Assembly (NCBI GenBank): GCA_041653835.1 | Contig: JBAZEP010000003.1 | Location: 3,812-67,811 of the forward strand | Reading direction: 5' to 3' | Source of the DNA: Candidatus Omnitrophota bacterium | GTDB taxonomy: Bacteria; Omnitrophota; Gorgyraeia; Gorgyraeales; Gorgyraeaceae | Length of the DNA: 64,000 nt | In this document: piece after piece, positions 1 to 64,000 of the stretch | Numbering within the stretch: position 1 is the first letter of the stretch | Layout of the letters: the number at the start of each line of letters is the position of its first letter | Made by a program: the position numbers and the translations under genes | The notes under the pieces: generated by a model | Told to the model about the DNA's origin: nothing | Seen by the model: only the letters and a program-made list of their open reading frames with translations | Database searches by the model: none

Positions 1-1515
1 AGAAAAACAAAGAAAGAAGCAGCCATCAAAGAAAAAGATGATAAAAAGCAAACAGCCATAGAGAAAACTAAAGAGGCGCAAGATGCACTCACTAGTATTA
101 AAAATACTTTGAAACACACCCTTAACATTAACGACAAGATTAATTGGAATTCTTTATTGGATGAATCTAAATACCCTAAGAACAAGCCTAAAAGTCCAGA
201 ATTATTTACCATGCCAATTGAGCCCCAGAAAAATGACAAAGAATTTACGCCCAAAATAAACTTTATTATATCGTTGTTTTCTAGTTTAAAACAAAAAAGA
301 ATTGGAGAGGCGAATTGTTTATTCGAACGAGCCTATTCTGAATGGAAAATAAAAAAGAACAGTACGGAAGAAAATAATAGAAAATTACTCGAAAAGTATG
401 AAGAAGAAAGTTTGAAATGGCAAGAAGAGGAGAAAAAATATATTGTAAAGAGAGAAGAGAAAAATAAACGAATTTTAGAAAAAAAGGAAAAGTATTTTAG
501 AAAAGATCCAGCTATGATCGCAGAGTATTGTGAAATGATCTTGTCGAATTCGCAATATCCTGATACCTTTCCGCAGGAATTCGATGTTGAATATATACCC
601 GAATCTAAGATTTTGTTAGTAGATTATTTTCTACCAAGCATAGAAGATTTGCCGACATTAAAGGAAGTCAAATATAACATTTCACAAGACCAATTCAAAG
701 AAATACAAATTTCTGAATCAGATTTAAATAAATTATATGATAGCCTCTTATATCAAATAACACTCAGGACAATGCATGAGTTATATGAAGCAGATGTGAT
801 TGATGCTGTCGCCTCAATTATATTCAATGGATATGTTAGATTCATAGATAGCGGCACAGGAAAAGAAGTTTGTGCCTGCATTCTTTCAATTCAAGTGCAA
901 AGAGAAGATTTCTTAAATATTAATCTTGAGAATATTGAACCTAAAGCTTGTTTTAAAGCTTTAAAAGGCATAGGGAGCAGCAAACTTCACGGACTTGCAC
1001 CAATAGCTCCGATTATGAAACTGAACAAAGAAGATAAAAGATTTATAGTGCCATATGAAGTAGCGGGCAAAATTGATGAAGGAACAAATATTGCGGCAAT
1101 GGATTGGCAAGATTTTGAAAACTTAATTAGAGAACTATTTGAAAAAGAATTTGTTCCCGAAGGAGGAGAGGTAAAAATAACTAGAGCAAGTCGAGATGAA
1201 GGTGTAGATGCGGTAATATTTGATCCTGATCCGATTCGTGGTGGCAAGATTGTGATACAGGCTAAAAGGTATACTAATGTAGTTGGGGTTTCAGCTGTTC
1301 GCGATTTATATGGCACAGTTCTTAATGAAGGAGCGATGAAAGGTATTCTTGTTACCACAGCTGATTATGGTCCTGATTCCTATAAATTTGCCCAAGATAA
1401 ACCAATAACTTTATTAAATGGTAACAACCTTTTGCATCTATTGGAAAAGCATGGTCATAAGGCTAAAATTGATATAAGAGAGGCAAAGAAAATTTTAGGT
1501 AAAAAGGTAACTTGA
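1..1515 (+). CDS. Mrr-type restriction endonuclease catalytic-domain protein. A Lys/Glu-rich coiled-coil N-terminal region is fused to a C-terminal Mrr_cat PD-(D/E)xK nuclease domain. The gene is probably 5'-truncated by the window edge.
   Basis: The frame is open from nt 1, and the ORF track starts at TTG 109. The C-terminus (WQDFENLIRELF...GVDAVIFDPD...IVIQAKRYTNVVGVSAVRDLYG...GILVTTADY) matches the Mrr_cat restriction-endonuclease domain pattern (D..D...QCKRY...V..L.G......GI.VTT..F). The gene is AT-rich. Confidence 0.6.
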   Translation, partial: RKTKKEAAIKEKDDKKQTAIEKTKEAQDALTSIKNTLKHTLNINDKINWNSLLDESKYPKNKPKSPELFTMPIEPQKNDKEFTPKINFIISLFSSLKQKRIGEANCLFERAYSEWKIKKNSTEENNRKLLEKYEEESLKWQEEEKKYIVKREEKNKRILEKKEKYFRKDPAMIAEYCEMILSNSQYPDTFPQEFDVEYIPESKILLVDYFLPSIEDLPTLKEVKYNISQDQFKEIQISESDLNKLYDSLLYQITLRTMHELYEADVIDAVASIIFNGYVRFIDSGTGKEVCACILSIQVQREDFLNINLENIEPKACFKALKGIGSSKLHGLAPIAPIMKLNKEDKRFIVPYEVAGKIDEGTNIAAMDWQDFENLIRELFEKEFVPEGGEVKITRASRDEGVDAVIFDPDPIRGGKIVIQAKRYTNVVGVSAVRDLYGTVLNEGAMKGILVTTADYGPDSYKFAQDKPITLLNGNNLLHLLEKHGHKAKIDIREAKKILGKKVT

Positions 1516-1755
1516 TAATGGTAAATATGGACATGTCAAAAAGGGACACACCTATTTGAAGAGTGTCCCCAGATGACACGTCCCCCATAAGTCCCATCTG
1601 GACATCCCTAGTTAGCAAAACGAGTTTCTCGAGATTTCCTTGAGAAAAAGGCTAAGGGCATATTGATTTCATTGAAAGTTGAAAAAGAACATTCCGCTAA
1701 TAGTTGTTAATAGTAACTTCGCTTGTTTTACCTAACAAATTGTATATTTTTTGCT

Positions 1756-1784
1756 TGACATATTAACAATCATTTGCTAAAGTT
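1756..1784 (+). promoter_or_regulatory. sigma70-like promoter TTGACA-N17-TAAAGT upstream of the HTH paralog array
   Basis: Consensus -35 hexamer and a TAnnnT -10, about 40 nt upstream of paralog 1. Confidence 0.5.
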
Positions 1785-1823
1785 TATAGATAATCAAATG
1801 AGATTATAATAAGGAGGGTGCAA

Positions 1824-2105
1824 ATGGAAAGAATATTGCAAAGAATCGATAATAATTTGAAAATTATATTATCAATTCTACTGGAAAAGAAAATAAAGGA
1901 AGGCAACCTTTCGGACCAACAGCAAGTATCTTTTCTTCAGGAAAGAGGATTAGGGATAGCAGAGATAGCTATGGTGCTAGGTAAAACGTCAAATGCTGTG
2001 CGTATTTTACTCACTCGTTTGCGCAAAAAAGGTCAGAAGATTCCTAAAGGAGGAAATCAATGTCAGAAAAAATTCAAGAAAATCAGGAGATACTTAAGAG
2101 ACTAG
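1824..2105 (+). CDS. small HTH protein (sigma-70 region-4 / resolvase-HTH-like), paralog 1 of 5 tandem copies
   Basis: The RBS AAGGAGGG sits 6 nt upstream of the ATG. A C-terminal HTH (GLGIAEIAMVLGKTSNAVRILLTRLRKK) is shared by the four downstream paralogs. The 3' tail overlaps the start of paralog 2. Confidence 0.55.
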   Translation: MERILQRIDNNLKIILSILLEKKIKEGNLSDQQQVSFLQERGLGIAEIAMVLGKTSNAVRILLTRLRKKGQKIPKGGNQCQKKFKKIRRYLRD

Positions 2106-2287
2106 ATATTATTATTAGATTGCTATTGCGGAATATGAAGTCAAAAGAGAGTAATTTATTATTTATGGAACAGATTGGATTGTTAAAGGAGATAGGTTTA
2201 TCTACAGCAGATATCTCTAAAATAACTGGGAAACCGTCAAATTATGTTAGTTCAGTTATTAAGCATTTATCTAAAAAAAGGGGTTAG
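2060..2287 (+). CDS. small HTH protein, paralog 2 of 5
   Basis: RBS AAAGGAGGA; same L.rLD.iI.LL...G....dIA.ilG...n.V pattern as its neighbours. Confidence 0.55.
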   Translation: MSEKIQENQEILKRLDIIIRLLLRNMKSKESNLLFMEQIGLLKEIGLSTADISKITGKPSNYVSSVIKHLSKKRG

Positions 2288-2292
2288 TAGAC

Positions 2293-2499
2293 ATGGAAGA
2301 AAAAAGCCTTTCAGATTTAAGCAAGAAGGTTGATATGGTAATAAAATTAATGATTGCAGGTTTGACTGCGGATAAACAGTTGACTGACCAAGTAAAAATT
2401 CTTGCTTTGGCTGGAATCAAACCTAAAGATATTGCAGATATTCTAGGAACTACTCCAAATACGGTTAGTGTTCTATTGTCAAGAAACAAGAGAAAGTGA
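2293..2499 (+). CDS. small HTH protein, paralog 3 of 5
   Basis: RBS AAAGGGG; HTH motif IADILGTTPNTVSVLLSRNKRK. Confidence 0.55.
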   Translation: MEEKSLSDLSKKVDMVIKLMIAGLTADKQLTDQVKILALAGIKPKDIADILGTTPNTVSVLLSRNKRK

Positions 2500-2508
2500 G
2501 AGGAGAAT

Positions 2509-2763
2509 ATGGAAAAGAAAAAGCCTAAAAGTAATCCGCAAGATGATTCAGTAGATATGACTAAAGTGCTTCTTGAACGATTGATAGTTATTAGTGAAAA
2601 CTCAATGATCGTAAATCTTGCCCTAAAGGGTATTCCTCATCAACAGATCAGAAAAATGGCACAATGCGATATGCGACGAATAACAAGATTATTAAAACCA
2701 GTTAATAAATATATTAAGAAATTTGTTGCCGAGAACGGGACTATAATAGATAAGGAGAAATAA
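2509..2763 (+). CDS. small HTH-like protein, paralog 4 of 5 (most divergent)
   Basis: RBS GAGGAG. It shares the N-terminal L..LI.I and Q.I.....G pattern, but the HTH is degenerate. Confidence 0.5.
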   Translation: MEKKKPKSNPQDDSVDMTKVLLERLIVISENSMIVNLALKGIPHQQIRKMAQCDMRRITRLLKPVNKYIKKFVAENGTIIDKEK

Positions 2764-2764
2764 T

Positions 2765-2980
2765 ATGTCTAAAGATGATGAAATATTACAAAAGTTAGAT
2801 TTGGTCATCAAATTGTTAGGGATAATAGCCACACAGGCAGATCTGTCAAAAAAACTACAACGAGAACAAATTGTTATCCTGGATAAGCACGGTTTTAGAA
2901 ATAAAGATATTGCAAATATTTTTGGGATTAAAGCACAACAAGTAAACAATGCATTATTAGGTAATAAAAAAAGAAAATGA
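2765..2980 (+). CDS. small HTH protein, paralog 5 of 5
   Basis: RBS AAGGAGA; LQKLDLVIKLL...KDIANIFGIKAQQVNNALLGNKKRK. Confidence 0.55.
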   Translation: MSKDDEILQKLDLVIKLLGIIATQADLSKKLQREQIVILDKHGFRNKDIANIFGIKAQQVNNALLGNKKRK

Positions 2981-4038
2981 TTTTTAAGGGGAAAAAATAT
3001 AAAATTGCAATGCTATTAGGCGCTGGAGCGACTAGGGGAGCATTGAGGGGTGTGTCAAGGCCAGTTATAAGAGCCCCATTAAATAAAGATTTTTTTGAAG
3101 TCGCTAAGAGATTTATTTCTTGCCCAGAAGGTAGAAGATATAAAAATTGTTTTATTCGTGTAAGCAAATTTATTTCTGATCAAATGATGCCGTTTAACAA
3201 AAGGCATCCAACTATGGAAGAAGTTTTTAGCACACTTTTTATGTCTAAAGATTTGCCTGTTATCTTTAAAACAGGAAGGGGTAGAATAAGGAAGGAAGGT
3301 TTTAGGCCTGAAATTAGAGATTTTTTAGTTTTGCTAATTGCTATATTTAGATTTCTTCAAATGAATTTAAAACACAAAGATAACATAGACCATTATGCAA
3401 GATTAGTTGCAAAGTTGGAAGAGGGAGATAGCATTATTACTTTGAATTATGATACTTTAGTAGATAATGCCTTGTTGGGTGTTGGATGGAGACCAGAAAA
3501 TGGCTATGGATTCAACGCTTCTTCTAAAATAATCTATAGTAATTTAAGGGCTGTGAAAAGAAGATTTAAAAATGTTTATCTTTTAAAACCACATGGGTCT
3601 CTAAATTGGTTTGCAAGAGGTAAAATTTCTAATCTTGAAGAAACATTGAGTAGGAAAAATGTTTCAAGGATTGATATTGCAAATGCTCCGCGGCTATATA
3701 CTTTAAAGCAAGATAAGTATGTAAGATTTTTTATTCCCCCTCTTTATACAAAATTTTTCAATAATGATTTCTGGAGATATCTTTGGCATGAATCTTATTT
3801 GAGATTAAAGAATTGTAATTGTTTAATAATAATAGGTTGTTCGTTGATTACAACTGACTATCATTTACGAGCGATACTTTCAAAAGTATTAAAAAGTAAG
3901 AAAAAGTTTAAGAAAATTATCATAGTTGACAAAAATCTAAAAGTAGTGGGTAACCTAAAGAAATTTTTTAGAGGTGCTAGTTTTTCTGGTTGTGAAACAT
4001 ACAATACATTTACGGAATACATAGAAAGTTTAAATTAA
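2977..4038 (+). CDS. SIR2-like (SIR2_2/DUF4020-type) domain protein, candidate NADase defence effector
   Basis: Motifs LLGAGATRGA (glycine-rich NAD-binding), TLNYDTLVDN (TNYD motif) and LLKPHGSLNWF (HG catalytic motif) match defence-associated SIR2_2 proteins. Its start overlaps the stop of HTH paralog 5. Confidence 0.6.
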   Translation: MIFKGKKYKIAMLLGAGATRGALRGVSRPVIRAPLNKDFFEVAKRFISCPEGRRYKNCFIRVSKFISDQMMPFNKRHPTMEEVFSTLFMSKDLPVIFKTGRGRIRKEGFRPEIRDFLVLLIAIFRFLQMNLKHKDNIDHYARLVAKLEEGDSIITLNYDTLVDNALLGVGWRPENGYGFNASSKIIYSNLRAVKRRFKNVYLLKPHGSLNWFARGKISNLEETLSRKNVSRIDIANAPRLYTLKQDKYVRFFIPPLYTKFFNNDFWRYLWHESYLRLKNCNCLIIIGCSLITTDYHLRAILSKVLKSKKKFKKIIIVDKNLKVVGNLKKFFRGASFSGCETYNTFTEYIESLN

Positions 4039-4067
4039 CCAAGTTTATAAAGAATTATGTTAATTTT

Positions 4068-4769
4068 TTGCAAATGCCCAAGAACAGATTAAGCAAAAAA
4101 CTTTTATTAAAAGTTGCTAGTAAGTCTAAACATAAACTTAAATACGTAAGAGAACAAATAAGTAAACGAGCGAGTAGGTTGAGCATTAATGCAGAAGCAG
4201 CTCTGATCCTTTGGGCAAAAGAATTAGGCATAGGGACAGCCGCATTTCAACATTCTTTACCTCCTCATATCCAGTTAGACATTAGAAATAGTTTGTCATC
4301 ACCAGCTGGGCATATTAAGAGCGGGAGAGTATTAAAATCAAAGCGTAATTTAAATATGGTATCCAGTAAATCATTGATTAATATAGACGACTTAATTCAG
4401 GATGATGAGCTTCGCAATAGATGCAAAGATTTATTAATGGCTAAAGATAAGTTTGATCGAGTGATTAGAGAAGCAACGACAGTATTAGATCATCGAATTA
4501 AAAAGGCGGGAGGTTTGAAAAATATAAATCCAGTAGATGCTGTTGGTAAAGTATTAAATCCAGATCCCAATAAAGCCATTCTTAAAATAAGTGAAGAAAA
4601 GTCCTTACAGGAAGGGTTCTTTTCTATATGCAAAGGGCTAATGTTGGCTTTCCGTGATCCAGCACATCATGAGATTACTGATAATTTTAGCAGGGAAGAG
4701 GCAATAAAGTTTTGTGGTTTAGTAGATATTGTTTTGGGAGCTATCTCGAAATCAAGTAAAATAACTTAA
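4068..4769 (+). CDS. HEPN-like (TIGR02391/Abi-type) domain protein
   Basis: The C-terminal region carries an Rx4H-type motif (FRDPAHHE) in a helical context resembling Abi/HEPN RNase families. The gene sits immediately downstream of the SIR2 gene in the AT-rich island. Confidence 0.45.
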   Translation: MQMPKNRLSKKLLLKVASKSKHKLKYVREQISKRASRLSINAEAALILWAKELGIGTAAFQHSLPPHIQLDIRNSLSSPAGHIKSGRVLKSKRNLNMVSSKSLINIDDLIQDDELRNRCKDLLMAKDKFDRVIREATTVLDHRIKKAGGLKNINPVDAVGKVLNPDPNKAILKISEEKSLQEGFFSICKGLMLAFRDPAHHEITDNFSREEAIKFCGLVDIVLGAISKSSKIT

Positions 4770-5001
4770 TGGTTCTGTAGATATGAACTTAAAACTTCAG
4801 CAGTTCCGCAGGTTTTGATTTCGATGTTTTACCAGCCCTAGCAGGTTTGAGAAAAGCTTTTTGTTTTGCGGGACATAAGATATTGCATTGCTGGGATGTT
4901 GCCTGTCAAAACAAAACAGAGCGAAGCCCACATTACCAAATAATCCATCTTTTGGTTGAGCGTCTTTTCGAAAGCCTGACAGGGATGGCAAAAACACCTT
5001 A

Positions 5002-5044
5002 ACCGCGTAGGATGCCTACGGTAACCTACGCGGTTTTTCTTTTT
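5002..5044 (+). terminator. intrinsic terminator (10-bp stem ACCGCGTAGG/CCTACGCGGT + TTTTCTTTTT)
   Basis: Perfect stem with a 13-nt loop and a T-run, in the non-coding zone after the AT-rich island. Confidence 0.75.
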
Positions 5045-5153
5045 CATTGACACTTTTATAATTTCTGGTAAGATATAGGTACAATTTACTTCAAAAGCGC
5101 GACTGGCGATGCATGCATGGGAAACCATGAGGGAGCGCGAATACGCAAAATCG

Positions 5154-5192
5154 AACGCCTGGGTTTTAAGAATCCAGGCGTTTATTGTTTTT
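5154..5192 (+). terminator. intrinsic terminator (9-bp stem AACGCCTGG/CCAGGCGTT + TATTGTTTTT), 3' end of a candidate small RNA
   Basis: Hairpin plus T-tract about 100 nt downstream of the promoter-like TTGACA at 5046. No ORF lies between them. Confidence 0.65.
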
Positions 5193-5211
5193 GGCCCTTG
5201 ACATTTTGCCC

Positions 5212-5490
5212 ATGAATTCAGGATATTACTTTTATATCTTAGTATGTAGCGATGGTTCTAAATATTATGGCCATACAAATAATTTAGCGAAACGTTTTTC
5301 ATATCATTCAAAAGGATGTGTTTCCTCTACAAAAAGCAAGCGGCCGGTAAAGTTGGTTTATTATGAGGAATTTAATTCCCGGCCAGAAGCTTTTAGAAGA
5401 GAAATGCAGTTTAAAAACGGCAGGACAAGAAAAGAGACTATAGAAAACCTAATAAACTCTTTCGACATGGGCAAAATGTCAAGGGTTTAA
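5212..5490 (+). CDS. GIY-YIG nuclease superfamily protein (YhbQ/UPF0213-like), copy 1
   Basis: [30 protein letters not shown]...[11 protein letters not shown]...[11 protein letters not shown] matches the GIY-YIG motif. The track ORF starts at TTG 5185; the ATG is at 5212. Confidence 0.7.
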
Positions 5491-5566
5491 TTCGCAGACG
5501 GCCTTCGGCCTACAAGTTACGTCGCTACGCTCCATAACTTGTCTGCTCATTAAAGGAGACTATTAT

Positions 5567-7777
5567 ATGTTCACACGCGGACGTTGGGACAAAACAATAG
5601 ATATAAGGGATTTTATTAATAGGAATTATAAGCCGTATGACGGGGATGAGTCATTTTTGTGCGGGCCTACAGCCAGGACCAAAAAACTCTGGCAGGAATG
5701 CCTTACGCTTTTCAAGAAAGAGCACGATAAAGGCGGGGTTTTTGATATCGACGTATCAACTGTATCGACTATCACAAGCCACAAGCCCGGTTATATAGAT
5801 AAGAAGCTTGAGATCATTAAGGGACTGCAGACCGATAAGCCGCTTAAAAGGGCGATAAAGCCGCTGGGCGGCATACGCATGGTGGAGCAGGCCTGCGAGG
5901 ACTATGGGTATGAACTGGATAATAAGATCAAAGAGATATATTTAAAATATCGCAAGACGCATAATGACGGTGTGTTCGATTCTTATACCACGGATATATT
6001 AAGGGCCAGGCGCACAGGACTTATTACAGGCCTGCCGGATAATTATTCAAGGGGAAGGATAATAGGCGATTATAGACGCGTGGCGCTCTACGGCATAGAA
6101 AAGCTTATTAAAGCGAAAAAACATGATAAGGAGCTATTAGAGGATTATTCTTCCCAGGAGGCAGTAAAGTTAAGGGAAGAGATAGCTGACCAGATAGGAG
6201 CCTTGGAAGATATTATAAAATTAGGTAGCTCCTACGGCTTTGACCTGACAAGGCCGGCGGAAGACGCGAAAGAAGCTTTCCAATGGGTTTATCTGGCTTA
6301 TCTCGCGGCCATAAAGGAACAGGACGGGGCAGCAATGAGCCTTGGAAGCGTGAGTAATTTCTTTGATATATACATTGAAAGAGATATTAACCTGGGAAAA
6401 TTGACTGAAGAAAAGGCTCAGGAACTGGTGGATGACTTTGTGATAAAACTGCGCATGGTGCGGCACTTAAGGCCAAAATCATATGATGAGATATTCGCGG
6501 GCGATCCGGTATGGATAACAGAGAGTATAGCGGGGATAGGTATAGACGGCAGGCACAAGGTCACAAAGACATCTTACAGGTTCTTACAGACTTTATACAA
6601 CCTGGGGCCTGCTCCTGAGCCGAATCTTACGGTTTTGTGGTCATCCCGGCTTCCTGAGAATTTTAAGAGATTCTGCGCGAAAGTTTCCATTACCACGAGC
6701 TCTATCCAGTATGAGAATGATGACCTGATGCGCTCCATAGGCGGGGATGATTACAGTATTTCATGCTGTGTGTCGCTTTTAAAGAACGGAAGTGAGATGC
6801 AGTATTTCGGGGCGAGATGTAATCTCGCGAAGGTATTGCTCTACGCGCTAAATGAGGGAAGGGATGAGATCACAGGAGAAACAGTTGTCCCGGGCATAGC
6901 GCCTATAAGTTCTGAGCCACTAGACCATGATGAGGTAAAAGAGCGTTTTATGCAGGTCCTGCGCTGGACCACGAGGACATATGTCCAGGCGCTTAATATC
7001 ATCCATTCAGTGCATGATACGTATTATTACGAACGCTCGCAGATGGCTTTACTTAATACGGAACTCACGCGTTATATGGCATTCGGCATAGCCGGCTTGT
7101 CTGTAGTGGCTGATTCTTTAAGCGCTATACGTTACGCCAAAGTCAGCGCTATACGCAATAATAAAGGCCTTACAACGGATTTTAAGATCAAGGGAGATTT
7201 TTACGCATTTGGGAATGATGATGACAGGGTGGATGGGAGAGTCGTGGACCTCGTTACCACGTTCCTCTCTGAGATCAAAAAACATAAATTTTACAGGGAT
7301 TCTCTTCCCGCGGTTTCTATCCTTACAATTACTTCGAACGTAATGTATGGCAAGAAAACAGGCGCTACCCCTGACGGAAGGAAAAAAGGCGAACCTTTTG
7401 CCCCAGGCGCGAATCCCATGCACGGCAGGGATAAAAACGGGATAGTGGCATCTTTAAATTCCGTAGCGAGTATCCCTTATTCCGAATGCAGGGATGGTAT
7501 ATCGAACACATTTACCACTGTGCCGGATACATTGGGGAAGACTAAGGACGAGCGGATAACGAACCTCGCGGGTTTACTCGAAGGATATTTTATTAAAGGC
7601 GCACAGCACTTGAATGTCAATGTGATAGATAAGGCGACGCTTAAAGACGCGATGAAGCATCCGCATAAATATCCGCAGTTAACTATCCGCGTGTCAGGAT
7701 ACGCTGTTCATTTTAATAAGTTGTCAGGTGAACAGCAGAGAGAGGTCCTGGCAAGGACATTTCATGAAAGCATGTAA
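5567..7777 (+). CDS. pflB: formate C-acetyltransferase (pyruvate formate-lyase)
   Basis: The N-terminus ([20 protein letters not shown]) and the C-terminal glycyl-radical motif (RVSGYAVHF) are both present; the protein is 736 aa. Confidence 0.95.
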
Positions 7778-8504
7778 GAAAAACTCTATAGCTGGAAGGG
7801 TCCATTCAATAGAAAGTTTCGCGACACAGGATGGGCCGGGCATACGTTTCCTTGTGTTTTTGCAGGGATGTAGCGCAAGGTGCCTTTATTGCCAGAATCC
7901 TGATACTTGGGAGCTGAAGTCCGGGTTTGATATGAGTCCGGAAGAGGTGCTTGAAAAAGTAAAGCGCTGTATGCCGTATATAAGAGCATCCAAAGGAGGC
8001 ATTACTGTTTCAGGAGGGGAGCCGCTTTTACAAATAGATTTCTTGATAAAACTGTTTAAACTCTGTAAACTGAATGATATTCATACAGCGGTTGATACGA
8101 GCGCTTTTTTTAATAAGCCCGACAGGAAACTTGTAGAAAAACTCATCGCGCTTACAGACCTTTTTATCGTAGATATAAAGGCCGCGCGCGCGAGTCTCCA
8201 TAAAAAGATAACATCAAGAGAATTAAGCGAGGTCATGGAGTTTTTAAACATCCTTGAGTCAAAGAAAACGCATTACTGGTTAAGGTATGTGCTTGTGCCG
8301 AAATTAAATGATTCAAAAAAAGATATGGAGGCGCTAAAAAAGATCCTCGCAAGGCTAAAGTTTTGCGAAAAATTCGAATTCCTTCCATATCATACTCTCG
8401 GCAAACATAAATGGGAATATATGAAACTCAAATATCCCTTGCGCAATACGCGTCCGGCAACTTCGCAGGATATAAAAAGAGCTCAACTCGCGTTAAATAA
8501 ATAG
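7764..8504 (+). CDS. pflA: pyruvate formate-lyase activating enzyme (radical SAM)
   Basis: [11 protein letters not shown] radical-SAM CxxxCxxC motif is present. The gene overlaps the pflB stop codon. Confidence 0.9.
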
Positions 8505-8515
8505 AAAGGATAATT

Positions 8516-10210
8516 ATGAAAAGTGATATCGAGATCGCCCGTGAAGTGAAATTAACGCCGATTGTAAAAATCGCCAAGAAAATAGGTATCCGCGAGGATG
8601 AACTGGAACTTCATGGTAAGTTTAAGGCAAAGGTGGAACTTTCTATTTTAAAGCGTACGAAGGATAGGCGTGACGGTAAATATATAGATGTCACCGCTAT
8701 AACACCTACGCCGCTTGGCGAAGGTAAGACCGTTACTACGATCGGTCTATCATTAGGATTAGCCAAAATAGGTAAAAAGGTTTCTACCTGTATAAGACAG
8801 CCGTCTTTGGGGCCTGTATTCGGTATAAAGGGCGGTGCTGCAGGCGGCGGACATTCCCAGGTGGTGCCAATGGAAGATTTTAATCTGCATTTGACAGGCG
8901 ATGTGCATGCCGTAGGCCTGGCGCATAATCTCTGCGCGGCATTCCTGGATAATTCTCTTTTCAGGGGAAATAAACTAAATATAGACCCTGCGGCTATACT
9001 CTGGAGAAGGGTGGTTGATGTGAGCGACAGGGCTTTACGCAATATTACTATAGGCCAGGGGTCCAAGGATGATGGTATCCCGCGCCAGACAGGTTTTGAT
9101 ATTACAGTGGCATCCGAAGTCATGGCGATCCTTGCACTTGCGAGCGACCTAAAGGATCTGCGTGAACGTTTAGGCAGGATAGTAGTGGCTTTTACCCGGG
9201 AGGGGAAGCCTGTTACTACCGAGGACCTGAAGGTAGCCGGGTCAATGGCAGTGCTTTTAAAGGATGCTATTAAGCCTACGCTAATGCAGACAACCGAACA
9301 CACTCCGTGTTTTGTGCACGCGGGCCCCTTCGCTAATATCGCGCATGGGAATAACTCTATTATCGCGGACAGGATCGCTCTTAAACTGAGCGATTATGTG
9401 GTTACTGAAAGCGGGTTCGGCGCTGATTGCGGGGCTGAGAAGGCATTTGATATTAAATGCCGTATCGGCGGCCTGGTGCCAAACGCAGTGGTAATTGTAT
9501 GTTCCATCAGGGCGCTAAAGATGCATAGCGGGAGGTTTAAGGTAGTGGCTGGAAAGCCTTTGAGTGAAGATCTATTAAAGGAAAATATAGAAGCGATCGA
9601 ACAGGGCGCGGTAAACCTGGAAAAACATATTGAGAATATAAGCTTATTCGGACTGCCTGCCGTAGTAGCGATAAATAAATTTACTACTGATACTGATAAA
9701 GAAATAGAAGCAGTGAAGAAAAAGGCCTTAGCCGCGGGCGCTAGTGACGCTGTAATAAGCGATGTGTGGCTAAGAGGCGGAGAGGGCGGAAAAGACCTTG
9801 CCAGGGCAGTAGTAAAGGCCGCGGAGAAGCCGTCTAATTTTAAATTCCTATATTCGCTGGATGAACCGATCACGCAAAAAATAGAAAAAATAGCCACGAA
9901 GATTTATGGCGCCGCAAAGGTTGAGTATCTGCCTGAGGCGGCAAAAAAGTTAGAACTTTATACTAAACTTGGCTATGATAAATTACCTATCTGTATGGCA
10001 AAGACGCATTTGTCTCTTTCCCATGACCCGCTTTTAAAAGGCAGGCCAACAGGATTTACCCTTCCTATCCGCGATATACGCGTGGCAGCCGGGGCAGGGT
10101 TTTTATATCCATTATGCGGTGAGATGCGCACCATGCCGGGGCTCCCCTCGGAACCCGCAGGAACACATATTGACTTAGATGAAAATGATAATGTCATGGG
10201 ATTATTTTGA
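8516..10210 (+). CDS. fhs: formate--tetrahydrofolate ligase
   Basis: TPLGEGKTVTTIGL P-loop with a length and sequence typical of FTHFS. Confidence 0.95.
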   Translation: MKSDIEIAREVKLTPIVKIAKKIGIREDELELHGKFKAKVELSILKRTKDRRDGKYIDVTAITPTPLGEGKTVTTIGLSLGLAKIGKKVSTCIRQPSLGPVFGIKGGAAGGGHSQVVPMEDFNLHLTGDVHAVGLAHNLCAAFLDNSLFRGNKLNIDPAAILWRRVVDVSDRALRNITIGQGSKDDGIPRQTGFDITVASEVMAILALASDLKDLRERLGRIVVAFTREGKPVTTEDLKVAGSMAVLLKDAIKPTLMQTTEHTPCFVHAGPFANIAHGNNSIIADRIALKLSDYVVTESGFGADCGAEKAFDIKCRIGGLVPNAVVIVCSIRALKMHSGRFKVVAGKPLSEDLLKENIEAIEQGAVNLEKHIENISLFGLPAVVAINKFTTDTDKEIEAVKKKALAAGASDAVISDVWLRGGEGGKDLARAVVKAAEKPSNFKFLYSLDEPITQKIEKIATKIYGAAKVEYLPEAAKKLELYTKLGYDKLPICMAKTHLSLSHDPLLKGRPTGFTLPIRDIRVAAGAGFLYPLCGEMRTMPGLPSEPAGTHIDLDENDNVMGLF

Positions 10211-10303
10211 TACAAGAGTTGGCTGAGAAATATTCCTTGTGGTATAGGAAGTTGGGCTGTTTTTTCCATTGTTTTAACCCGTCATAAGGTTATAATATAT
10301 CTA

Positions 10304-11317
10304 ATGGTTAAGACTAAAATAATCTGCACTATCGGCCCTTCAAGCCGGAATTATCCTGTCCTGAGAAAAATGATGCTTAGCGGCATGGACGTTTCAAGGC
10401 TTAATTTTTCCCACGGGTCTCTCGCGGAGCATAAAAAATATCTGGATACGATAAATATCCTGAATAAGAAATATTCCAGGCATATAAGGATCCTCGGCGA
10501 CCTGGAAGGTTACAGGATAAGGATAGGAAAGCTTAAAAAAGAGCTCCCCCTGAGGAAAAAACAAACGCTTCTATTGACCAATGATCCGGACGCCCGGGCG
10601 CGGGAAGCGATACCATTTGATTATAAAGGGCCGCTGGGCGATATAAAGAAAGGTTGTTTCATATATATCGACGACGGTAATATAGCGCTTAAGGTCACTT
10701 CCGTTACTAAACAATACCTGGTAACGGAAGTAACGGCGCCCGGCATACTCAAAGAACACAAGGGCATGAATATACCTGATATCAGGCTTAAGTTCAGGGG
10801 CTTGACTGATAAAGACAGGCTGGGTATAAAATTCAGCGTGGAAAATAAAATAGATTATATTGCCCAGTCATTCGTGAGGTCTAAACAGGATATCCTTTGT
10901 TTCAGGGATATGGTTAAAGACGCCCTTCCCGGATGTAAGATTATCGCCAAGATAGAAAACCGGCAGGGCATCAGGAATATAGACGAGATAATGGCGGTTT
11001 GCGACGGGATAATGGTGGCCAGGGGAGATATGGGCGTGTCACTGCCTATCTACGAGATAGCCATAATACAGAAGATGATAATCAGGAAATGCAACGCCAT
11101 GAAAAAATTCGTTATTACCGCTACCCAGATGCTCGAGAGCATGACCGAGAACCCGAGGCCTACGCGCGCTGAGGTCACGGATGTCTCGAACGCTATATTC
11201 GACGGTTCTGATTTCCTGATGCTTTCAGGAGAGACCGCGGCGGGGAAATATCCTGTTGAGTCTGTGGATATGATGAATAAGATCATTAAATTTACCGAAA
11301 GCCACATAAATGATTAA
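10304..11317 (+). CDS. pyk: pyruvate kinase (short form lacking C-terminal regulatory domain)
   Basis: [12 protein letters not shown]...[11 protein letters not shown] matches the pyruvate-kinase N-terminal signature; the protein is only 337 aa. Confidence 0.8.
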
Positions 11318-12353
11318 AAATACGCCGAAAGAATATGAGATAGGGGATAAAGCGGCGGATGACCTGATAAGCGGACTTGCCGCGAGATCAGGTTCCCTTG
11401 ATACAGAGTCTTTACTGCGCGAGATACTTACGACAGCTGTCAAGCTGGGCATGGAATCCGGGGACAGGGGAGACCTTAAACTTGTAAATAACGCGCTGAA
11501 AGAACTGCGGTATTCTTTCAAGATATTCTCCCCTTACAGGAATGTCAAAAAAGTGATAATCTTCGGTTCCGCCCGGTCGAAACCCGGCTCCGGCGAATAT
11601 AAAATGGCGGAGGAATTTTCCAGGAAAATGGCGGGAAAAGGGTATATGATCGTGACAGGCGGCGGCCCGGGAGTGATGGAAGCGGGCAATAAAGGCGCCG
11701 ACGGAAAAGATTTCGCGCTCAATATCCGCCTTCCCCACGAGCAAAAGCCCAACCCGTATATAAACGAGAAAAACAGGATAATTAATTTTAAATATTTTTT
11801 CACCAGGAAGTTGATTTTTATAAAAGAGACGGACGCGACCGCGCTTTTCCCGGGCGGATTTGGCACTAATGATGAGGGATTCGAGGCGCTTACCCTGATC
11901 CAGACCGGTAAATCCAGGCCGAGGCCTGTAGTCTTGATGGAACCGAAAGGCTCAAGCTACTGGGCTGATTGGAAAAAATTCCTGGATAAACAGATGGTCG
12001 GGAACGGTTACATAAAAAAAGAAGATTGCGATCTTTTTTATATCGCGAAAAGTCCCGGCGAAGCGATCAGGTATATAGAAAATTTTTACAGGGTTTATCA
12101 CTCGATAAGGTATGTCTCGGGCACGACCGTATTAAGGCTGAACAGGAATATCTCCGGAAAAACATTGGATCTTATAAACCAGGAATTCAAAGATATCCTC
12201 GCGAGCGGCAGGATAACGCTTTCGCCTCCCCTGAAAGAGGAGGCCCAGAAAAAAGAATATCTCGATCTCCCCCGTCTTGTCATGGACTTTAATCTCCGGG
12301 ACTATGGCAGGCTCTGCAAATTGATCCGCGCCATAAACGAAGATCCCTCGTAG
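11310..12353 (+). CDS. LOG-family / PpnN-like nucleotide 5'-monophosphate nucleosidase
   Basis: VIIFGSARS...[22 protein letters not shown]00730 motif with PpnN-like N- and C-terminal extensions. Confidence 0.75.
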
Positions 12354-12436
12354 TAGAGAAAAGTCAGAAAAAAACAGAATAACTCCATTCACAGGTTATC
12401 AGCCTTGTGCAATAATGTGTAAAAAAGGGGGTTTAC

Positions 12437-12874
12437 ATGTTTACTAAAATATTTGTATTAGCGTGCGCGGTTACGTTATTGTGCGCGGGTACCGGGCTCT
12501 GCGGTGTTTATTCGGATATCGCGGATGAGGTTGAAGCGAAAAACGGGGTAAAAGAAATAACTTATGACCAGTTCATGGACATAAGGGATTCCGGGGAAGA
12601 TTATAAGCTTCTCGATGTGCTTGCCGGGGAAAGTTACAATGAAGGGCACATAGAAGGCTCGCTGTCATTTCCCCTTGATGAAATAGATGAGGCAACAGCC
12701 GCGGAACGCTTATCCATGGACGATAATATAATAGTGTACTGCGGCAGTTTCCAGTGCACAGCTTCTACCGCTGCCGCCCAAAAATTATCCGAATTGGGCT
12801 ATAACGTGCTTGATTATAAAGGCGGGCTCCAGGAATGGCAGGAAAAAGGCAATGAACTTATTTCCGGGATGTAA
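12437..12874 (+). CDS. secreted rhodanese-domain protein
   Basis: A signal peptide is followed by a rhodanese fold with a CGSFQC active-site loop. Confidence 0.8.
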   Translation: MFTKIFVLACAVTLLCAGTGLCGVYSDIADEVEAKNGVKEITYDQFMDIRDSGEDYKLLDVLAGESYNEGHIEGSLSFPLDEIDEATAAERLSMDDNIIVYCGSFQCTASTAAAQKLSELGYNVLDYKGGLQEWQEKGNELISGM

Positions 12875-12903
12875 ACTTAGCTTATATTGACAAAGCAGGA
12901 AGC

Positions 12904-13050
12904 ATGGTATTGATCAATAAAAGTATAGGCACGGATGAAAAACTTGATATATTGTCGCGTGATTCCAGGTATGACCTTGCCTGCGCCTGCGCAACGCGCA
13001 ATGGATCCCAAAGAGGCATGGGCAAAGCCGCCCCATATCTTGTATTTTAG
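12904..13050 (+). pseudogene. N-terminal remnant (48 codons) of a radical-SAM DNA modification/repair protein (TIGR03916-like)
   Basis: An unlisted short ORF, MVLINKSIGTDEKLDILSRDSRYDLACACATRNGSQRG..., resembles the conserved N-terminus (EKLKILSDAAKYDVSCSSSGS) of that family, then hits a stop. The rest of the gene is absent. Confidence 0.35.
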
Positions 13051-13086
13051 CTATGTTATTTTTATGGAAAATGGTATGATGAAAGC

Positions 13087-13899
13087 ATGAAGTATTTATT
13101 TTCTCAATTGGACAAGTTAAAAGATGTATTGGAAAAGAGGCCTGTTTTTCTCTTCCTGGACTATGACGGTACATTGGTGCCTATAGCCCAGCGGCCGGAT
13201 AAAGCGGTTATTTCCGGGAACGCGCTGAAGGCGCTCTCGGGTTTGGCGAAAAATCCGGATTGCAGGGTGGCTGTCATAAGCGGGAGGTCTTTGAAAAATA
13301 TAAAGGATATGGTAAACTTAAAAGACATAAGCTATGCCGGTAACCACGGCCTGGAAATAGAGGGCGCGGGCATTAAGTTCAAGACGCCTGTTTTGCCGGG
13401 ATATAAACTTGCGCTCAGAAAGCTCAAAACCATCCTGAAAAAAAAATTGTCTGTTATCAGGGGGGCTATTGTAGAAGATAAGGGCCTGACATTAAGCGTC
13501 CATTATCGTCTTGTTGAAGCTAAAAAAATACCTGCCCTGAAAACCATTTTTTATAAGACAGCGGAGCGTTACGGCGTTCCCGCGGGAATAAAGATAACGA
13601 CGGGTAAAAAGGTGCTGGAGATAAGGCCTGATTTGAAGCAGGACAAAGGCAGGATCGTCCTGTGGCTGTTATCGAAGGTGAAAACCAGAGCGGGTAAAAA
13701 GCCAAGCCTGCCTGTTTATATAGGAGATGACGTTACGGATGAGGACGCGTTCAGGGCGCTGAGAGGCAGGGGGCTGACGGTGTTCGTCGGGAAACCCGGA
13801 AGGTCTTCGGCGGAATATTTCGTCAGGGGCACAGGAGAAGTGATAGATTTTTTAAAAGAGGTTTTGAAGATAAAGAACGGGGCTGTATGCAGGAATTGA
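13087..13899 (+). CDS. otsB: trehalose-6-phosphate phosphatase (HAD family)
   Basis: FLFLDYDGTLVPIAQRPD and the downstream HAD motifs are typical of OtsB. Confidence 0.85.
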   Translation: MKYLFSQLDKLKDVLEKRPVFLFLDYDGTLVPIAQRPDKAVISGNALKALSGLAKNPDCRVAVISGRSLKNIKDMVNLKDISYAGNHGLEIEGAGIKFKTPVLPGYKLALRKLKTILKKKLSVIRGAIVEDKGLTLSVHYRLVEAKKIPALKTIFYKTAERYGVPAGIKITTGKKVLEIRPDLKQDKGRIVLWLLSKVKTRAGKKPSLPVYIGDDVTDEDAFRALRGRGLTVFVGKPGRSSAEYFVRGTGEVIDFLKEVLKIKNGAVCRN

Positions 13900-14561
13900 C
13901 CAAAGCCAAAGAACCTTTCAAGTTTTTCACAAGGCTGCATCTCTCGGAATTGACCGGCCTTAGGGCGTCGAATCTCAGCCAGTTGTCGAAAATACTCAAA
14001 GATATTTCCGGCTCGTCTATATATCACCACACGCACAGGTTTTTACAACAGCACCAGTACCTTTCCCCTGAGCCCCCCAATGATTTTGCCTATTGGGTAA
14101 GTAATGTCCTGGGCGAGAATGAACTGGGCGAAAGGCTGGCCAGCATAGATACCGTCCGGTTTTCCACTATCCGCGGTATCAGGGACAAGATTACCTCCAC
14201 CATAGATGGTTATCTTAGAAAGAATCCATTGGCCAGGTTAAGGTTCGCCGGCGAAGGCGGCGAGTTCCATTTTATAAAATCCGTAAGTTTTATTTTACCT
14301 ACCGAACATATAGCGTATGACCTGAGAGAGTTCAGTATTATCATGAGCAAGGTAACGATAGATTCCATATATTTTCACATATTCGAGGCGCGTTTGAGGC
14401 TTGAGAAAAAAACAAATGATTTTTCAGCCTGGATAGAGACATCCATCGGGGACAAGGAACTCGCGGACAGGATCTCGAGGCTGGACCCCTATACACATAC
14501 ACTCGAGGAATTAAGAAGGACTATCATCCAGATAGTGGGACAGAGATTAAAGGGCGGATAA
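13887..14561 (+). CDS. conserved hypothetical protein co-operonic with otsB and treT-like gene
   Basis: No recognisable catalytic motif. It is translationally coupled on both sides. Confidence 0.5.
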   Translation: MQELTKAKEPFKFFTRLHLSELTGLRASNLSQLSKILKDISGSSIYHHTHRFLQQHQYLSPEPPNDFAYWVSNVLGENELGERLASIDTVRFSTIRGIRDKITSTIDGYLRKNPLARLRFAGEGGEFHFIKSVSFILPTEHIAYDLREFSIIMSKVTIDSIYFHIFEARLRLEKKTNDFSAWIETSIGDKELADRISRLDPYTHTLEELRRTIIQIVGQRLKGG

Positions 14562-15778
14562 TGGGCAGTATAAGCATAAAAGATTATATACCTATAGCAG
14601 GGAAATCCACCATAGATGATTTGTTTTTGCTGGCGGAAAGGCTTAAAGGAAAGGTTATCCAGCATGTCAATTCTACCGCGGTCGGAGGCGGGGTCGCCGA
14701 GATACTCAGCCGCATGACGCCCCTGCTTAAGCAGTTGGGCGTGGACAACAAATGGGATGTCATAAAGGGCGGCGCCAGGTTTTTTGAGGTGACAAAGAAA
14801 TTCCATAACGCTTTGCATGGAAAACGCGAACAGATAACCCGGAACGATTTCGATATATTCGTGGAAACCAGCCGGGAAAATATAAAGGCGCTGGATACGT
14901 ACGGCGACATAGTGTTCGTGCACGACCCCCAGCCCATAGCGCTGGTAAAGAAGAGAGCCGGGAATAAATGGCTCTGGCGCTGCCATGTCGATGTGTCCGA
15001 TCCTGATAGGCGGGTATGGAGATTCCTGGAAAGTTTTATAACAGATTATGACGCCGCGGTATTTTCCGCGCCCAACTTTTCGCAGAAGCTGTCCATAAGG
15101 CAGTTCCTGATATCACCGTCCATAGACCCCCTGAGCGATAAGAACAAAGAACTGCCGCAGGAGGTAGTAGATTCGGTGCTTGAAAAATACGGCATCAAAA
15201 AGGATAAGCCGATAATCACGCAGATATCCCGCTTTGACCGCTTGAAGGACCCTATCGGGGTTATCGAGGCGTACAAGGGCGTAAAAAAATATATAGACTG
15301 CATGCTTATACTGGCCGGGGGAGGCGCGTCGGATGATCCAGAGGGCGTGCAGGTACTGGAAGAGGTTATGGAGCGCTCGAAGGACGATAAAGATATCCAT
15401 GTATTATTATTGCCGCAGGATGATATAATCATCAACGCGCTGCAGCGCGCCTCCGACGTGATAATACAAAAATCTCTGAAAGAAGGCTTCGGCCTTACCG
15501 TATCGGAGGCGTTATGGAAAGCCAAACCGGTAGTGGCGTCAAATGTGGGAGGCATCCCCCTCCAGGTAAAACATAAATATTCCGGCTTATTGTGCCATTC
15601 AATAGACGGCGCGGGATTTGCCATCAAACAATTGCTGGCGAACCCGGCATACGCTAAAAAATTAGGAGAGAACGGCAGGGAGCATATAAGGAACAACTTT
15701 TTGATCACACGCCATATCAGGGAATACATGTTATTATTCCTTTCGTTATATCACGGTGAGGATGTGGTATATTTATAA
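14561..15778 (+). CDS. GT4 glycosyltransferase resembling trehalose glycosyltransferring synthase TreT
   Basis: The N-terminal NSTAVGGGVAEIL...W.VI.G...FF.VTK.FHNALHG pattern is characteristic of TreT-type enzymes. The gene is adjacent to otsB. Confidence 0.65.
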   Translation: MGSISIKDYIPIAGKSTIDDLFLLAERLKGKVIQHVNSTAVGGGVAEILSRMTPLLKQLGVDNKWDVIKGGARFFEVTKKFHNALHGKREQITRNDFDIFVETSRENIKALDTYGDIVFVHDPQPIALVKKRAGNKWLWRCHVDVSDPDRRVWRFLESFITDYDAAVFSAPNFSQKLSIRQFLISPSIDPLSDKNKELPQEVVDSVLEKYGIKKDKPIITQISRFDRLKDPIGVIEAYKGVKKYIDCMLILAGGGASDDPEGVQVLEEVMERSKDDKDIHVLLLPQDDIIINALQRASDVIIQKSLKEGFGLTVSEALWKAKPVVASNVGGIPLQVKHKYSGLLCHSIDGAGFAIKQLLANPAYAKKLGENGREHIRNNFLITRHIREYMLLFLSLYHGEDVVYL

Positions 15779-15796
15779 ACAAAAGGAGAGGCGCGT

Positions 15797-16483
15797 ATGA
15801 AAATTTTAATTTTTGTCATAATAGCTGTCCTGGTAGTAATCGCATTCAATATGTTTACGCATGCTCAGCCGGTAAAGACAGCTGAAAAAGCGCCGATACC
15901 TTCCGCATCCCGTATCCAGACAAAAGATTTTTCCGGATTGCTCGGGATGAGCGGATTCAGCGACACGCTTCTCGGCGATCATTTCAAGCTTTACCAGGGC
16001 TATATAAAGAACACCAACGCTATTTTTGAAAAACTCGATATCCTGTCCAGCGAAGGGAAGGACCGTACCCCTGAATACGCGGAGTTAAAACGCAGGCTCG
16101 GATGGGAATTCAACGGCGCGCTCCTGCACGAATATTATTTCGAGAACCTCGGAGGTAAAGAACCTCTTGACCCTGGAAGCGCCTTCTATAGGAAAATCGC
16201 CGCGGATTTCAAGAGTTTCGACGACTGGAAAAAGGATTTTATTTCCACGGGTATGATGCGCGGTATCGGCTGGGTCGTGCTTTACCTGGAACCTAAAACA
16301 GGGAAGCTCGTGAATTCCTGGATAAATGAGCATGATACGGCGCATATCGCCGGAGCGACGCCACTCTTGGTAATGGACGTATTCGAGCACGCGTATATGA
16401 CAGACTATCAGCTTGACAGAGAAAAATATATCGACAGCTTTTTCAGGAATATAAACTGGAAAACCGTTTCAGCGCGTTTCTAA
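15797..16483 (+). CDS. sod: Fe/Mn superoxide dismutase with N-terminal signal/anchor
   Basis: C-terminal domain motifs (DVFEHAYM, WVVLY) are present, preceded by an N-terminal hydrophobic segment. Confidence 0.85.
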   Translation: MKILIFVIIAVLVVIAFNMFTHAQPVKTAEKAPIPSASRIQTKDFSGLLGMSGFSDTLLGDHFKLYQGYIKNTNAIFEKLDILSSEGKDRTPEYAELKRRLGWEFNGALLHEYYFENLGGKEPLDPGSAFYRKIAADFKSFDDWKKDFISTGMMRGIGWVVLYLEPKTGKLVNSWINEHDTAHIAGATPLLVMDVFEHAYMTDYQLDREKYIDSFFRNINWKTVSARF

Positions 16484-16524
16484 GTTGACAATCGCGCTTT
16501 AAAATGATTTAATAAGATAAATAA

Positions 16525-16664
16525 CGGGGAGGCCGCTGGATCGCGGCCTGAGAGTTCCGTGGAGCGAACGGATTACCCTTTGAACCTGAACTGGATAATG
16601 CCAGCGTAGGGAAAGATGTTAATTGTTCCGGCCCTTACGCGTTGTGTGTAAGGGTTATTTTTTT
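16525..16664 (+). promoter_or_regulatory. TPP (THI-box) riboswitch with intrinsic-terminator expression platform
   Basis: The conserved CUGAGA and ACCCUUUGAACCUGA.CUGGAUAAUGCCAGCGUAGGGAA core is present. It is followed by hairpin CCCTTAC...GTAAGGG plus a T-tract at 16632-16664, directly upstream of thi4. Confidence 0.85.
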
Positions 16665-16684
16665 ATACTGGAAAGGGGGCGCAA

Positions 16685-17458
16685 ATGCAATTGGATGAGA
16701 TCAAGATATCTAAAGCCATTATCGAATCCTACAGCAAAAAATTAATAGATTCGCTGGATGTCGATGTGGCGATCGTAGGGGCGGGGCCCGCGGGCATGGT
16801 ATGCGGTTATTATCTCGCGGCGGCAGGGAAAAAAGTGGCGCTTTTCGAGAGGAAACTTTCGGTCGGGGGCGGGATGTGGGGCGGCGGTATAATGTTCAAC
16901 GAGATAGTGGTCCAGGACAAAGCTAAAGCTATTTTGGACGAGTTCGATATCAGGTACAGGCCTTATGAAGAAGGTTATTACCTCGCGGATTCAGTGGAGT
17001 CGGTTTCCACTATCTGCTCTAAGGCAATGAAAGCCGGGTTGAAAATATTTAACCTTGTGAGCGTCGAGGACGTGATGGTGCGCGATAAAAGAGTGACGGG
17101 GCTGGTGCTGAACTGGACCGCGGTCGAGATGGCGCATCTGCATGTGGACCCTGTTACCATGCGCGCCAAATTTGTGGTGGACGCCACAGGCCACCCCGCT
17201 GAAGTGGCGCGGATAGTCGAGAGAAAATCCGGCATCCCCCTTAATACGAAGACAGGCAAGACCATGGGCGAGGAATCCATGTGGGCGGAAGTAGGGGAAG
17301 ATACCATCGTGGATAATTCGAAAGAGATCTGCCCGGGCATGTATGCCTGCGGCATGTGCGCCAACGCGGTATTCGGCGGCCCGCGCATGGGCCCGGTGTT
17401 CGGCGGCATGCTTCTCGCCGGAAAAAAAGTGGCGCGGGACCTGATTAAAAAACTTTAG
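16685..17458 (+). CDS. thi4: thiazole synthase Thi4 family (thiamine thiazole biosynthesis)
   Basis: [20 protein letters not shown]...GGGMWGGG matches the Thi4 family pattern. Confidence 0.85.
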
Positions 17459-17459
17459 G

Positions 17460-17487
17460 TTTACAAATCCTTTTAACGTGGTATAAT
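17460..17487 (+). promoter_or_regulatory. promoter TTTACA-N16-(TGg)TATAAT for the DEAD-box helicase gene, followed by about 180-nt 5' UTR
   Basis: Consensus extended -10 is present. Confidence 0.55.
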
Positions 17488-17670
17488 AAAACAACTAGTA
17501 AAAAGGACTAAAAAGTCAGGAGTTATCATCAAGAAAATAAGGACATCTGCCAAAGGCAGAAAATGTAAGTACCTGCATTGCAAGCATACCCTGAGTATCT
17601 ACAATCACGAAGACTATTGCCATGTTCACCAAGGGCTATTAGTGCAGGAATGCGCTTGCAGAGGCTCTAA

Positions 17671-18918
17671 ATGACTATGATAGAAAATCCCGCGCAAAGT
17701 TTTTACGGATTGGGCATAGCTCCGAAGATATTGGATATACTGGAGCGCATAAAATTCAAAACGCCCACGCCTATCCAGCTCAAAGCTATACCGCTGGCGA
17801 TCGCGGGCAAGGATATCGTAGGGATCGCCCAGACAGGTACGGGCAAGACGCATTCCTTTGCCATACCTATGATCCAGATACTGGCCCAGAAAAAAGGCAT
17901 AGGCATGGTACTGGCGCCTACGCGCGAGTTAGCCATTCAGATCGACGAGGCGTTCCAGCCGATAGTCAGGCAGTTCGGGATACGCACGGCTTGCCTTATA
18001 GGGGGCGCCCCCATGGGCCCGCAGATCAAGGCGCTTAATAGTAAACCGCGCGTGGTGATCGCGACCCCGGGCAGGCTTATAGACCACATGACCCACTGGA
18101 ACATAATGCTCGACGACGCGGTAATGCTGGTAATCGACGAAGCCGACCGTATGCTTGATATGGGTTTTGCCCCCCAGGTGGAAAAGATCCTGCGTTTTAT
18201 GCCCAAGGAAAGACAGACAATGCTTTTTTCGGCTACCATGCCAAGGGAGATAATGGAGATAGCCGCCAAATATATGAAACTTCCGGTCAGCGTGGAGATA
18301 GCCCCTTCCGGCACCGTCGCGGAAAAAGTGACCCAGGAAGTATTCGTGGTCAAAAAAGATTCCAAGCTGCGCCTCCTTGACAGCCTTTTGAAACAATATC
18401 ACGGGCCGGTCCTTTTATTTTCCCGCACAAAACATAATGCCAGAAAGATCACGCGTTCGATCAGGGGTATGGGGCATAACGCCGCGGAAATACATTCCGA
18501 CCGTTCCCTGGGCCAGCGCCGCGAGGCGTTGTCCGGGTTCAAGTCCGGAAAGTATAAAGTGCTGGTCGCTACCGATATAGCGGCGCGGGGCATAGACGTG
18601 ACAGGGATAGAACTGGTCATCAACTATGACCTTCCGGACGACACGGAAAATTACGTGCACCGCATCGGCCGCACAGGCCGGGCAGGCCATAAAGGCCACG
18701 CGATATCTTTCGCTACGCCCGACCAGAAAAACGATATACGCGATATAGAGAAACTCATGAGGGCATCCCTGCCTATTTCAAAACATCCGGATGTCTCGCA
18801 TGAACAATTCAGCCAATCCTCTTCCCAGCAGTCCCCGGATAAAAGATACCAAAAAAACCATTACAGGCAGAAGAACCACGCGCCGCGCCGCGGCAATGGC
18901 AATAGATACTACCGTTAA
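17671..18918 (+). CDS. DEAD-box ATP-dependent RNA helicase
   Basis: Q-motif, AQTGTGKT, DEAD and SAT motifs are present, with a basic RG-rich C-terminal tail. A long 5' UTR follows a strong promoter. Confidence 0.9.
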   Translation: MTMIENPAQSFYGLGIAPKILDILERIKFKTPTPIQLKAIPLAIAGKDIVGIAQTGTGKTHSFAIPMIQILAQKKGIGMVLAPTRELAIQIDEAFQPIVRQFGIRTACLIGGAPMGPQIKALNSKPRVVIATPGRLIDHMTHWNIMLDDAVMLVIDEADRMLDMGFAPQVEKILRFMPKERQTMLFSATMPREIMEIAAKYMKLPVSVEIAPSGTVAEKVTQEVFVVKKDSKLRLLDSLLKQYHGPVLLFSRTKHNARKITRSIRGMGHNAAEIHSDRSLGQRREALSGFKSGKYKVLVATDIAARGIDVTGIELVINYDLPDDTENYVHRIGRTGRAGHKGHAISFATPDQKNDIRDIEKLMRASLPISKHPDVSHEQFSQSSSQQSPDKRYQKNHYRQKNHAPRRGNGNRYYR

Positions 18919-18920
18919 AC

Positions 18921-20030
18921 ATGAAAGTGTTGATCCAGTTCGAAAAAAAGCCGCTTCTTTTCGAGGATCCGGAATTTATAATAACGTGTTTTGACCCTTC
19001 CTTGTTCGCCGCTTGTTTCAATGATATAGAGAACGCGCTTAGGCGCGGGTATTATCTGGCGGGCTTCGTGTCTTATGAAGCGGGGTATTGCTTCGAAGAA
19101 AAACTTCGGGAAAACAAAAAATACGATTTTCCTCTCATCTGTTTCGGGGCTTATAAGCGTCCCGCCGGGCGCGGGCTCAAACCGCCCGCCGGCCTTTCCC
19201 TTGATACCTTTAAAAACCTCAGGTTAAATATCACACAGGATGATTATTTTTCGAATATAAATACCATACGCGATTACATAGCCGCGGGAGAGGTGTACCA
19301 GATTACCTATTGCGTAAAATTGCTGTTCGAATTCAGGGAGGACCCGTTCTCTCTTTATAACCTGCTTTTAAGGGAACAGCGCGTTCCTTATCCCGCGTAC
19401 ATAGAATCCGATAGCTTTCATATCCTTTCATGTTCACCGGAAATGTTCATCAAAAAAGAATCCACAAGGGCGATAACAAAGCCCATGAAGGGGACATGGC
19501 GCCGCGGCAATAACGCGATCTCCGATATCGCCTCGCGCGTGCGCTTTCAATACGACTCCAAGAATAGGGCGGAGAACGTAATGATAGCCGACCTTTTAAG
19601 GAATGACCTCGGCAGGATCGGTTCAGGTATAGATGCGCCCCGGCTTTTTGAAGTGGCGGGGTATAAGACATTGTTCCAGATGACATCCACTGTTACGGGC
19701 AGGCTGGAGAAAGACATAAACATTTACAAGCTGTTCGCGTCGCTTTTCCCCTCCGGCTCTGTTACAGGCGCGCCCAAGATACGCGCGATGCAGATTATAA
19801 AATCACTCGAGCGGGAAGAGCGCAGGATATATACGGGCGCTATCGGCTATATCACGCCCGCGAGAGACCTTTTCTTTAATATACCTATCCGCACCCTCTT
19901 GCTCCGCTCCGGGCATGGAGAGATGGGCATAGGCGGGGGCATAGTATGGGATTCCACCCCGGAAGGCGAATGGGACGAAGGTATGCTTAAGGCCAAATTT
20001 CTGATTGCATTAAAACCCGGGATGCTGTAA
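18921..20030 (+). CDS. pabB: chorismate-binding enzyme, aminodeoxychorismate synthase component I-like
   Basis: The chorismate-binding C-terminal domain (SPEMFIKK...GTWRRG...SGSVTGAPK...YTGAIGY) is present. Confidence 0.75.
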   Translation: MKVLIQFEKKPLLFEDPEFIITCFDPSLFAACFNDIENALRRGYYLAGFVSYEAGYCFEEKLRENKKYDFPLICFGAYKRPAGRGLKPPAGLSLDTFKNLRLNITQDDYFSNINTIRDYIAAGEVYQITYCVKLLFEFREDPFSLYNLLLREQRVPYPAYIESDSFHILSCSPEMFIKKESTRAITKPMKGTWRRGNNAISDIASRVRFQYDSKNRAENVMIADLLRNDLGRIGSGIDAPRLFEVAGYKTLFQMTSTVTGRLEKDINIYKLFASLFPSGSVTGAPKIRAMQIIKSLEREERRIYTGAIGYITPARDLFFNIPIRTLLLRSGHGEMGIGGGIVWDSTPEGEWDEGMLKAKFLIALKPGML

Positions 20031-20049
20031 AATTTATACATTCGACGAT

Positions 20050-20439
20050 ATGGCAGCACATTACATAGAAAAAAAGATATATTATCACGACACTGACGCG
20101 GGAGGCGTGGTCTATTACGCCAATTACCTCAGGCATCTTGAAGAAGCGAGGTCGGAATTCTGCCTCTCGAAAGGCGTAGATATCCCGGTTTACAGCCGCG
20201 AGGGCGTGCTGTTCCCGGTCGTGCGCGTGGAGATAGATTACAAGTCGCCCGCCAGGTACGGGGATGTCATCAGGATTTTTACCGCGATTGAGAAAATAGG
20301 TTTTTCCTCGATACGTTTCAGGCAGGAGATAAAAAAAGGGGAACTTACCCTGGTGAACGCGATGACGGTATTGGCGTGTGTCAACGAGGCAATGAAACCC
20401 ATAGCCATGCCGGACAGGATAAAAAAGGAGCTCGCATGA
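20050..20439 (+). CDS. acyl-CoA thioesterase, YbgC/4HBT family
   Basis: YYHDTDAGGVVYYANYLR hot-dog thioesterase motif. Confidence 0.8.
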   Translation: MAAHYIEKKIYYHDTDAGGVVYYANYLRHLEEARSEFCLSKGVDIPVYSREGVLFPVVRVEIDYKSPARYGDVIRIFTAIEKIGFSSIRFRQEIKKGELTLVNAMTVLACVNEAMKPIAMPDRIKKELA

Positions 20440-20909
20440 ACATATTCAATATATCGGAAATAGTGGAACTCGGGATAGAGAAAGAGAAGAAGAGAAGGGA
20501 TTTTTACAGCCTTTGCGCGGAGAGATTCAAGGGAAATAAAGAGATAGGGGAACTCTTCGGTAAATTAAGGGATTGGGAAGAAACTCACATCGAAAAATTC
20601 AGCGGCATAAAGGCTTCCATAAAAGAAGCGCCTGAGACAGAGAGTTATGAAGGCGAGATGAGTTCTTATATGCAGGCGCTCCTGGACGACAAGCTTTATA
20701 AAGAAGTCTCTCCTGAGAGATTCAGCGCCAGCGTAAAGACGGCGCTGGACGCTATTTCATACGGCATAGGGTTCGAGAAGGATTCCATTATATTTTTTAA
20801 CGAGTTGATAAATTTTACAGCGGACTCCAGGAAAGAGATCGTAAAGAAACTTATAGACGAGGAGAAACAGCATATTATCTATCTCGCGCTTTTGAAACAA
20901 AAGATATGA
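20436..20909 (+). CDS. ferritin-like/rubrerythrin-like domain protein
   Basis: Helical EExH-type spacing; this is a weak family call. The ATG at 20436 follows an AAGGAG RBS. Confidence 0.45.
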   Translation: MNIFNISEIVELGIEKEKKRRDFYSLCAERFKGNKEIGELFGKLRDWEETHIEKFSGIKASIKEAPETESYEGEMSSYMQALLDDKLYKEVSPERFSASVKTALDAISYGIGFEKDSIIFFNELINFTADSRKEIVKKLIDEEKQHIIYLALLKQKI

Positions 20910-22243
20910 AAGATCTGATCTGGAGATTTTTTAAACTCAAGGAGCTGGGCACTAATATACGCGTGGAGGTGGTGGCGGGCATCACCACTTTTATGACAAT
21001 GGCGTATATAATATTTGTGAACCCGGCCATGATCTCGCAGACAGGCATGGATTTCGGTTCAGCCATGGCAGCGACCTGTGTATCAGCCGCCATAGCCACT
21101 ATTATAATGGGATTGTACGCCAACTATCCTATCGCGCTCGCTCCGGGTATGGGTGAAAACGCGTTCTTTACCTACACCGCGTGTATTACGATGGGCATCC
21201 CGTGGCAGACCGCGCTCGGATGCGTTTTTATAAGCGGGCTCGTTTTTATAATATTGACGCTGGTCAGGATGAGGCAGTTATTGATCGAAGCGATACCCGC
21301 CTCTATGAGATACGGGATCGCGGCCGGCATAGGCCTGCTTATCGCTTTTGTCGGGCTTATGGATGCCGGGTTTGTCAAGGCGCATCCCGCGACCCTGGTC
21401 ACAATGGGCGATATCACAAGCCTTCCGTGTATCCTCGCGATGGCAGGGCTCGTGGTAACAGCTACGCTCCTGATCAAAAAGATCAAAGGGGCGATATTAT
21501 GGGGGATATTGATTACGGCGCTTATAGGCATGTTCCTGGGGGTGGTAAAATACCAGGGTGTTGTATCCGCCCCTCCTTCGATGGCTCCTACTTTTTTAAA
21601 AATGGACATCGCGGGGGCGTTCAACATGGGCCTTTTGTCCGTGATATTCATATTCTTGTTTATGGATCTTTTTGATACCGTAGGTACGCTCGCGGGCGTG
21701 GCGGAGATAGGCGGTTTTATGAAGGCGGGTAAACTGCCGCGCGCGGGAAAGGCATTGCTCAGCGACGCGGTAGGCACATGCGTGGGCGCGGCGTGCGGTA
21801 CTCCCACAGTAACGAGTTATGTCGAAAGCGCGTCAGGCGTAGCGAGCGGCGGCCGTTCAGGGCTGGCGAATATCGTGACAGGCATGGCGTTCCTGGCGGC
21901 TTTATTTTTCTTCCCGCTTATAAAAATGATAGGCGGCGGATATGTTACGAATAGCGGGGGGCTTCTCCACCCGGTTACCGCGCCGAGCCTTATAATAGTC
22001 GGAAGCATGATGCTGCGCTCGATAAATAAGATCGATTGGCATGATTACTCGGAGTCTATACCGGCGTTTTTGGTAATTTTGATAATGCCTTTCACTTTCA
22101 GCATCGCCACAGGCGTCGCGTTCGGTTTTATAAGTTACAGCGCCCTTAAGTTATTCACGGGCCGCGGCAGGGAAGTATCATGGTTTGTGTATCTTTTATC
22201 GGCGTTATTCATCCTGAGGTTTTTTTATCTAAAGTCTTTATGA
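20906..22243 (+). CDS. NCS2-family purine permease (AzgA/PbuG-like adenine/guanine/hypoxanthine permease)
   Basis: The N-terminus (ELGTNIRVEVVAGITTFMTMAYIIFVNP) and multi-TM topology fit the family. Confidence 0.8.
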   Translation: MKDLIWRFFKLKELGTNIRVEVVAGITTFMTMAYIIFVNPAMISQTGMDFGSAMAATCVSAAIATIIMGLYANYPIALAPGMGENAFFTYTACITMGIPWQTALGCVFISGLVFIILTLVRMRQLLIEAIPASMRYGIAAGIGLLIAFVGLMDAGFVKAHPATLVTMGDITSLPCILAMAGLVVTATLLIKKIKGAILWGILITALIGMFLGVVKYQGVVSAPPSMAPTFLKMDIAGAFNMGLLSVIFIFLFMDLFDTVGTLAGVAEIGGFMKAGKLPRAGKALLSDAVGTCVGAACGTPTVTSYVESASGVASGGRSGLANIVTGMAFLAALFFFPLIKMIGGGYVTNSGGLLHPVTAPSLIIVGSMMLRSINKIDWHDYSESIPAFLVILIMPFTFSIATGVAFGFISYSALKLFTGRGREVSWFVYLLSALFILRFFYLKSL

Positions 22244-22255
22244 GGAGGTGTTGAG

Positions 22256-22885
22256 ATGGGAATGTTCCAGTTGATTTCTAACGGCGGCGTCACAATGTAT
22301 GTCCTTATATTGTGTTCAATAATATCCATAGCCATTATAATAGAGAGGGTCTTGTATTATAACAGGCGGTCCAGGGTCAGGAGGGAAGATTTCATGACGG
22401 ATGTCAAGAACCAGCTGGCCCGGGATAATATAAGGCACGCGATGACCATGTGCGCGGGTATGTGTACCGACGCGAATACGCCGTTCGCCAATGTGATGTG
22501 CGCCGGCCTGAACGCTTACGGCAGGGGGGAGAAAGAGATATCGAGCGCCATGGAGAGGTGCATTGTCGTGGAGACTAATATGCTGAGCCGTTTCACGTCG
22601 GTAGTCGGCACCATAGGAAGCACCGCTGTCTATATAGGGCTTTTCGGCACGGTGCTCGGGATAATAAGGGCTTTTCATGACATCTCAAGGGCAGGTTCGG
22701 GCGGCATAAGCGTGGTCATAAACGGCATATCCGAGGCGCTGATATGTACCGCCGCGGGTTTATGCGTCGCGGTGCCCGCGGTTATCGCGTATAATTATTT
22801 TATAAAAAAGATAGATAATTTTGTGGCGGACATGGAGTTGTGCGCTTCCGAGACGCTGGATATTATTTCCAGCAAACAAAAATGA
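22256..22885 (+). CDS. exbB: MotA/TolQ/ExbB proton-channel family protein
   Basis: Three TM segments and a conserved C-terminal TM region (GLFGTVLGII). Confidence 0.8.
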   Translation: MGMFQLISNGGVTMYVLILCSIISIAIIIERVLYYNRRSRVRREDFMTDVKNQLARDNIRHAMTMCAGMCTDANTPFANVMCAGLNAYGRGEKEISSAMERCIVVETNMLSRFTSVVGTIGSTAVYIGLFGTVLGIIRAFHDISRAGSGGISVVINGISEALICTAAGLCVAVPAVIAYNYFIKKIDNFVADMELCASETLDIISSKQK

Positions 22886-23289
22886 ACACACGCCCTGCAA
22901 GACAAAGAGTGGTATCCGAGATAAACATAACGCCTTTTACCGACGTCATACTCGTTTTGTTGATAATATTCATGATAACCACGCCCCTGATCCTCCAGTC
23001 CAGCATAAAAGTGAATCTCCCTGAGGCGGCAAGCGGAAAGCCTTTTACGGGCGCCAGGCAGATAAACATAACCATCTCGAACGATAACGCGGTATATCTC
23101 GACAATAAACTTGTTACGAGAAAACAACTGCGCTCGGCTGTTGCGGCCGCCCACAAGGATAATCCTAACCTTGAGGTTATACTCTTTTCGGATAAGATGG
23201 TAAAATTCAGGAATATCGTGTCTGTTCTGGACGACCTTAATGAGTTAGGTATAAAGAACCTTAATATAGCCGCGAAAGTGGAACAATAG
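22882..23289 (+). CDS. exbD: ExbD/TolR biopolymer transport protein
   Basis: ITPFTDVILVLLIIFMITTP N-terminal TM segment. The gene overlaps the exbB stop codon. Confidence 0.8.
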   Translation: MNTRPARQRVVSEINITPFTDVILVLLIIFMITTPLILQSSIKVNLPEAASGKPFTGARQINITISNDNAVYLDNKLVTRKQLRSAVAAAHKDNPNLEVILFSDKMVKFRNIVSVLDDLNELGIKNLNIAAKVEQ

Positions 23290-23300
23290 GAGACATTGCC

Positions 23301-23579
23301 ATGAAAAAAGAGCTATCCTTTATAACGGTAATAGGCAAGGACAAAAAAGGCATTGTCGCGAAGATATCCAATCTTTTGTACAGGAATAATATAAATATCG
23401 AGGATATAAACCAGAAGGTAATAGAAGGACTTTTTGTGATGACTATGCTCGTGGATGTCGCCGGGTATAAACGTTCCATGCGGGAATTGAATTCGGCGCT
23501 CGAAAGAATAGGGAAAGAGCTGAAACTTAAGATACAATTACAGCACGAGAATATCTTTAAAATGATGCACAGGGTATGA
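23301..23579 (+). CDS. ACT-domain protein (UPF0237 family)
   Basis: ITVIGKDKKGIVAKIS ACT fold. It is paired with the UPF0210 gene downstream. Confidence 0.7.
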   Translation: MKKELSFITVIGKDKKGIVAKISNLLYRNNINIEDINQKVIEGLFVMTMLVDVAGYKRSMRELNSALERIGKELKLKIQLQHENIFKMMHRV

Positions 23580-23583
23580 TGAT

Positions 23584-24942
23584 ATGGCTATAACGGTAGA
23601 CGAGGTTTTTGAGACTTCCAGGATGATACTTTACCAGAACCTTGATATCAGGACGGTTACGCTTGGTATTAACCTGAAAGACTGCGTGGATTCCGATTTC
23701 AGGGCATTCAAGAAAAAGGTATATACCAAGGTCCTTAAAAACGGCTCTGTCCTGCTCAAGCAGGCGGAAAAACTGGAATTGAAATACGGTATCCCTATCG
23801 TGAATAAGAGGATATCCGTTACCCCCGTGAGTCTTATCATGGAGGCCCACCTGCGCAAAGACAGGTTTCTGGAGATGGCGCTTACGCTTGACAGGGCCGC
23901 GGATAACGCGGGCATTGATTTTATAGGAGGTTTCGGGGGCCTTTGCCAGAAAGGCATTACGCGTTCGGATAAAATGTTGCTCGAAGTCTTGCCGGATGTT
24001 TTGTCGAAGACGAGGCATGTATGTTCTTTCCTCAATGCCGGCTCGAACGTAAGCGGCATGAATCTAGACGCCGTGAACCTGCTGGGAGCGATGCTTAAAA
24101 AAACAGCGGCGAAGACCAGGAACGGTTCGGGCTGCGCGAGGTTTGTGGTGTTCGTGAACGCGCCCGAGGACAATCCTTTTATGGCAGGCGCTTTTCACGG
24201 CGTGGGGGAAGGGGATTTCGCCCTGAACATAGGCATAAGCGGCCCGGGCGTGGTAAGAAGCGTCGTGGAAAAAAACAAGGACTGCGGCCTGACAGAATTG
24301 TCCGAGGTGATAAAGAAGACGGTTTTCAAGATAACGAGGGCGGGCGAGCTCATCGGCAGGGAGCTCGCGGCGAACCTTAAAATCCCATTTGGTGTTGTGG
24401 ATATTTCACTGGCATCCACCACGAATAAAGGCGATTCCGTGGCGGATATAATAAAGGCGTTCGGCATCGAGAGTATAGGCGCTCATGGCTCCACGCTGGC
24501 GATAGCGCTGTTGATGGACGCCGTAAAAAAAGGCGGTGCAATGGCGAGCGGGAATGTGGGAGGCCTGAGCGGCACGTTCATACCTGTAAGCGAGGACATG
24601 GGCATGGTGGAAGCGGTAAAAAAGAAATCCCTCAGCCTGGATAAGCTGGAGGCCCTTACCGCTGTCTGTTCAGTAGGCCTGGACATGGTGGCGATACCCG
24701 GGGATACGCCGGAAGAAACCATAAACGCCATAATCGCGGATGAATTAAGTATAGGTATAGTGAATAATAAAACTACGGCTGTAAGGCTTCTGCCTATGCC
24801 CGGGAAAAAGCCCGGGGATGTGGTGAAACTCGGGGGCCTCCTGGGCGAGGCGCCTGTAATGAGCGTAAATAAATATTCTTCGAAGGATTTTATGAAAAGG
24901 GGCGGCAGGCTTCCCGCGCCTGTCACTAGCCTCCGCAACTAA
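23584..24942 (+). CDS. UPF0210 (DUF711) family protein
   Basis: The size and conserved N-terminus (NLDIRTVTLGINL) fit the family, and it is classically paired with UPF0237. Confidence 0.7.
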   Translation: MAITVDEVFETSRMILYQNLDIRTVTLGINLKDCVDSDFRAFKKKVYTKVLKNGSVLLKQAEKLELKYGIPIVNKRISVTPVSLIMEAHLRKDRFLEMALTLDRAADNAGIDFIGGFGGLCQKGITRSDKMLLEVLPDVLSKTRHVCSFLNAGSNVSGMNLDAVNLLGAMLKKTAAKTRNGSGCARFVVFVNAPEDNPFMAGAFHGVGEGDFALNIGISGPGVVRSVVEKNKDCGLTELSEVIKKTVFKITRAGELIGRELAANLKIPFGVVDISLASTTNKGDSVADIIKAFGIESIGAHGSTLAIALLMDAVKKGGAMASGNVGGLSGTFIPVSEDMGMVEAVKKKSLSLDKLEALTAVCSVGLDMVAIPGDTPEETINAIIADELSIGIVNNKTTAVRLLPMPGKKPGDVVKLGGLLGEAPVMSVNKYSSKDFMKRGGRLPAPVTSLRN

Positions 24943-24944
24943 CC

Positions 24945-24985
24945 CTAATGTCACATTTAAGACAGTGTCTTAAATGTGACATTAG
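24945..24985. repeat. 41-nt perfect palindrome (REP-like element), copy 1
   Basis: CTAATGTCACATTTAAGACA-G-TGTCTTAAATGTGACATTAG. It lies between convergent genes, 3 nt after the UPF0210 stop. Confidence 0.9.
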
Positions 24986-26773
24986 CTACCATTTTACAGT
25001 TACGCCTCCCTGTATCCACCTGCCGGGCTGTATGACGCCCGCGACTTCGCTGTAATCCGTATCCGTAAAATTATCTATTTTTATAAAAGGCTCTATGGTA
25101 GTTTTATTGTTTTTAAGCGCCCTGGAGATATGGATATTTCCTATGAAATATGTTTCCCCGAATTTTCTTTCGTTGTAGGAGAATTGCCATCCTATATTTA
25201 CGCCCCTGACCTCGTGCCCGAGCTCGAGAGTCAACTGGTGTTTTAAGATATCAAGGCCGTATTTAGACAGGAATCCCTCGTTATCTTTATCCGCTTCCAT
25301 GTAGGTATAAGAAAAAGAGGTTTCTTTGACGCATGCCCTTAATTCCACGCCTTTAAAATCCACCCTGCCGATATTGGATGCCTGCCAGACATCATTAGTG
25401 GTCGGTCTTGTATAATCTATAAGATTTTTAACCCTGCGCGTAAAGGCGTCGCATTCGATCTTGATGTTATCGCGGACAGCCGCCTCGAATCCGGCGCTGT
25501 AACTGTCTGATTTTTCAACCTCGAGATTGGGGTTTCCTTTATTGGCGGGGTCGGAATAATATAATTCGGTAAAACTAGGCCCCCTGAAGGCATGGCCGAA
25601 GGAAGATTTTATTTTAAGTTTATTGTCTATCAGCCAATAACCCAAGCCCGCGTCAAAAGAGTTCTGGTATGACCAGTTCTGGAAATGGTCGAGCCTGAAC
25701 CTGGCGGATGGCTCGAACTTATTGCCCGGATATGGGGCGAAACCCGCGAAACAGGCCTCGTTCATTCTCGTATTTTTGCCGAGGTTCGTGGAGTTTATCG
25801 TGTCCCTGGCTATTTCGAATCCGCTTTGTATCTCGCCGTATGTCATCGGCAAGTTTATCCCGGAATGGAACCCGTATGAATAAGAGGTATGCGTATTGCG
25901 GGAGAATTCAGGTTCATTTCTTTTCAGGATGAATTTATCATGGTGCCTGCGCAGGAAAACAGAATTTTTAAGGCCGTAAGAGCACATGTCCGAATCAACG
26001 CCTGTTTTTATAAATAATGTTTTGGTGTGTTCTTCCTCTTCATTGAAAAGATTGGAATAAAAACTGTCCGCCCCATAGTCTTTATCCTGGTAACCGGCTA
26101 AGAGGTCGAATGAATTATCCTGCCAGTCTTTATTGAACATATATGAATAGGTCTGGTAATCGAAGTCTGTATTGGGCCTGGCGCCGTTCGATGTCTTGTG
26201 CTCGAACGAGAAATTGCTGAAATGGTCTTTTTCCGGCATCGCGCAGGAAAACGCCTGCCCGTACAGCGCGTGTTCCCCGGCCAGTGTTTTTATAATCACG
26301 GATTTTTTTAAAGGCTTTTTGGTGACGATATTTATACCGCCTGCCAGCGCGCCCGCGCCGTACATAGAGGAAGAACCCTGCTTCATTACCTCGATCCTTT
26401 CTATATCCAGGCTGGTGAGGGGGATGTCCAGGTTGTAATGGCCTGTCTGCGGGTCGTTTATCCTTATGCCGTCTATGAGGATGGCTGACTGTTCGTAAGT
26501 GGCGCCTCTTATGGAGAGGTCTCCCTGCAGTCCGGAAACACCGCGGTAGCGGAGATCCACGCCCGGAACGCACTTTAAAATATCAGGAAGGGAGTCCGCG
26601 TGTTTTCCGGCGATGTCCTGGCTGCGTAGTGTCTGGCAGGGGTAGTTCCGGTTTTCATTCGCGGCGGGACCGCCCGTTACCACTATCTTTTCCAGTGTAT
26701 AGTCCTCGTCAGCGAAACAAGAGAGGCAGAATATCAGGTTTATCCCCGTTATAATAATCAGTCTCATGTCCAT
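24986..26773 (-). CDS. TonB-dependent outer-membrane receptor
   Basis: Signal peptide, plug domain (DSLPDILKCVPGV...IRGA) and beta-barrel repeats are present. Confidence 0.8.
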   Translation of the reverse strand: MDMRLIIITGINLIFCLSCFADEDYTLEKIVVTGGPAANENRNYPCQTLRSQDIAGKHADSLPDILKCVPGVDLRYRGVSGLQGDLSIRGATYEQSAILIDGIRINDPQTGHYNLDIPLTSLDIERIEVMKQGSSSMYGAGALAGGINIVTKKPLKKSVIIKTLAGEHALYGQAFSCAMPEKDHFSNFSFEHKTSNGARPNTDFDYQTYSYMFNKDWQDNSFDLLAGYQDKDYGADSFYSNLFNEEEEHTKTLFIKTGVDSDMCSYGLKNSVFLRRHHDKFILKRNEPEFSRNTHTSYSYGFHSGINLPMTYGEIQSGFEIARDTINSTNLGKNTRMNEACFAGFAPYPGNKFEPSARFRLDHFQNWSYQNSFDAGLGYWLIDNKLKIKSSFGHAFRGPSFTELYYSDPANKGNPNLEVEKSDSYSAGFEAAVRDNIKIECDAFTRRVKNLIDYTRPTTNDVWQASNIGRVDFKGVELRACVKETSFSYTYMEADKDNEGFLSKYGLDILKHQLTLELGHEVRGVNIGWQFSYNERKFGETYFIGNIHISRALKNNKTTIEPFIKIDNFTDTDYSEVAGVIQPGRWIQGGVTVKW

Positions 26774-26777
26774 TCCT

Positions 26778-26816
26778 TAAGGGAACATTTATGACAGTGT
26801 CATAAATGTTCCCTTA
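26778..26816. repeat. 39-nt perfect palindrome related to the REP-like family (ATGACAGTGTCAT core), copy 2
   Basis: TAAGGGAACATTTATGACA-G-TGTCATAAATGTTCCCTTA. It overlaps the RBS region of the receptor gene. Confidence 0.85.
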
Positions 26817-26863
26817 TTATATATGGCAGGGTGTATATTGTAAACTTAATTTTATATAGTAGT

Positions 26864-28033
26864 TTACAATTGCTTCTTTTCCAGGAACGCCAGAGTTTCT
26901 ATGTGAGGGGTATGGGGGAAAAAGTCAAAGGATTTGAGAGACTTTAAGGTGTATGACGCGTTCAGTATCTTTAAATCCCGGCTGAGGGTGGCGGGGTTGC
27001 AGGAAAGGTATAGTATCTTTTTTATGGGGCTGAGAAGGATCTGTTGGCAGAGCATATTATCCAGGCCTTTTCTCGGGGGATCTACTATTAGCGTATCGAT
27101 ACCGCGGGCCTGGGCGGAAAAGAATAACTTTTCGCAAGGGCCTTCGTAAATCCTGAAATTCCCGATCTTGTTAAGTTTCAGATTGCCCTTCAGGAAAGAT
27201 ATATTCGCGGGGTCGGATTCTATCCCGATAATTTCTTCAGCAAAATCACTTAACGATATCCCGAACGTGCCTATGCCGCAATAAAGGTCGGCTATAATTT
27301 CTTTTTTATCCCGGGACAGATATTTTCGCGTCTCTTTGAGGACGATATCGAGCATCGGGATGTTTATCTGAAAGAACGAACCAGGGCCTATCCTGAAAGT
27401 TTTCCCTGAGATTGTTTCTTCGATATACGGTTTACCCTGTATATTTTCTATTTTTCCAGGAGCATATGCCGTGGCCATCGTGTCTTTTGTGGTATGACTT
27501 TCCCTTATCTCTATTTCCTCGATAGAATCTAAATTGTCTCTATTGATTTTTTCGATAACCGATACAAGAAGGCCGTTGACGTTACGGCTGACAAGAAGGC
27601 ATTCGTTGCCCCATTCTATGAATTTATCCTGTGTTTCAGGCGCGTGATACGCGAGAGAAGCGCGCTTATCTTTCCGGATAACGCTCAGCCTGATCTTATT
27701 CCTGTATCCCCAGATCTCAGGAGAAGGCGTGATGGTAATGGGCATATCCGGAAAAATTTCTTTTAACTGCGATTCCTTGATAGAGAGCTGTGCTTTATAG
27801 TCAATATATTGATAAGGGCCGCATGATTTATAATGGCCGCAGCGGGGGACTGCCCTGAGGGGAGAAGGTTTTATTATTTTTACGGTCTTCGCCTCGATAT
27901 AGTTTTTCTTTTCTTTGACAATTTTTGCTTCTACGATTTCATTCGGGAGCCCTTCATCCGTTAGTATAGTTTTATTGTTTAGGACAGCCAGACTTTTGCC
28001 TGGATAGATGATTTTTTGGATAGTTATTTCCAT
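26864..28033 (-). CDS. rlmD: 23S rRNA (uracil-C5)-methyltransferase RlmD/RumA family
   Basis: TRAM-like N-terminus and SAM-methyltransferase motifs (DLYCGIGTF, VDPPRKG, LSCNPATLSRD). Confidence 0.8.
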   Translation of the reverse strand: MEITIQKIIYPGKSLAVLNNKTILTDEGLPNEIVEAKIVKEKKNYIEAKTVKIIKPSPLRAVPRCGHYKSCGPYQYIDYKAQLSIKESQLKEIFPDMPITITPSPEIWGYRNKIRLSVIRKDKRASLAYHAPETQDKFIEWGNECLLVSRNVNGLLVSVIEKINRDNLDSIEEIEIRESHTTKDTMATAYAPGKIENIQGKPYIEETISGKTFRIGPGSFFQINIPMLDIVLKETRKYLSRDKKEIIADLYCGIGTFGISLSDFAEEIIGIESDPANISFLKGNLKLNKIGNFRIYEGPCEKLFFSAQARGIDTLIVDPPRKGLDNMLCQQILLSPIKKILYLSCNPATLSRDLKILNASYTLKSLKSFDFFPHTPHIETLAFLEKKQL

Positions 28034-28107
28034 AACTGTTTAATATACCATAATTTGCTTTTATATAGAATAGATATATAGTAGAATAGAAAAAAACGGA
28101 GGCGGAT

Positions 28108-28404
28108 ATGAAAAAATGTCCTTTTTGCGCGGAAGAGATACAAGATGATGCAATAAAATGCAGGTATTGTGGAGAAAACCTGGAGAAGAAAAAAGGCAAA
28201 TGGTATTTTAGCATAACGACTTTTATCATAGCGCTTCTTTGCGTCGGGCCTTTTGCCCTGCCCCTATTATGGTTTAATCCGAAGTTTACACTGGTTAAGA
28301 AAATAGTCATAAGCGTCATAATCCTTATCCTGACCTATTTTTTAGCCGTTATGACGGCGCACAGCCTGACTTCTTTAAAGAATTATTATCAGTTGGTGCA
28401 ATGA
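28108..28404 (+). CDS. zinc-ribbon membrane protein
   Basis: CPFC...CRYC zinc ribbon followed by two TM helices. Confidence 0.5.
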
Positions 28405-28429
28405 GGAGCAAAGCGGCGAATAACTAATT

Positions 28430-28504
28430 GCGCCTGTGGCCTAATGGATAGGGCACCAGCCTCCGGAGCTGGTCGTGCAGGTTCGATTCCTGCCAGGCGC
28501 ACCA
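28430..28504 (+). tRNA. tRNA-Arg (anticodon CCG), CCA encoded
   Basis: Cloverleaf with GCGCCTG/CAGGCGC acceptor stem, anticodon loop CTCCGGA and GTTCGATTC T-loop. Confidence 0.85.
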
Positions 28505-28537
28505 TGTAAGCTATGCATGCAGTGGCTGGAATAACGC

Positions 28538-28643
28538 AGGAATCGAAGGGAGACTGATAGATGCGACAAACAGGAGCATCTGCTTATCAGTCGAGTGGCC
28601 GACCCGCCGCAGGCGGGCGCCGATTCCTGCCAGGCGCACCATG
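28538..28643 (+). repeat. tRNA-associated conserved element ending in a 23-nt direct repeat of the tRNA-Arg 3' end
   Basis: CGATTCCTGCCAGGCGCACCATG occurs at 28484-28506 and again at 28621-28643. The upstream part aligns with the element at 43181-43298 (TCGAAG.GAG...ACGAC.AACAGGAG...GAGTGGCCGACCCG-hairpin-GGGCGCCGA). Confidence 0.8.
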
Positions 28644-28658
28644 AAGGAGAATTCTCAA

Positions 28659-30131
28659 ATGCAATATATACTCTCCATCGACCAGGGCACGACGGGAAGC
28701 AGGGCTGTTATTTATGATAAGCGCGGCAGGATAATAACAAGCGCGTACGAAGAATTCCCGCAGTATTTTCCAAAACCCGGATGGGTAGAACATGACCCTG
28801 AAGAGATATGGAAAAGCGTTAATAATTCTATCCAGAAAGTACTCAAAAAAATTCCAGCGGACAATATCAAAGGTATCGGCATTACAAACCAGAGGGAAAC
28901 AACGGTTTTATGGGACAGGGAATCCGGCAAGCCTGTTTATAACGCTATTGTATGGCAGTGCAGACGGACGGCTTCGAGATGCGAGGGGTTGAAAAGAAAA
29001 AGCGCCTTTTTCAGGAAAAAGACAGGCCTCCCCGTAGACGCGTATTTTTCGGCAACCAAGATAGAGTGGATATTAAAGAATGTAAAAGGGGTTTCGGAAA
29101 AAGCCAGGGCAGGGAAAATATTATTCGGCACGACCGACAGCTGGCTCTTGTGGAAACTTACCGGCGGAAAAGCCCACGCGACTGATTACACCAACGCGTC
29201 CCGCACAATGCTTTTCAATATCAAGGAGATGAAGTGGGACGCTGGAATATTAAGAGAATTTGAAATCCCGAAGCAGATCCTGCCCGAAGTCAAAAGCTCA
29301 TCGGGCATCTTCGGTTATACTGTAAGAACGGGAAGGCTCTTGGCCGGCATTCCCATATCGGGCATTGCCGGGGACCAGCAGGCGGCTTTGTTCGGCCAGG
29401 CATGCTTTGAGCCGGGCACCATGAAAAATACATACGGGACAGGATGTTTTATTTTGTTGAATACAGGCGCCAGAAGGATTATTTCGAAATACGGGCTTAT
29501 CACTACCCTTGGATGCGGAAATAACGGGAAGCCTGTCTATGTATTGGAAGGGTCAGTATTTATCGCGGGCGCGGCCATACACTGGATCAGGGACGGGCTT
29601 AAGCTTTTATCATGCGGATGCGAGTCCGAAAAGATGGCGCTTTCAGTCAAGGATAACGCGGGCGTTTATTTTGTGCCCGCTCTTACAGGGCTCGGCGCGC
29701 CTTATTGGGACCAGGACGCGCGCGGCGCCATATTCGGGATCACAAGAGGCACCAACGGGAATCATATTGTGAGAGCGGCGCTCGAAGCGATGTGTTATCA
29801 GACCCGCGATGTCCTGGAAGCCATGCGTAAAGATTCAGGGTTAAAAATAAAAAGCCTTAAGATAGACGGCGGCGCGTCCGCGAATGATTTTCTGTGCAGG
29901 TTCCAGGCGGATATACTGAGGATCAATGTAGTGAAGCCCAGGGTAACGGAAACTACGTCCCTGGGCGCGGCGTATCTTGCGGGCCTCGCGCTTGGATATT
30001 GGAAAGATACCAGCGAGATCAAGAGACTCTGGAAAAAAGACAGGGTTTTCATGCCTGAAATGTCAGGGGAAAAAGCGGATTCCCTATATAAAGGCTGGCT
30101 TGACGCTGTCAGGCGCACGCTTACTAGATGA
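28659..30131 (+). CDS. glpK: glycerol kinase
   Basis: YILSIDQGTTGSRAVIYD...GWVEHDPEEIW matches GlpK. The ATG at 28659 sits 8 nt after a GAAGGAGA RBS. Confidence 0.9.
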   Translation: MQYILSIDQGTTGSRAVIYDKRGRIITSAYEEFPQYFPKPGWVEHDPEEIWKSVNNSIQKVLKKIPADNIKGIGITNQRETTVLWDRESGKPVYNAIVWQCRRTASRCEGLKRKSAFFRKKTGLPVDAYFSATKIEWILKNVKGVSEKARAGKILFGTTDSWLLWKLTGGKAHATDYTNASRTMLFNIKEMKWDAGILREFEIPKQILPEVKSSSGIFGYTVRTGRLLAGIPISGIAGDQQAALFGQACFEPGTMKNTYGTGCFILLNTGARRIISKYGLITTLGCGNNGKPVYVLEGSVFIAGAAIHWIRDGLKLLSCGCESEKMALSVKDNAGVYFVPALTGLGAPYWDQDARGAIFGITRGTNGNHIVRAALEAMCYQTRDVLEAMRKDSGLKIKSLKIDGGASANDFLCRFQADILRINVVKPRVTETTSLGAAYLAGLALGYWKDTSEIKRLWKKDRVFMPEMSGEKADSLYKGWLDAVRRTLTR

Positions 30132-31567
30132 AGACATACGATGTAACGATAATCGGCGCGGGCGTGATCGGCACATCTATAGCCAGGGAACTCTCCCGCT
30201 ATAAATTAACCGTCGCGCTTATTGAAAAAGAAGAAGAACCTGCCTTTGGGGTCTCAAAATCGAATTCAGGCATTATCCATCCCGGGACGCAAAATCCTTC
30301 GCGTTCTTTAAAGGGAAAACTTTGCGTCAGCGGAAATTTTCTTATCAGGAGGATATCAAAAGAATTAGGATTGGATTTCAAGGAGACCGGAGAATTAATA
30401 ACGGCGTTTGACGAACCCGAGGCAAGAGAACTCCTGCGGATAAAAAAAGAAGCCGAGCTCCTCGGCGTGGCGGGACTGAAGATCGTTGACAGGGCGTGGC
30501 TCAGTGACAATGAGCCCAACCTGAATAAAGAAGCCTTTCGCGCGCTTTACGCGCCCTCAGCCGGGATAATAAGCCCTTACAGGCTTGTGTATACCCTGGC
30601 TGAAAACGCTGTTCGTAACGGCGTTGATATTTATACCGGCGCCACGGTAGAAAATATAATACGCGCAGGAAATGGTTTTGAGATAAATACCCCAAAGGTT
30701 TCCATCAGGTCCAGATATGTGGTTAATTCAGCGGGCTTGTTCGCGGATAAGATATCCGGCATGCTCGGGATAAATGATTTCAAGATCATGCCGCGTAAAG
30801 GCGAGGAGTTTATCCTGGACAAGAAAAAAGAAAATATCACAAGGCACCTTATTTTCCCTTTGCCGTCTAGGGTATCGAAAGGCGTTTTGATAATAAGGAC
30901 CGCGGACGGCAACCCCATGATAGGGCCTACCGCGGAAGATATCGATGACAAAGAAGACGTTTCTACCTCAGACGCGGGTTTCAGCAAAGTCCTGTCGGCT
31001 GCCAGGCGGCTGGTGCCGTCGATAAACGATAAGGATATAATAGCTTATTTCGCGGGCTTAAGGCCTGTAGCGGGAGATGATTTTATCATAAGGAACGAGG
31101 CTAAAGCAAAAGGATTTATAAATACCGCGGGTATCCAATCCCCCGGCCTGACAGCCGCTTCCGCTATAGCGCTTATGGTCGCGGGCATACTCAGGGATAA
31201 CGGCCTCGCGCTCAAAAAGAAATTGATATTCCGCGGCCATCGGAGAAAAACGGTCCATCTGCACGACATACCGTTTTCAAAAACAAAACACCTTATAAAA
31301 AAAGATCCCGCTTACGGTGACATTGTCTGCAGGTGCGAGATGGTTTCCGCGAAAGAGATCAGGGATGCCGTGAAGCAGGGAGCAAGGACAATGGATGGGA
31401 TAAAGTTCAGGACGCGCGCGCAGGCTGGAAGATGCCACGGCGCGTTTTGCACAAGCCGGATAATGAAGCTCCTTGCCGAAGAAACAAAAACACCCATTAC
31501 CGCCATAACAAAAAGAGGTAAAGGGTCGGAGATAGTAAAAATGAATAGAGGTTCAGCGGATGATTAA
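30128..31567 (+). CDS. glpA: FAD-dependent glycerol-3-phosphate dehydrogenase (anaerobic GlpA-like) with C-terminal BFD-like [2Fe-2S] domain
   Basis: YDVTIIGAGVIGTSIA FAD fold and a C-terminal CRCEMVS...CHGAFC motif. Confidence 0.8.
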   Translation: MKTYDVTIIGAGVIGTSIARELSRYKLTVALIEKEEEPAFGVSKSNSGIIHPGTQNPSRSLKGKLCVSGNFLIRRISKELGLDFKETGELITAFDEPEARELLRIKKEAELLGVAGLKIVDRAWLSDNEPNLNKEAFRALYAPSAGIISPYRLVYTLAENAVRNGVDIYTGATVENIIRAGNGFEINTPKVSIRSRYVVNSAGLFADKISGMLGINDFKIMPRKGEEFILDKKKENITRHLIFPLPSRVSKGVLIIRTADGNPMIGPTAEDIDDKEDVSTSDAGFSKVLSAARRLVPSINDKDIIAYFAGLRPVAGDDFIIRNEAKAKGFINTAGIQSPGLTAASAIALMVAGILRDNGLALKKKLIFRGHRRKTVHLHDIPFSKTKHLIKKDPAYGDIVCRCEMVSAKEIRDAVKQGARTMDGIKFRTRAQAGRCHGAFCTSRIMKLLAEETKTPITAITKRGKGSEIVKMNRGSADD

Positions 31568-32501
31568 GCGGGATTTGATTATAGTCGGAGGAGGGCCGGC
31601 AGGCATGGCCGCGGCGATCTCGGCACACGAGAGCGGCGTAAAGGATATACTGCTTATCGAGAGAGACCAGTATCTCGGCGGGATATTGAACCAGTGTATC
31701 CATACCGGGTTTGGCTTGAGTTATTTTAAAGAGGTTTTGACCGGCCCCGAATACGCGGCGCGATTTATCAAAAAGATCGAAGATATGGATGGGATAGATA
31801 TCAGTTTGAGATCAATCGCGGTTAAGCTGACTTCGGATAACGTACTTACATTCCTGAAGCCCGGCAGGCTGGAAGAAGTAAAGGCAAAAGCGATCATCAT
31901 GGCAACGGGCTGCAGGGAAAAAACAAGGGAGATGGTCCATATACAGGGTACAAGGCCGGCGGGTATTTTTTCAGCGGGCCTGGCGCAAAAATTAATGAAC
32001 ATAGAAGGCCTCCTGCCAGGCAGGGAAATAGTGATCGTGGGATCCGGGGATATAGGGCTTATTATGGCGAGAAGGTTTACGCTGGAAGGGGCGAAGGTAA
32101 AGGCTATCATAGAGATACGCAAAGAGACCAGGGGGCTTTTGCGCAACATGGCGCAGTGCGTGGAAGATTTTGACATACCTGTTTATTTTAATCATAAAAT
32201 TTCCAGGATTTACGGAAAAGACAGGGTGGAAAAAGTAAGCGTGATAAAAGTAGACGCGGATTCCAGTGAAATACCCGGCTCTCTGTTCGAGATAAAATGC
32301 GATACCGTGCTCGTATCTGTGGGGCTTATACCCGAGAACGAGCTTATAGAAGCCGCCGGGGTAAGGATAGAGGGGGACAGGACCTCGGCGCCCGGGATTT
32401 TTGTATGCGGGAATTCATTTAAGATATATGATATAGTGGATTCCGTGACCGAGGACAGTTTTTTGGCGGGCAAACTCGCCGCAGATTATATCCTAAAGTA
32501 A
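31560..32501 (+). CDS. NAD(P)/FAD-dependent oxidoreductase (GlpB-like partner of GlpA-like dehydrogenase)
   Basis: IVGGGPAGMAAA and a second Rossmann motif, IVGSGDIGL. Confidence 0.7.
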   Translation: MIKRDLIIVGGGPAGMAAAISAHESGVKDILLIERDQYLGGILNQCIHTGFGLSYFKEVLTGPEYAARFIKKIEDMDGIDISLRSIAVKLTSDNVLTFLKPGRLEEVKAKAIIMATGCREKTREMVHIQGTRPAGIFSAGLAQKLMNIEGLLPGREIVIVGSGDIGLIMARRFTLEGAKVKAIIEIRKETRGLLRNMAQCVEDFDIPVYFNHKISRIYGKDRVEKVSVIKVDADSSEIPGSLFEIKCDTVLVSVGLIPENELIEAAGVRIEGDRTSAPGIFVCGNSFKIYDIVDSVTEDSFLAGKLAADYILK

Positions 32502-32534
32502 GATTTAAGACAATGTCTTAAATCTTACTTTAGG
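32492..32534. repeat. 43-nt perfect palindrome, REP-like family variant, copy 3
   Basis: CCTAAAGTAAGATTTAAGACA-A-TGTCTTAAATCTTACTTTAGG. It overlaps the stop codon of the upstream gene. Confidence 0.9.
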
Positions 32535-32546
32535 TAGGGAAAGAAT

Positions 32547-32906
32547 ATGACAACAAAAAAAATTACATGCATAGAATGCCCTAAGGGATGCGTGTTGGGC
32601 GTAGATATAGAGAATTGCAGGGTAGTAAAGGTCACGGGAAACGAATGCCCTAAAGGCGAAAAATACGCTGTTTCCGAGGCTGAGAATCCCATGAGGATAC
32701 TGACTGCCGTTGTCCGGGCCGCCGGTCTGGAATTAAAGATGATACCTGTAAGGACAGACAGGCCCATACCGAGATCCAGGATATTCGAGGCAATGGATGA
32801 GATCAAAAAACTCAAAGTAAACGGCCCATTAAATACAGGCGATGTTATTGTTAAGAATTTTATGGGCTTAGACGCGGATCTTATCGCTACGAGGAAAGTA
32901 AAATGA
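32547..32906 (+). CDS. DUF1667 domain protein (third component of the glpA-like cluster)
   Basis: The conserved Cys pattern CIECPKGC...CPKG is typical of DUF1667. Confidence 0.7.
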   Translation: MTTKKITCIECPKGCVLGVDIENCRVVKVTGNECPKGEKYAVSEAENPMRILTAVVRAAGLELKMIPVRTDRPIPRSRIFEAMDEIKKLKVNGPLNTGDVIVKNFMGLDADLIATRKVK

Positions 32907-33340
32907 ATAAAGAGTTTTCCGCCGGAGCTGTTATTTTCAAAAGAGAGGCAGGCGATATATTATTCCTTGTTGTATACAGCGCCAGGAATAAGATATGGGG
33001 CTTTCCGAAGGGCCATATAGAGGCGGGCGAGACGGCGGAAGAGGCGGCTATGAGGGAGATAAAAGAAGAGACCGGGCTCAAAGATTTAAAATTTACGGAA
33101 GGGTTCGAAGGAAAGGTCGTGTACGAGACAATAAGCAAAAGGCCGCCATTTGAAGGCGAAAGGATAAAAAAATACGTGACATATTTTTTGTGCGGGATAC
33201 AAAATAAGGATATAATAACGGATGGCGCTGAAATAACAGATTTCAGGTTCGCGCCTTTAAACGAGGCAATCGGGCTTATCGGGTTCACGGACCTGGGCGG
33301 CATATTAAGGAGCGCTTATGATTTTTTGCAAAAGGCATAA
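32903..33340 (+). CDS. NUDIX hydrolase
   Basis: GHIEAGETAEEAAMREIKEETG Nudix box. Confidence 0.8.
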   Translation: MNKEFSAGAVIFKREAGDILFLVVYSARNKIWGFPKGHIEAGETAEEAAMREIKEETGLKDLKFTEGFEGKVVYETISKRPPFEGERIKKYVTYFLCGIQNKDIITDGAEITDFRFAPLNEAIGLIGFTDLGGILRSAYDFLQKA

Positions 33341-33899
33341 GTTTTTGATACTGGTCTTATCCGTTGTGTTTATGGGAGGATGTTCTGTCGCCCATGTGGC
33401 AGGGACCGCTGTAGGCGTGGCAGGCAAAACAGTTTATACGACAGCCAGGATTGTATGCAAGACCGCAGAACTCACCGGCAAAGGCGCCAAGACAGTGGTC
33501 AACATGGCGTCCGGCAGGCATATAGTAAGGCTTGCCAGGCGCGGGACCAGCCTTACGACGGGTGTCCTGCTGAACAGAAGGGTCATGACGGATCTGATAA
33601 TCGATACAGGAGCGGGCGAAACTGTAATATCCGCCGCGATTGCCAGAAAATTAGGAATACGCCTTAATAACTGCCGGACCGTACAGTGCCAGGTGGCTGA
33701 CGGCCGCACAGTGAACGGCAGGCAGGTAAATATAAGGGAAGTAAAGGTGGGAGGGGCAAGGGTCTCTAATGTACAGGCTGTTGTGCTGGATTCCGAGGAA
33801 ATGGGCAATGCCCCCGGCCTATTGGGAATGTCCTTTTTAGATAATTTCGTGTTCAAGATAGATACAGAGAAGCAGCTGCTGGTCCTTCAGAAAAGATAA
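33318..33899 (+). CDS. retropepsin-like aspartic protease lipoprotein (clan AA)
   Basis: Lipoprotein signal (LSVVFMGGCS) and IIDTGAGETVIS D-T-G-A motif. Confidence 0.65.
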   Translation: MIFCKRHKFLILVLSVVFMGGCSVAHVAGTAVGVAGKTVYTTARIVCKTAELTGKGAKTVVNMASGRHIVRLARRGTSLTTGVLLNRRVMTDLIIDTGAGETVISAAIARKLGIRLNNCRTVQCQVADGRTVNGRQVNIREVKVGGARVSNVQAVVLDSEEMGNAPGLLGMSFLDNFVFKIDTEKQLLVLQKR

Positions 33900-33916
33900 T
33901 AAATCACACCAAGTTC

Positions 33917-33980
33917 TTGACTCTTCCTTTAAATATGGTATATTAATAGTAGTTGATAGTTAACTACCATTAACTATTAA
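33917..33980 (+). promoter_or_regulatory. promoter (TTGACT-N16-TGgTATATT) and palindromic operator TAGTTAACTA upstream of marR
   Basis: A sigma70-like -35/-10 pair with an extended -10 is followed by a 10-bp perfect palindrome at 33957-33966 and a TTAACTAT repeat. Confidence 0.55.
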
Positions 33981-33991
33981 GGAGGTTTATT

Positions 33992-34447
33992 ATGAAGGTT
34001 TCCCTGCAGGATTTTTCCGAGCGCATAAACGACATTTTACCGATAATCATAAAAGAATTCACAAAACGCCAGCTCAACGAACTTTCCAAAGGCAGGATCA
34101 CGCTTCCTCAGTTCCTGATACTTGATTTCCTGGAAAGGAACGGGGAAGCGAAAATGAGCGCGCTGGCGCGTTTTATGTCCGTAAGCACCGCGGCAATGAC
34201 AGGCACGATAGACAGGCTTGTGAAACACGGGTGCGTCACAAGAGACTCGGAAAATTCCGACAGGCGTATAGTAAAGATCAGGCTCATGCCGAAAGGGTCG
34301 AGCATCATAAAAAAAATAAACAGCCAGCGCAGGCACATGATCATCGATGTGTTCGGCAGGGTTTCGGAGCGCGACAGGTCGGACTACCTCAGGATCTTGA
34401 CCAATATAAAAGAAGTATTATCCGAGAAAAATTATAAGGTAACATGA
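33992..34447 (+). CDS. marR: MarR family transcriptional regulator
   Basis: Winged HTH (LPQFLILDFLERNGEAKMSALARFMSVSTAAMTGTIDRLVKHG). Confidence 0.85.
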   Translation: MKVSLQDFSERINDILPIIIKEFTKRQLNELSKGRITLPQFLILDFLERNGEAKMSALARFMSVSTAAMTGTIDRLVKHGCVTRDSENSDRRIVKIRLMPKGSSIIKKINSQRRHMIIDVFGRVSERDRSDYLRILTNIKEVLSEKNYKVT

Positions 34448-35994
34448 AAAACATCATAGTTGTTTTATTAATAGCTGCTTTTTTACCGGCGTCCAACGGG
34501 ATCTCCTTTGCCTCGGATGTGAAAATGGACAGGGAGATGTCGGCGGCGGCCGACAGGCTTCTTTCTATCGCCTCGGGCGGCCAGAAGACTACACTGAGGA
34601 TGACCCTGGTGGACGTGATCGCTTATGCCCTGAAAAGCAACTCCGAGATAAAAATAGAAGGCATAAATCCCAGGCTTAAGAAACTCGACGTAAGCGTGGC
34701 AGGCGCGGATTTCGAGCCGGAGTTCAACGCGGAATATATGATGCATTATAACGCGGAAACAGCCACGTCCGGCCTGGCGGGAGCGGCTGTTTCCAAGATG
34801 AGGGACATAGATCTTTCAGCCGGCCTTTCCGGTAAACTTGTCACTGGCACGGAATACGCGCTGGAATTCATCGGAGAAAGATACAAAACCAATTCCAGCT
34901 ACCAGTCCATTAATCCGTATTACGCGTCCGAACCAAAGCTTACGATCACACAGCCTGTTTTAAAGGACGCCGGGATAGCGGTAAACAAGGCTGATATAAT
35001 GATCGCGCAGAACAACGAGACCCTCTCGGAGCAGTCATTTAAGAATACCGTAATGGATATCGTGACAAAGGCAAAGTCAGCTTATTATAATTATATTTAT
35101 TACAGGGACAATTATTCTATCGCAGCTTCTTCCCTGAAAAGGGCAAAAGACCTCGCCGCTATAAATAAACTAAGGTATGGCAAAGGGTTGATCAGTTCCG
35201 TGGACTTATTGGAAACGGAAACAGCCGTATCCCAACGAGAAAAGGCGCTCATTTCCGCGGAATCCAGCCTTAAAAAAGCTGAAGACGAATTAAAGGTGGT
35301 CACCAATATAGTGGATGACCCGTTCCTGTGGAACGCGGAGATAAAGGCGCTGGATATGCCGGAATATAAAAAAGAAAACCCCGACCTGGTGGCCAGCCTC
35401 CAGAACGCTTTTATCGCCAGGCCTGATTATCAGCAGGCGCGGCTCGATTTGAAAAACAGGGATATAAGGATAACTACGGCTAAAAACGCGCTTTATCCCG
35501 AGGTCGATCTGGTAGGAAGTTTCGGCATGAACGGGCTTGGCGGAGATTATCAGGAGTCGCTGGATAAGATAGGGCCCGAGTATAAGGACTGGAGCCTCGG
35601 GGTAAAATTCAGCATGCCGTGGGGCAGCGGCGATAGGGCAAAATATGAGCAGGTCCAGCTGGAAAAGGCGCAGGCATTGATCGCTTTTAAAAGACTGGAA
35701 CAAAATATAATTTTGGATGTAAGGGACAAGGTAAGGGAAGTGGATATCCAGTACAGGCAGGTCGCGGCTTCAGAACTTTCTATGGATAAGGAAAAAACGA
35801 ATTATGAAGCGCAAGAGGAGAGATACGCCGCGGGCCAGGTTTCCACGCACGACATGCTTGATTACCAGGATGCCCTCGCGCAGGCGGAACTGGATTACAC
35901 AAAGGCATTGATAGATTACAATATAGCCGGCATCAACCTTGAAAAGGCGGAAGGCTTGACATTGGAGAGGAACGATATTATATTGCAGTTATAG
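34444..35994 (+). CDS. TolC-family outer membrane efflux protein
   Basis: Signal peptide and two OEP repeats. It is translationally coupled to marR. Confidence 0.8.
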   Translation: MKNIIVVLLIAAFLPASNGISFASDVKMDREMSAAADRLLSIASGGQKTTLRMTLVDVIAYALKSNSEIKIEGINPRLKKLDVSVAGADFEPEFNAEYMMHYNAETATSGLAGAAVSKMRDIDLSAGLSGKLVTGTEYALEFIGERYKTNSSYQSINPYYASEPKLTITQPVLKDAGIAVNKADIMIAQNNETLSEQSFKNTVMDIVTKAKSAYYNYIYYRDNYSIAASSLKRAKDLAAINKLRYGKGLISSVDLLETETAVSQREKALISAESSLKKAEDELKVVTNIVDDPFLWNAEIKALDMPEYKKENPDLVASLQNAFIARPDYQQARLDLKNRDIRITTAKNALYPEVDLVGSFGMNGLGGDYQESLDKIGPEYKDWSLGVKFSMPWGSGDRAKYEQVQLEKAQALIAFKRLEQNIILDVRDKVREVDIQYRQVAASELSMDKEKTNYEAQEERYAAGQVSTHDMLDYQDALAQAELDYTKALIDYNIAGINLEKAEGLTLERNDIILQL

Positions 35995-36018
35995 CGATAA
36001 ACGAAAAGGAGAGTTTTT

Positions 36019-36885
36019 ATGTCCAGATATATTTACCTGTTGTTTTTTATAACTATTTTTTCTGTTTCAGGGTGCGGCGAAAAAATAAAAGCCGCGAAAG
36101 AAGAAGCTATCCCTGTCAGGGCGGAAAAAGTGGCGCTGAGGGACATTCAGACGACCCTTGATTATTCGGGAAACATAAAAGCGCAGGAAGAGGCCGCTGT
36201 GTATCCGAAGGTAAGCGGCAAGATCCTGGAAAAAGTCAAAGAAGAAGGCGCTGTCGTGGAAAAAGGGGACATTGTCGCTTATATAGACAGGGATGAAGTG
36301 GGGTTTAAGTTTGAAAAAGCCCCTGTCGAGAGCCCTCTTACAGGGATCATCGGAAGGGTTTATGTGGATATAGGGTCCAGCGTCAGTCCCGCGACACCGA
36401 TCGCGCTCGTGGTCTATATGGATAATGTAAAAATAAGCCTTGATATCCCGGAAAAGTATTTGTCCAAAATTATGCTTGGCCAGTCCGCCGAGATAAATGT
36501 TGACGCTTACCCGGCCGAAACATTTAAAGGCGAGATCTCTAAGATAAGCCCTGTTGTGGATCAGGATACGCGGACAGCGCCTATTGAAATAAACATCAAG
36601 AATAAAGAGCATAAGCTTAAATCAGGCATGTTCGCCAGGGTTTCGCTTGTGATAGACGAACGAAAATCCGTTCCCGCTATATTAAAGGAAGCGATTATAG
36701 GCAGGGAACCTGATACGTATGTATATACCGTGCGGGAGGGGAAGGCGTTTTTAAAAAAGGTTTCACTTGGCTTGAGGCAGGACCAATATGTTGAAGTAAA
36801 AGAAGGGCTGGGGCAGGGTGAAGAGGTTGTGGTAATGGGCCAGCAGAGATTAAAAGACGCTGTCAGCGTAAAAACGGAAGAATAA
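36019..36885 (+). CDS. efflux RND transporter periplasmic adaptor subunit (membrane fusion protein)
   Basis: Lipoyl-like and beta-barrel domains. The lipobox is FSVSGC. Confidence 0.85.
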   Translation: MSRYIYLLFFITIFSVSGCGEKIKAAKEEAIPVRAEKVALRDIQTTLDYSGNIKAQEEAAVYPKVSGKILEKVKEEGAVVEKGDIVAYIDRDEVGFKFEKAPVESPLTGIIGRVYVDIGSSVSPATPIALVVYMDNVKISLDIPEKYLSKIMLGQSAEINVDAYPAETFKGEISKISPVVDQDTRTAPIEINIKNKEHKLKSGMFARVSLVIDERKSVPAILKEAIIGREPDTYVYTVREGKAFLKKVSLGLRQDQYVEVKEGLGQGEEVVVMGQQRLKDAVSVKTEE

Positions 36886-36895
36886 GGGGTCTATT

Positions 36896-39800
36896 ATGAA
36901 TTTTCCGGAATTCGGGGTAAGAAAACCTGTCACGAACCTGATGATATTTTCGGGCATCCTGGTCATCGCTTTATACAGTATTACGAAACTCGGCGTGGAT
37001 TTTTACCCGGAGATCGAGCCTCCCTCGATATCCGTTATCATAACTTATCCCGGCGCCAGCCCCGCGGACGTGGAAACCAAGGTTACAGAGCCGCTCGAGA
37101 ACCAGCTGGGTACTACCCCGGGACTTGAAAAACTTACTTCCCGTTCCATGGAAGGGATAGCGATAATAACCTGTAAGTTCATATGGGGCACCAAACTTGA
37201 CGAGGCATCCAATGACATACGGGACAGGATAGAGCTGGCAAAACGGTTCCTGCCGGATATACCGGACGAGATAGATAATCCTTATATATTCAAGTTTAAT
37301 ACCGCCAATATACCTATAATATTCCTCGGCTTCACCGCCAAAGAGTCTTTTCCTGATCTTCACGACATGATAGATAACAGGATCGGCGATGCCCTGCGCC
37401 AGCTGCCGGGCGTCGGCACTGTGCAGATCCAGGGCGGCGGGCTCGAGAGGCAGATAAATGTCTGGTTTGACAGGCAGAGGCTGGAAGGCTACGGCCTTTC
37501 CATACTTGATATCCAGGCCGTCCTTAAACGTGAGAACATAACTCAGCCCGTAGGGCGTATAAAAACAGGGCTTACGGATTATCTACTGAGGCTGCCTGGA
37601 GAATTCGAGAACCCTGAGGAATTAAATTCCGTTCTTATAGGCAAGGGCCAGGATAAATATGTTTATTTGAAAGATATCGCCAGGGTGGAGGATGGCTTTA
37701 AAGAAGTCACTTCTATTGTCAGGGTGAACAAGAGCCGCGGCATAATGATGTTTGTCCAGAAACAGTCCGGCACGAATACGGTTGAGGTGGCGGCAAGGGT
37801 AAAGAAAAAACTGGCTGAGCTCGAAAATGCCCTGCCAAGCGACGTAAAATCGGTACTGATATTCGATACATCAAAGGATATTATAAATTCTCTTAATTCC
37901 CTGAAAGGAAATATCTGGAGCGCCATAGCGCTCGTAATACTTGTTGTCTGGTTTTTTCTGCGGCAGGCCACGCCCAGCATGATAATAGCGCTTACCATCC
38001 CTTTTTCTCTGCTTATCAGTTTTATTTATCTTTTCCTGTCCGGAAGGACCATGAATATCATAAGCCTTTCAAGCCTGGCGATAGCGAGCGGTATGGTGGT
38101 CGATAACGCCATAGTCGTGGTGGATAATGTCCACAGGTATATACAACGGGGCACAAGGCCCGCGGAGGCATCCATATACGGCACATCCGAAATGTTCCTT
38201 TCAATAGCGGCGTCCACCCTTACTACCATAGTTGTTTTTATCCCGATGCTTTTTGTCGCGGGCGTAGTGGGAATAATGTTCAAGGAACTAGCCGTGATAA
38301 TTATAGTGACGCTTCTCGCGTCATTATTCACAGCCGCGACTTTTTCGCCTATGCTGTGTTCCAAATGGATGAAGCCCGGCGGCGGAACGAAAAAAGTGTT
38401 TCTCCGGAAGTTTTACAACTTATCCGAAAAGATGTTCGGATCATGGGAAAATTTTTACAGCAGGAGCCTGGCGTGGTGCCTGGGCCATAAAAAGACTGTC
38501 ATCCTTGGTTTTTCCGCGGTTTTTATCGCGAGTTTATTTCTGATGCCTTTTATAGGCAACGAATTCTCGCCGGAAGAGGATTCCGGGGATGTCAGGGTAA
38601 ATGTCGAACTTCCCATAGGTACAAGGCTTGAAGAGAGCGATAAGCTGGCGGGCATAATCGAGGATATTTTAGAAAAGGATGTCCCGGAGAAAGTTTATTA
38701 TTATGTGAGAAGCGGGGATGTCCAGGGCATAGGCAGGACCTTTGGCAATGCTTCCGGGAGCCATGTAATCGCGTCGGGAGTGAAACTTGTGCCTAAGACG
38801 GAACGAAAACGGTCTGTCAAGGACGTGGCGCAGGCCTTAAGAAAAAAGATAAGCGCTTTGCCGGGAGTGGTTAAGACAGACGCTTCAACAGGCACTCCCC
38901 TCGGCAGGATCATATCCGGGATGGGGGGCAAGGCTGTCCAGGTGGAGATTGTCGGCAACTCATTCGAAAAAACAGATAAGGCCGCGGCTGATATAAAAGC
39001 CATAATGGAGAAAGTCCCCGGCGCTGTAGACATTACGATATCAAGGGAATTGAGGAGGCCTGAGCTCAGGATGAAGGTTGACAGGGAAAAAGCCGCTGGA
39101 TTAGGGCTTGATATGAATACCGTTGCATCCAGCCTGAAGAGTTATATAGAAGGCTCCACAGCCACGCGATACAGGGAAGGAGGCGAGACATATGATATAC
39201 ATGTCAGGCTCGAAGAAGCTTCTCGTTCAAGCGTGGAAGACATCGAAGATCTTTTTATAGTTTCGCCATATACCAAAAAACAGGTCAGGTTCGGGAATAT
39301 CGCGGATGTCTATGAGACAAAAGGCCCTGTTGAAATAGAACGCCTGAACCGGGAAAGAGTGGTAAGGGTGGAGTGCAATACCTACGGCCGTTCAACGGGA
39401 AAGGTAGTGGAGGATATAAAGGAAAGGCTCAAAGGCATGTTGTTGCCGTCGGATGTAATGATAAATTTCGGAGGGGATGTCGAGGAGCAGGCAAAGGCGT
39501 TCAGGGACCTGTTGTTATTATTGATACTCGGGATAATGCTTGTTTATATGGTCATGGCGGCGCAGTTCGAATCCCTGAGAGACCCTTTTATCGTCATGTT
39601 CAGCATACCCTTTACTTTTACCGGCGTCCTGGCGGCTTTTTTTCTGACAAGGACTACGCTCAGCATTATAAGTTTTTTAGGCATGATAATGCTTATGGGT
39701 ATAGTGGTAAATAACGCCATAGTCCTGATCAGTTATATAAACATTTTACGCGCGAGAGGATTGGCGGTAATGGACGCGGTTACGCTTGCCGGCAAAGAGA

Positions 39801-40030
39801 GGCTCAGGCCTGTGCTCATGACTACTATTACCACGATGGCAGGGCTTCTGCCCCTGGCAATGTCAAGGGGCGAAGGCTCAGAGACGTGGAATCCGCTCGG
39901 TATCACGATGATAGGCGGCCTGACGGTATCCACTTTTGTTACCATGCTTTTTGTCCCTACACTCTACGCGATTTTTGAAACGAGGCTTGGAAAAAGAAAG
40001 GCAAAGAAAGCGGAAGAGAGGCCGTCATGA
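36896..40030 (+). CDS. efflux RND transporter permease (AcrB/CzcA family)
   Basis: 1044 aa with 12 TM segments and two large periplasmic loops. Confidence 0.9.
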   Translation: MNFPEFGVRKPVTNLMIFSGILVIALYSITKLGVDFYPEIEPPSISVIITYPGASPADVETKVTEPLENQLGTTPGLEKLTSRSMEGIAIITCKFIWGTKLDEASNDIRDRIELAKRFLPDIPDEIDNPYIFKFNTANIPIIFLGFTAKESFPDLHDMIDNRIGDALRQLPGVGTVQIQGGGLERQINVWFDRQRLEGYGLSILDIQAVLKRENITQPVGRIKTGLTDYLLRLPGEFENPEELNSVLIGKGQDKYVYLKDIARVEDGFKEVTSIVRVNKSRGIMMFVQKQSGTNTVEVAARVKKKLAELENALPSDVKSVLIFDTSKDIINSLNSLKGNIWSAIALVILVVWFFLRQATPSMIIALTIPFSLLISFIYLFLSGRTMNIISLSSLAIASGMVVDNAIVVVDNVHRYIQRGTRPAEASIYGTSEMFLSIAASTLTTIVVFIPMLFVAGVVGIMFKELAVIIIVTLLASLFTAATFSPMLCSKWMKPGGGTKKVFLRKFYNLSEKMFGSWENFYSRSLAWCLGHKKTVILGFSAVFIASLFLMPFIGNEFSPEEDSGDVRVNVELPIGTRLEESDKLAGIIEDILEKDVPEKVYYYVRSGDVQGIGRTFGNASGSHVIASGVKLVPKTERKRSVKDVAQALRKKISALPGVVKTDASTGTPLGRIISGMGGKAVQVEIVGNSFEKTDKAAADIKAIMEKVPGAVDITISRELRRPELRMKVDREKAAGLGLDMNTVASSLKSYIEGSTATRYREGGETYDIHVRLEEASRSSVEDIEDLFIVSPYTKKQVRFGNIADVYETKGPVEIERLNRERVVRVECNTYGRSTGKVVEDIKERLKGMLLPSDVMINFGGDVEEQAKAFRDLLLLLILGIMLVYMVMAAQFESLRDPFIVMFSIPFTFTGVLAAFFLTRTTLSIISFLGMIMLMGIVVNNAIVLISYINILRARGLAVMDAVTLAGKERLRPVLMTTITTMAGLLPLAMSRGEGSETWNPLGITMIGGLTVSTFVTMLFVPTLYAIFETRLGKRKAKKAEERPS

Positions 40031-40323
40031 TGAAGATGGTAATGGTAGTTTACAACGAAATAATGGACATGGAAGTGATGGAGGCGCTGGATAATTGCGG
40101 GGCGAAGAATTATACCAAGGTTACCGGCGCTTTAGGCAAAGGCGTTACTTCCGGCACTCATCTGGGAAACGACATCTGGCCCGGGAAAAATAATATCCTG
40201 TACGCGGCATGCGATAGCGCGGCGGCGGACAAACTATTCTCCTGCGCCGGAGAATTACGCAAAAAACTTGGCAGGGAAGGCATTAAGGCATTTAGCTGGG
40301 AATTGGACAGGGTAACGGAATAA
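40027..40323 (+). CDS. P-II-like small protein (DUF3240-type) linked to RND pump
   Basis: About 98 aa, overlapping the RND gene stop. This is a family guess from size and context. Confidence 0.45.
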   Translation: MMKMVMVVYNEIMDMEVMEALDNCGAKNYTKVTGALGKGVTSGTHLGNDIWPGKNNILYAACDSAAADKLFSCAGELRKKLGREGIKAFSWELDRVTE

Positions 40324-40366
40324 TTTTCTCGCCTTGCCCTGCGTTTTATGATATAGTCATAACATT

Positions 40367-40903
40367 GTGGATATTCAGGATAGCTGGGAAAAAGCGTTAA
40401 AATACACAAAGATCATAAGGCCGAGGCCGAAGGACCTGCTGACATTCGAACCTACGGATGTGCCTTACCTGTTCCTGGCGGAATCGTCTGTCAATCTGGG
40501 CGATACCGTGGTCAGGAAAGGCGAGGTGCGCGTCGAAAAACCAAACATAATCCTCCCGTCTAATATGCCCCAGTTCGAGGGTTTTGATTTTGACAGGGAA
40601 TTCCAATACGGGCAGGATACGATATTGAACTTTCTTCTTGTCAGGGGCGTCTCATTCCCCTCCCTTAAGTATAACAATAAAACTTCTTCGCTCGATATCT
40701 ATGAGGGCCATCTCGAAAAGGCCGTCGGTTATTATCGCGATAAATTGGAAAGAGGAGAAGATGTCCACAGGGGGCTGGTTACCGGCCCGGAAGACTCCTG
40801 GCAGTTTTCCGTCCTTATCTTTATAGCCTCCCAGATAATACGCTCGGCAGACGGCGATATAAAAAGATTATTGGAACGGTTCAGGGAAGATCGGGATAAT
40901 TAA
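40367..40903 (+). CDS. hypothetical protein
   Basis: 178-aa ORF with no recognisable motif, followed by a strong hairpin. Confidence 0.4.
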   Translation: MDIQDSWEKALKYTKIIRPRPKDLLTFEPTDVPYLFLAESSVNLGDTVVRKGEVRVEKPNIILPSNMPQFEGFDFDREFQYGQDTILNFLLVRGVSFPSLKYNNKTSSLDIYEGHLEKAVGYYRDKLERGEDVHRGLVTGPEDSWQFSVLIFIASQIIRSADGDIKRLLERFREDRDN

Positions 40904-40952
40904 GGTTGAACCTTTGATGCCTTGTTTCCATGGCAAAGGTTCAACCTTAATT
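40898..40952 (+). terminator. long hairpin (19-bp stem AATTAAGGTTGAACCTTTG / CAAAGGTTCAACCTTAATT), probable terminator
   Basis: Perfect 19-bp inverted repeat with a 17-nt loop immediately after the stop codon; the downstream T-tract is weak. Confidence 0.6.
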
Positions 40953-40956
40953 ATTT

Positions 40957-41991
40957 GTGCCCATGCAGAAAAAAGATATCAAAAACCTCACGCTCGAAGA
41001 ATTAAAGGAAGAATTCGGCAGGATTTCCGAGCCTTTATACAGGGCGGCGCAGGTATTTTCCTGGGTCTATAAAAAAGGCGCGGCTGATTTCAGCGCCATG
41101 AATAACCTTCCAAAGGCATTGCGGGATAAGCTGGCGCTGCATTTTTGTATCGGCGCCATAAAACCCCTGAGGCATCTCAAATCTATTGATAAGGCGGAAA
41201 AAGTCCTTTTTCAGCTTACCGACGATAATAAGATAGAAACAGTCCTTATTCCCGCCGCCAGGAGGAATACTCTCTGCGTATCTACGCAGGCGGGCTGTAA
41301 ATACGCGTGCTCTTTCTGCGCGAGCGGCATGAATGGTTTTAAAAGGAACCTCACAACGTCGGAAATATTAAGCCAGGTGTTATTTATGAAGTATAACCTG
41401 AAACACGATCTGACGAATTTTGTTTTTATGGGCATGGGCGAACCTTTTGATAATTATGAAAATGTAGTTAAGGCGATAAGGATAATGAATTCACCCGGGG
41501 CATTGGCGATAGCCGCCAGGAGGATAACTGTTTCCACCTCCGGGATAATACCGGGTATAGAAAAATTCAAAGAATTAGGATTGCAGGTCAATCTTTCCAT
41601 ATCCCTGCACGCCGCGGATAACGCGCTCAGGGATAGATTGATGAGTGTAAATAAAAAATACCCTCTTGAAGAACTCTTAAAGGCTTGCGAAGGTTATATC
41701 AGTTTCGGCGGCAGGATGATCACGCTTGAGTATATAGTAATCAAAGGCGTTAATGACTCTCCGCGGGACGCGGGAGGGCTGGCGCGGATAGCGAAAAGGC
41801 TGAAAGCAAAGGTAAATCTTATAACTTACAGCGATACAGGAATAGCTGATTTTCAGGCCCCTATTAAAGAGGATGTGGAAAGTTTTAAAGATAGTCTTAT
41901 CGAAAAGGGAGTTAACGCGACCATAAGGGAATCCAAGGGCAAAGACATAATGGCGGCATGCGGCCAACTCGCCGCTAGCCCCGTGTCCTAA
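40957..41991 (+). CDS. rlmN: 23S rRNA (adenine2503-C2)-methyltransferase, radical SAM
   Basis: STQAGCKYACSFCASG radical-SAM motif, and the C-terminal MAACGQL catalytic Cys region. Confidence 0.9.
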   Translation: MPMQKKDIKNLTLEELKEEFGRISEPLYRAAQVFSWVYKKGAADFSAMNNLPKALRDKLALHFCIGAIKPLRHLKSIDKAEKVLFQLTDDNKIETVLIPAARRNTLCVSTQAGCKYACSFCASGMNGFKRNLTTSEILSQVLFMKYNLKHDLTNFVFMGMGEPFDNYENVVKAIRIMNSPGALAIAARRITVSTSGIIPGIEKFKELGLQVNLSISLHAADNALRDRLMSVNKKYPLEELLKACEGYISFGGRMITLEYIVIKGVNDSPRDAGGLARIAKRLKAKVNLITYSDTGIADFQAPIKEDVESFKDSLIEKGVNATIRESKGKDIMAACGQLAASPVS

Positions 41992-42028
41992 TGTCACATT
42001 TAAGACACTGTCTTAAATGTGACATTAG
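41988..42028. repeat. 41-nt REP-like palindrome, copy 4
   Basis: CTAATGTCACATTTAAGACA-C-TGTCTTAAATGTGACATTAG. It supplies the rlmN stop codon. Confidence 0.9.
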
Positions 42029-42046
42029 AGAATTAAGGGAGAGGCA

Positions 42047-42730
42047 ATGATAAAAATCGGCATAAAAAAATGGCCGAAGGACGAGAGGCCCAGGGAAAAA
42101 CTCTTTAAATACGGGGAGCACACGCTGACCAACGCGGAACTCCTGGCGATATTATTCCGTTCGGGCGTAAAAGGCGCGAGCGCGGTGGATTTGGCAAGGC
42201 AGGTGATGGCGCACTTCAAGACTTTCAGGAACATGAGCCATACTGATATTTCCGAGATGAAGAAGTTTAAGGGCCTGGGAGAGGCGAAGATAGCGCAGTT
42301 AAGGGCGAGTTTTGAAATAGCGAGGCGGTTTATGTCCGAGCCCAAAAAGACATCAGGCTCGATAAAATCCCCGAAGGACGCTATTGAGCTTTTTATGCCG
42401 AGATTAAGGGATATCAAAAAAGAGGTGTTCCAGGTACTGCTGTTGAACAGCAAAAATAATATAATAGAAATAGCCGAGATAGAGGAAGGGACTGTTGACC
42501 AGGCAAACCCGCAGATAAGGGAGATAGCTTTAAAGGCGCTTCAAAAATTCGCGGTAAGTATAATAGCGGTACATAATCATCCATCAGGGGATCCTGAGCC
42601 GAGCAGGGAAGATGAGGCGTTTACGAGAAATCTCGCGACAGCCTGCAGGGCATTGCAAATAAACGTCCTGGACCATATAATAATAGGAGATAATAGGCAT
42701 TACAGTTTCGCGGAACATAAGCATCTGTAG
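42047..42730 (+). CDS. radC: RadC-family (JAMM-like) DNA repair protein
   Basis: LTNAELLAILFRSG HhH region and the HNHPSGDPEPSREDEAFT motif. Confidence 0.85.
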   Translation: MIKIGIKKWPKDERPREKLFKYGEHTLTNAELLAILFRSGVKGASAVDLARQVMAHFKTFRNMSHTDISEMKKFKGLGEAKIAQLRASFEIARRFMSEPKKTSGSIKSPKDAIELFMPRLRDIKKEVFQVLLLNSKNNIIEIAEIEEGTVDQANPQIREIALKALQKFAVSIIAVHNHPSGDPEPSREDEAFTRNLATACRALQINVLDHIIIGDNRHYSFAEHKHL

Positions 42731-42807
42731 GCGCCCGTAGCTCAATTGGATAGAGTGGCTGGCTTCGAACCAGCAGGTTGGGTGTTCGATTCACCCCGGG
42801 CGCACCA
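42731..42807 (+). tRNA. tRNA-Arg (anticodon TCG)
   Basis: Cloverleaf with anticodon loop CTTCGAA. CCA is encoded. Confidence 0.8.
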
Positions 42808-42820
42808 TGCCTAAATATTA

Positions 42821-42849
42821 TTGACGGATTTTTTAACCTGTGATATCAT
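42821..42849 (+). promoter_or_regulatory. promoter TTGACG-N17-(TGa)TATCAT for the tRNA Lys-Leu-Gly cluster
   Basis: Near-consensus -35 and an extended -10, 27 nt upstream of tRNA-Lys. Confidence 0.55.
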
Positions 42850-42875
42850 TTAATCTTAACATCTGAACTAAGAGT

Positions 42876-42951
42876 GCCCCCATAGCTCAGTTGGTAGAGC
42901 ACCTGACTCTTAATCAGGGTGTCACAGGTTCGAGCCCTGTTGGGGGTACCA
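42876..42951 (+). tRNA. tRNA-Lys (anticodon CTT)
   Basis: Anticodon loop CTCTTAA. CCA is encoded. Confidence 0.8.
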
Positions 42952-42952
42952 C

Positions 42953-43037
42953 GCGAGGGTGGCGGAATTGGCAGACGCGCTAGCCTTAGGAGCTAGTGGG
43001 GAGACCCCTGAGGGTTCGACTCCCTCCTCTCGCACCA
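42953..43037 (+). tRNA. tRNA-Leu (anticodon TAG), long variable arm
   Basis: Anticodon loop CTTAGGA with an extra arm; 85 nt. Confidence 0.8.
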
Positions 43038-43091
43038 AATGTGCTGTATGCTTCTAACCTGGTTAGAAGTAGATGAGAAGTAGATGTGTAC

Positions 43092-43166
43092 GCGGGAGTA
43101 GCTCAGTGGTAGAGCTTCTCGTTGCCAACGAGAAGGTCGCGGGTTCGAACCCCGTCTCCCGCTCCA
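43092..43166 (+). tRNA. tRNA-Gly (anticodon GCC)
   Basis: GCGGGAGTAGCTCAGTGGTAGAGC...TTGCCAA...GGTTCGAAC. Confidence 0.85.
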
Positions 43167-43180
43167 TTGTTTTAGCAGTA

Positions 43181-43298
43181 GGGGTTCGAAGAGAGCCCTG
43201 TTTTGAAATACGACGAACAGGAGGATTTCAAGGGCGAGTGGCCGACCCGTAGTCCGCCGTTAGGCGGACGAAGGGCGCCGAACCCCGTCTCCCGCTCC
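43181..43298 (+). repeat. tRNA-associated conserved element ending in a 20-nt direct repeat of the tRNA-Gly 3' end
   Basis: CGAACCCCGTCTCCCGCTCC occurs at 43146-43165 and again at 43279-43298. It shares GAGTGGCCGACCCG...GGGCGCCGA and upstream blocks with the element at 28538-28643. Confidence 0.8.
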
Positions 43299-43371
43299 GA
43301 GTTCCGCCGAAGGCGGAACGAGTCCCGAGCAGCAATTTAGCTTGAAGATAGCTGCGAGGGACAAGATAAAA

Positions 43372-43632
43372 ATGTGGTATTTATATATAGTAAAGTGTAA
43401 GGACAGTTCTTTATATACCGGCATATCTAAAAATGTTAAAGATAGAGTGTTGGCGCATAATAACGGCAAAGGTTCAAAGTATACTAGGAATAGAAAACCC
43501 GTAGAGTTAATATATACAGAAGAATTTGGAACCAAGAGTGAGGCATTAAAAAGGGAAATAGGAATAAAAAAGCTTAGCGCCAAGAATAAAGATAGATTAG
43601 TACGGAAAAAAGAAAAATATAGATTAGGCTAG
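43372..43632 (+). CDS. GIY-YIG nuclease superfamily protein (YhbQ/UPF0213-like), copy 2
   Basis: WYLYIVKCKDSSLYTGISKNVKDRVLAHNNGKGSKYTRNRKPVELIYTEEF...ALKREIGIKK. Confidence 0.7.
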   Translation: MWYLYIVKCKDSSLYTGISKNVKDRVLAHNNGKGSKYTRNRKPVELIYTEEFGTKSEALKREIGIKKLSAKNKDRLVRKKEKYRLG

Positions 43633-43716
43633 CAAGCAAATAGGTCCCTCGCCGCCCGATGGTAAAAACTATAGCGGCTCGGGATCGAATTTGCTTCGCA
43701 AATTCGGGAGGAACAG

Positions 43717-44187
43717 ATGCACATACTTGATTTTTTGAATGAAAAGGCGGTATCGGCTGACCTGAAATCACAGGATAAAAACAGCGCCATAAAAGAGCTC
43801 ACGGATCTCTTGGTAAAATCAGGCCAGTTAAAGCCTAAAGACCGGGACTCCGTCGTCAAGGTGCTTTTGAACAGGGAAGCCCTTGGGTCGACCGGCATCG
43901 GGCAGGGCGTCGCCATACCGCACGGGAAATGCGAATATGTGAATGAACTCATAGGCGCTTTCGGGGTGTCCAAGGCCGGCATAAAGTTCGATTCGCTGGA
44001 CGGAGAGCCTGCCTATATATTTTTCCTGCTATTGGCCCCTGTAGAATCATCAGGACCTCATCTAAAGGCGCTGGCGCGTATCTCAAAATTATTAAAAGAT
44101 AAGTACTTCAGGGATTCGTTGAAAAAATCAGACAGCGAAAAAGCGCTGATCAAGACCATAAAAGAAGAAGATCAAAGAAGGGCATAA
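43717..44187 (+). CDS. ptsN: PTS IIA-Ntr type nitrogen-regulatory protein
   Basis: PTS EIIA type-2 fold with the GIGQGVAIPHGK active-site His region. Confidence 0.8.
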   Translation: MHILDFLNEKAVSADLKSQDKNSAIKELTDLLVKSGQLKPKDRDSVVKVLLNREALGSTGIGQGVAIPHGKCEYVNELIGAFGVSKAGIKFDSLDGEPAYIFFLLLAPVESSGPHLKALARISKLLKDKYFRDSLKKSDSEKALIKTIKEEDQRRA

Positions 44188-44193
44188 AACTAT

Positions 44194-45438
44194 ATGAGAA
44201 GGTTTAAATGGCTTTATCCCGGGATGAAAATAAAGCGCTGGATATTTACATCTTCCACCGGCGTTTTACTTGTAGCCATAGGTTCTATCATATGGATGCT
44301 TAAAAAATTCCCGGATTCCAGGATCATAGGCATTTCCATAGCCATTCTCGGCGCCCTCGTAGTCATATACGGCATGAAGAGGATGCTGAAATCGTTCGTC
44401 GCGGTCTTTCTCCCGCAAAGAGAAAAAGAGCTTGTCGATATAATGTATCATTACCGGCAGCTTGAAAAAGGTCCGAAGATAGTGGTAATAGGGGGAGGCA
44501 CAGGGCTTTCTACCATACTCCACGGTTTAAAGGAACAGACAAGCAATATCACCGCAATAGTAACAGTCGCGGATGACGGCGGGTCTTCCGGCAGGTTGCG
44601 GGAGCAGTTTGACATACTTCCCCCCGGGGATATAAGGAACTGTCTTGTCGCGCTGGCGGACGCGGAACCGTTAATGAGAGAACTGTTCCAGTTCAGATTC
44701 GGCGACGGGTCGGAATTAAAAGGGCATAGTTTCGGGAATTTATTCATAACCGCGATGTGCAAGGTTACGGGAGATTTCGAAAAGGCGATAAAAGAATCCA
44801 GCAAAGTCCTCGCGATAAGGGGGAGGGTCATCCCGTCCACGTTCGAGAAAGTAAAACTCGTCGCGGAGTATGTCAATGGCCAGAAGACCGTGGGCGAGAC
44901 AAAGATAGGCAAGCAAAATGCGCCGATAAAAAAGGTCTACCTGGATCCTTTGCATTGTAAAGCCAGCGGGGAATCTTTCGAAGCGATAGCCGAGGCGGAT
45001 ATAATAGTGCTCGGGCCGGGCAGTCTTTATACAAGCGTTATACCCAACCTGCTGGTAGACGGCATCGCGGAAAAGATAGCGTTGTCCAGGGCGCAGAAGG
45101 TTTACGTGTGTAACGTCATGACCCAGGCGGGAGAGACGGATAATTATACGGCGTTTGATCATATGAACGCGCTTATAACGCATACAAGGCCCGATATAAT
45201 AAATTATTGCATAGTAAATACCGGAAAAGTCCTCAAAGAACTCCTTAAAAAATATGAAGAAGAAGGCGCTTATCCCGTGGTGGCCGATTCGGATAAGATC
45301 ATCGAGAACGGTTACAACGTGATAGAGGGCGACGTCGTGAATATCCAGAATTACGTGAGGCACGACGCCAAAAAACTCTCAAAGATCATTATAGACCTTA
45401 CCCTCAAGACAAAAGGCAAAAAAATATCCATTGATTAG
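44194..45438 (+). CDS. yvcK: gluconeogenesis factor / UPF0052 YvcK family (CofD-like) with N-terminal TM anchor
   Basis: KIVVIGGGTGLSTIL...VADDGGSSGRLR motif. Confidence 0.85.
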   Translation: MRRFKWLYPGMKIKRWIFTSSTGVLLVAIGSIIWMLKKFPDSRIIGISIAILGALVVIYGMKRMLKSFVAVFLPQREKELVDIMYHYRQLEKGPKIVVIGGGTGLSTILHGLKEQTSNITAIVTVADDGGSSGRLREQFDILPPGDIRNCLVALADAEPLMRELFQFRFGDGSELKGHSFGNLFITAMCKVTGDFEKAIKESSKVLAIRGRVIPSTFEKVKLVAEYVNGQKTVGETKIGKQNAPIKKVYLDPLHCKASGESFEAIAEADIIVLGPGSLYTSVIPNLLVDGIAEKIALSRAQKVYVCNVMTQAGETDNYTAFDHMNALITHTRPDIINYCIVNTGKVLKELLKKYEEEGAYPVVADSDKIIENGYNVIEGDVVNIQNYVRHDAKKLSKIIIDLTLKTKGKKISID

Positions 45439-45448
45439 GTGATTTGCC

Positions 45449-45712
45449 ATGTTGATAGAAAAAAAATTAACGATCCGGAATGAACAGGGGCTCCACGCGA
45501 GGCCGGCCGCGATATTCGTCCAGATAGCCAATAAATACGAGAGCGATATCATCGTAAAAAAAGGCAGGCAGGGCGTTAACGGGAAATCTATCATGGGCCT
45601 CCTGACCCTGGCCGCGGAAAAAGGCGCTGTGCTCCATATTAAGGTAAACGGCGCGGACGCCAAGGAAGCCATCGAGGAACTTGAAAAGGTAATATTGGGA
45701 GAAATGCCATAA
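45449..45712 (+). CDS. ptsH: phosphocarrier protein HPr
   Basis: GLHARPA His-15 region and the GKSIMG Ser-46 region. Confidence 0.85.
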   Translation: MLIEKKLTIRNEQGLHARPAAIFVQIANKYESDIIVKKGRQGVNGKSIMGLLTLAAEKGAVLHIKVNGADAKEAIEELEKVILGEMP

Positions 45713-47463
45713 TGTCATTAAAAGGTATACCCGCTTCGCCCGGCATAGCCGTAGGTAAGGCATTTTTATTCGATACAAGGCAGTTTATCGTGACCGAAAA
45801 AGCGATCAAGCAGGAGCTTGTTCCTTCCGAGATCATCCGTTTCGAAGAAGCCCTCATAAAGACACGTTCGGAAATACTCGCTATACAAAAAAAGATCTCG
45901 CATGAAATGGGAGCGCAGCACGCGGAAATATTCAACGCCCATTTGCTCGTCCTGGAAGACAGGATGCTGATAGAAGAGGTCATTGAAGGCCTCAAAAAAG
46001 AGCACAAATGCGTGGAATATATATTTTCTAAGGTCATCGAGAAATACATCAAGGTCTTTTCCAGGATGAATGACGAATACCTGAAAGAAAGGACCAGCGA
46101 CATAGAGGATGTAGGCAAGAGGATATTGAAAAATCTCATAGGCGTCCAGGAAAAAACCCTCAGCGATCTGAAAGAAAGAGTAATAGTGGTCGCTTACGAT
46201 ATTTCGCCTTCCGAGACCGCCAATATGCACAAGCAGAATGTCATAGGTTTTGTCACGGACATAGGCGGCAGGACATCCCATACCGCTATCATGGCGAAGT
46301 CTCTCGAGATCCCGGCTGTGGTAGGGCTTGAGAAAGCTACCAGCAGGATAAAGAGCGGCGATACCCTGATCGTGGACGGCGAGGACGGGGTAGTAATAAT
46401 AAATCCGGACAAATCGGTCATAAAAAAATACGAGGCAAAACAACAGAAGTTCGTCGAGTTCGAGAAGATACTCCTTGATTTTAAAGATACGCCGGCCTCC
46501 ACTATCGACGGCCATCGGGTAGAAGTATCGGCGAATATAGAATTGCCTGACGAGGTTGATTCAGTTATCGCGCATGGGGCTGAGGGCATAGGGCTCTACC
46601 GCACCGAATTCCTTTACATGAACAGGAATGACGTGCCCGACGAAGAGGAACAGTTCGAGGCGTATAAAAAAGTGGCGGTCAAGCTTTCCAAGGGCCCGGT
46701 AATAATACGTACCCTGGATATCGGCGGGGATAAATTTTTATCCCAGCTCAAGGTTCCGCAGGAGATGAACCCGTTCATGGGATGGAGGGCTATAAGATTC
46801 TGCCTTGCCAGGCCCGAGATATTCAAGGTCCAGTTAAGGGCTATACTTCGCGCGAGCGTATTCGGGAACATCAAGCTTATGTTCCCCATGATATCCGGCC
46901 TGGGGGAACTCAGGCAGGCCATAAAGGTCCTGGAAGAGGCGAAGCATGAGTTGAAAAATAGAAAAATGAGCTTTAACCAGGACATAGAAGTCGGGGCAAT
47001 GATAGAGATACCGTCAGCCGCCCTTACGTGCGACCTGCTGGCAAAAGAAGTGGACTTTTTCAGCATAGGCACAAACGATCTTATACAATATTCGCTGGCG
47101 GTGGACAGGGCCAACGAGAAGATAGCGTATCTCTACAGGCCGACCCATCCCGCGGTGCTCAGGCTCATAAAAAATATAATAGATTCCGGGCATAAAGAAA
47201 ATATATGGGTAGGGCTGTGCGGAGAGATGGCCGCGGAATCGGGTTTCGTCCTTATACTGTTGGGCCTCGGCCTGGATGAATTCAGCATGAGCCCTGTAGT
47301 TGTCCCGGAAATGAAATATGTCATAAGCAACGTGAAGTTCGAGGACGCCAAAAAAGTCGCGGAAGAGGCAATGAAACTTTCCACGGGCGAAGAGGTGGAG
47401 ACGTTTACCAATAAGCGGCTGAACGAGCTTGTACCTTTGTTAAAGAAGATCAGGAAGAAGTAA
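45712..47463 (+). CDS. ptsI: phosphoenolpyruvate-protein phosphotransferase (PTS enzyme I)
   Basis: GGRTSHTAIMAK active-site His region and the PEP-utilising TIM barrel. Confidence 0.9.
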   Translation: MSLKGIPASPGIAVGKAFLFDTRQFIVTEKAIKQELVPSEIIRFEEALIKTRSEILAIQKKISHEMGAQHAEIFNAHLLVLEDRMLIEEVIEGLKKEHKCVEYIFSKVIEKYIKVFSRMNDEYLKERTSDIEDVGKRILKNLIGVQEKTLSDLKERVIVVAYDISPSETANMHKQNVIGFVTDIGGRTSHTAIMAKSLEIPAVVGLEKATSRIKSGDTLIVDGEDGVVIINPDKSVIKKYEAKQQKFVEFEKILLDFKDTPASTIDGHRVEVSANIELPDEVDSVIAHGAEGIGLYRTEFLYMNRNDVPDEEEQFEAYKKVAVKLSKGPVIIRTLDIGGDKFLSQLKVPQEMNPFMGWRAIRFCLARPEIFKVQLRAILRASVFGNIKLMFPMISGLGELRQAIKVLEEAKHELKNRKMSFNQDIEVGAMIEIPSAALTCDLLAKEVDFFSIGTNDLIQYSLAVDRANEKIAYLYRPTHPAVLRLIKNIIDSGHKENIWVGLCGEMAAESGFVLILLGLGLDEFSMSPVVVPEMKYVISNVKFEDAKKVAEEAMKLSTGEEVETFTNKRLNELVPLLKKIRKK

Positions 47464-47474
47464 AAACTCCCGGC

Positions 47475-48542
47475 ATGAACAAACTGGACAATTTGAAATC
47501 GATAAAAAAGCTGGATCGCTCGGACATGCTGAAGTTCATTTCAGGCTTGCCGGAACAATGCCTTGACGCCTATGGCGCGGGCATGTCTTCGGACATAACC
47601 AAACCCCCGGTAAAAATAAACAATATAGTCTTCGCCGGGATGGGAGGATCGGGCATAGGGGCCGAGCTCGTCAAGTCTTGCCTGGAGCGCGAGTTATCCG
47701 TGCCTATGTCGATATGCCGCAGCTATGCCCTGCCGGGTTTTGTAAAAGACGATACGCTTTTATTCTGCTCGAGTTATTCAGGCAATACGGAAGAAACGCT
47801 TTCATGCTTTGAGGAAGGCGTAAGAAAAAAAGCCTTTATAGTGACCCTTGGGACGGGCGGAAAATTAAAAGAGCTGTCGTCCGCGAATAAGTGCGTGCAT
47901 ATCCCGGTCCCGCCGGGCTATCCTCCCAGGACAGCGGTAGGTTATATGTCGATAATACTGCTCGGCGTTTTAGCGGCGCTCGGCTTTGTAGAAGACAAGA
48001 AAAAAGACGTGGACGAACTTTATTCCGCGCTTTCGGGTATCAGGGATAAGGAGGCGGGGTTTGATGTCCCGGCGCGGGAAAATATCGCCAAACAGATAGC
48101 CGCCAAGCTTTACAAAAAATATCCCGTGCTCTACGGCACGGCCGGCTCGACCGAGGCTGTCAGCGCCAGGTGGAGGGGGCAGATCGCGGAGAATTCAAAA
48201 GCGCTTTCGTCTTCCGGCGTCCTGCCCGAGATGGACCATAACGAGATAGTAGGCTGGAGATTTCCGGAAAAACTTCTCAAGGACTTTAAGGTCATAATGC
48301 TTTGCGATAAAGGCGACGATGAACGCGTGAGAGAACGCGCCCGGATCACCGTAAACGTCATAAAAAAATCAAAGGCAGAGGTGATCACGCTGGAAAGGAA
48401 CGGCTCTTCCAGGCTCGCGAGGCTCTTTTCCCTTATGTACATAGGCGATTTTACAAGTTTTTATCTCGCTATCCTCAATGGCATCGATCCGACCCCGGTG
48501 GACAGCATAGATTATCTAAAAAAAGAATTGGGGAAAATATAA
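47475..48542 (+). CDS. bifunctional phosphoglucose/phosphomannose isomerase (SIS-domain, archaeal-type)
   Basis: FAGMGGSGIGAEL and a second SIS half. Confidence 0.7.
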   Translation: MNKLDNLKSIKKLDRSDMLKFISGLPEQCLDAYGAGMSSDITKPPVKINNIVFAGMGGSGIGAELVKSCLERELSVPMSICRSYALPGFVKDDTLLFCSSYSGNTEETLSCFEEGVRKKAFIVTLGTGGKLKELSSANKCVHIPVPPGYPPRTAVGYMSIILLGVLAALGFVEDKKKDVDELYSALSGIRDKEAGFDVPARENIAKQIAAKLYKKYPVLYGTAGSTEAVSARWRGQIAENSKALSSSGVLPEMDHNEIVGWRFPEKLLKDFKVIMLCDKGDDERVRERARITVNVIKKSKAEVITLERNGSSRLARLFSLMYIGDFTSFYLAILNGIDPTPVDSIDYLKKELGKI

Positions 48543-48633
48543 TGGAAGTTCTCGACTCTCCGCCTGCGGCGGATCGCTCGAACAATATTCTTCGAGCGAG
48601 CGACCGAAGGAAGTGAGTCGAGAAGTGAAAAAT

Positions 48634-49383
48634 ATGAAAATATTATTGCTGGCGGCCGGATACGCCACCAGGCTGTATCCGTTGACCCTGAATACCCCAA
48701 AACCGCTTCTCCCCGTAGCCGGAAAAACCGTCATGGCCCATATATTCGATATCATCGAGCCGCTGAAAGCCGCGGACGAAGTTTTTGTCGTGACAAACGA
48801 CAAATTTTACCGGGATTTCGAGGATTGGAAAAAAACCTTCAAGAGCTCGAAAAAAATAACCATAATAAATGACGGTACGTTATCCAATGAGACAAGGCTC
48901 GGCGCCACCGGGGACATAGAATTCGTCATAGAGAAAGAAAATATAAAAGACGACCTGCTGGTTCTGGCGGGGGACAATCTTTTCAAGGCTGACCTTTCCG
49001 TATTTTCGGATTTCTGCTCTTCGAAAAGGCCGTCTATCACAATAGGCCTTTACGATATAAAAGACTTGCTTCTCGCGAAGAATTACGGTATAGTATCCGT
49101 TGATAAAAATAATAAAATAACGGATTTCATGGAAAAACCATCCGCTCCTCCTTCTACGCTTGCTGCAATGTGCCTTTATTTTTTTCCAAAAGAAAGACTG
49201 GGCATAATGAAGGAATACCGCGGGACAAATACCGCGAAGGACGCGCCCGGTTATTTCCTGGAATGGCTTTACAAGAAAGAAGAGGTATTCGGGTACGTAT
49301 TTAAGGATGAAAAGTGGTTTGACATAGGGGATAAAAAATCGCTGGAAGAAGCGGACAAAGAATTTAGAAAGGAGAGAAAGTAA
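48634..49383 (+). CDS. sugar-phosphate nucleotidyltransferase
   Basis: [18 protein letters not shown]...KPLLPV NTP-transferase signature. Confidence 0.75.
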
Positions 49384-49385
49384 AA

Positions 49386-51811
<2,426 letters not shown>

Positions 51812-51830
51812 CCTTAACCTTCAAACCTTC

Positions 51831-51875
51831 CCCAAACCCGCATCGGGGAGTCCCCGATGCGGGTTTGGGTTTTTG
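51831..51875 (+). terminator. rho-independent terminator after ahcY (about 19-bp GC-rich stem + T-tract)
   Basis: CCCAAACCCGCATCGGGGA / TCCCCGATGCGGGTTTGGG followed by TTTTTGGG. Confidence 0.8.
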
Positions 51876-51877
51876 GG

Positions 51878-52972
51878 TTAATTCCTTATCAGTATTATCC
51901 CCACAGATCCGAATATTATATTTGCCAGATGGGCTGAAAGAAAAGGCGGGAGCGCCCCGCTTTTGCCGAGCGCGATGAAACTTGCCATAAACGCGTAGTA
52001 AATAAATCCTATCACGATACTCATACCTATCCCGACCAGCGCCGAGGCCCTGCCTCTCTGTCTTATCTTTAAAGCGAAGCCCGCGCCTATCAATATTACC
52101 ACGAGGCTGGCGAACGGGAGGCTTATTTTCTGATGCAGGTCCACGTGAAGCCTGGCTATTAATTTAGGCGATGTCTCCGAAAAGTTCTTTATATAGTTCG
52201 AGAGGTCCATATAGCTCATATATTCGTAATTCGTGCCTTTGGATATAAGGTCTTCCGGGCTTTCCATGTCCAGGACCCTTTTTTGGAAGAATTCCGGCGA
52301 ACCGACCACTGCGCCTTTTCTGTCCAGCTTGTACGCGAGCACGCTCGAGAAAAGCCATTTTCTGCCCGCCCATCTCGCTTCATGGGCATTTATTTTTAGC
52401 GACACATTGTCTCTTTTGTCCTGCTGGAGTATAGTGATGCCGTAAGCGGTTTTGGATGACGGGTCGAAATTGTCTATGAATATAAGGCGGTTATTTTTGC
52501 CGTAGAGCGCGATATTGGATATATTTTTCCTGGCGGCGGATGTATTTTTATCCACACTGTCCATGTAATTTTCTTTTATCGATTCCGCTTTTCTCATGCT
52601 TTGCGGGAGTATCCTTTCGGATATGCCGAACATGATTATTGTCACCGCTATCCCCACACATATGAACGGCGCCAGTATCCTGTATATACTTATACCCGCG
52701 GCGCGCATGGCGGTGATCTCACCGTATTTATTGAGCGAGCCCAGGACATATATGGAGGATATCAGGCTCGCCACGGGCGCGGTCTGCGAGACGATAAGGG
52801 GTATCATCGACAGATAGTATTCCCATAATATCCCGATGTGTATATTTTGTTTCAGGACCTCGTCCAGCCTGCCGAAAAGGTCGATGATGACATAAAGGAT
52901 GACAAATACCAGGAGGCAGTATATAAGAGGCAGTATAAAATATTTAGCTATGTATTTGTCCAATATTCGCAT
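51878..52972 (-). CDS. lptG: LptF/LptG family LPS export permease
   Basis: YjgP/YjgQ topology. It is adjacent to its paralog. Confidence 0.75.
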   Translation of the reverse strand: MRILDKYIAKYFILPLIYCLLVFVILYVIIDLFGRLDEVLKQNIHIGILWEYYLSMIPLIVSQTAPVASLISSIYVLGSLNKYGEITAMRAAGISIYRILAPFICVGIAVTIIMFGISERILPQSMRKAESIKENYMDSVDKNTSAARKNISNIALYGKNNRLIFIDNFDPSSKTAYGITILQQDKRDNVSLKINAHEARWAGRKWLFSSVLAYKLDRKGAVVGSPEFFQKRVLDMESPEDLISKGTNYEYMSYMDLSNYIKNFSETSPKLIARLHVDLHQKISLPFASLVVILIGAGFALKIRQRGRASALVGIGMSIVIGFIYYAFMASFIALGKSGALPPFLSAHLANIIFGSVGIILIRN

Positions 52973-52975
52973 GAT

Positions 52976-54073
52976 TTAAGCTTCTATGGTTTTACGCAAC
53001 AATATTATCCCTGCCATGCCTACGATCAAATTAGGCAGGTACATCCAGAATGCCGGGCTCAACACGCCTTTCAGGGATAACGCTATGCTTAAAGCCATCA
53101 ATAGATAGTATAATACGATAAGCCCCAGCGCCACGGCGAATTGGATGGTCTTTTCCCCGCGCCGTGTATATATCCCCAGCGGGATCCCTATGATCATGAA
53201 GACCAGGCTGGCGAAAGACATGGATATCTTCCTGTGGAATTCCGTAACGAGGTTCGGAGTATCCACGTGATACCTGCCAAGTTTTTTGATCTCGTTTTTT
53301 ATTTCCCTGAAATTCATCTCTTTGGGTTTTTTTTCCGTATAGCCGCTGGACGCTATGGATTCATCCACATTCAGGGTCAGGTAATATGTCTTGAAATTCA
53401 GTTTATAGAAATTTACGGGATTCTTCGGGTTAGGTTCGTCGCTTGTGCCGTTTGTAAGTTTTAATTTTACCGCGTTCTGGTTGTCGAGCGTTATGAATTC
53501 CCCTCTTTCCGCTATGATGGTCCTGGTGGAATGTTCGTCCTGCGGCTGGTATATGCGGACGCCCTTCAGCCTATTGCCGTTTATCTCATGGATGAATATT
53601 ATGTAGCCTTTGAAACTTTTTATGAATGTCCCGGGTTCAAGGTACGCGGCAGGGGTCTTTACCCCGATATTCCTTACGATCTTTCTGGACTCGAAATGCA
53701 TCCCGGGTATTATATCGTTATTCAACATCACCGAGATAAGGCTGAACGAGAGACCCAGGATGACCAGTGGAAGAGCCAGCCTGTAAAGATTTATGCCGCT
53801 TGAGCGCATGGCGGTAATCTCGTTGTCCCCCGAAAGCCTGCCGAATACAAGGAGCGTGGAAGTCAATATGGACATCGGTATGGTATAACTCAGCAGGAAT
53901 GGTATAAGATAAAGGAACAGCCTGCCCACAAGCCTTATATCCACGCCTTTATTTATCACGAGCTCCGCGAGCCTTATTATATTACCTATTACGAGGGTAA
54001 AGGTGAATATCGCCAGGGAAAAGAAAAACATGGTAAATATCTCTTTTATTATATATCTGCGCAGTATTTTCAT
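52976..54073 (-). CDS. lptF: LptF/LptG family LPS export permease
   Basis: YjgP/YjgQ topology. Confidence 0.75.
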   Translation of the reverse strand: MKILRRYIIKEIFTMFFFSLAIFTFTLVIGNIIRLAELVINKGVDIRLVGRLFLYLIPFLLSYTIPMSILTSTLLVFGRLSGDNEITAMRSSGINLYRLALPLVILGLSFSLISVMLNNDIIPGMHFESRKIVRNIGVKTPAAYLEPGTFIKSFKGYIIFIHEINGNRLKGVRIYQPQDEHSTRTIIAERGEFITLDNQNAVKLKLTNGTSDEPNPKNPVNFYKLNFKTYYLTLNVDESIASSGYTEKKPKEMNFREIKNEIKKLGRYHVDTPNLVTEFHRKISMSFASLVFMIIGIPLGIYTRRGEKTIQFAVALGLIVLYYLLMALSIALSLKGVLSPAFWMYLPNLIVGMAGIILLRKTIEA

Positions 54074-54849
54074 AGGTCATTTCCCCGGGCGAGCGTTATT
54101 ACCTCCACATATCCCGCGCCTGACTCCTTGAGGAGCCTCGAGCATTCATTGACGGTAGAGCCCGTGGTGAAAAGGTCGTCCACGAGCAGGATATTTTTAC
54201 CCCGGACGGATGAGCCGCTCTTCAAAGAAAAGCTGGAGCGGAGATTTTTTACTCTTTCCTGTCTTTTAAGCTTGCTCTGGGGCAGGGTGTCTTTTATTTT
54301 CCTGAGTGTGTTTCCATAATAAGGTATTCTCATTTCTTTCCCTAATTTACGCGCCAGGATGCCGGAATGATTGATTTCCCTCTCGAATAACCTGGCGGGA
54401 GACATCGGTACGGGTAATATCATCCCGCACTTCCTGCCTACGCCGTATTTTTTCATAAAACCCGCCATCAGCGTAGTAAAGTCCGAAGACAGGGAAGTTA
54501 TTTTCCTGTATTTAAAATCATGTATAAGGCCTTTCAGCGGGCCGTCATAATGGAATGCCGACCACGCGCGGTCAAAATACGGCTCATCTTTTTTGCAATC
54601 CGCGCATACATTTACCTGCTCAGGATCGCCTTCGAGCCGCCTGCCGCATCTCGCGCAGAAGGGAGGGAGCCTTTCCTTTATGCTTTTGGCGCACGCGGGG
54701 CAGACATTGCGGTTGTATTTGTCCGTCCTCCCGCCGCACACCCTGCACAGGACGGGATAAAGCAGATTTACCACGGTTTTCAGCATAGGATAAATATAAC
54801 ACAACGGGTAATTAAATGCAAAGCTTTCAATTAAACAAAATTCCTTCAC
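54070..54849 (-). CDS. comF: ComF-family phosphoribosyltransferase-domain protein
   Basis: N-terminal double zinc-finger Cys pairs and a C-terminal PRTase motif (LLVDDLFTTGST). Confidence 0.8.
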   Translation of the reverse strand: MKEFCLIESFAFNYPLCYIYPMLKTVVNLLYPVLCRVCGGRTDKYNRNVCPACAKSIKERLPPFCARCGRRLEGDPEQVNVCADCKKDEPYFDRAWSAFHYDGPLKGLIHDFKYRKITSLSSDFTTLMAGFMKKYGVGRKCGMILPVPMSPARLFEREINHSGILARKLGKEMRIPYYGNTLRKIKDTLPQSKLKRQERVKNLRSSFSLKSGSSVRGKNILLVDDLFTTGSTVNECSRLLKESGAGYVEVITLARGNDL

Positions 54850-54881
54850 ATTATTATATTTTTATGCTATATTGTTCAAAT

Positions 54882-55613
54882 ATGGCGGATAATAATATAG
54901 ATAATATAGAAGAAAAAATGAGGAACCTTGAGGATTGGAACAGCGAACGCGCCAGGATTAAGCCGGTCCTGGAAGTGGCTGTCGATTTCCATAATAAAGC
55001 GCGGCGCGAAAGGTACTGGAAAAATTTCGAAAAGGCCTCGGAGTTCTACGTGCAGGCTATCGCGAACTACAGAAGCGCGCTCAAGCTGGATCCGAGGTAT
55101 TACCTGCAGGATATTGTAGAAAGAGTGGATTCCGTCATAGAAGAGCATGTGAATAATATGTTTAACCTTAAGGTAAGCGGGGACAGGTTAAAGACCGTCC
55201 AGGGCGTCAAAGAATTTATGGAGTTTGTGGAAGGCCTTAGTGCCGACGAAAAGAAATATGTGGACCGCTATGAGATAGCGTCGACTTATTTCAAAATAGG
55301 CGAACTGTATCTGGGGGACGGGGATATAGACAGGGCATATGAATTTTTTAATAAAGTAATAGATATGGAATGCAACAGGCCTTTCCTTAACAGGGATACA
55401 TATTTAAATATAGGCAGGATACAATTCGATAAGAAAAGATACAAAGAAGCCCTTGTGAGTTTTGTTTCCATGCTTTCTTTTGACAGGGGTAACGCGGATG
55501 CCGTAGTTTATCTCGACATGTGTTTAAAGGAATTAAAGATATTCGAACACAGGTTCAAATTTTTATCCGCGGCGCCGAACGAGGCTAAAAAACTTATAAT
55601 GGAGGTATTATGA
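54882..55613 (+). CDS. TPR-repeat protein
   Basis: Helical repeat content. The start is chosen at the first ATG that does not overlap comF. Confidence 0.5.
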   Translation: MADNNIDNIEEKMRNLEDWNSERARIKPVLEVAVDFHNKARRERYWKNFEKASEFYVQAIANYRSALKLDPRYYLQDIVERVDSVIEEHVNNMFNLKVSGDRLKTVQGVKEFMEFVEGLSADEKKYVDRYEIASTYFKIGELYLGDGDIDRAYEFFNKVIDMECNRPFLNRDTYLNIGRIQFDKKRYKEALVSFVSMLSFDRGNADAVVYLDMCLKELKIFEHRFKFLSAAPNEAKKLIMEVL

Positions 55614-55990
55614 TCAATGATTTTTTTGCGGAGAAAAGGAGGTATCCCAGGATCGAGTTGAGCCTGGACGCCAAGTATAAGATACTGGATTATGAGCAGG
55701 TATATCAGTACGGCAAGACCCAGAATGTATCCGCCGAAGGCGTGTGTTTCGCGTCCGGCGAGCCTTTGAAGTCGGGGGTTTATGTCCAGCTCGAGGTGGA
55801 CATAAAGGACGGATATCCGCCTGTATCCATGGTAGCCGAAATAAGGTGGACCGGCGACGTTAAGGCCGGCAGGGACAAAAAATATATAAACGGCGTCAAG
55901 ATCGTAAATATGCCGGCGAAGGATGAGGCGAGGTTTTTGAAATATTATTGCGATAAAATAGTGGAAAAATTATCAGCTTACCTTAAATAA
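55610..55990 (+). CDS. PilZ domain protein
   Basis: RRYPRIEL...NVSAEGVCF PilZ c-di-GMP-binding motifs. Confidence 0.7.
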   Translation: MINDFFAEKRRYPRIELSLDAKYKILDYEQVYQYGKTQNVSAEGVCFASGEPLKSGVYVQLEVDIKDGYPPVSMVAEIRWTGDVKAGRDKKYINGVKIVNMPAKDEARFLKYYCDKIVEKLSAYLK

Positions 55991-56005
55991 AACAGGAGGG
56001 GCAAT

Positions 56006-56398
56006 ATGGTAATACGTTTATTGTTGGTTCTCGCGCTGGTGTTCGGCTTAACGGGGTGCCTTAAAAAGGCTTCGGACGAGAGCATGTCCACGGACGCGGG
56101 TGTTATGGAAGAAAATATGACCGGAGCGGGCGAAGAAACGATGGACCAGGGGAAGAGCGTATCAGTCGAAGCAGATTTCAGCCAGCCGTCTTCGATGGAA
56201 AAGCCGACCGTTCAGGATATCCAGGAGGCCTTGAAGAGCGCGGGCCTTTACCAGGGCAGGATAGACGGCATACTTGGGCCCAACACCAGGAAGGCCATAG
56301 AGACTTTCCAATTGCAGAATGATTTGAAAGTGGACGGCAAGGTCGGCCCCAAGACATGGGAAAAATTGAAAGAATACCTGGATAGAAATCCGGAATAA
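56006..56398 (+). CDS. lipoprotein with peptidoglycan-binding (PG_binding_1) domain
   Basis: Lipobox LTGC and a C-terminal LYQGRIDGILGPNTRKAIETFQ. Confidence 0.7.
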   Translation: MVIRLLLVLALVFGLTGCLKKASDESMSTDAGVMEENMTGAGEETMDQGKSVSVEADFSQPSSMEKPTVQDIQEALKSAGLYQGRIDGILGPNTRKAIETFQLQNDLKVDGKVGPKTWEKLKEYLDRNPE

Positions 56399-56406
56399 CG
56401 TTCAAA

Positions 56407-57066
56407 ATGAATCCGGACGACAGTAAAAAAAGATACAGCATAGTCCACGAAGACGAATACCTGATCATAGTAAACAAACCTTCCGGGATGCTCGTTGTCC
56501 CGACCCCTAAAGGGGAAACCAACACGCTCACGGACCTTTTGAATCTGGAACTGGACGGCCGCGGCGTTACGGTCAACGCCTACCCCTGCCACAGGATCGA
56601 CAGGGAAACCTCAGGCCTTGTTATTTACGCCAAAGGTAAGTCCATCCGGGATGCCATGATGGACCAGTTCAAGAAACGCCTCGTGAAAAAGACCTATATC
56701 GCGTTTGCCCATGGCGTTGTGCGGAAAGACTCCGATACCCTTAAAGGCGAGGTGTACAGCCGCAAAAAACGTAAATCCGAATTCATGATCACGAAATACA
56801 GGGTCATTGAGAGAAGACGGGATTTTACGATAGTGGAAGTAGCGCCCCTTACAGGCAGGACAAACCAGATCAGGCTCCATTTCAAGGCACTCGGCAATCC
56901 TCTCGTAGGAGAGAGCGTATACGCCTTCAGGAAAGATTTTAAACTGAAATTCAAAAGAACGGCGCTGCACGCGAAGGCGCTGGAATTCAACCACCCTGTC
57001 ACGGGGAAGAGGATGGCTTTTAACCTGCCTTTACCCGATGATATGGCGGACTTTATCAAAAGATGA
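56407..57066 (+). CDS. RluA-family pseudouridine synthase
   Basis: HRIDRETSGLVIYAK catalytic Asp motif. Confidence 0.85.
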   Translation: MNPDDSKKRYSIVHEDEYLIIVNKPSGMLVVPTPKGETNTLTDLLNLELDGRGVTVNAYPCHRIDRETSGLVIYAKGKSIRDAMMDQFKKRLVKKTYIAFAHGVVRKDSDTLKGEVYSRKKRKSEFMITKYRVIERRRDFTIVEVAPLTGRTNQIRLHFKALGNPLVGESVYAFRKDFKLKFKRTALHAKALEFNHPVTGKRMAFNLPLPDDMADFIKR

Positions 57067-58067
57067 AAATAATATTGGAATTGATATTGCTTGTAATATT
57101 ACTCTTGATAGGCGCGCTTACCGCCGCGTCCGAGACGTCTATTATCGCGGCAAGCATTGTAAAACTGAGGCGTCTGGCGGCTGACGGGTCAAAGCCCGCG
57201 AAGATGATATTGAGGATACTTGAGGCGCCGGAGAAATTTTTCGGCACCATGGTTGTTTCGAACAATATAGTGAACTCATTTATAGCCGCTATCATTACAG
57301 CTATAATAATATCTTTTATGGGCGAAAACACGCGGAGCGTGCTGGTAGCGACTTTAATATCGGCGTTTCTTATAATAGTTTTTGAGGTTGCGGCCAAAAC
57401 ACTATCTGCCGGCAGTCCGATAAGAATATCCCTGGCGCTCGTCAGGATGGTGAAGACCCTGATATTCATATTCTCGCCCGCTGTCAGGGCGCTTTCCGTG
57501 ATAACTAATTTTATAGTAAATCTCCTTGGCGGGAAAACCAAAGGCAAGGCCTCTCTTGTGGTGGAAGACGAGATAAAAGCCCTTATCAGGATAGGCGAGG
57601 AAGAAAGCCCGCGCCATAAAGATAAATACAGGATGCTTTCGAAGATATTCGAATTCAGCAATACCGTGGTGAAAACCGTGATGGTGCCCAAGGACAGGAT
57701 GATGTCTATAAATATTGATAACAATATAGATGATATACTTGACTTTGTCCTGGAATCGGGTTATTCCAGGATCCCTGTCTATAAAGACAGGCCGGACAAC
57801 ATAATCGGCGTCATAAATATGAAGGACCTGCTGAACCTGTCCGTGAACAGGGACCTTGTGATCCTGCAGGATGTTATCTATCCTCCCATATTTGTCACGG
57901 ATTCAAAAAATGTAACGGAACTGTTGAAGGAATTCCAGAAGGGCCATACGCATCTCGCTATCGTGGTCGATCCCACGGGCAAGATCCAGGGCCTGGTAAC
58001 CCTGGAAGACCTGCTTGAAGAAATAGTCGGGGAGATAGAGGACGAATCCGACATCCGCAATGCGTAA
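57063..58067 (+). CDS. HlyC/CorC-family transporter (DUF21 + CBS pair)
   Basis: N-terminal DUF21 TM domain and CBS domains. Confidence 0.85.
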   Translation: MKIILELILLVILLLIGALTAASETSIIAASIVKLRRLAADGSKPAKMILRILEAPEKFFGTMVVSNNIVNSFIAAIITAIIISFMGENTRSVLVATLISAFLIIVFEVAAKTLSAGSPIRISLALVRMVKTLIFIFSPAVRALSVITNFIVNLLGGKTKGKASLVVEDEIKALIRIGEEESPRHKDKYRMLSKIFEFSNTVVKTVMVPKDRMMSINIDNNIDDILDFVLESGYSRIPVYKDRPDNIIGVINMKDLLNLSVNRDLVILQDVIYPPIFVTDSKNVTELLKEFQKGHTHLAIVVDPTGKIQGLVTLEDLLEEIVGEIEDESDIRNA

Positions 58068-59253
58068 ATTCGATACTATAGTTATAGGGGGCGGCGCGTC
58101 AGGCATAATAGCCGCTATCAGCGCGCGCCGCAACGGCAGGAATGTTATGATCTGCGAACGGATGAACCGTCTCGGGAAAAAGATACTTGTTTCAGGAGGC
58201 GGCCGGTGCAATATCTCGAACGCGGACCTGAGCGAAGCGCGTTATAATACCGGGGCGCGAGAGCTTGTAAAAAATGTATTTTCCAGGTTTGGCAAAGAAG
58301 ATATAGAAAAGTTTTTCAATGAAATCGGATTAAGGGTTTATCCGGAAGGGGACAGACTTTTTCCCGTCACTAACCAGGCGGCAAGCGTTTTGAAAGTTTT
58401 AGAGGAAGAGCTCAAGAGGCTGAAAATACCGGTAGAATCCGGTTTTAACGCGGCAGGTATCGCGGCGCGGCCTGACGGCAAAGGATATTTGGTAAAGTTC
58501 GGAAGCGGCGATGTTATATCCGCGGATTCCGTTATAATAACCGGCGGGGGCAGGAGTTATCCGAGCCTTGGTTCAGACGGGAGTTGCTATGGCCTGGCGC
58601 GTTCATTAGGCCATAAGATCATAGAACCTGTGCCGAGCGCTGTCCCGCTTTTGTCTAAAGACAGGTTCTGCCATTTTCTCCAGGGCCAGAGAATACAATG
58701 TTCCGCGAAAAGCGTTATAGAGGGTAAAATAAAAAAAGAGGCAAAAGGAGAATTGCTTTTCACGAAATACGGATTATCAGGCACCGCTATCCTGGATATA
58801 AGCGAGGACATCTCGATAGCCCTGAACAGGCTCGGGGACAAGGCCGCGGCTGTTTTGATAGACATGGTGCCTTTCATGAGCGCCGTGGAGATCGAAAAGG
58901 AAATAGAGAAGAGGATCCAAAAAGGTATCGCGCCGGAAGACCTGATGACGGGGCTCTTGCCGAATAAATTCAGCCTTGTTTTCAGGGACTTGTTCAAGGG
59001 TTTAAACGCCGGGGAAATAACAGGACTGTTAAAAAACAAAAGATTTGATATAATAGGTACCAGAGGCTGGAACGAAGCAGAGTTCACGGCAGGAGGTGTG
59101 GATACGCGGGATGTAAGGGAAGATACCCTTGAGTCAAAATTAAAAAAAGGCGTTTATTTCGCGGGAGAGATCCTGGATGTAAACGCCGGACGGGGCGGAT
59201 ACAATTTAGCCTGGGCATGGGCATCAGGCTATATAGCAGGTTTAACAAAATAG
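58060..59253 (+). CDS. NAD(P)/FAD-dependent oxidoreductase, HI0933/BaiN-like
   Basis: FDTIVIGGGASGIIAA and ILVSGGGRCN motifs. Confidence 0.8.
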   Translation: MRKFDTIVIGGGASGIIAAISARRNGRNVMICERMNRLGKKILVSGGGRCNISNADLSEARYNTGARELVKNVFSRFGKEDIEKFFNEIGLRVYPEGDRLFPVTNQAASVLKVLEEELKRLKIPVESGFNAAGIAARPDGKGYLVKFGSGDVISADSVIITGGGRSYPSLGSDGSCYGLARSLGHKIIEPVPSAVPLLSKDRFCHFLQGQRIQCSAKSVIEGKIKKEAKGELLFTKYGLSGTAILDISEDISIALNRLGDKAAAVLIDMVPFMSAVEIEKEIEKRIQKGIAPEDLMTGLLPNKFSLVFRDLFKGLNAGEITGLLKNKRFDIIGTRGWNEAEFTAGGVDTRDVREDTLESKLKKGVYFAGEILDVNAGRGGYNLAWAWASGYIAGLTK

Positions 59254-59261
59254 GAGGTAAC

Positions 59262-59495
59262 ATGCCGTACGATGCGAGTCTTGATAAAGAAATATTTGCC
59301 AAATCTTTCGAAAATGATGACGGAAAGATCACAGTCAGTGTCCATTCATACAACAATGGCCCCAAAAAGATACAGATAGTCAGGGAAAACAGGGACCAGG
59401 AAGGCGCCCTCAGGTTCGCCAAGCTCGGAAGGATGACCAAGGACGAACTCCAGGCAGTCCTGCCTTTTATCCAGGAAGCCCTTTCCAGTATGTAA
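59262..59495 (+). CDS. PC4/YdbC-like small ssDNA-binding protein (tentative)
   Basis: 77 aa; AGGAGGT RBS. The KITVSVHSYNNGPKKIQIVRE pattern resembles bacterial PC4-like proteins. Confidence 0.45.
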   Translation: MPYDASLDKEIFAKSFENDDGKITVSVHSYNNGPKKIQIVRENRDQEGALRFAKLGRMTKDELQAVLPFIQEALSSM

Positions 59496-59505
59496 TCCGG
59501 TTACG

Positions 59506-60699
59506 ATGAAAATTTTTATTCAGACCTTCGGGTGCCAAATGAATGAGCATGATTCCGAGAGAGTAAGGGACATGCTTGTCCAGGGAGGGTATGCCCTCGC
59601 GGAAAAGATCGAGGACGCGGATATTGTAATTTTCAATACCTGCAGTGTAAGGGCTCATGCCGAAGCGAGGCTTTACGGCAAGATAGGCACCCTTAAGGAT
59701 GTGAAGGCAAAAAAGCCGGGCCTTATTATAGGTGTGATCGGATGTATGGTTGAGGCGCAGAAACAAGAGATTTTCAGGAGACTGCCGCATGTAAATTTTT
59801 TGTGCGGGCCCGCGGACCTGGACAGGATCCCTGAAATATTGGATAAGATACAGGCCGGCGCCGGGCAAATCGCTTATCTGGAGGCGTATAAGCTGAAAAA
59901 GATCCCCGCGTTTTCAAAAGACAGGAACGCGGGCCATGCCGGCTTCGTCAAGATAATGGAAGGCTGTGATAATTTCTGCTCATATTGCATTGTGCCCTAT
60001 GTACGCGGAAGGGAAAGGAGCAGGCCTTCGAAAGAAATTTTGCAGGAAATAGAAGACCTGATAAAAAAGGGCGCCAAAAATATCACGCTTTTAGGCCAGA
60101 ACGTGAATTCATACGGCAAAGGCCTTAAAGAAAAAATCGATTTCGTCTCGCTTTTGACAAAAATAGACAAATTAACCTCCATCCTGCCCCACCCCTGGGG
60201 TGCCACCCCAGGGGTGGCACCCCAGGGGTGGGGAAGCGGTAAGGAAGTTAAGATAAGTTTTATGACCAGCCATCCAAAGGACGCCGGCCCGGAATTATTC
60301 AAAGCGATAAGGGATCTAATATCGGTTTCAAAGAATCTGCACCTGCCTCTCCAGTCCGGTTCGGATAAAATCCTCAAAAAGATGAACCGGAAATACACCG
60401 CGGCAAAATATAAAAAACTCGTCAAGGATTTCAGGAAGATCGTCAAAAACGGCACTGTCACGAGCGATATCATCGTAGGTTTCCCAGGGGAAACCAAAAA
60501 AGATTTCAATGACACTTTAAAGATGGTCAAAGAACTAAGATTTGGCGGCGCCTATATCTTTAAATATTCCCCGCGTCCTCTAACCAAAGCCTTTGGATTC
60601 AAGGATAATGTCAGCCTTAAAGAGAAAGAGCGTCGCCACTCCATACTTTTAAAACTGCAAAAGGAGATGTCTAATGCCACATTTAAGACAGTGTCTTAA
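59506..60699 (+). CDS. miaB: tRNA-2-methylthio-N6-dimethylallyladenosine synthase (MTTase), carries an in-frame 14-aa repeat-encoded insert
   Basis: FGCQMNEHDSE and CDNFCSYC radical-SAM motifs. The TSILPHPWGATPGVAPQGWGSG segment is encoded by a 3x14-nt palindromic repeat. The 3' end runs into REP-like palindrome copy 5. Confidence 0.85.
   Translation: MKIFIQTFGCQMNEHDSERVRDMLVQGGYALAEKIEDADIVIFNTCSVRAHAEARLYGKIGTLKDVKAKKPGLIIGVIGCMVEAQKQEIFRRLPHVNFLCGPADLDRIPEILDKIQAGAGQIAYLEAYKLKKIPAFSKDRNAGHAGFVKIMEGCDNFCSYCIVPYVRGRERSRPSKEILQEIEDLIKKGAKNITLLGQNVNSYGKGLKEKIDFVSLLTKIDKLTSILPHPWGATPGVAPQGWGSGKEVKISFMTSHPKDAGPELFKAIRDLISVSKNLHLPLQSGSDKILKKMNRKYTAAKYKKLVKDFRKIVKNGTVTSDIIVGFPGETKKDFNDTLKMVKELRFGGAYIFKYSPRPLTKAFGFKDNVSLKEKERRHSILLKLQKEMSNATFKTVS
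60190..60230. repeat. three tandem 14-nt units of palindromic CACCCC(T/A)GGGGTG inside miaB
   Basis: Units at 60190-60202, 60204-60216 and 60218-60230. Unit 1 is the reverse complement of units 2 and 3. Confidence 0.9.
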
Positions 60700-60711
60700 A
60701 TGTGGCATTAG
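60671..60711. repeat. 41-nt REP-like palindrome, copy 5 (compensated C/G variant)
   Basis: CTAATGCCACATTTAAGACA-G-TGTCTTAAATGTGGCATTAG. It supplies the miaB stop codon. Confidence 0.9.
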
Positions 60712-60716
60712 GGAAT

Positions 60717-61592
60717 ATGCCGGTCATATTTTTAGTCGGTCCTACAGCTTCTGGCAAAACAAAACTTTCCATTAAACTGGCGGGAAAACTGAACGCCGAG
60801 ATAGTATCCTGTGACTCTATGTGTGTCTATAGAGGCATGGATATACTTACCTCAAAACCTTCGAAGGCCGAGTTGAGAAAGGCGCGCCACCATCTTATAG
60901 ATATAATTTCCCCGTCAAAAGAATTCAGCGTTGCCGAGTACCGCAGGATGGCGCTTGAAAAGATAGAAGATATCCTGAAGCGCGGCAAGACCCCATTATT
61001 CGTGGGAGGCAGCGGTTTATATGTGAAGGCTGTGATAGACGGTTTATTCCCTTCGGCGGAGAAGGACCTGAAATTCAGGAAAGAACAGGAAACGCTCGCG
61101 GAAAAATACGGCAAAAGGTATTTATACAGAAAATTAAAAAAAATAGACGCGAGCCGCGCCGCGAAGATACATCCCAATGACATGAGGCGTGTCATTAGGG
61201 CGCTCGAGATCTACCATACGGAAAAGAAAAAACCTTCGGAACTTAGCAGGGCTACGGAGCCGCTGAAATACGGCTTTAAGATATTCGGCGTCAGCCTGGA
61301 AAGGGACGCGCTTTACAGGAATATAGATAAAAGGGTTGAGGAGATGTTCGAAAAAGGCATTGTGAAGGAAGTAAAGAAACTTTCACGGAAAAGGCTCAGT
61401 ATGACCGCGAAAAAGGCATTGGGGTATAACGAGGCGCTGGGTTATTTAAAGGGCAGGTATTCCCTGGAAGACGCCAAGGCGCTTCTCAAAAAAAATACCC
61501 GTCATTTCGCCAGGAGACAGCTGACCTGGTTCCGTCCTGACTGCCGCATCCGCTGGCTCTCGCTCCACCAACTGGAAAAATATAATGGGTAA
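60717..61592 (+). CDS. miaA: tRNA dimethylallyltransferase
   Basis: IFLVGPTASGKT P-loop. The adjacent MiaB acts next on the same nucleotide (i6A37 to ms2i6A). Confidence 0.9.
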   Translation: MPVIFLVGPTASGKTKLSIKLAGKLNAEIVSCDSMCVYRGMDILTSKPSKAELRKARHHLIDIISPSKEFSVAEYRRMALEKIEDILKRGKTPLFVGGSGLYVKAVIDGLFPSAEKDLKFRKEQETLAEKYGKRYLYRKLKKIDASRAAKIHPNDMRRVIRALEIYHTEKKKPSELSRATEPLKYGFKIFGVSLERDALYRNIDKRVEEMFEKGIVKEVKKLSRKRLSMTAKKALGYNEALGYLKGRYSLEDAKALLKKNTRHFARRQLTWFRPDCRIRWLSLHQLEKYNG

Positions 61593-62706
61593 AAATAAAT
61601 TCGAACGCCATCCGCTGATAACGATCTCGATCTTTATCCTGACAGTTATTTTTACGCTGGATTTTTTGAGCGCTAATATTTACTCATTGATAAACAGATA
61701 TCCTTTTTACGCGAGAGGGCAGAAGAAAAAAGAGGAGATGGACAGGGTTTATCATGTAAGGTCTGCGATATATCACCATGATCTGGCGAGAAACAAGGCT
61801 GTCGATTACGGCGCGCGGGGCAATTACAGGCATATAGTTTACACCAACTCGCTGGGTTTTAAAGATAAGGCATGCGGGGATGTTCCTCTTATTTCGGATA
61901 AATACCGCGTGCTTTTTATAGGAGATTCCTTTGTGGAGGGCATAGGATTCAATTACGAGGATACATTCGTCGGCTTGATAGGCGCGGAATTGGCAAAAAA
62001 AGGAATAGAAGTGCTAAATGCCGGGGTCATATCGTATTCTCCTGTAATTTATTGGAGAAAAATTAAATATCTTCTGGAAGATACGGGGTTAAAGTTCGAT
62101 GAGGTAGCGGCTTTTATAGATATCTCCGATATAGAAAATGAAGCGGTCGATTATTATCTGGACACGAACGGCAACGTAGCAGGATCCGGTGTCAGCCGCA
62201 AGATATACTGCGAAGGAACAGATGGTTTAAGCGGCCTTAAAACATTGATAAAAAATAATTCTATATTTATATATTCTATGCTCTATAACCTGGACAAAAT
62301 ATCGAAATTAAGAGGGAACATTAATATCAAAAGGGCCCGCTGGACGATCGACAGGAATATCTATAATGCCTACGGCGAAAAAGGCCTCGAGACAGCAAGT
62401 CTCCATATGGATAATCTGCGCGAATTACTTGATAAACACGGGATAAAGCTTACCGTGGCGGTATATCCATGGCCGGATCAAATCATCAACAGGGATTTGG
62501 ATTCTATCCAGGTCTTATACTGGAAAGACTGGTGCGATAAACGCGCCATACCTTTTATAAACTACTTTCCGTATTTTATAAACGGAAGGACTAAAAAAGA
62601 GCTGAAGGATACGATAAATAAATATTACAATGCCTATGATATACATTGGAATCAAAATGGCCATAGATTGATCGCGGATGTTTTTCTGGATTTTTATAGA
62701 AAGTAA
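61585..62706 (+). CDS. membrane-anchored SGNH/GDSL-type hydrolase domain protein
   Basis: N-terminal TM segment and an FIGDSFVEG GDS(L) motif. Confidence 0.55.
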   Translation: MGKNKFERHPLITISIFILTVIFTLDFLSANIYSLINRYPFYARGQKKKEEMDRVYHVRSAIYHHDLARNKAVDYGARGNYRHIVYTNSLGFKDKACGDVPLISDKYRVLFIGDSFVEGIGFNYEDTFVGLIGAELAKKGIEVLNAGVISYSPVIYWRKIKYLLEDTGLKFDEVAAFIDISDIENEAVDYYLDTNGNVAGSGVSRKIYCEGTDGLSGLKTLIKNNSIFIYSMLYNLDKISKLRGNINIKRARWTIDRNIYNAYGEKGLETASLHMDNLRELLDKHGIKLTVAVYPWPDQIINRDLDSIQVLYWKDWCDKRAIPFINYFPYFINGRTKKELKDTINKYYNAYDIHWNQNGHRLIADVFLDFYRK

Positions 62707-62747
62707 AATAACAGGAAAGTTGATTTGTAATATTTTCTGGGAAGGTT

Positions 62748-64000
62748 ATGGAAAAGGCCGTATTAGTAACAGTTGATCTGGGTGAAAAAGGCGAGTGGCC
62801 GCTTAAAGATAGGGCCATGGAATTGAAGGAACTCGCGCGATCGAGCGGGGCATCGGTCGAGGCCGAGATATTGTGCCATAAAGAAAAACCTTCCCCTGAT
62901 CTATTTATAGGCAAAGGCAAGTTCGAAGAATTGCGTGGCATTGTCCAACAGAAAAAAGCCGGCCTTGTGATTTTCAATAACGATCTTACTCCTACCCAAC
63001 TAAGGAATATAGAACACGGGCTCGAGGGTATAAGGGTCATTGACAGGACCCAGCTTATACTGGATATCTTTGCGAGGAACGCCAGGAGTGTGGAAGGCAA
63101 GGTCCAGGTAGAGTTGGCGCAATTGGAATATCTATTGCCGCGGCTTACCGGAAAAGGCATCCAGCTTTCAAGGCTCGGAGGAGGCATAGGTACCAGGGGG
63201 CCGGGAGAAAAGATATTGGAATATGACCGCCGGAGGATCAGGGACCAGATTACGAGGTTAAAGGAAAAATTGGAGGATATAGGCAAAAGGCGGTTGGCTT
63301 TACGCAAGAGAAGGGCTGACGCGTTTCTTACCACCATAGCTATCATAGGTTATACCAATGCCGGCAAGACCACGCTCCTTAACCGGCTCACAGGCTCTAA
63401 AAAATTGACCGCGGACAAACTTTTCAGCACCCTTGACCCTGTCGCGAGAAGCTACAAGCTTCCGAATAACCAAAAGGTCCTATTCCTTGATACAGTTGGA
63501 TTTTTGCATAACCTGCCGCATCATCTTGTGGAGGCTTTTAAATCCACGCTTGAGGAAGTCAGGATGGCGGATATACTTTTGCATGTGCTGGACGCTTCGA
63601 ATGAAAAGGTCCGAGAGCAGGACGAAGCCGTATATAAGGTATTGAAGGAACTTGGCGCGGAAAACAAGATAATCATCGATATCCTCAATAAAACAGACCT
63701 TATCAATGACCCTGACCGGGTATGGCGCCTGAAAAAAGATTTTAAAAATCCTGTCCTGGTATCAGCGCTTACAGGCGAAGGCATAACCGGCCTTGTGGAC
63801 GAAATATCAGAGCTTTTGTCCGGCCTTGTCACGGAAGTCAAAGTAGCGATACCTAATAACAGGATGGATATGGTGAACTTGGTTTACGAGAACGGCAAAG
63901 TTATCCACAGAGAAGACAGGCCTGGCTCGGTTTACCTGGAAGCGATTATTCCCGCACGTTTAAAAAACTCGCTCTCTAATGTCACATTTAAGACACTGTC
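62748..64000 (+). CDS. hflX: GTPase HflX (3' end beyond window; reads through REP-like copy 6)
   Basis: HflX N-domain, G1 GYTNAGKTTL, DTVGF and NKTD motifs. There is no stop before the window end. Confidence 0.85.
   Translation, partial: MEKAVLVTVDLGEKGEWPLKDRAMELKELARSSGASVEAEILCHKEKPSPDLFIGKGKFEELRGIVQQKKAGLVIFNNDLTPTQLRNIEHGLEGIRVIDRTQLILDIFARNARSVEGKVQVELAQLEYLLPRLTGKGIQLSRLGGGIGTRGPGEKILEYDRRRIRDQITRLKEKLEDIGKRRLALRKRRADAFLTTIAIIGYTNAGKTTLLNRLTGSKKLTADKLFSTLDPVARSYKLPNNQKVLFLDTVGFLHNLPHHLVEAFKSTLEEVRMADILLHVLDASNEKVREQDEAVYKVLKELGAENKIIIDILNKTDLINDPDRVWRLKKDFKNPVLVSALTGEGITGLVDEISELLSGLVTEVKVAIPNNRMDMVNLVYENGKVIHREDRPGSVYLEAIIPARLKNSLSNVTFKTL
63976..64000. repeat. REP-like palindrome copy 6 (truncated by window end)
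   Basis: CTAATGTCACATTTAAGACACTGTC matches the left arm of the family. Confidence 0.7.

Follow-up and report, generated by a model that had tools for sequence, protein, structure and literature searches.

An intact tRNA-Arg(CCG) gene of this Omnitrophota contig is followed by a second copy of its own 3' end, which raises the question of what lies between the two copies and how the second one arose. In the window (the whole 64-kb stretch of DNA analyzed), CGATTCCTGCCAGGCGCACCATG occurs exactly twice, at 28484-28506 and 28621-28643, with a repeat period of 137 nt and 114 nt between the copies. None of 100 shuffles matched this repeat, even when three mismatches were allowed, which bears out the preliminary description in its claim that the 23-nt tRNA 3' end is copied exactly downstream.

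Architecture of the two elements in the window

The tRNA-Arg gene (28430-28504; ARAGORN, and 68.3 bits with Rfam tRNA) encodes its CCA and is the host gene of element 1; all features given here are on the forward strand. Copy A, the first arm of the direct repeat, runs from C56 to A76 of the tRNA plus TG (28484-28506). Within the spacer or leader behind it (28507-28535), the acceptor 3' strand and flank recur as a decayed reverse complement (CATG..GTG.GCTGG), and the MFE fold pairs this leader with the tail of copy B. The segment that follows, GCAGGAATCG (28536-28545), is the reverse complement of CGATTCCTGC (tRNA positions 56-65), with a Watson-Crick run of 9; with the AA behind it included, the complementarity to copy A covers positions 54-65. 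We refer to this antisense segment, the 5' strand of helix P1, as the guide. Junction J1/2 (AAGGGA, 28546-28551), whose columns are nearly invariant among 71 distinct sequences, leads into helix P2 (28552-28592), a long hairpin that is bulged on its 3' side and has GCGAC..A.AGGAGC as its apical loop motif, modeled with RNAalifold and showing compensatory changes at all 11 counted pairs. Junction J2/3 (GAGT, 28593-28596), placed by the family alignment and fold, is followed by helix P3 (28597-28620), which runs from GGCCGACCC to GGGCGC, includes C and A bulges and a variable tip, and is supported by fold and covariation. P3 stops at the last element-specific base, and its final pair in the model comes from C56 (28621). 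Copy B (28621-28643) is the second, exact copy of tRNA positions 56-76 plus TG, and its positions 56-65 form the 3' strand of P1. Downstream of copy B, a glycerol kinase gene with FGGY domains starts at 28671.

The same architecture is found behind tRNA-Gly(GCC) (43092-43166; ARAGORN and Rfam), which has no encoded CCA. Copy A of element 2, CGAACCCCGTCTCCCGCTCC, lies inside the tRNA gene (43146-43165, the region of positions 56-72) and is repeated as copy B at 43279-43298; the next base, at the discriminator position, is G rather than the A of the tRNA, and no CCA follows. The guide GGGGTTCG (43181-43188) is the reverse complement of CGAACCCC. The core (43189-43278) comprises J1/2 (AAGAGA), P2 (43195-43235), J2/3 (GAGT, 43236-43239), and P3 (43240-43278), as assigned by the covariance model, which matches 43177-43293 with 87 bits, and by the fold. 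Fold z-scores of the two window elements were -3.8 and -2.75. The block layout described earlier, GAGTGGCCGACCCG, a GC hairpin, and then GGGCGCCGA, is present before the second tRNA-Arg copy (28593-28623), and both blocks recur in element 2, at 43236-43249 and 43273-43281, so that the tRNA-Gly locus does repeat the arrangement as had been stated. Because an antisense segment was found upstream of the conserved block, the unit consists of antisense, core, and sense copy. The antisense guide, the three-way junction described below, and the fixed C56 left boundary of the duplication were absent from the first reading.

Two earlier proposals for the function of the repeat fared less well. A GGCGCC/GGCGC minihelix had been suggested to mimic the tRNA acceptor end; GGGCGCC instead pairs with GGCCGACCC to form P3, in the two window elements and throughout the family, and the minihelix is impossible in the Gly copy. 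Leaders do pair better with the acceptor strand of their own copy B than do noncognate (P = 0.017) or shuffled (P = 0.004) spacers; a faithful acceptor/T minihelix mimic formed by the spacer was rejected, as the signal is weak and out of register. A primer-binding site is likewise unsupported: the antisense segment matches tRNA positions 54-65 and not the last 18 nt at the 3' terminus, and there is no sign of a linked reverse transcriptase.

No open reading frame (ORF) lies inside the element, and ARAGORN found no tRNA or tmRNA gene within a window element. Rfam searches of the whole window at gathering thresholds and of 28400-28700 at E values up to 10 gave tRNA-related matches only. No promoter-like or terminator-like site separates tRNA and element in the window, terminator-like hairpins occur in only 2 of 101 spacers, and elements elsewhere sit between closely packed tRNA genes. 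To judge from sequence, cotranscription of the element with its tRNA is therefore plausible. A terminator role was rejected: terminator-like hairpins follow 17 of 125 elements versus 4 of 67 control tRNAs, and elements lie inside tRNA clusters. When ORFs within 2.5 kb were clustered across loci in search of a linked protein, only syntenic housekeeping genes recurred, and a small GIY-YIG ORF lies downstream of the element in just three loci.

A family in tRNA and tmRNA trailers and its fold

Copies were collected by pattern scans and a covariance model over genome and metagenome contigs. The genome pattern scan gave 57 loci, 51 of them real, and the metagenome scan gave at least 120 further loci among the matches listed. 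The covariance model R1 gave 73, 78, and 22 matches, which represent at least 139 distinct elements, so that a search for further copies behind other tRNA genes, as proposed earlier, succeeded well beyond the window. The recurrence of the duplication across the family, together with the shuffle control, upholds the earlier view that it is not due to chance. Classified genome bins with copies belong to the Omnitrophota, the Planctomycetia, and one member of the Ratteibacteria. Element 1 thus belongs to a family of small, noncoding, RNA-structured elements in tRNA and tmRNA 3' trailers that seems not to have been described; a literature search found no account of it.

Across the family, elements are about 100 to 160 nt long. 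For 101 elements among the at least 139 distinct ones, a tRNA gene on the same strand ends no more than 70 nt upstream, and these tRNAs represent at least 32 isoacceptor species; tmRNA genes also host copies (L035 and L042). All copies lie on the tRNA strand, 5 to 65 nt behind the gene, and follow one order: leader, a guide of 7 to 12 nt antisense to the T-loop and the 3' strand of the T stem of the adjacent tRNA (about positions 56 to 65), conserved core, and a second, exact copy of the tRNA that starts at C56 and extends through the 3' end (copy B).

The sense strand folds (RNAalifold) as a three-way junction in the order P1, P2 hairpin, P3 hairpin, P1. Standard pairs fill 96.4% of alignment cells versus 80.1% in shuffles. 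Double changes were seen at 21 of 26 pairs, which none of 500 shuffles matched, and slid controls were 35 to 51% paired. P1 is formed by guide and copy B, so its sequence changes, and covaries, with tRNA identity; P2 and P3 covary as well. In the family alignment G.U pairs exceed A.C pairs (30 versus 12), which identifies the tRNA-sense strand as the folding strand. The junctions read GAAGNGA and GAGU, and P3 meets P1 without a linker (GC/C). The J1/2 consensus G-A-A-G-N-G-A, counting the preceding G, comes from columns outside the search pattern, so its near invariance was not imposed by the search. A few divergent copies have GGGT at J2/3, and compensatory changes in P3 are found in the divergent copies L041 (G-C to C-G), L047 (C-G to U-A), and L039.

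Copy B follows the tRNA closely up to the tRNA end. Its identity to copy A is 99.6% at positions 56 to 65, 97% at positions 66 to 72, and 59% or less beyond. The left boundary of the duplication is always C56. Non-LTR or SINE-like retroelements, which insert by target-primed reverse transcription, are marked by a precise 3' junction, a variable 5' side, and a target-site duplication; in the elements described here, the junction of core and C56 is exact and the spacer is variable, but identity past the tRNA end often represents the decayed next unit. A variable target duplication reaching into the trailer was rejected because the extra identity is largely leader or decayed tandem-array units. 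An origin from mature tRNA was rejected too, as CCA is absent from copy B wherever the gene lacks it.

The guide also tracks the tRNA. Where the T-loop is TTCAAAT, copy B begins with CAA and the guide finishes with TTG, and the P1 run has a mode of 7 for cognate pairs versus a mean of 1.7 for noncognate ones. At loci where copies A and B mismatch, the guide follows A in L039, L005, L028, L048, and four type-2 loci, and it follows B in L127 and L165. Within the usual P1 of 7 to 8 bp, only about three positions vary among tRNAs (59, 60, and 63), and drift plus selection may therefore suffice to rewrite the guide for a new tRNA. Snap-back cDNA and target-primed models of guide rewriting are speculative and geometrically possible; the microhomology they need was looked for and not found.

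Possible spread among tRNA genes or a host-useful trailer RNA

Core identity peaks within genomes across different tRNAs, reaching 0.98 in L012 (Val/Met) and 0.96 in L023, and the L041 and L028 cores, on different contigs, are 0.92 identical. Core pairs with an identity of at least 0.9 account for 12.5% of within-genome comparisons, and the corresponding share is 0.6% when different tRNAs of different genomes are compared. Tandem arrays were seen in L040 (three identical units), L048/L160 (five units), L028, and L104, and in L014/L075 a single tRNA-Lys is followed by two different subfamilies in tandem. A comparison with relatives, which had been recommended at the outset, showed patchy occupancy for the same tRNA cluster: the window carries an element at Gly only, L060 at all four tRNAs, and L023 at Lys and Leu, and the Lys-Leu junction that is empty in the window is filled in L088. 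An identification as a MITE or an IS-derived miniature element was rejected, since the inverted arms are target derived and different for each tRNA and the duplication spans 18 to 23 nt, counted from a fixed point.

Among the possibilities raised earlier, a small element tied to tRNA genes fits these data best, given the at least 32 tRNA species plus tmRNA, the tandem arrays, and the near-identical cores across tRNAs. In the reading that we favor, tentatively and at a little under an even chance, this is an RNA-structured element that resides in tRNA 3' trailers and is duplicative. The element would be transcribed within the pre-tRNA and act as a folded RNA. Within a genome, new copies would appear behind further tRNA genes and then amplify into tandem arrays, with each new copy rebuilt as an antisense-core-sense foldback from the 3' part of the recipient tRNA itself. 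Insertion would have two fixed landmarks, one between T55 and C56 and the other at the 3' end of the tRNA. Because these landmarks belong to the structure of tRNA and not to the DNA sequence, insertion would probably involve a step at the RNA level or one guided by structure. The machinery may recognize the invariant junction, or the junction may itself be that machinery; the boundary between core and C56 coincides exactly with the strand crossing from P3 to P1, the place at which cleavage or ligation would occur in a fold of the hammerhead type. After insertion the fold would be kept by selection, because a free guide could form 12 bp with the real T-arm, whose stem has 5 bp, and would disturb tRNA folding.

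Some of the same observations would also fit an RNA useful to the host, which we regard as a rather unlikely explanation. The elements would then be cis-acting trailer RNAs, three-way junctions with a processing, folding, or regulatory role, in which the guide pairs with the real T-arm (copy A) or with a decoy (copy B) and thereby controls or assists tRNA maturation or insulates the tRNA from downstream genes; old copies would be homogenized by gene conversion. Indeed, the within-genome likeness of cores could reflect gene conversion between old fixed copies and not new insertions. Evolution in place that preserves the structure is seen at orthologous sites, as in the tRNA-Trp copies L006, L019, and L037, which share a homologous spacer and differ in P2 by compensatory changes or G.U intermediates. 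The acceptor part of copy B, 97% identical to the tRNA while the flanks drop to about 45%, would likewise suit a host function, as would the core-genome sites occupied by elements, tRNA-Trp/secE-nusG among them, and the conserved operon contexts. The invariant junction nucleotides are typical of a ligand, protein, or catalytic pocket. Furthermore, the predicted MFE structure of the whole pre-tRNA-Arg is a swapped fold with 12 bp between guide and copy A and the tRNA body paired to copy B, and the guide covaries with the upstream T-arm copy in type-2 loci.

Against a host role, occupancy of the same cluster is patchy among relatives, and the fetched loci include 67 same-strand tRNAs without an element. 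Arrays of identical units and two unrelated subfamilies behind one tRNA are also difficult to reconcile with it, as are the decayed and chimeric copies (L001, after copy B; L005; L028) and the copy in which B tolerates a 20-nt palindrome inserted between positions 62 and 63. Functional trailer RNAs released by tRNA processing do exist: the tRNA 3' external transcribed spacer RNAs, such as 3'ETS-leuZ of Escherichia coli, are single-locus, unstructured sponges with no repeat family, tRNA duplication, or conserved junction. The element shares their trailer location, whereas the repeat family, the tRNA duplication, and the conserved junction are found only in the element.

Known systems and implications

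Integration into tRNA and tmRNA genes classically leaves direct repeats of the tRNA 3' part that start in the T-loop, and tRNA/tmRNA islands, prophages, and CIMEs of the tyrosine-integrase, T-loop class share with the element a repeat that restores an intact gene. Islands and CIMEs also share the use of tmRNA targets and tandem accretion at one tRNA. The elements might accordingly be remnants or satellites of integrase-mobilized islands, with the repeats as attL and attR and the core as an attP arm left after deletion of the cargo. We consider this highly improbable. The compact layout of 100 to 160 nt recurs in at least 139 copies without an integrase inside the element or among the recurrent genes within 2.5 kb, the guide is antisense and specific to each tRNA, and the helices covary through G.U intermediates, unlike protein-binding sites in DNA. 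A pattern scan of viral contigs and a BLAST search of phage genomes found no copy. The initial judgment that this does not look like a classical attL/attR island therefore holds, as the interval is gene free, its neighbors are housekeeping genes, and its helices covary as RNA. The actual islands and IS elements at these tRNA genes (L045 and L150) are separate insertions. LAGLIDADG cassettes in these genomes likewise duplicate the displaced tRNA piece, at the 5' side.

A conserved scaffold followed by 3' sequence identical to DNA elsewhere recalls guide RNAs. The omega RNAs of TnpB and IscB and the homing crRNAs of Cas12k have a conserved scaffold and then about 18 to 20 nt at the 3' end identical to adjacent or target DNA, and Cas12k, whose PAM is of the GGTT type, homes to tRNA genes. 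In form, the element shares the scaffold with a 3' target-identical stretch and the T-rich motif before the target: copy B always starts right after the position of GGTT in the tRNA, its identity to the tRNA extends for about 18 nt and then falls, and the B locus itself is preceded by GCGC and not by GGTT. The element could thus be a gene for a guide RNA, with copy B guiding a DNA-binding or DNA-cutting protein encoded elsewhere and the T-arm GGTT as the 5' PAM or TAM, a reading that we find very improbable. No tnpB, iscB, or cas12k gene was found among ORFs within 2.5 kb, nor does any nuclease or transposase gene adjoin a copy. The intact tRNA of the same genome retains both motif and target and would be attacked, P1 locks the first 7 to 10 nt of the would-be guide by base pairing, P1 uses the upstream strand in type-2 copies, and Rfam gave no omega-RNA or HEARO match.

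The constant C56 boundary also invites comparison with introns. If the unit is taken to begin with C56 of copy A and to end with the final base of the core, it lies between T55 and C56 of a tRNA with copy B as the 3' exon. Its two ends meet at the junction in the swapped fold, and the type-2 loci (L118, L072/L161, and L063) resemble a tRNA copy interrupted in or beside the T-arm. Noncanonical archaeal tRNA introns and split or permuted tRNA genes share a T-loop breakpoint, complementary segments that join the pieces, and this interrupted appearance, but the hosts here are bacterial and no bulge-helix-bulge motif is present. Group I and group II signatures are lacking too, in line with the Rfam result at E values up to 10. 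An intact tRNA is always there, as copy A or as a complete gene 60 to 170 nt downstream, so splicing of the element is not required; the 5' end of the unit carries a spare 3' exon, which would make splicing optional. Furthermore, the acceptor strand of copy B is defective or missing at type-2 loci, which gives these copies the look of pseudogenes. We regard an intron-like T-loop insertion as very unlikely.

Among catalytic RNAs, the type I hammerhead is closest in topology. Both have an open stem, a 7-nt junction, a hairpin, a 3- to 4-nt junction, a hairpin, 0 to 1 nt, and the open stem again, as well as tandem G-A/G-A around the middle hairpin and a variable junction position that is the fifth of seven. 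The boxes differ, however: the element has GAAGNGA and GAGU, the hammerhead CUGANGA and GAAA, and the element lacks a UH cleavage triplet. An identification as a hammerhead was therefore rejected, since a hand alignment fits the topology and not the boxes and Rfam gave no hammerhead match (28400-28700, E values up to 10). HDV-like "theta" ribozymes lie 3' of phage tRNA genes and are cotranscribed with them. The element is likewise a structured RNA behind tRNA genes, whereas it lacks their nested double pseudoknot, follows the tRNA after a spacer of 5 to 65 nt, duplicates the tRNA 3' end, and is chromosomal in bacteria of the PVC group. An HDV-like or theta ribozyme was rejected on its strand order (P1, P2 hairpin, P3 hairpin, P1), its spacer, and the lack of an Rfam match. 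Retrozymes, which are small tandem ribozyme repeats, share the formation of tandem arrays.

The core might itself belong to a new class of small catalytic RNA. In that case, the guide would let it dock to the 3' strand of the T-arm in any tRNA or tmRNA, cleavage or ligation would take place at the P3/P1 crossing, exactly between the last core base and C56, and the protein-free, target-programmable RNA would join itself to tRNA 3' halves and reenter the genome. We rate this possibility as unlikely; if it were true, the element would be either a bacterial counterpart to retrozymes or a mini-intron of the T-loop.

The family is a widespread and strongly conserved structured RNA from poorly studied phyla, without an Rfam family. 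Its design is unusual in that the closing helix is written from the neighboring gene, and one conserved core with at least 32 tRNA-specific arms is naturally programmable. For genome annotation, the B copies will be misscored as island att sites or as tRNA pseudogenes, and metagenome assemblies can break at tRNA loci because of the repeats. For the biology of these bacteria, the elements suggest that tRNA genes are a crowded niche, in which small selfish units each duplicate the tRNA piece that they displace.

Anatomy of the two window copies

As the preliminary description had proposed, the 3' end of tRNA-Arg(CCG) is duplicated downstream of the gene, and a second locus of the same build follows a tRNA-Gly. 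Within the 64-kb window there are exactly two copies of CGATTCCTGCCAGGCGCACCATG: one, at 28484-28506, forms the 3' end of tRNA-Arg(CCG) (28430-28504), and the other lies at 28621-28643; even with three mismatches permitted, none of 100 shuffles contained a match. At the other locus, CGAACCCCGTCTCCCGCTCC lies within tRNA-Gly(GCC) (43092-43166) at 43146-43165 and is repeated at 43279-43298, and both loci share GAGTGGCCGACCCG, then a hairpin, then GGGCGCCGA. Side-by-side reading of the two copies revealed a part missed earlier: 5' of the conserved block is a short reverse complement of the same tRNA's T-loop and T-stem 3' strand. This guide is GCAGGAATCG in the Arg copy (28536-28545, matching CGATTCCTGC) and GGGGTTCG in the Gly copy (43181-43188, matching CGAACCCC). 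A unit consists of tRNA, spacer, antisense guide, G-AAGNGA, a long hairpin (P2), GAGU, a second hairpin (P3, GGCCGACCC...GGGCGC), and a repeat of the tRNA that starts at C56 (B; the 3' part belonging to the tRNA itself is A). We call the part between guide and B the core.

Several other features lie near these copies. A TrmA/RumA-type uracil-5 methyltransferase gene (26864-28033, minus strand) is located just upstream of tRNA-Arg; the family includes the enzyme that modifies U54 of the T-loop, and the placement is probably coincidental. About 70 nt past B of the tRNA-Gly element is an 86-aa ORF with a GIY-YIG nuclease domain (PF01541; 43372-43632, plus strand), with homologues in the same place just after the elements of loci L053 and L034; it may encode a partner nuclease or be a tRNA-flank cassette with no relation to the element. 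With or without this ORF, a hairpin module, AAATCCGCC-loop-GGCGGATTT followed by GA(T/G)YCCYGAGC, is conserved directly after B behind different tRNAs (window 43301-43330; L024, L037, L053, L080, and L026). The window also contains TPP (16515-16629) and ZMP/ZTP (5089-5171) riboswitches that exceed the Rfam gathering score.

A conserved fold tied to tRNA and tmRNA genes

Scanning one genome per species for the sequence pattern returned 57 loci, 6 of which were chance matches in GC-rich coding DNA; the 51 real loci were labeled Omnitrophota (34), Planctomycetia/Planctomycetales (13), Ratteibacteria (1), or unclassified (3). A looser pattern found at least 120 loci in metagenome contigs. The covariance search for further copies suggested in the preliminary description was run with a model, R1, built from 30 aligned copies. 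It gave 73, 78, and 22 matches, and at least 139 distinct elements were left after 4 false matches and duplicates were dropped. In the window, R1 matched the two copies only (94 and 87 bits). Rfam gave only tRNA matches and tRNA-related sub-threshold matches at the locus, no element was found in viral contigs or phage genomes, and no prior description was found in the literature searched.

The element has a conserved RNA-type fold on the sense strand, a three-way junction obtained from RNAalifold and the model alignment. Standard pairs fill 96.4% of cells versus 80.1% in shuffles and 35 to 51% in slid-partner controls, and 21 of 26 pairs have changes on both sides, which 0 of 500 shuffles reached. 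The excess of G.U pairs (30) over A.C pairs (12) indicates that the folding strand is the tRNA-sense strand. Fold z-scores of the window elements were -3.8 and -2.75. The guide:B helix (P1) changes as tRNA identity changes, and covariation extends over the whole of P2. At the base of P3, which the search pattern held constant, compensatory changes appear in divergent copies found by the model (L041, L047, and L039). The first junction strand, J1/2 (G, A, A, G, N, G, A), was part of no search pattern and still shows little or no variation across 71 sequences, apart from a few variants such as AAU or AUU. J2/3 is GAGU, and P3 joins P1 without a linker.

Association with T-arm-bearing genes is strict. 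Among the matches listed, a same-strand tRNA ends within 70 nt upstream of 101 of 139 elements, at a median of 17 nt from the model start for these 101. The remainder are mostly array-internal units, at contig ends, or split from their tRNA by later insertion. At least 32 isoacceptor species serve as hosts, and two copies directly follow a tmRNA (ssrA) gene whose 3' end is copied (L035 1275-1412, minus strand; L042 1126-1264, plus strand).

The arms of the element derive from the tRNA. In the matches listed, B always starts at C56, and its identity to the adjacent tRNA is 99.6% at positions 56-65, 97.0% at 66-72, and 95.8% at 73, dropping beyond 73 to 59% and then 44%. B lacks CCA whenever the gene does, which indicates that the gene, and not the mature tRNA, was copied. 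With a T-loop of TTCAAAT, B begins CAA and the guide terminates in TTG. Guides pair with their own B in runs with a mode of 7 and up to 12 (16 to 17 in L028), versus a mean run of 1.7 with the B of other copies. Where A and B differ, the guide agrees with A at some loci and with B at others, so that either pairing may be the one that counts in the cell.

B begins inside the T-loop, where an optional intron would have its junction; we consider an optional T-loop intron improbable. A second layout (type 2) has the order tRNA body, mutated T-loop and T-stem 3' strand, UUUU, guide, core, and B (L118 9006-9115 and L063 965-1074, minus strand; L072 13510-13626/L161 8090-8206, plus strand). The tRNA copy is truncated and runs straight into a hairpin formed by its own mutated T-arm strand and the guide, the exact complement of that strand; the same tRNA is present again, intact, 60 to 170 nt downstream. 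P1 here forms with the upstream strand, and therefore the guide is able to pair with A-type sequence and P3-P1 continuity is not essential.

Spread or homogenisation, occupancy, and decay

The element is multi-copy, array-forming, and patchy. Mean core identity was 0.73 for different tRNAs of the same genome (12.5% of pairs at 0.9 or above), 0.68 for the same isoacceptor in different genomes (7.7%), and 0.65 for different tRNAs in different genomes (0.6%). Examples within genomes are Val/Met of L012 (0.98), Lys/Leu of L023 (0.96), and L041/L028 on separate contigs of one genome (0.92); in all three pairs, guide and B are wholly different, each suited to its own tRNA. To judge from these comparisons, the likeness within genomes would reflect spread or homogenisation. 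Homogenisation would suit a host-useful trailer RNA with concerted evolution, a reading that we regard as rather unlikely. In three Omnitrophota bins, the copies behind tRNA-Trp have a homologous spacer and a P2 that differs by paired changes with G.U intermediates, and they appear to persist under selection.

Identical units are arranged in tandem in L040 (3 x 125 nt), L048/L160 (5 units), L028, and L104, and one tRNA-Lys is followed by two different subfamilies in tandem (L014/L075). The comparison with relatives suggested earlier showed that occupancy of the same Arg-Lys-Leu-Gly cluster differs: Gly only in the window, all four in L060, and Lys and Leu in L023. In the window (42876-43037), one base and no element separates tRNA-Lys from tRNA-Leu, relatives have an element exactly at this junction, and the empty junction matches the filled one of L088.

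Decay is seen in L001, where a truncated unit follows B, and in further decayed or chimeric copies (L005, L028, and L039). Foreign hairpins are tolerated in B past position 62: B behind each of three different tRNAs carries the same perfect 20-nt palindrome, CTGCCTGCCGGCAGGCAGGC, at 62|63 (L120 1330-1347; L151; L167 897-914; L171 3251-3268). The palindrome also occurs as a free copy (L033 5281-5298) and resembles a small REP-like mobile palindrome. Later insertions separate tRNA and element in L045 (1966-4915, the same region as L089; a Fic/DOC gene and an ORF of 452 aa that matches no Pfam family, bordered by a second 3' fragment of tRNA-Glu) and L150 (3935-5107; an IS481-type transposase gene). 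LAGLIDADG_3-domain ORFs adjoin partial tRNA duplications in L005 (6758-7321, plus strand) and L088 (3832-4479, minus strand), the latter surrounded by a duplication of the first 19 nt of tRNA-Leu; these cassettes are another selfish unit that duplicates a displaced tRNA piece.

Expression, origin, and relation to known systems

No promoter-like or terminator-like site was found between tRNA and element at either window locus. Among the matches listed, terminator-like hairpins occur in 2 of 101 spacers and, downstream, in 17 of 125 element flanks versus 4 of 67 control tRNAs. Elements often lie between closely packed tRNAs, and B can adjoin the next tRNA exactly like a real 3' end. The lack of intervening sites and the tight spacing suggest that the element is likely co-transcribed with its tRNA. 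The predicted minimum free energy structure of the whole pre-tRNA-Arg transcript is a swapped fold, in which the guide pairs with the real T-arm (12 bp) and the tRNA body is paired with B, so that competition between the element and folding of the tRNA is possible in principle.

Three parts make up the spacer of the main Omnitrophota subfamily: a leader rich in AT, a decayed complement to the B acceptor strand, and, ahead of the guide, a small bulge. Spacer:B duplexes are more stable for cognate pairs (-5.2 kcal/mol) than for non-cognate (-4.1, P = 0.017) or shuffled ones (-3.8, P = 0.004). The unit therefore looks like an inverted tRNA 3' copy, a core, and a direct copy. We tentatively read it as a duplicative RNA-structured element of tRNA trailers, giving this somewhat less than an even chance. 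Its fixed landmarks are T55|C56 and the tRNA 3' end; as both belong to tRNA structure, a step at the RNA level or guided by structure may be involved. Located exactly at the core/C56 boundary, the invariant junction would be the functional heart, as a protein-binding or catalytic site, and selection for a sequestered guide would keep the fold after insertion. No gene was linked to the element; that it is a guide RNA for an effector encoded elsewhere seems slightly less probable still than the intron.

The element resembles type I hammerheads in topology, junction lengths, and the G-A/G-A tandem around P2 with one free position, but the CUGA and GAAA boxes are missing, and hammerhead identity was therefore rejected. 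Its position is that of trailer ribozymes and trailer sRNAs, its form resembles the scaffold plus 3' match of omega RNAs, and integrative islands likewise duplicate the 3' part of a tRNA; a remnant of an integrase island is nonetheless very improbable. Each of these systems, hammerheads included, has at least one defining feature that the element proved, when tested, to lack. Should the element prove to be moved by a known integrase or reverse transcriptase, it would count as a variant of that kind. We know of no described element in which a conserved core is combined with sense and antisense arms taken from the target and with T-loop specificity for any tRNA or tmRNA, and we therefore rate it as new in category.

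Follow-up and report, generated by a model that had tools for sequence, protein, structure and literature searches.

The tRNA-Gly(GCC) gene lies at positions 43092..43166 of the window, by which we mean the whole stretch of 64,000 nucleotides that was analysed, and it is intact with an encoded CCA end, as found by ARAGORN and by the Rfam tRNA model (72.4 bits). This gene and the other annotated parts of the window, as marked by their coordinates with two dots, are on the forward strand. Its end, from the T-loop residue C56 to A76 (43146-43166), is the first copy of a direct repeat and is called X1. Next comes a spacer (43167..43179), which is specific to this copy and unconserved among family members according to the sequence and to the comparison of copies. 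The arm LA, AGGGGTTCG (43180..43188), is the reverse complement of tRNA-Gly positions 56-64 and, from folds and covariation, the 5' strand of a closing helix named P1. Alignments, folds and a covariance model define a conserved three-way-junction core at 43189..43278, which is built by the AAGAGAG junction, the P2 hairpin (43195-43235), the invariant CGAGTGGCCGACCCG (43235-43249), P3 with its variable inner hairpin, and the end GGGCGC (43273-43278). The second copy of the repeat, X2 (43279..43298), is an exact copy of tRNA-Gly 56-75 and forms the 3' strand of P1, which has 8 bp in this element.

The first-pass annotation described a 20-nt repeat of the tRNA-Gly 3' end, and this repeat is exact and begins at C56 of the T loop: CGAACCCCGTCTCCCGCTCC occurs exactly twice in the window, at 43146-43165 and 43279-43298, and by our own arithmetic about 0.002 exact 20-mer pairs are expected by chance in 64 kb. 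The repeat ends at C75 because the second copy has CCG where the tRNA has CCA, and X2 reads CCG because a GIY-YIG cassette starts after C75. The element closed by this repeat is real, but the length of 118 nt first given to it becomes 112 nt when the insert is taken from the tRNA end to the second copy (43167-43278). There is a promoter-like site upstream of tRNA-Lys in the window and no terminator between tRNA-Gly and the element, which is most likely co-transcribed with its tRNA.

A sister element is found at 28536..28643, behind tRNA-Arg(CCG) (28430..28504). Its arm is GCAGGAATCG (28536-28545), its core occupies 28546-28620, and a 23-nt repeat of the tRNA forms X1 (28484-28506) and X2 (28621-28643). 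In the alignment both window inserts share TCGAAGRGAG, CGACRAACAGGAG, the exact 15-mer CGAGTGGCCGACCCG and GGGCGCCGA, and they are the only two matches of the covariance model in the window (95.6 and 83 bits), which bears out their proposed homology. Both copies adopt one and the same fold, a three-way junction (z-scores -3.3 and -3.0). A long ORF, tentatively a glycerol kinase by its translation, has its ribosome-binding site and start codon directly behind the sister element, and the element is located in the leader of that ORF. The tRNA-Arg(TCG), tRNA-Lys(CTT) and tRNA-Leu(TAG) genes at 42731..43037 are each without an element in the window, whereas the syntenic locus L029 is filled behind each of them.

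Downstream of the tRNA-Gly element is the gene of a GIY-YIG nuclease (43372..43632) of 86 aa, a single-domain protein of the UPF0213/YhbQ type. It matches Pfam PF01541 with 75.1 bits (cut-off 22.6, E 5e-21) over profile positions 1-76 of 78, and its closest solved relatives are 1zg2 (E 1.8e-17) and 1ywl (E 1.9e-16) over residues 3-80; both are UPF0213 proteins, so the earlier label "YhbQ-like" is right. The ORF itself is real and only its length of 96 aa has to be changed: the likely start is ATG 43372 (86 aa) rather than TTG 43342 (96 aa), and a MAG of Candidatus Omnitrophota has an NCBI protein of 86 aa that matches the window protein at 100%. The GIY-YIG domain takes up residues 1-73 of the 86, with no DNA-binding domain added to the catalytic one, and NCBIfam gives no meaningful name to either GIY-YIG protein of the window.

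The gene is enclosed by inverted-repeat modules and terminal hairpins, which together form a cassette. On the left side are a terminal hairpin, GTTCCGCC-GAA-GGCGGAAC (43301..43319), which is the hairpin already noticed between repeat and gene, and the module H1, GTCCCGAGCAGC...GCTGCGAGGGAC (43322..43362). On the right side are the module H2 (43643-43686) and a terminal hairpin, CGAATTTGC-TTC-GCAAATTCG (43686-43706). H1 and H2 come from the repeat search, and the same kind of left hairpin precedes every cassette of the window's clade.

In Omnitrophota and Planctomycetota there are at least 130 copies of the element, which stand behind many different tRNA genes. A genome scan finds copies in three Omnitrophota and four Planctomycetota genomes, each behind a tRNA, and a pattern scan of metagenomes gives at least 120 loci, which were gathered with patterns demanding the invariant 15-mer, so that the apparent conservation is inflated and diverged relatives or other cargo types may be hidden. 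The covariance model gives 103 and 36 matches (about 140) among the Omnitrophota, Planctomycetota and metagenome loci listed. Of the 148 core matches listed, 87 lie within 260 nt downstream of a tRNA gene on the same strand, with at least 28 anticodons represented, and the remaining ones are mostly cut by contig ends, second units of tandems, or chance matches in GC-rich coding DNA. About 20 pattern matches in GC-rich coding DNA, mostly from Streptomyces and other actinobacteria, were discarded as chance. Every tRNA-adjacent copy among the loci listed is oriented like its tRNA. Solo copies away from tRNAs and degenerate fragments are also present, and large islands behind the solo elements of L032 and L057 were discounted, since their ORF lists are without an integrase.

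Among the loci listed, 84 of 175 tRNAs have a downstream copy of their positions 56-71, and about half of the tRNAs in the sampled loci carry the element. A core lies between the two copies in 81-82 of these 84 cases (78 with the exact motif, three with GGGCGC at the end, and one diverged case in L019), and a GIY-derived insert lies there in only one of the 84. Five to six copies are found on the single contig of L029, and several loci of one metagenome sample, Ga0272442, which is not necessarily one genome, have copies behind different tRNAs. Full-text literature searches turned up no account of this family of elements, which is apparently undescribed.

Each copy of the element has three parts. 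The first is an arm, 8-12 nt in length, that is the complement of positions 56-65 in its own tRNA. The second is the core of about 90-190 nt, composed of GAAGWGA, the variable hairpin P2, CGAGTGGCCGACCCG, the variable hairpin P3 and GGGCGC. The third is a direct copy of the tRNA from C56 of the T loop to its 3' end (56-73/76), which pairs with the arm and closes the junction, with the sequence GGGCGC/CRA where the core meets the tRNA copy. P1 has 7-12 contiguous base pairs in most of the 91 unique copies listed. Compensatory changes are present at 12 of 24 pairs in an alignment of 30 sequences. For 98 distinct sequences, in an alignment fitted to the model, 97.1% of the cells are paired and double changes occur at 18 of 24 pairs; none of 500 shuffles reaches these values, and slid controls give 44-54% pairing. 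Covariation is strong in P1 and P2, and two single-base bulges are predicted at the invariant base of P3. As a test of RNA against single-stranded DNA as the folded species, G-U and U-G pairs in the helices were counted, and there are 25 of them against 17 A-C and C-A pairs, a balance that fits either.

The duplication always starts at C56, and its identity fades at positions 73-76 in the loci listed; in genes with an encoded CCA it is 21 nt long, and in those without one 18 nt (plus 0-2). Integration in a T loop, as carried out by mycobacteriophage Ms6 (PMC1762012), classically leaves an intact tRNA and behind it a partial copy from the T loop onward, and the element could be read as the attachment-site scar of a deleted island or prophage that brought its own integrase. 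Islands and phages of the T loop also share with the element the direct repeat from the T loop, the fixed orientation and possible tandem accumulation. In contrast to them, the element has neither integrase nor cargo, measures only about 110-190 nt and has one core with covarying hairpins, which recurs in two phyla behind 28 or more different tRNAs; attachment sites have no counterpart to its tRNA-complementary arm and covarying three-way junction. The distance from X1 to X2 is 113-245 nt in 70 of the 73 cases listed, 319 nt in one, and long in two (1085 and 1471 nt), the longest of which (L108) has within its spacer an insertion-sequence-like insert with a transposase-like ORF between inverted repeats. 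A pattern scan of viral contigs and BLAST against plasmids and phages gave no match to the element. The scar reading is already contradicted by these data, and its probability is very close to nil.

The order tRNA-Lys, tRNA-Leu, tRNA-Gly and EIIA(Ntr) gene is common to the window, L029, L147, L019 and L054, and L029 also has the RadC gene and tRNA-Arg(TCG) of the window upstream. Among these syntenic loci the occupancy by the element varies from tRNA to tRNA. The last tRNA-end copy and the native trailer are constant, and the modules between them differ. Tandem units are present, in which the last units are truncated at the 3' side, and units in arrays are separated by the same 21-nt sequence.

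Core homology between copies stops sharply at the arms. There are 27 pairs of copies whose cores are at least 90% identical and which differ at three or more of ten positions of X, and two pairs are 99.2% identical over 130 nt with five of ten X positions different, the arm being matched to the tRNA in each copy. Two other ideas about the arm were rejected. In one, a long inverted duplication would take in the entire tRNA end and terminate in the arm; mean identity is 17.2 against 16.3 for shuffled sequences, with few long cases. In the other, palindromes of arm and copy without a core are general empty targets; they are seen in L147 and L148 only, beside GIY cassettes. The element of tRNA-Gly in L019 had also been thought to have an arm of the Lys type, but this arm is one mismatch from the complements of both Gly and Lys, and the argument that the arm travels with the element was dropped for this reason.

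The explanation that we favour, by a little more than even chance, is that of a non-autonomous mobile structured element which targets the T arm of tRNA genes and depends on an enzyme in trans, with the GIY-YIG gene as a separate cassette. The element would insert at the T arm where the DNA is broken in a staggered way, somewhere from the T loop to the 3' end of the tRNA, so that the tRNA would stay intact and positions 56-73/76 would become duplicated. It would then spread among the tRNA genes of one genome and build tandem arrays, and it may be lost by recombination between the two tRNA-end copies. The filled, empty and tandem sites and the lack of a linked protein gene are observed; mobility, rather than gene conversion, the staggered break as point of entry and an enzyme that acts in trans are what we infer. 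Clustering of neighbouring proteins from the loci listed gives no recurrent integrase, reverse transcriptase or transposase. The recurrent neighbours look like housekeeping genes, among them relatives of the YvcK-type, HPr, PtsI and RadC genes of the window, and others which, by their translations, we take to be IF3, L20, NusG, L11 and L1.

Gene conversion among old resident copies could also give near-identical cores with different arms, and all empty sites could be losses via the flanking direct repeats. It also counts against the mobile reading that it gives no account of how the inverted arm is made and matched at each new tRNA. The loci listed yielded neither an intermediate of transposition nor an enzyme, nor any autonomous form of the element.

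The main alternative, to which we give a clearly lower but real probability, is that the element is a resident functional RNA. It would be a structured 3' extension, cut out of the tRNA precursor and with a closing helix made from a copy of the T arm, with a role in cis in tRNA maturation, termination or expression of the next gene, and gene conversion would have homogenised the cores of old copies within each genome. Copies oriented as their tRNA with no intervening terminator, strong covariation with invariant junction bases, and the position of the sister element in the leader of a downstream ORF all agree with such an RNA. The sharp end of core homology at the arms resembles conversion tracts. 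In L082, L109, L127 and L130 only 8 nt of the tRNA copy are kept, just the strand of P1, and are followed by a shared GC-rich hairpin, which is also as expected of an RNA. On the other hand, occupancy differs in close relatives, as at the Arg(TCG), Lys and Leu genes that are empty in the window and filled in L029, and only about half of the sampled tRNAs are occupied. The truncated tandem units, solo copies and degenerate fragments look selfish and not essential. Known RNA families do not include it either: the gathering search of Rfam over the whole window finds only tRNA, TPP and ZTP, and at E<=10 nothing credible overlaps the two window elements (ribozymes, tmRNA and T-box included).

Several known systems resemble the element in part. 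MITEs and REP-like repeats are short, non-coding, multi-copy and hairpin-rich sequences that are moved by an enzyme in trans, and the first four of these properties are shared by the element. Unlike MITEs, the element has a duplication of 18-21 bp or longer, bounded by tRNA landmarks, and lies strictly behind tRNAs in one orientation; it has no fixed terminal inverted repeats because its arms change with the target. Integron cassettes form module arrays with a recurring site that is recognised by its structure, with variable hairpin interiors, bulged bases and an enzyme in trans. The arrays with a recurring site, the variable hairpin interiors and the bulged bases are found in the element too. 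It differs from attC in the lack of intI, of the R-box consensus (GTTRRRY) and of attI, and in having three helices, one of them from the target tRNA sequence.

A related proposal is a recombination cassette of folded single-stranded DNA, like attC or the CTX phage site, in which a recombinase encoded elsewhere would exchange strands at the T loop, with the junction as its recombination site and P1 as a mimic of the double-stranded T-arm region. The fixed crossover point at C56, the kept structure with variable stem interiors and two predicted bulges at the base of P3, and the arrays with 21-nt separators and exchangeable modules between constant copies are in line with this proposal. It is nevertheless improbable in our judgement, as no recombinase gene recurs near the elements and no GTTRRRY-type box is present, and a circle that brings in a tRNA end of its own should leave chimeric tRNAs wherever the site is non-cognate, of which none is seen.

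The first-pass annotation suggested that the small GIY-YIG nucleases may be the mobilising or homing function of these tRNA-linked elements, or may mark recombination hotspots. SegB is a protein of about 220 aa with a DNA-binding domain. Like the window gene, segB lies among tRNA genes and is patchy in relatives. In phage T4, SegB is a GIY-YIG nuclease encoded in a tRNA cluster; its recognition motif is GGTTCRANTCC, it cuts right behind CCAR, or at a more proximal site where CCAR is lacking (PMC2330249), and this precedent favours a homing role. By analogy, recognition of the T arm and a cut after CCA would match both boundaries of the duplication, which is shorter in genes without CCA, and also the start of the window cassette. 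In contrast to SegB, the window protein is the 86-aa UPF0213 catalytic domain, whose putative cleavage of alleles lacking the gene is hinted at by the position of the cassette starts after CC or CCA of tRNA ends, and SegB homing makes no structured non-coding insert and no duplication of the tRNA end.

It has to be weighed, then, whether UPF0213 GIY-YIG proteins break tRNA genes between the T loop and CCA and drive insertion or homing of the element, in cis or in trans. In favour of this, the element has a GIY-YIG gene immediately behind it in the window, L147, L024 and L073, the genes of L024 and L073 being more distant relatives. In L147 and L148 the cassette ends with GGTTCG against a further tRNA-end copy, with a doubling of the 2 nt CG in the T loop, and the prokaryotic Slx1-like cluster is linked to tRNA/RNA metabolism via a fusion to TrmH (PMC1564403). 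However, only three of the 99 element loci listed have a GIY-YIG gene and about 96% are without one nearby, while 81-82 of 84 copies flank a non-coding core. The protein is a bare catalytic domain, and the three-way junction and complementary arm are left unexplained. The UPF0213 homologs of L149-L152 and the second paralog of the window are not adjacent to tRNAs, and L152 is a Firmicutes member of the family in a conserved housekeeping context. We consider this role of the nuclease unlikely; the earlier suggestion is supported in part, with SegB as a precedent, and a general link of element and gene is not borne out.

The best reading of the GIY-YIG gene is that of a second, independent mobile cassette, which inserts after CC of tRNA 3' ends. 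The cassette is patchy: the window, L147 and L148 have it, whereas L019, L054 and L029 have no GIY-YIG gene in the interval from tRNA-Gly to the EIIA(Ntr) gene. At five junctions of this clade the cassette, or a version without the gene, starts directly behind the CC or CCA that closes a tRNA 3' end or its copy, and to this extent the proposed tie of GIY-YIG genes to tRNAs is retained. Element and cassette would be adjacent because the target is common to both, and a co-occurrence of 3-4% is about the expectation for two elements with tRNA 3' ends as common target. The window protein is a UPF0213/YhbQ member by sequence (1zg2, 1ywl; E 2e-17), and in contrast to the Firmicutes members its gene is in an inverted-repeat cassette at tRNA 3' ends, of which gene-less forms exist.

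A more specific form of movement can be imagined, in which insertion is guided and programmable. The arm would be a guide to the T-arm strand, the junction would recruit an enzyme in trans, possibly the 86-aa GIY-YIG protein, and arms would be rewritten at each insertion; we regard this as a long shot. The ends of IS200/IS605 and the bridge RNAs of IS110 have a short internal segment complementary to the target by the insertion point. The element likewise has an internal segment complementary to the adjoining target; it differs in the absence of a transposase or recombinase gene and in an arm that varies from copy to copy within a genome. If such guided insertion is true, this mode of transposition, and target recognition of this kind by a GIY-YIG protein, would be without precedent.

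If the element is mobile, the way in which so small a non-coding sequence homes to tRNA genes and leaves them undamaged is new, and the match of arm and target hints that recognition is by base pairing and so might in principle be reprogrammed. If the copies are resident RNAs, they form a widespread unannotated class of structured RNAs on tRNA operons of two poorly studied phyla. In practice, the duplicated tRNA ends mimic the attachment-site signature used by island finders, which would therefore make false island calls or set wrong borders in genomes of Omnitrophota and Planctomycetota. With the GIY-YIG cassette, the theme of a nuclease that lives at tRNA genes, known from SegB of T-even phages, reaches bacterial chromosomes, and the cassette is a testable lead to the function of the UPF0213/YhbQ family, a long-standing orphan.

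The second GIY-YIG paralog of the window (5195..5490) has its ORF at 5212-5490 and a perfect 20-nt inverted repeat at 5195-5214 and 5466-5485. On one side of it is a ZTP riboswitch (5089-5171) and on the other a long ORF, which from its translation we take to be pyruvate formate-lyase-like. The first-pass annotation had placed this paralog at the boundary of an AT-rich island, and the GC content indeed rises there, from 31-35% to 44-48%.

Two tRNA genes of the window, both detected with ARAGORN and Rfam, are followed by a small non-coding structured insert, the element, which ends in a second copy of the tRNA 3' end. tRNA-Gly(GCC) (43092-43166) is the last gene of an Arg(TCG)-Lys(CTT)-Leu(TAG)-Gly cluster, and its 20-mer CGAACCCCGTCTCCCGCTCC is present at 43146-43165 and again at 43279-43298, as the first-pass annotation had reported. 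The counterpart at the solitary tRNA-Arg(CCG) (28430-28504) is an exact 23-mer at 28484-28506 and 28621-28643. Both repeats start at T-loop base C56 of their tRNA and extend to the 3' end. The proposed homology of the two inserts is confirmed by aligned blocks, which include the exact 15-mer CGAGTGGCCGACCCG; this 15-mer has no further occurrence in the window. Within 3 nt of the Arg(CCG) tRNA-end copy (28621-28662 region) are the RBS and start codon of a long ORF, which we tentatively take to be a glycerol kinase gene. No promoter-like or terminator-like site was seen between this copy and the ORF, so tRNA, element and gene may be transcribed together.

Both window copies carry an arm, GCAGGAATCG in the Arg copy and AGGGGTTCG in the Gly copy, which is complementary to the T loop and the 3' strand of the T stem of its own tRNA. 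In predicted single-strand folds, pairing of the arm with the downstream tRNA-end copy (helix P1) closes a three-way junction with two core hairpins, P2 and P3. The fold energies are below those of shuffled sequences (z-scores -3.3 and -3.0), and the P2 hairpins of the two window copies are alike in shape and different in sequence. An alignment of 30 sequences has compensatory double changes at 12 of 24 predicted pairs, such as a P2 pair that is AU in 14 sequences, GC in 13 and CG in 3. Among 98 distinct copies aligned to a covariance model, to which this alignment is fitted, 97.1% of cells are paired and double changes occur at 18 of 24 pairs. This level of pairing and double change is matched by none of 500 shuffles, and slid controls reach 44-54% pairing. 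The junction bases GAAGWGA and GAGU and the base of P3, GGC-C-G-A-CCC with GGGCGCC, are near-invariant. These substitution patterns argue that the structure of the element is under selection. In four loci fetched in the scans (L082, L109, L127 and L130), only about 8 nt of the tRNA copy are kept and are followed by a common GC-rich palindrome, CTGCCTGCCGGCAGGCA, which suggests that the P1 strand alone is needed.

A genome pattern scan with one genome per species recovered seven true copies, three from Omnitrophota and four from Planctomycetota, behind tRNAs for Ser, Gly, Val, Lys, Ser, Leu and Tyr, and in all of them the arm and the tRNA-end copy are matched to their own tRNA. The metagenome scan gave at least 120 loci. 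Among the matches listed, 87 of 148 core matches are located at most 260 nt downstream of a same-strand tRNA, with 28 anticodons represented, and the remaining ones are mostly contig-end cuts, second tandem units or chance matches in GC-rich genes. The covariance model was built on 30 copies; in the window it detects the two described copies and no others, and in the fetched loci about 140. A downstream copy of positions 56-71 follows 84 of the 175 tRNAs in these loci, with the conserved core between the tRNA copies in 81-82 of the 84. No Rfam family matches the element and no published description of it was found in the literature; as far as can be told, it represents a widespread and undescribed family of structured elements, each matched to its tRNA, which occurs in two phyla of the PVC group.

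Solo elements with no detectable adjacent tRNA are found in L032 (8622-8767), L057 (2929-3087), L050 and L096; they have terminator-like hairpins ahead and tRNA-like 3' sequence including CCA at the end, and immediately upstream of those in L050 and L096 is a degenerate 3' end resembling that of tRNA-Glu. A variant subfamily with the junction CAGGTGAG (L086 8766-9069, L142 415-750, L081, L038 and L121) is preceded by a truncated 5' tRNA copy of positions 1-53, in L142 together with 15 nt of leader, and in L086 (His) and L142 (Ser) an intact copy of the same tRNA then follows. The duplicated part is here the 5' portion of the tRNA, and the T loop is again the boundary.

The duplication of the tRNA 3' end always starts at C56. 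Mismatches between the copies are rare to about position 67 and increase toward positions 74-76, and the exact repeat typically measures 21 nt with an encoded CCA and 18 nt (plus 0-2) without one; nine pairs of copies agree throughout positions 56-73 and have CCA in one copy only. Since the start is fixed and the repeat length follows CCA, the duplication boundaries track the T loop and the tRNA 3' end. Islands and phages that integrate at the T loop have an intact tRNA and a partial copy from the T loop (PMC1762012), and the element has this same layout, but integrase and cargo are absent from it and a single core is used with many tRNAs. The element has one feature in common with each of three other systems, namely integron attC cassettes, MITEs and guide-directed targeting as in IS200/IS605 or IS110, and lacks their defining ones. 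In 70 of 73 cases the two tRNA copies are 113-245 nt apart. Of two long cases, one is L108, where the spacer that separates tRNA-Met from its element is interrupted by an insertion-sequence-like segment (3820-5165) bounded by inverted repeats and carrying a transposase-like ORF of 390 aa, so large insertions are tolerated there. Among the neighbouring proteins of the fetched loci no integrase, reverse transcriptase or transposase is recurrent, and the recurrent neighbour genes are housekeeping-like.

Different tRNAs can be followed by cores with 99.2% identity over 130 nt. In these pairs, the tRNA-derived strand differs at 5 of 10 positions and the arm at 4 of 10, and the arms match their own tRNAs, so arms follow the tRNA much more rapidly than cores diverge. 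Five loci (the window, L029, L019, L054 and L147) have in common the order tRNA-Lys, tRNA-Leu, tRNA-Gly, EIIA(Ntr) gene, and L029 additionally has RadC and tRNA-Arg(TCG) upstream in common. The element is present behind Gly only in the window, behind Arg(TCG), Lys and Leu and twice behind Gly in L029, behind Lys, Leu and Gly in L019, as tandem units behind Lys and Gly in L054, and behind an upstream Arg-like tRNA end and Gly in L147, where other inserts lie behind Lys and Leu. In the near-identical L029 and L147, the last tRNA-end copy and the native trailer are the same and the module between the copies is different. The last unit of arrays is often 3'-truncated. We lean towards a mobile, non-autonomous element, whose entry point would lie between T loop and tRNA end and which would duplicate that interval. 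Gene conversion among resident copies, together with loss via the flanking repeats, is a serious alternative for the same near-identical cores and uneven occupancy. The main rival is a resident cis-acting RNA, which we consider unlikely. G-U pairs exceed A-C by only 25 to 17, a count compatible with both a transcript and single-stranded DNA as the folded species.

Several arrays, in L030, L054, L071, L083, L098 and L120 (mostly sample Ga0272442), have a last unit that stops exactly at GGGCGCC, and the place of the tRNA-end copy is then taken by a different repeat family (CTAAAAACAGCGTTTAGCGTCTAGCGACTAGCG..., about 190 nt), which is also repeated. Several tRNA-end copies are followed by a recurring promoter-like module (CTTGACACTCTGACAATG...TGTAAAGTT, about 45 nt), placed before the next tRNA or the EIIA(Ntr) gene (L147 11-55, 237-285 and 1585-1640; L029, reverse strand, oriented positions 1076-1120 and 2050-2100).

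The GIY-YIG protein encoded behind the Gly element (43372-43632) is a single-domain protein of the UPF0213/YhbQ type. The hairpin and ORF described in the first-pass annotation are both there, and the 96 aa given for the ORF is probably too long: the most likely start is ATG 43372, giving 86 aa, and the product is identical to an NCBI protein of a Candidatus Omnitrophota MAG. The gene is part of a cassette formed by a left hairpin (43301-43319), a left inverted-repeat module (43322-43362), the ORF, a matching right module (43643-43686) and a right hairpin (43686-43706). Close homologs, with 78-79% identity, are found at the same place in L147 and L148, and the gene is missing from the syntenic loci L019, L054 and L029. 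L147 also has two gene-less miniature cassettes (452-640 and 761-900), behind tRNA-Lys and tRNA-Leu(TAG), with both inverted-repeat modules about 30-37 nt apart, which indicates that cassette ends can persist or move without the gene. At five of five junctions the cassette begins directly downstream of the CC or CCA that ends a tRNA or a tRNA-end copy, and the second tRNA-Gly copy of the window reads CCG because the cassette starts right after CC. The GIY-YIG gene is a cassette in its own right, one that seeks tRNA ends. Core-less palindromes, perfect or nearly so, in which the arm directly meets the tRNA-end copy (GGGTTCG/CGAACCC; CAGGGTTCG/CAAACCCTG) sit at right ends of GIY-YIG cassettes (L147 1549-1566 and 628-645; L148 943-956). 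They contain a T-loop-like stretch lengthened by two bases (TTCG-CG-AAC) and may represent an empty target, the footprint of core excision or a part of the cassette end.

Mobilisation of the elements by this nuclease, as first suggested, is possible but unsupported, and we regard it as quite improbable. The association of GIY-YIG genes with tRNAs holds in the window, L147 and L148, and for more distant genes directly 3' of the element in L024 and L073, and fails for the other homologs examined and for the second paralog of the window; among the loci listed, only 3 of 99 element loci have a GIY-YIG gene. A common preference for tRNA 3' ends would suffice to explain the adjacency. The closest functional precedent for the nuclease is T4 SegB, a GIY-YIG homing endonuclease encoded within a tRNA cluster, whose 27-bp site comprises the T-arm motif GGTTCRANTCC, a degenerate stretch and CCAR, and which cuts after CCAR, or more proximally if CCAR is missing, leaving 2-nt 3' overhangs (PMC2330249). 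This site and cut match both duplication boundaries and the cassette start, which keeps the mobilisation idea alive as a hypothesis. The 86-aa window protein has no DNA-binding domain, and no link was found between it and the three-way junction.

The second GIY-YIG paralog (5212-5490) is indeed at the border of an AT-rich region, where GC rises from about 32% to about 45%. A perfect inverted repeat of 20 nt (CCCTTGACATTTTGCCCATG at 5195-5214, complement at 5466-5485) flanks the gene and overlaps its start and 3' end, and the gene lies between a ZTP riboswitch and a formate-lyase-like ORF (region 5089-5567). ZTP riboswitches often control formate-lyase-like genes, and the paralog looks like a selfish insertion into such a riboswitch-gene unit. 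The AT-rich stretch covers 1-4800, with 31-35% GC vs 44-48% in the next several kb, and ends just before the ZTP riboswitch.

Follow-up and report, generated by a model that had tools for sequence, protein, structure and literature searches.

A tandem 14-nt palindromic array within miaB of a Candidatus Omnitrophota bacterium, probably the core of a REP/REPIN-type element fixed in-frame

The DNA analyzed here (the window) is a 64,000-nucleotide stretch of contig JBAZEP010000003.1 from the Candidatus Omnitrophota assembly GCA_041653835.1, and the features described below are presented in Table 1. The gene which carries the array lies immediately upstream of miaA and was identified as miaB by TIGR01574 (406 bits against a cut-off of 355, with profile positions 1-375 of 437 matched). 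Both the UPF0004 (PF00919) and Radical_SAM (PF04055) domains were matched, and the invariant cysteines C10, C46 and C80 were present together with C154, C158 and C161 of the radical-SAM CxxxCxxC core. No match to the C-terminal TRAM domain (PF01938) was obtained with the window MiaB; among the 120 matches listed, this domain was present only in P0110, P0113, P0115 and P0120. The closest MiaB homologues are annotated as Candidatus Omnitrophota or Omnitrophica.

Table 1. Features of the window locus, followed by the families of insert found at the same MiaB junction in relatives.
Feature	Position	Strand	Description
miaB	59506..60699	+	TRAM-less methylthiotransferase, 397 aa; TIGR01574, UPF0004, Radical_SAM; Fe-S cysteine motifs all present
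Whole hairpin-forming element	~60172..60251 (~80 nt)	.	RNA and DNA folds, inverted repeat, arm consensus
Approximate net insertion	60175..60237	+	63 nt = 21 codons, TSILP-HPWGATPGVAPQGW-GS, relative to the empty-site allele; ends uncertain by a few nt
Inverted repeat	60184..60236		26-nt arms, 96% complementary
Core array	60190..60231	.	3 tandem 14-nt units, each the 13-nt perfect palindrome CACCCCWGGGGTG plus one spacer base
Unit 1	60190..60202		CACCCCTGGGGTG, then spacer c
Unit 2	60204..60216		CACCCCAGGGGTG, then spacer g
Unit 3	60218..60230		CACCCCAGGGGTG, then spacer g
Insert family A			HPWGATPGV...
Insert family B			VHLSGEPxGSPDRW
Insert family C			SPLPSPLWGEGRV
Insert family D			RDCFASLAMTK
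Insert family E			RAGLNLPYG
Insert family F			SNQVRSGR
Insert family G			SPYGDSR

Units 2 and 3 of the array are identical, forming a perfect 28-nt tandem duplication, and are the exact reverse complement of unit 1; read across the array, the centre and spacer bases run T-c-A-g-A-g. An earlier sequence-only reading had described this arrangement of three tandem units within miaB, and it was confirmed when the sequence was re-read. Matches to the unit in the 64-kb window numbered three, all of them within the array, where 0.04 were expected, which places the array far above chance. TRF returned a period of 14, 3.0 copies and a score of 70. The array is central in an inverted repeat (Table 1), and the outer arms of the element around this core are TTAAC...GTTAA and CCTCCATCC...GGTAAGG. 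The strong hairpin which had been claimed for the locus was borne out by folding, with an RNA minimum free energy of -65.4 kcal/mol versus -35.6 +/- 3.4 in shuffled sequences (z = -8.9) and a DNA minimum free energy of -35.1 kcal/mol (z = -8.2). None of the six frames of the core array contains a stop codon, and HPWGATPGVAPQG is encoded by both strands. A scan of positions 59400-61000 against Rfam returned only sub-threshold look-alikes of miRNA hairpins and no known RNA family. A terminator scan gave no terminator-like site at the element and, as no T-run follows it, the hairpin is not a terminator.

The peptide encoded by the array is HPWGATPGVAPQGW(G). Relatives with an empty site carry the allele AAA TTA|GGC GAT ATT AAA, as determined by a codon-level comparison of three empty loci (L106, L102 and L103) with four filled ones (L097, L098, L099 and L088); the insertion is 54 nt long in two relatives and approximately 63 nt in the window. 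The extra residues, about 19 with respect to the solved B. uniformis MiaB (7MJV/7MJZ) with its 4-residue turn, come after the helix ...LLRTVAEAAPG and ahead of the strand VRIRFTTSHP, before TSHPKD; 4-5 residues occupy this position in other MiaB proteins. Both the alignment and the codon comparison thus agreed with the earlier proposal of an in-frame mini-insertion at a point where other MiaB proteins have few residues. An AF2 model, with a mean pLDDT of 83.5, places the insert in a loop (residues 227-248) joining helix 213-226 to strand 249-252, and residues 237-245 have a pLDDT below 50. On this model the insert is a predicted disordered alpha-to-beta surface loop at a tolerant site of the enzyme, and the topology of the radical-SAM barrel would put it on the face away from the Fe-S/SAM site. 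That one unit more or less would shift the frame of miaB, as had also been claimed, was reproduced in silico, with early stops both ways: loss of a unit gave a 240-aa MiaB and gain of a unit a 254-aa MiaB.

The array is repetitive and strongly hairpin-forming, and it had been suggested that it could equally be an artefact of assembly or sequencing. A Logan contig from SRR18595300 was 100% identical to window positions 49539-60699 (11,161 nt) with the array included, and all three records of the window gene (JGI, NCBI and Logan) contain three units. Orthologous three-unit arrays were found in four other assemblies which derive from other samples. At k = 31 the array yields no repeated k-mers, since unit 1 is not the same as the other two, and its 42 nt are estimated to lie below the size of a typical short read. 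Given that the independent Logan assembly was identical across the array and that orthologous copies exist in other samples, the artefact was rejected and we regard it as scarcely credible.

The same junction was compared across relatives. A short loop was found in 61 of 121 aligned MiaB sequences (120 homologues and the query), and about half of the 120 relatives carried some palindromic insert at this junction, belonging to at least seven sequence families (Table 1). Wherever the DNA could be read the insert was a GC-rich hairpin or a perfect palindrome, and fold energies of insert-bearing regions were -37 to -88 kcal/mol compared with -20 to -25 kcal/mol at empty sites. Inserts of families A and B begin after the same AAA TTR codon pair. 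Outside the loop the type A protein P0008 is 91% identical to the type B proteins P0044 and P0029, and the presence of different inserts in MiaB proteins this similar indicates that turnover at the junction is fast or recurrent. Insert types were interspersed in a neighbor-joining tree built from 110 homologues after masking of the loop, although this tree is rough and gives no count of events. The exact B-type palindrome unit was found solely in the L100 miaB, and a B-like relative of the palindrome was observed in-frame in a protein of L085. The arm ACCTCT is common to the A-type MiaB copies, whereas the arms of dispersed copies differ; this common arm argues for common descent or allelic exchange among the A-type copies.

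At the DNA level the core was 79-93% identical to that of four relatives versus 70-73% for the rest of the gene, and third-codon positions were 75-100% identical in the core versus 52-58% elsewhere in the gene. For the cores of the A-type MiaB copies the identity to the window was given as 90-93%, and 91-100% at third-codon positions. A sliding-window scan of DNA identity showed no elevation in the flanks, and hence no recent recombination tract around the insert. Where unit centres or spacers differ, every difference is a swap to the complementary base (A/T or C/G), which fits a flipping of single-base hairpin loops. The palindrome must be kept by some process or constraint acting on the DNA.

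With respect to unit number, three units are kept in P0002, P0008, P0106 and P0005 (71-75% protein identity), and one unit is left in the P0009 MiaB. In the sister lineage represented by P0005 the three units are mutually identical and carry the same two derived substitutions (CATCCCAGGGGCGC in all three), a sign that the array has been homogenised internally; much of the self-complementarity of these units is gone (-45 kcal/mol), and the insert nevertheless persists. Of the 12 sequences in the 90% cluster of P0005, eight have the 3-unit loop, while P0133 (245 aa) and P0128 (252 aa), two of the ten loop-covering sequences, end in ...IHPRGAIPGARR*. Deletion in silico of exactly one unit from the L098 miaB produced P0133 residue for residue, and the rest of the gene after this deletion corresponded to P0131, which is encoded on the same 45,682-nt ENA contig as P0133. 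Judged from these sequences, public assemblies of the P0005 lineage appear to hold a one-unit-deleted allele which truncates MiaB, or possibly a collapse of the repeat by the assembler. As a control, ten other clusters (64 members, 58 listed) were inspected, and none of the members listed was split at the loop. One control gene, from another lineage, was split by a 1-nt frameshift elsewhere in miaB, so that disrupted alleles also occur independently of the array.

When metagenomes were scanned for two units in tandem, 15 loci were obtained, 14 of them in contigs of 36-46% GC; the remaining locus was in an unrelated contig of 72% GC. A search for related loci with MiaB alone returned mostly other phyla, with five usable Omnitrophota loci. 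At least four exact copies of the element were present on the 378-kb contig carrying the P0008 miaB, whose product shares 71% identity with the query when the loop is left out, and more were present on contigs of the same sample. In the copies, two or three units of CACCCCWGGGGTG stand between short inverted arms, and copies with two units are perfectly palindromic about the spacer base. The arm consensus derived from 19 copies is roughly AACCT-n-CCG[core]CGG-n-AGGTT. Arms of the form CCTACCG/CGGTAGG, which contain GTAG, were found in L083, L085 and one copy of L094, and TTCCG arms in others; the window copy has the arm CGGTAAGG, in which the GTAG tag is degenerate as GTAA. No consistent target-site duplication or common flank was apparent by eye around the 19 copies.

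Several of the copies are intergenic, and five of 13 distinct copies lie in-frame within conserved genes. Two relatives carry copies at the same loop of EPSP synthase (AroA), in different frames and with two versus at least three units. An in-frame copy of three units was found in a GT9 heptosyltransferase and another, in a further frame, in a radical-SAM protein (PPLGCHPRGG), while in a radical-SAM/DUF6873 protein a copy of the element makes up the C-terminal tail. Other-frame peptides from the same DNA include both PPLGCHPRGG and SPQGCHPRGA. A search of 1.84 billion representative proteins with the 30-aa insert peptide gave a single match, spurious and repetitive, the query being too short for an informative result.

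A candidate mobilizing enzyme was found on the same 378-kb contig as the P0008 miaB (L094), where an ORF at 6499-7146 on the minus strand encodes a 215-aa RAYT-like transposase. This protein matched Pfam Y1_Tnp (PF01797) with 31.2 bits against a cut-off of 23 and NCBIfam REP_Tyr_transpos (NF047646) with 60.5 bits, which is below the curated cut-off of 80, and contains the HUH-like motifs PTHTHLV and RYIHLNP. Copies of the element at L094 6458-6484 (spacer C) and 7171-7197 (spacer G) flank the ORF at distances of 14 nt and 24 nt from its ends, and as their spacer bases are complementary the two copies are in opposite orientation. Inverted element copies around a RAYT gene are a signature of REP/REPIN systems (PMC3116915; PMC3733652). 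In the 64-kb window itself the element is present once and a RAYT gene is absent, so the multi-copy status and the link to a transposase rest on the relatives. Searches by tblastn with the L094 RAYT and with an E. coli RayT sequence that served only as a lead detected no RAYT in the window or at the other loci. What the sequence-only reading had missed is the identity of the element, which from its sequence and distribution is probably a dispersed, RAYT-associated palindrome of REP/REPIN type, found also in-frame in other housekeeping genes.

We consider it probable that the array represents the central part of a palindromic element of REP/REPIN type which has become fixed in-frame in a permissive loop of MiaB. 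In this model a RAYT-type single-strand transposase would have spread the element, and the intragenic copies which survive would be only those that are in-frame, stop-free and located in tolerant loops. The third unit may have arisen by duplication of one 14-nt unit, and MiaB would remain functional with a floppy loop of about 21 residues. The tandem units would at the same time constitute a slippage-prone site. Some observations sit less easily with this explanation. A lone, old and unconstrained insertion should decay, and the stems are near-perfect at the DNA level; their conservation would require an additional process, for which selection, gene conversion and correction templated by the hairpin are candidates. 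Random insertion followed by a selection filter poorly explains the occupation of one junction by at least seven unrelated families of palindromes, with A-type and B-type inserts in proteins 91% identical outside the loop, the NCBIfam RAYT score of the L094 ORF falls under its cut-off, and no target-site duplication was seen. Translational bypassing of the byp type was also entertained and was set aside, as all inserts are in-frame and stop-free, which suits translation, and bypassing needs neither property.

The function proposed for the array in the sequence-only reading was that of a contingency locus. Reversible slippage of 14-nt units would toggle MiaB, and with it ms2i6A37, to the advantage of the cell; the array would then be a heritable ON/OFF switch by which Omnitrophota populations stochastically toggle ms2i6A37 and hence translational fidelity. 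The unit length is not a multiple of three, such that changes of one unit in either direction give early stops, the 28-nt duplication is perfect, and the P0005 lineage has both a homogenised array and, in two of its ten loop-covering sequences, an allele lacking exactly one unit. Unit number also varies between AroA orthologues (two versus at least three) and between MiaB copies (three versus one in P0009). At the window locus, however, three units were found in all three records and exactly three in four diverged relatives, which is largely the pattern anticipated for a fixed insertion. Classic contingency loci carry longer repeat tracts than this array of only three units, and the element occurs at many sites where switching is inconceivable. 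Neither an allele with an added unit nor a reversion was seen among public sequences, the 2-unit allele may represent an ordinary null mutation or a repeat collapsed by the assembler, and miaB of another lineage is also split by a 1-nt frameshift outside the array. What speaks for slippage is the apparent truncating one-unit deletion in the P0005 lineage; for the window locus itself a switch is unsupported, and overall we judge it unlikely. If it were true, colonisation of the junction by at least seven families would indicate either selection for mutability or a structure-directed hotspot of RAYT insertion.

Two further readings place selection on the insert itself. A hairpin in the miaB mRNA or DNA could be convergently kept for a translation pause, for mRNA stabilisation or for protein binding, and about half of the 120 relatives do have a GC-rich palindrome at AAA-TTR|GGY, drawn from at least seven unrelated families and with the lower fold energies given above. 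The stems are conserved as DNA, with a compensatory stem change in the B family, and other host genes read the peptide in different frames, which indicates that it is the DNA rather than the peptide that is conserved. Against such a role, the 61 aligned sequences without an insert include close relatives of the same gene order, the insert of P0005 persists with much of its self-complementarity lost, elements are also found between genes and in unrelated genes, and neither an above-threshold Rfam match nor a terminator signature was obtained. We regard a selected hairpin as quite unlikely. Alternatively, the peptide HPWGATPGVAPQGW could be a functional addition to MiaB, for example an interaction loop, under selection as protein; it is in-frame in five lineages, which have similar forms such as HPWGATPGV and HPRGATPGV. 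The loop is however predicted to be disordered, likeness of the peptide follows DNA identity with third-codon positions included, other frames are used elsewhere (the PPLGCHPRGG and SPQGCHPRGA copies) and close relatives have wholly different inserts or none. A functional peptide is accordingly very improbable, and a REP/REPIN-type element fixed in-frame remains the explanation we prefer.

With this explanation Omnitrophota, an uncultivated phylum, would join the hosts of in-frame selfish DNA in proteins, of which RPE and intragenic REPs are examples, and coding palindromes would be tied to a RAYT-like transposase. The P0005 lineage may offer, in public assemblies, a natural example of a REP-derived tandem array giving rise to a null allele of a tRNA-modification enzyme. 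With a single codon junction of miaB hosting many palindromes, the locus provides a test case both for target choice by RAYTs and for loop tolerance of an enzyme. Gene calling, alignment and the recognition of pseudogenes in metagenome-assembled genomes may also be misled by such inserts. Intragenic REPs are already known; what is notable here is the combination of tandem 13-nt palindromes, a miaB hotspot used by multiple families and an apparent one-unit-deletion null allele in a sister lineage.

Among known systems, the element was compared with REP/REPIN sequences on the basis of Bertels & Rainey 2011 (PMC3116915) and Di Nocera et al. 2013 (PMC3733652). As with these, short GC-rich palindromes occur in inverted doublets which fold into hairpins and are dispersed in related contigs, and in the relative L094 one Y1/HUH transposase gene is enclosed by copies of opposite orientation. 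REP dimers which lie in-frame within genes and encode 20-30 aa have been described, some of them in tRNA-related genes, and recB of two Xanthomonas species contains different REPs at about the same site (PMC3733652). In the Omnitrophota element, by contrast, each unit is on its own a perfect palindrome of 13 nt centred on CCWGG and is present two to three times head to tail with a 14-nt period. While an unpaired GTAG (or CGTC) tag at one end is a criterion for REPs (PMC3733652), only some Omnitrophota copies carry GTAG, and the window copy has GTAA. REPs are also by criterion extragenic, whereas the window copy and five of the 13 sampled copies are intragenic, an unusually high share. The host phylum differs as well, and the RAYT link is in a relative rather than in the source genome; a search of the literature on palindromic repeats in Omnitrophota or Omnitrophica found no relevant report.

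The RPE of Rickettsia are selfish palindromes inserted in-frame in housekeeping genes and translated (Ogata et al. 2000, 2002, as summarized in PMC10969869 and PMC3733652), and the Omnitrophota element resembles them in lying in-frame in conserved ORFs at sites compatible with the fold. Compared by size and host as given in those summaries, RPE are approximately 100-150 bp and belong to Rickettsia, whereas the present element is 41-80 nt and belongs to Omnitrophota; it also has tandem sub-units and a RAYT-like gene in a relative. Like contingency loci, the array is a tandem repeat within a coding region with a unit length not divisible by three, and in the sister lineage there is an apparent truncating allele with one unit deleted. 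The array differs from contingency loci in having only three units, derived from a mobile palindrome, and in residing in a housekeeping tRNA-modification gene instead of a surface or restriction-modification gene. MITEs found in coding sequences (such as Correia, ERIC and Nezha) are small, non-autonomous elements with inverted ends for which in-frame fusions are possible (PMC10969869). The Omnitrophota element is likewise small, with inverted arms and in-frame fusions, but its copies showed neither a recognizable target-site duplication nor long terminal inverted repeats, and the enzyme associated with it is a Y1 HUH transposase and not a DDE transposase.

In addition to the triple 14-nt array within miaB, the window contains a second family of palindromes, AT-rich, perfect, approximately 41 nt in length and with a 1-nt centre (for example CTAATGTCACATTTAAGACA-n-TGTCTTAAATGTGACATTAG), of which five copies were found in the 64-kb window versus zero expected. 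Each copy sits inside a short inter-ORF gap or extends across the edge of one. At the miaB/miaA boundary, the final 9 codons of miaB and its TAA stop come from one copy of the palindrome, which also overlaps miaA at its GTG start. The Logan contig, an independent assembly of this region, ends within the same copy. No member of this family was found in the loci of relatives. Three strong intergenic hairpins were also observed in the window, and these may be terminators or additional repeat families.

Coordinates of palindromes, hairpins, genes and inserts in the window and in loci of relatives (L-numbers)
Feature	Location	Strand	Detail
AT-rich palindrome	window 24945-24985		
AT-rich palindrome	window 26778-26816		
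AT-rich palindrome	window 32492-32534		
AT-rich palindrome	window 41988-42028		
AT-rich palindrome	window 60671-60711		miaB/miaA boundary
Intergenic hairpin	window 40896-40954		perfect 21-nt arms, 17-nt loop
Intergenic hairpin	window 48549-48624		38-nt arms, 79% complementarity
Intergenic hairpin	window 51831-51869		flanking genes convergent; perfect 19-nt arms (CCCAAACCCGCATCGGGGA)
Small ORF	window 59217-59495	+	92 aa in the ORF listing; 77 aa in gene calls elsewhere
Extra genes	L098 7199-9964		AbiEi_2, NTP_transf_8, metallophosphatase, AAA_18 kinase-like
Region of MiaB insertion	L006 ~1549-1720		46% identity
Radical-SAM/DUF6873 protein	L085 4917-6662	-	582 aa

Palindromic or repeat inserts were also present in proteins of relatives. 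The radical-SAM/DUF6873 protein of L085 carries two palindromic elements, an in-frame mid-protein element (CACCTGTCAGGTGAACCAGTTGGCCAACCTGACAGGTTGG, peptide HLSGEPVGQPDRL) resembling the B-type family of the miaB loop junction, and a two-unit element of the A-type family, to which the window array belongs, forming its last 10 codons. The MiaB of a more distant Omnitrophota (L006) has a different insertion, INRLAVSGSRLAAEPQAPS, which is encoded by tandem CGGTTAG-like repeats and located approximately 15 residues upstream of the hotspot.

With respect to gene neighbourhood, the small ORF, which had no Pfam matches, is positionally conserved: L098, L102 and L103 likewise have it just upstream of miaB. 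In L098 (P0005 lineage) four extra genes separate this conserved 77-aa ORF from miaB, none of which occurs at the corresponding position in the window. GC content is 0.31-0.34 at window 1-4000 versus approximately 0.46-0.49 across most of the window, and this segment may be foreign or otherwise atypical.

The MiaB proteins of this Omnitrophota clade, including that of the window (59506-60699), lack the TRAM RNA-binding domain. Among homologues P0001-P0120, more than 100 with lengths of 350-430 aa gave no PF01938 match, and the domain is retained only in P0110, P0113, P0115 and P0120. One homologue, P0092, is a MiaB-MiaA fusion of 654 aa. In another lineage (P0160 and P0155, both listed on one 2,587-nt JGI contig) a 1-nt frameshift splits miaB at ...KNITLLGQNV, with the product ending KNIRFWARM*. 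This split MiaB is similar to homologue P0003 in its N-terminal part and identical to homologue P0006 in its C-terminal part, which points to chimerism of the contig or to a recombinant allele.
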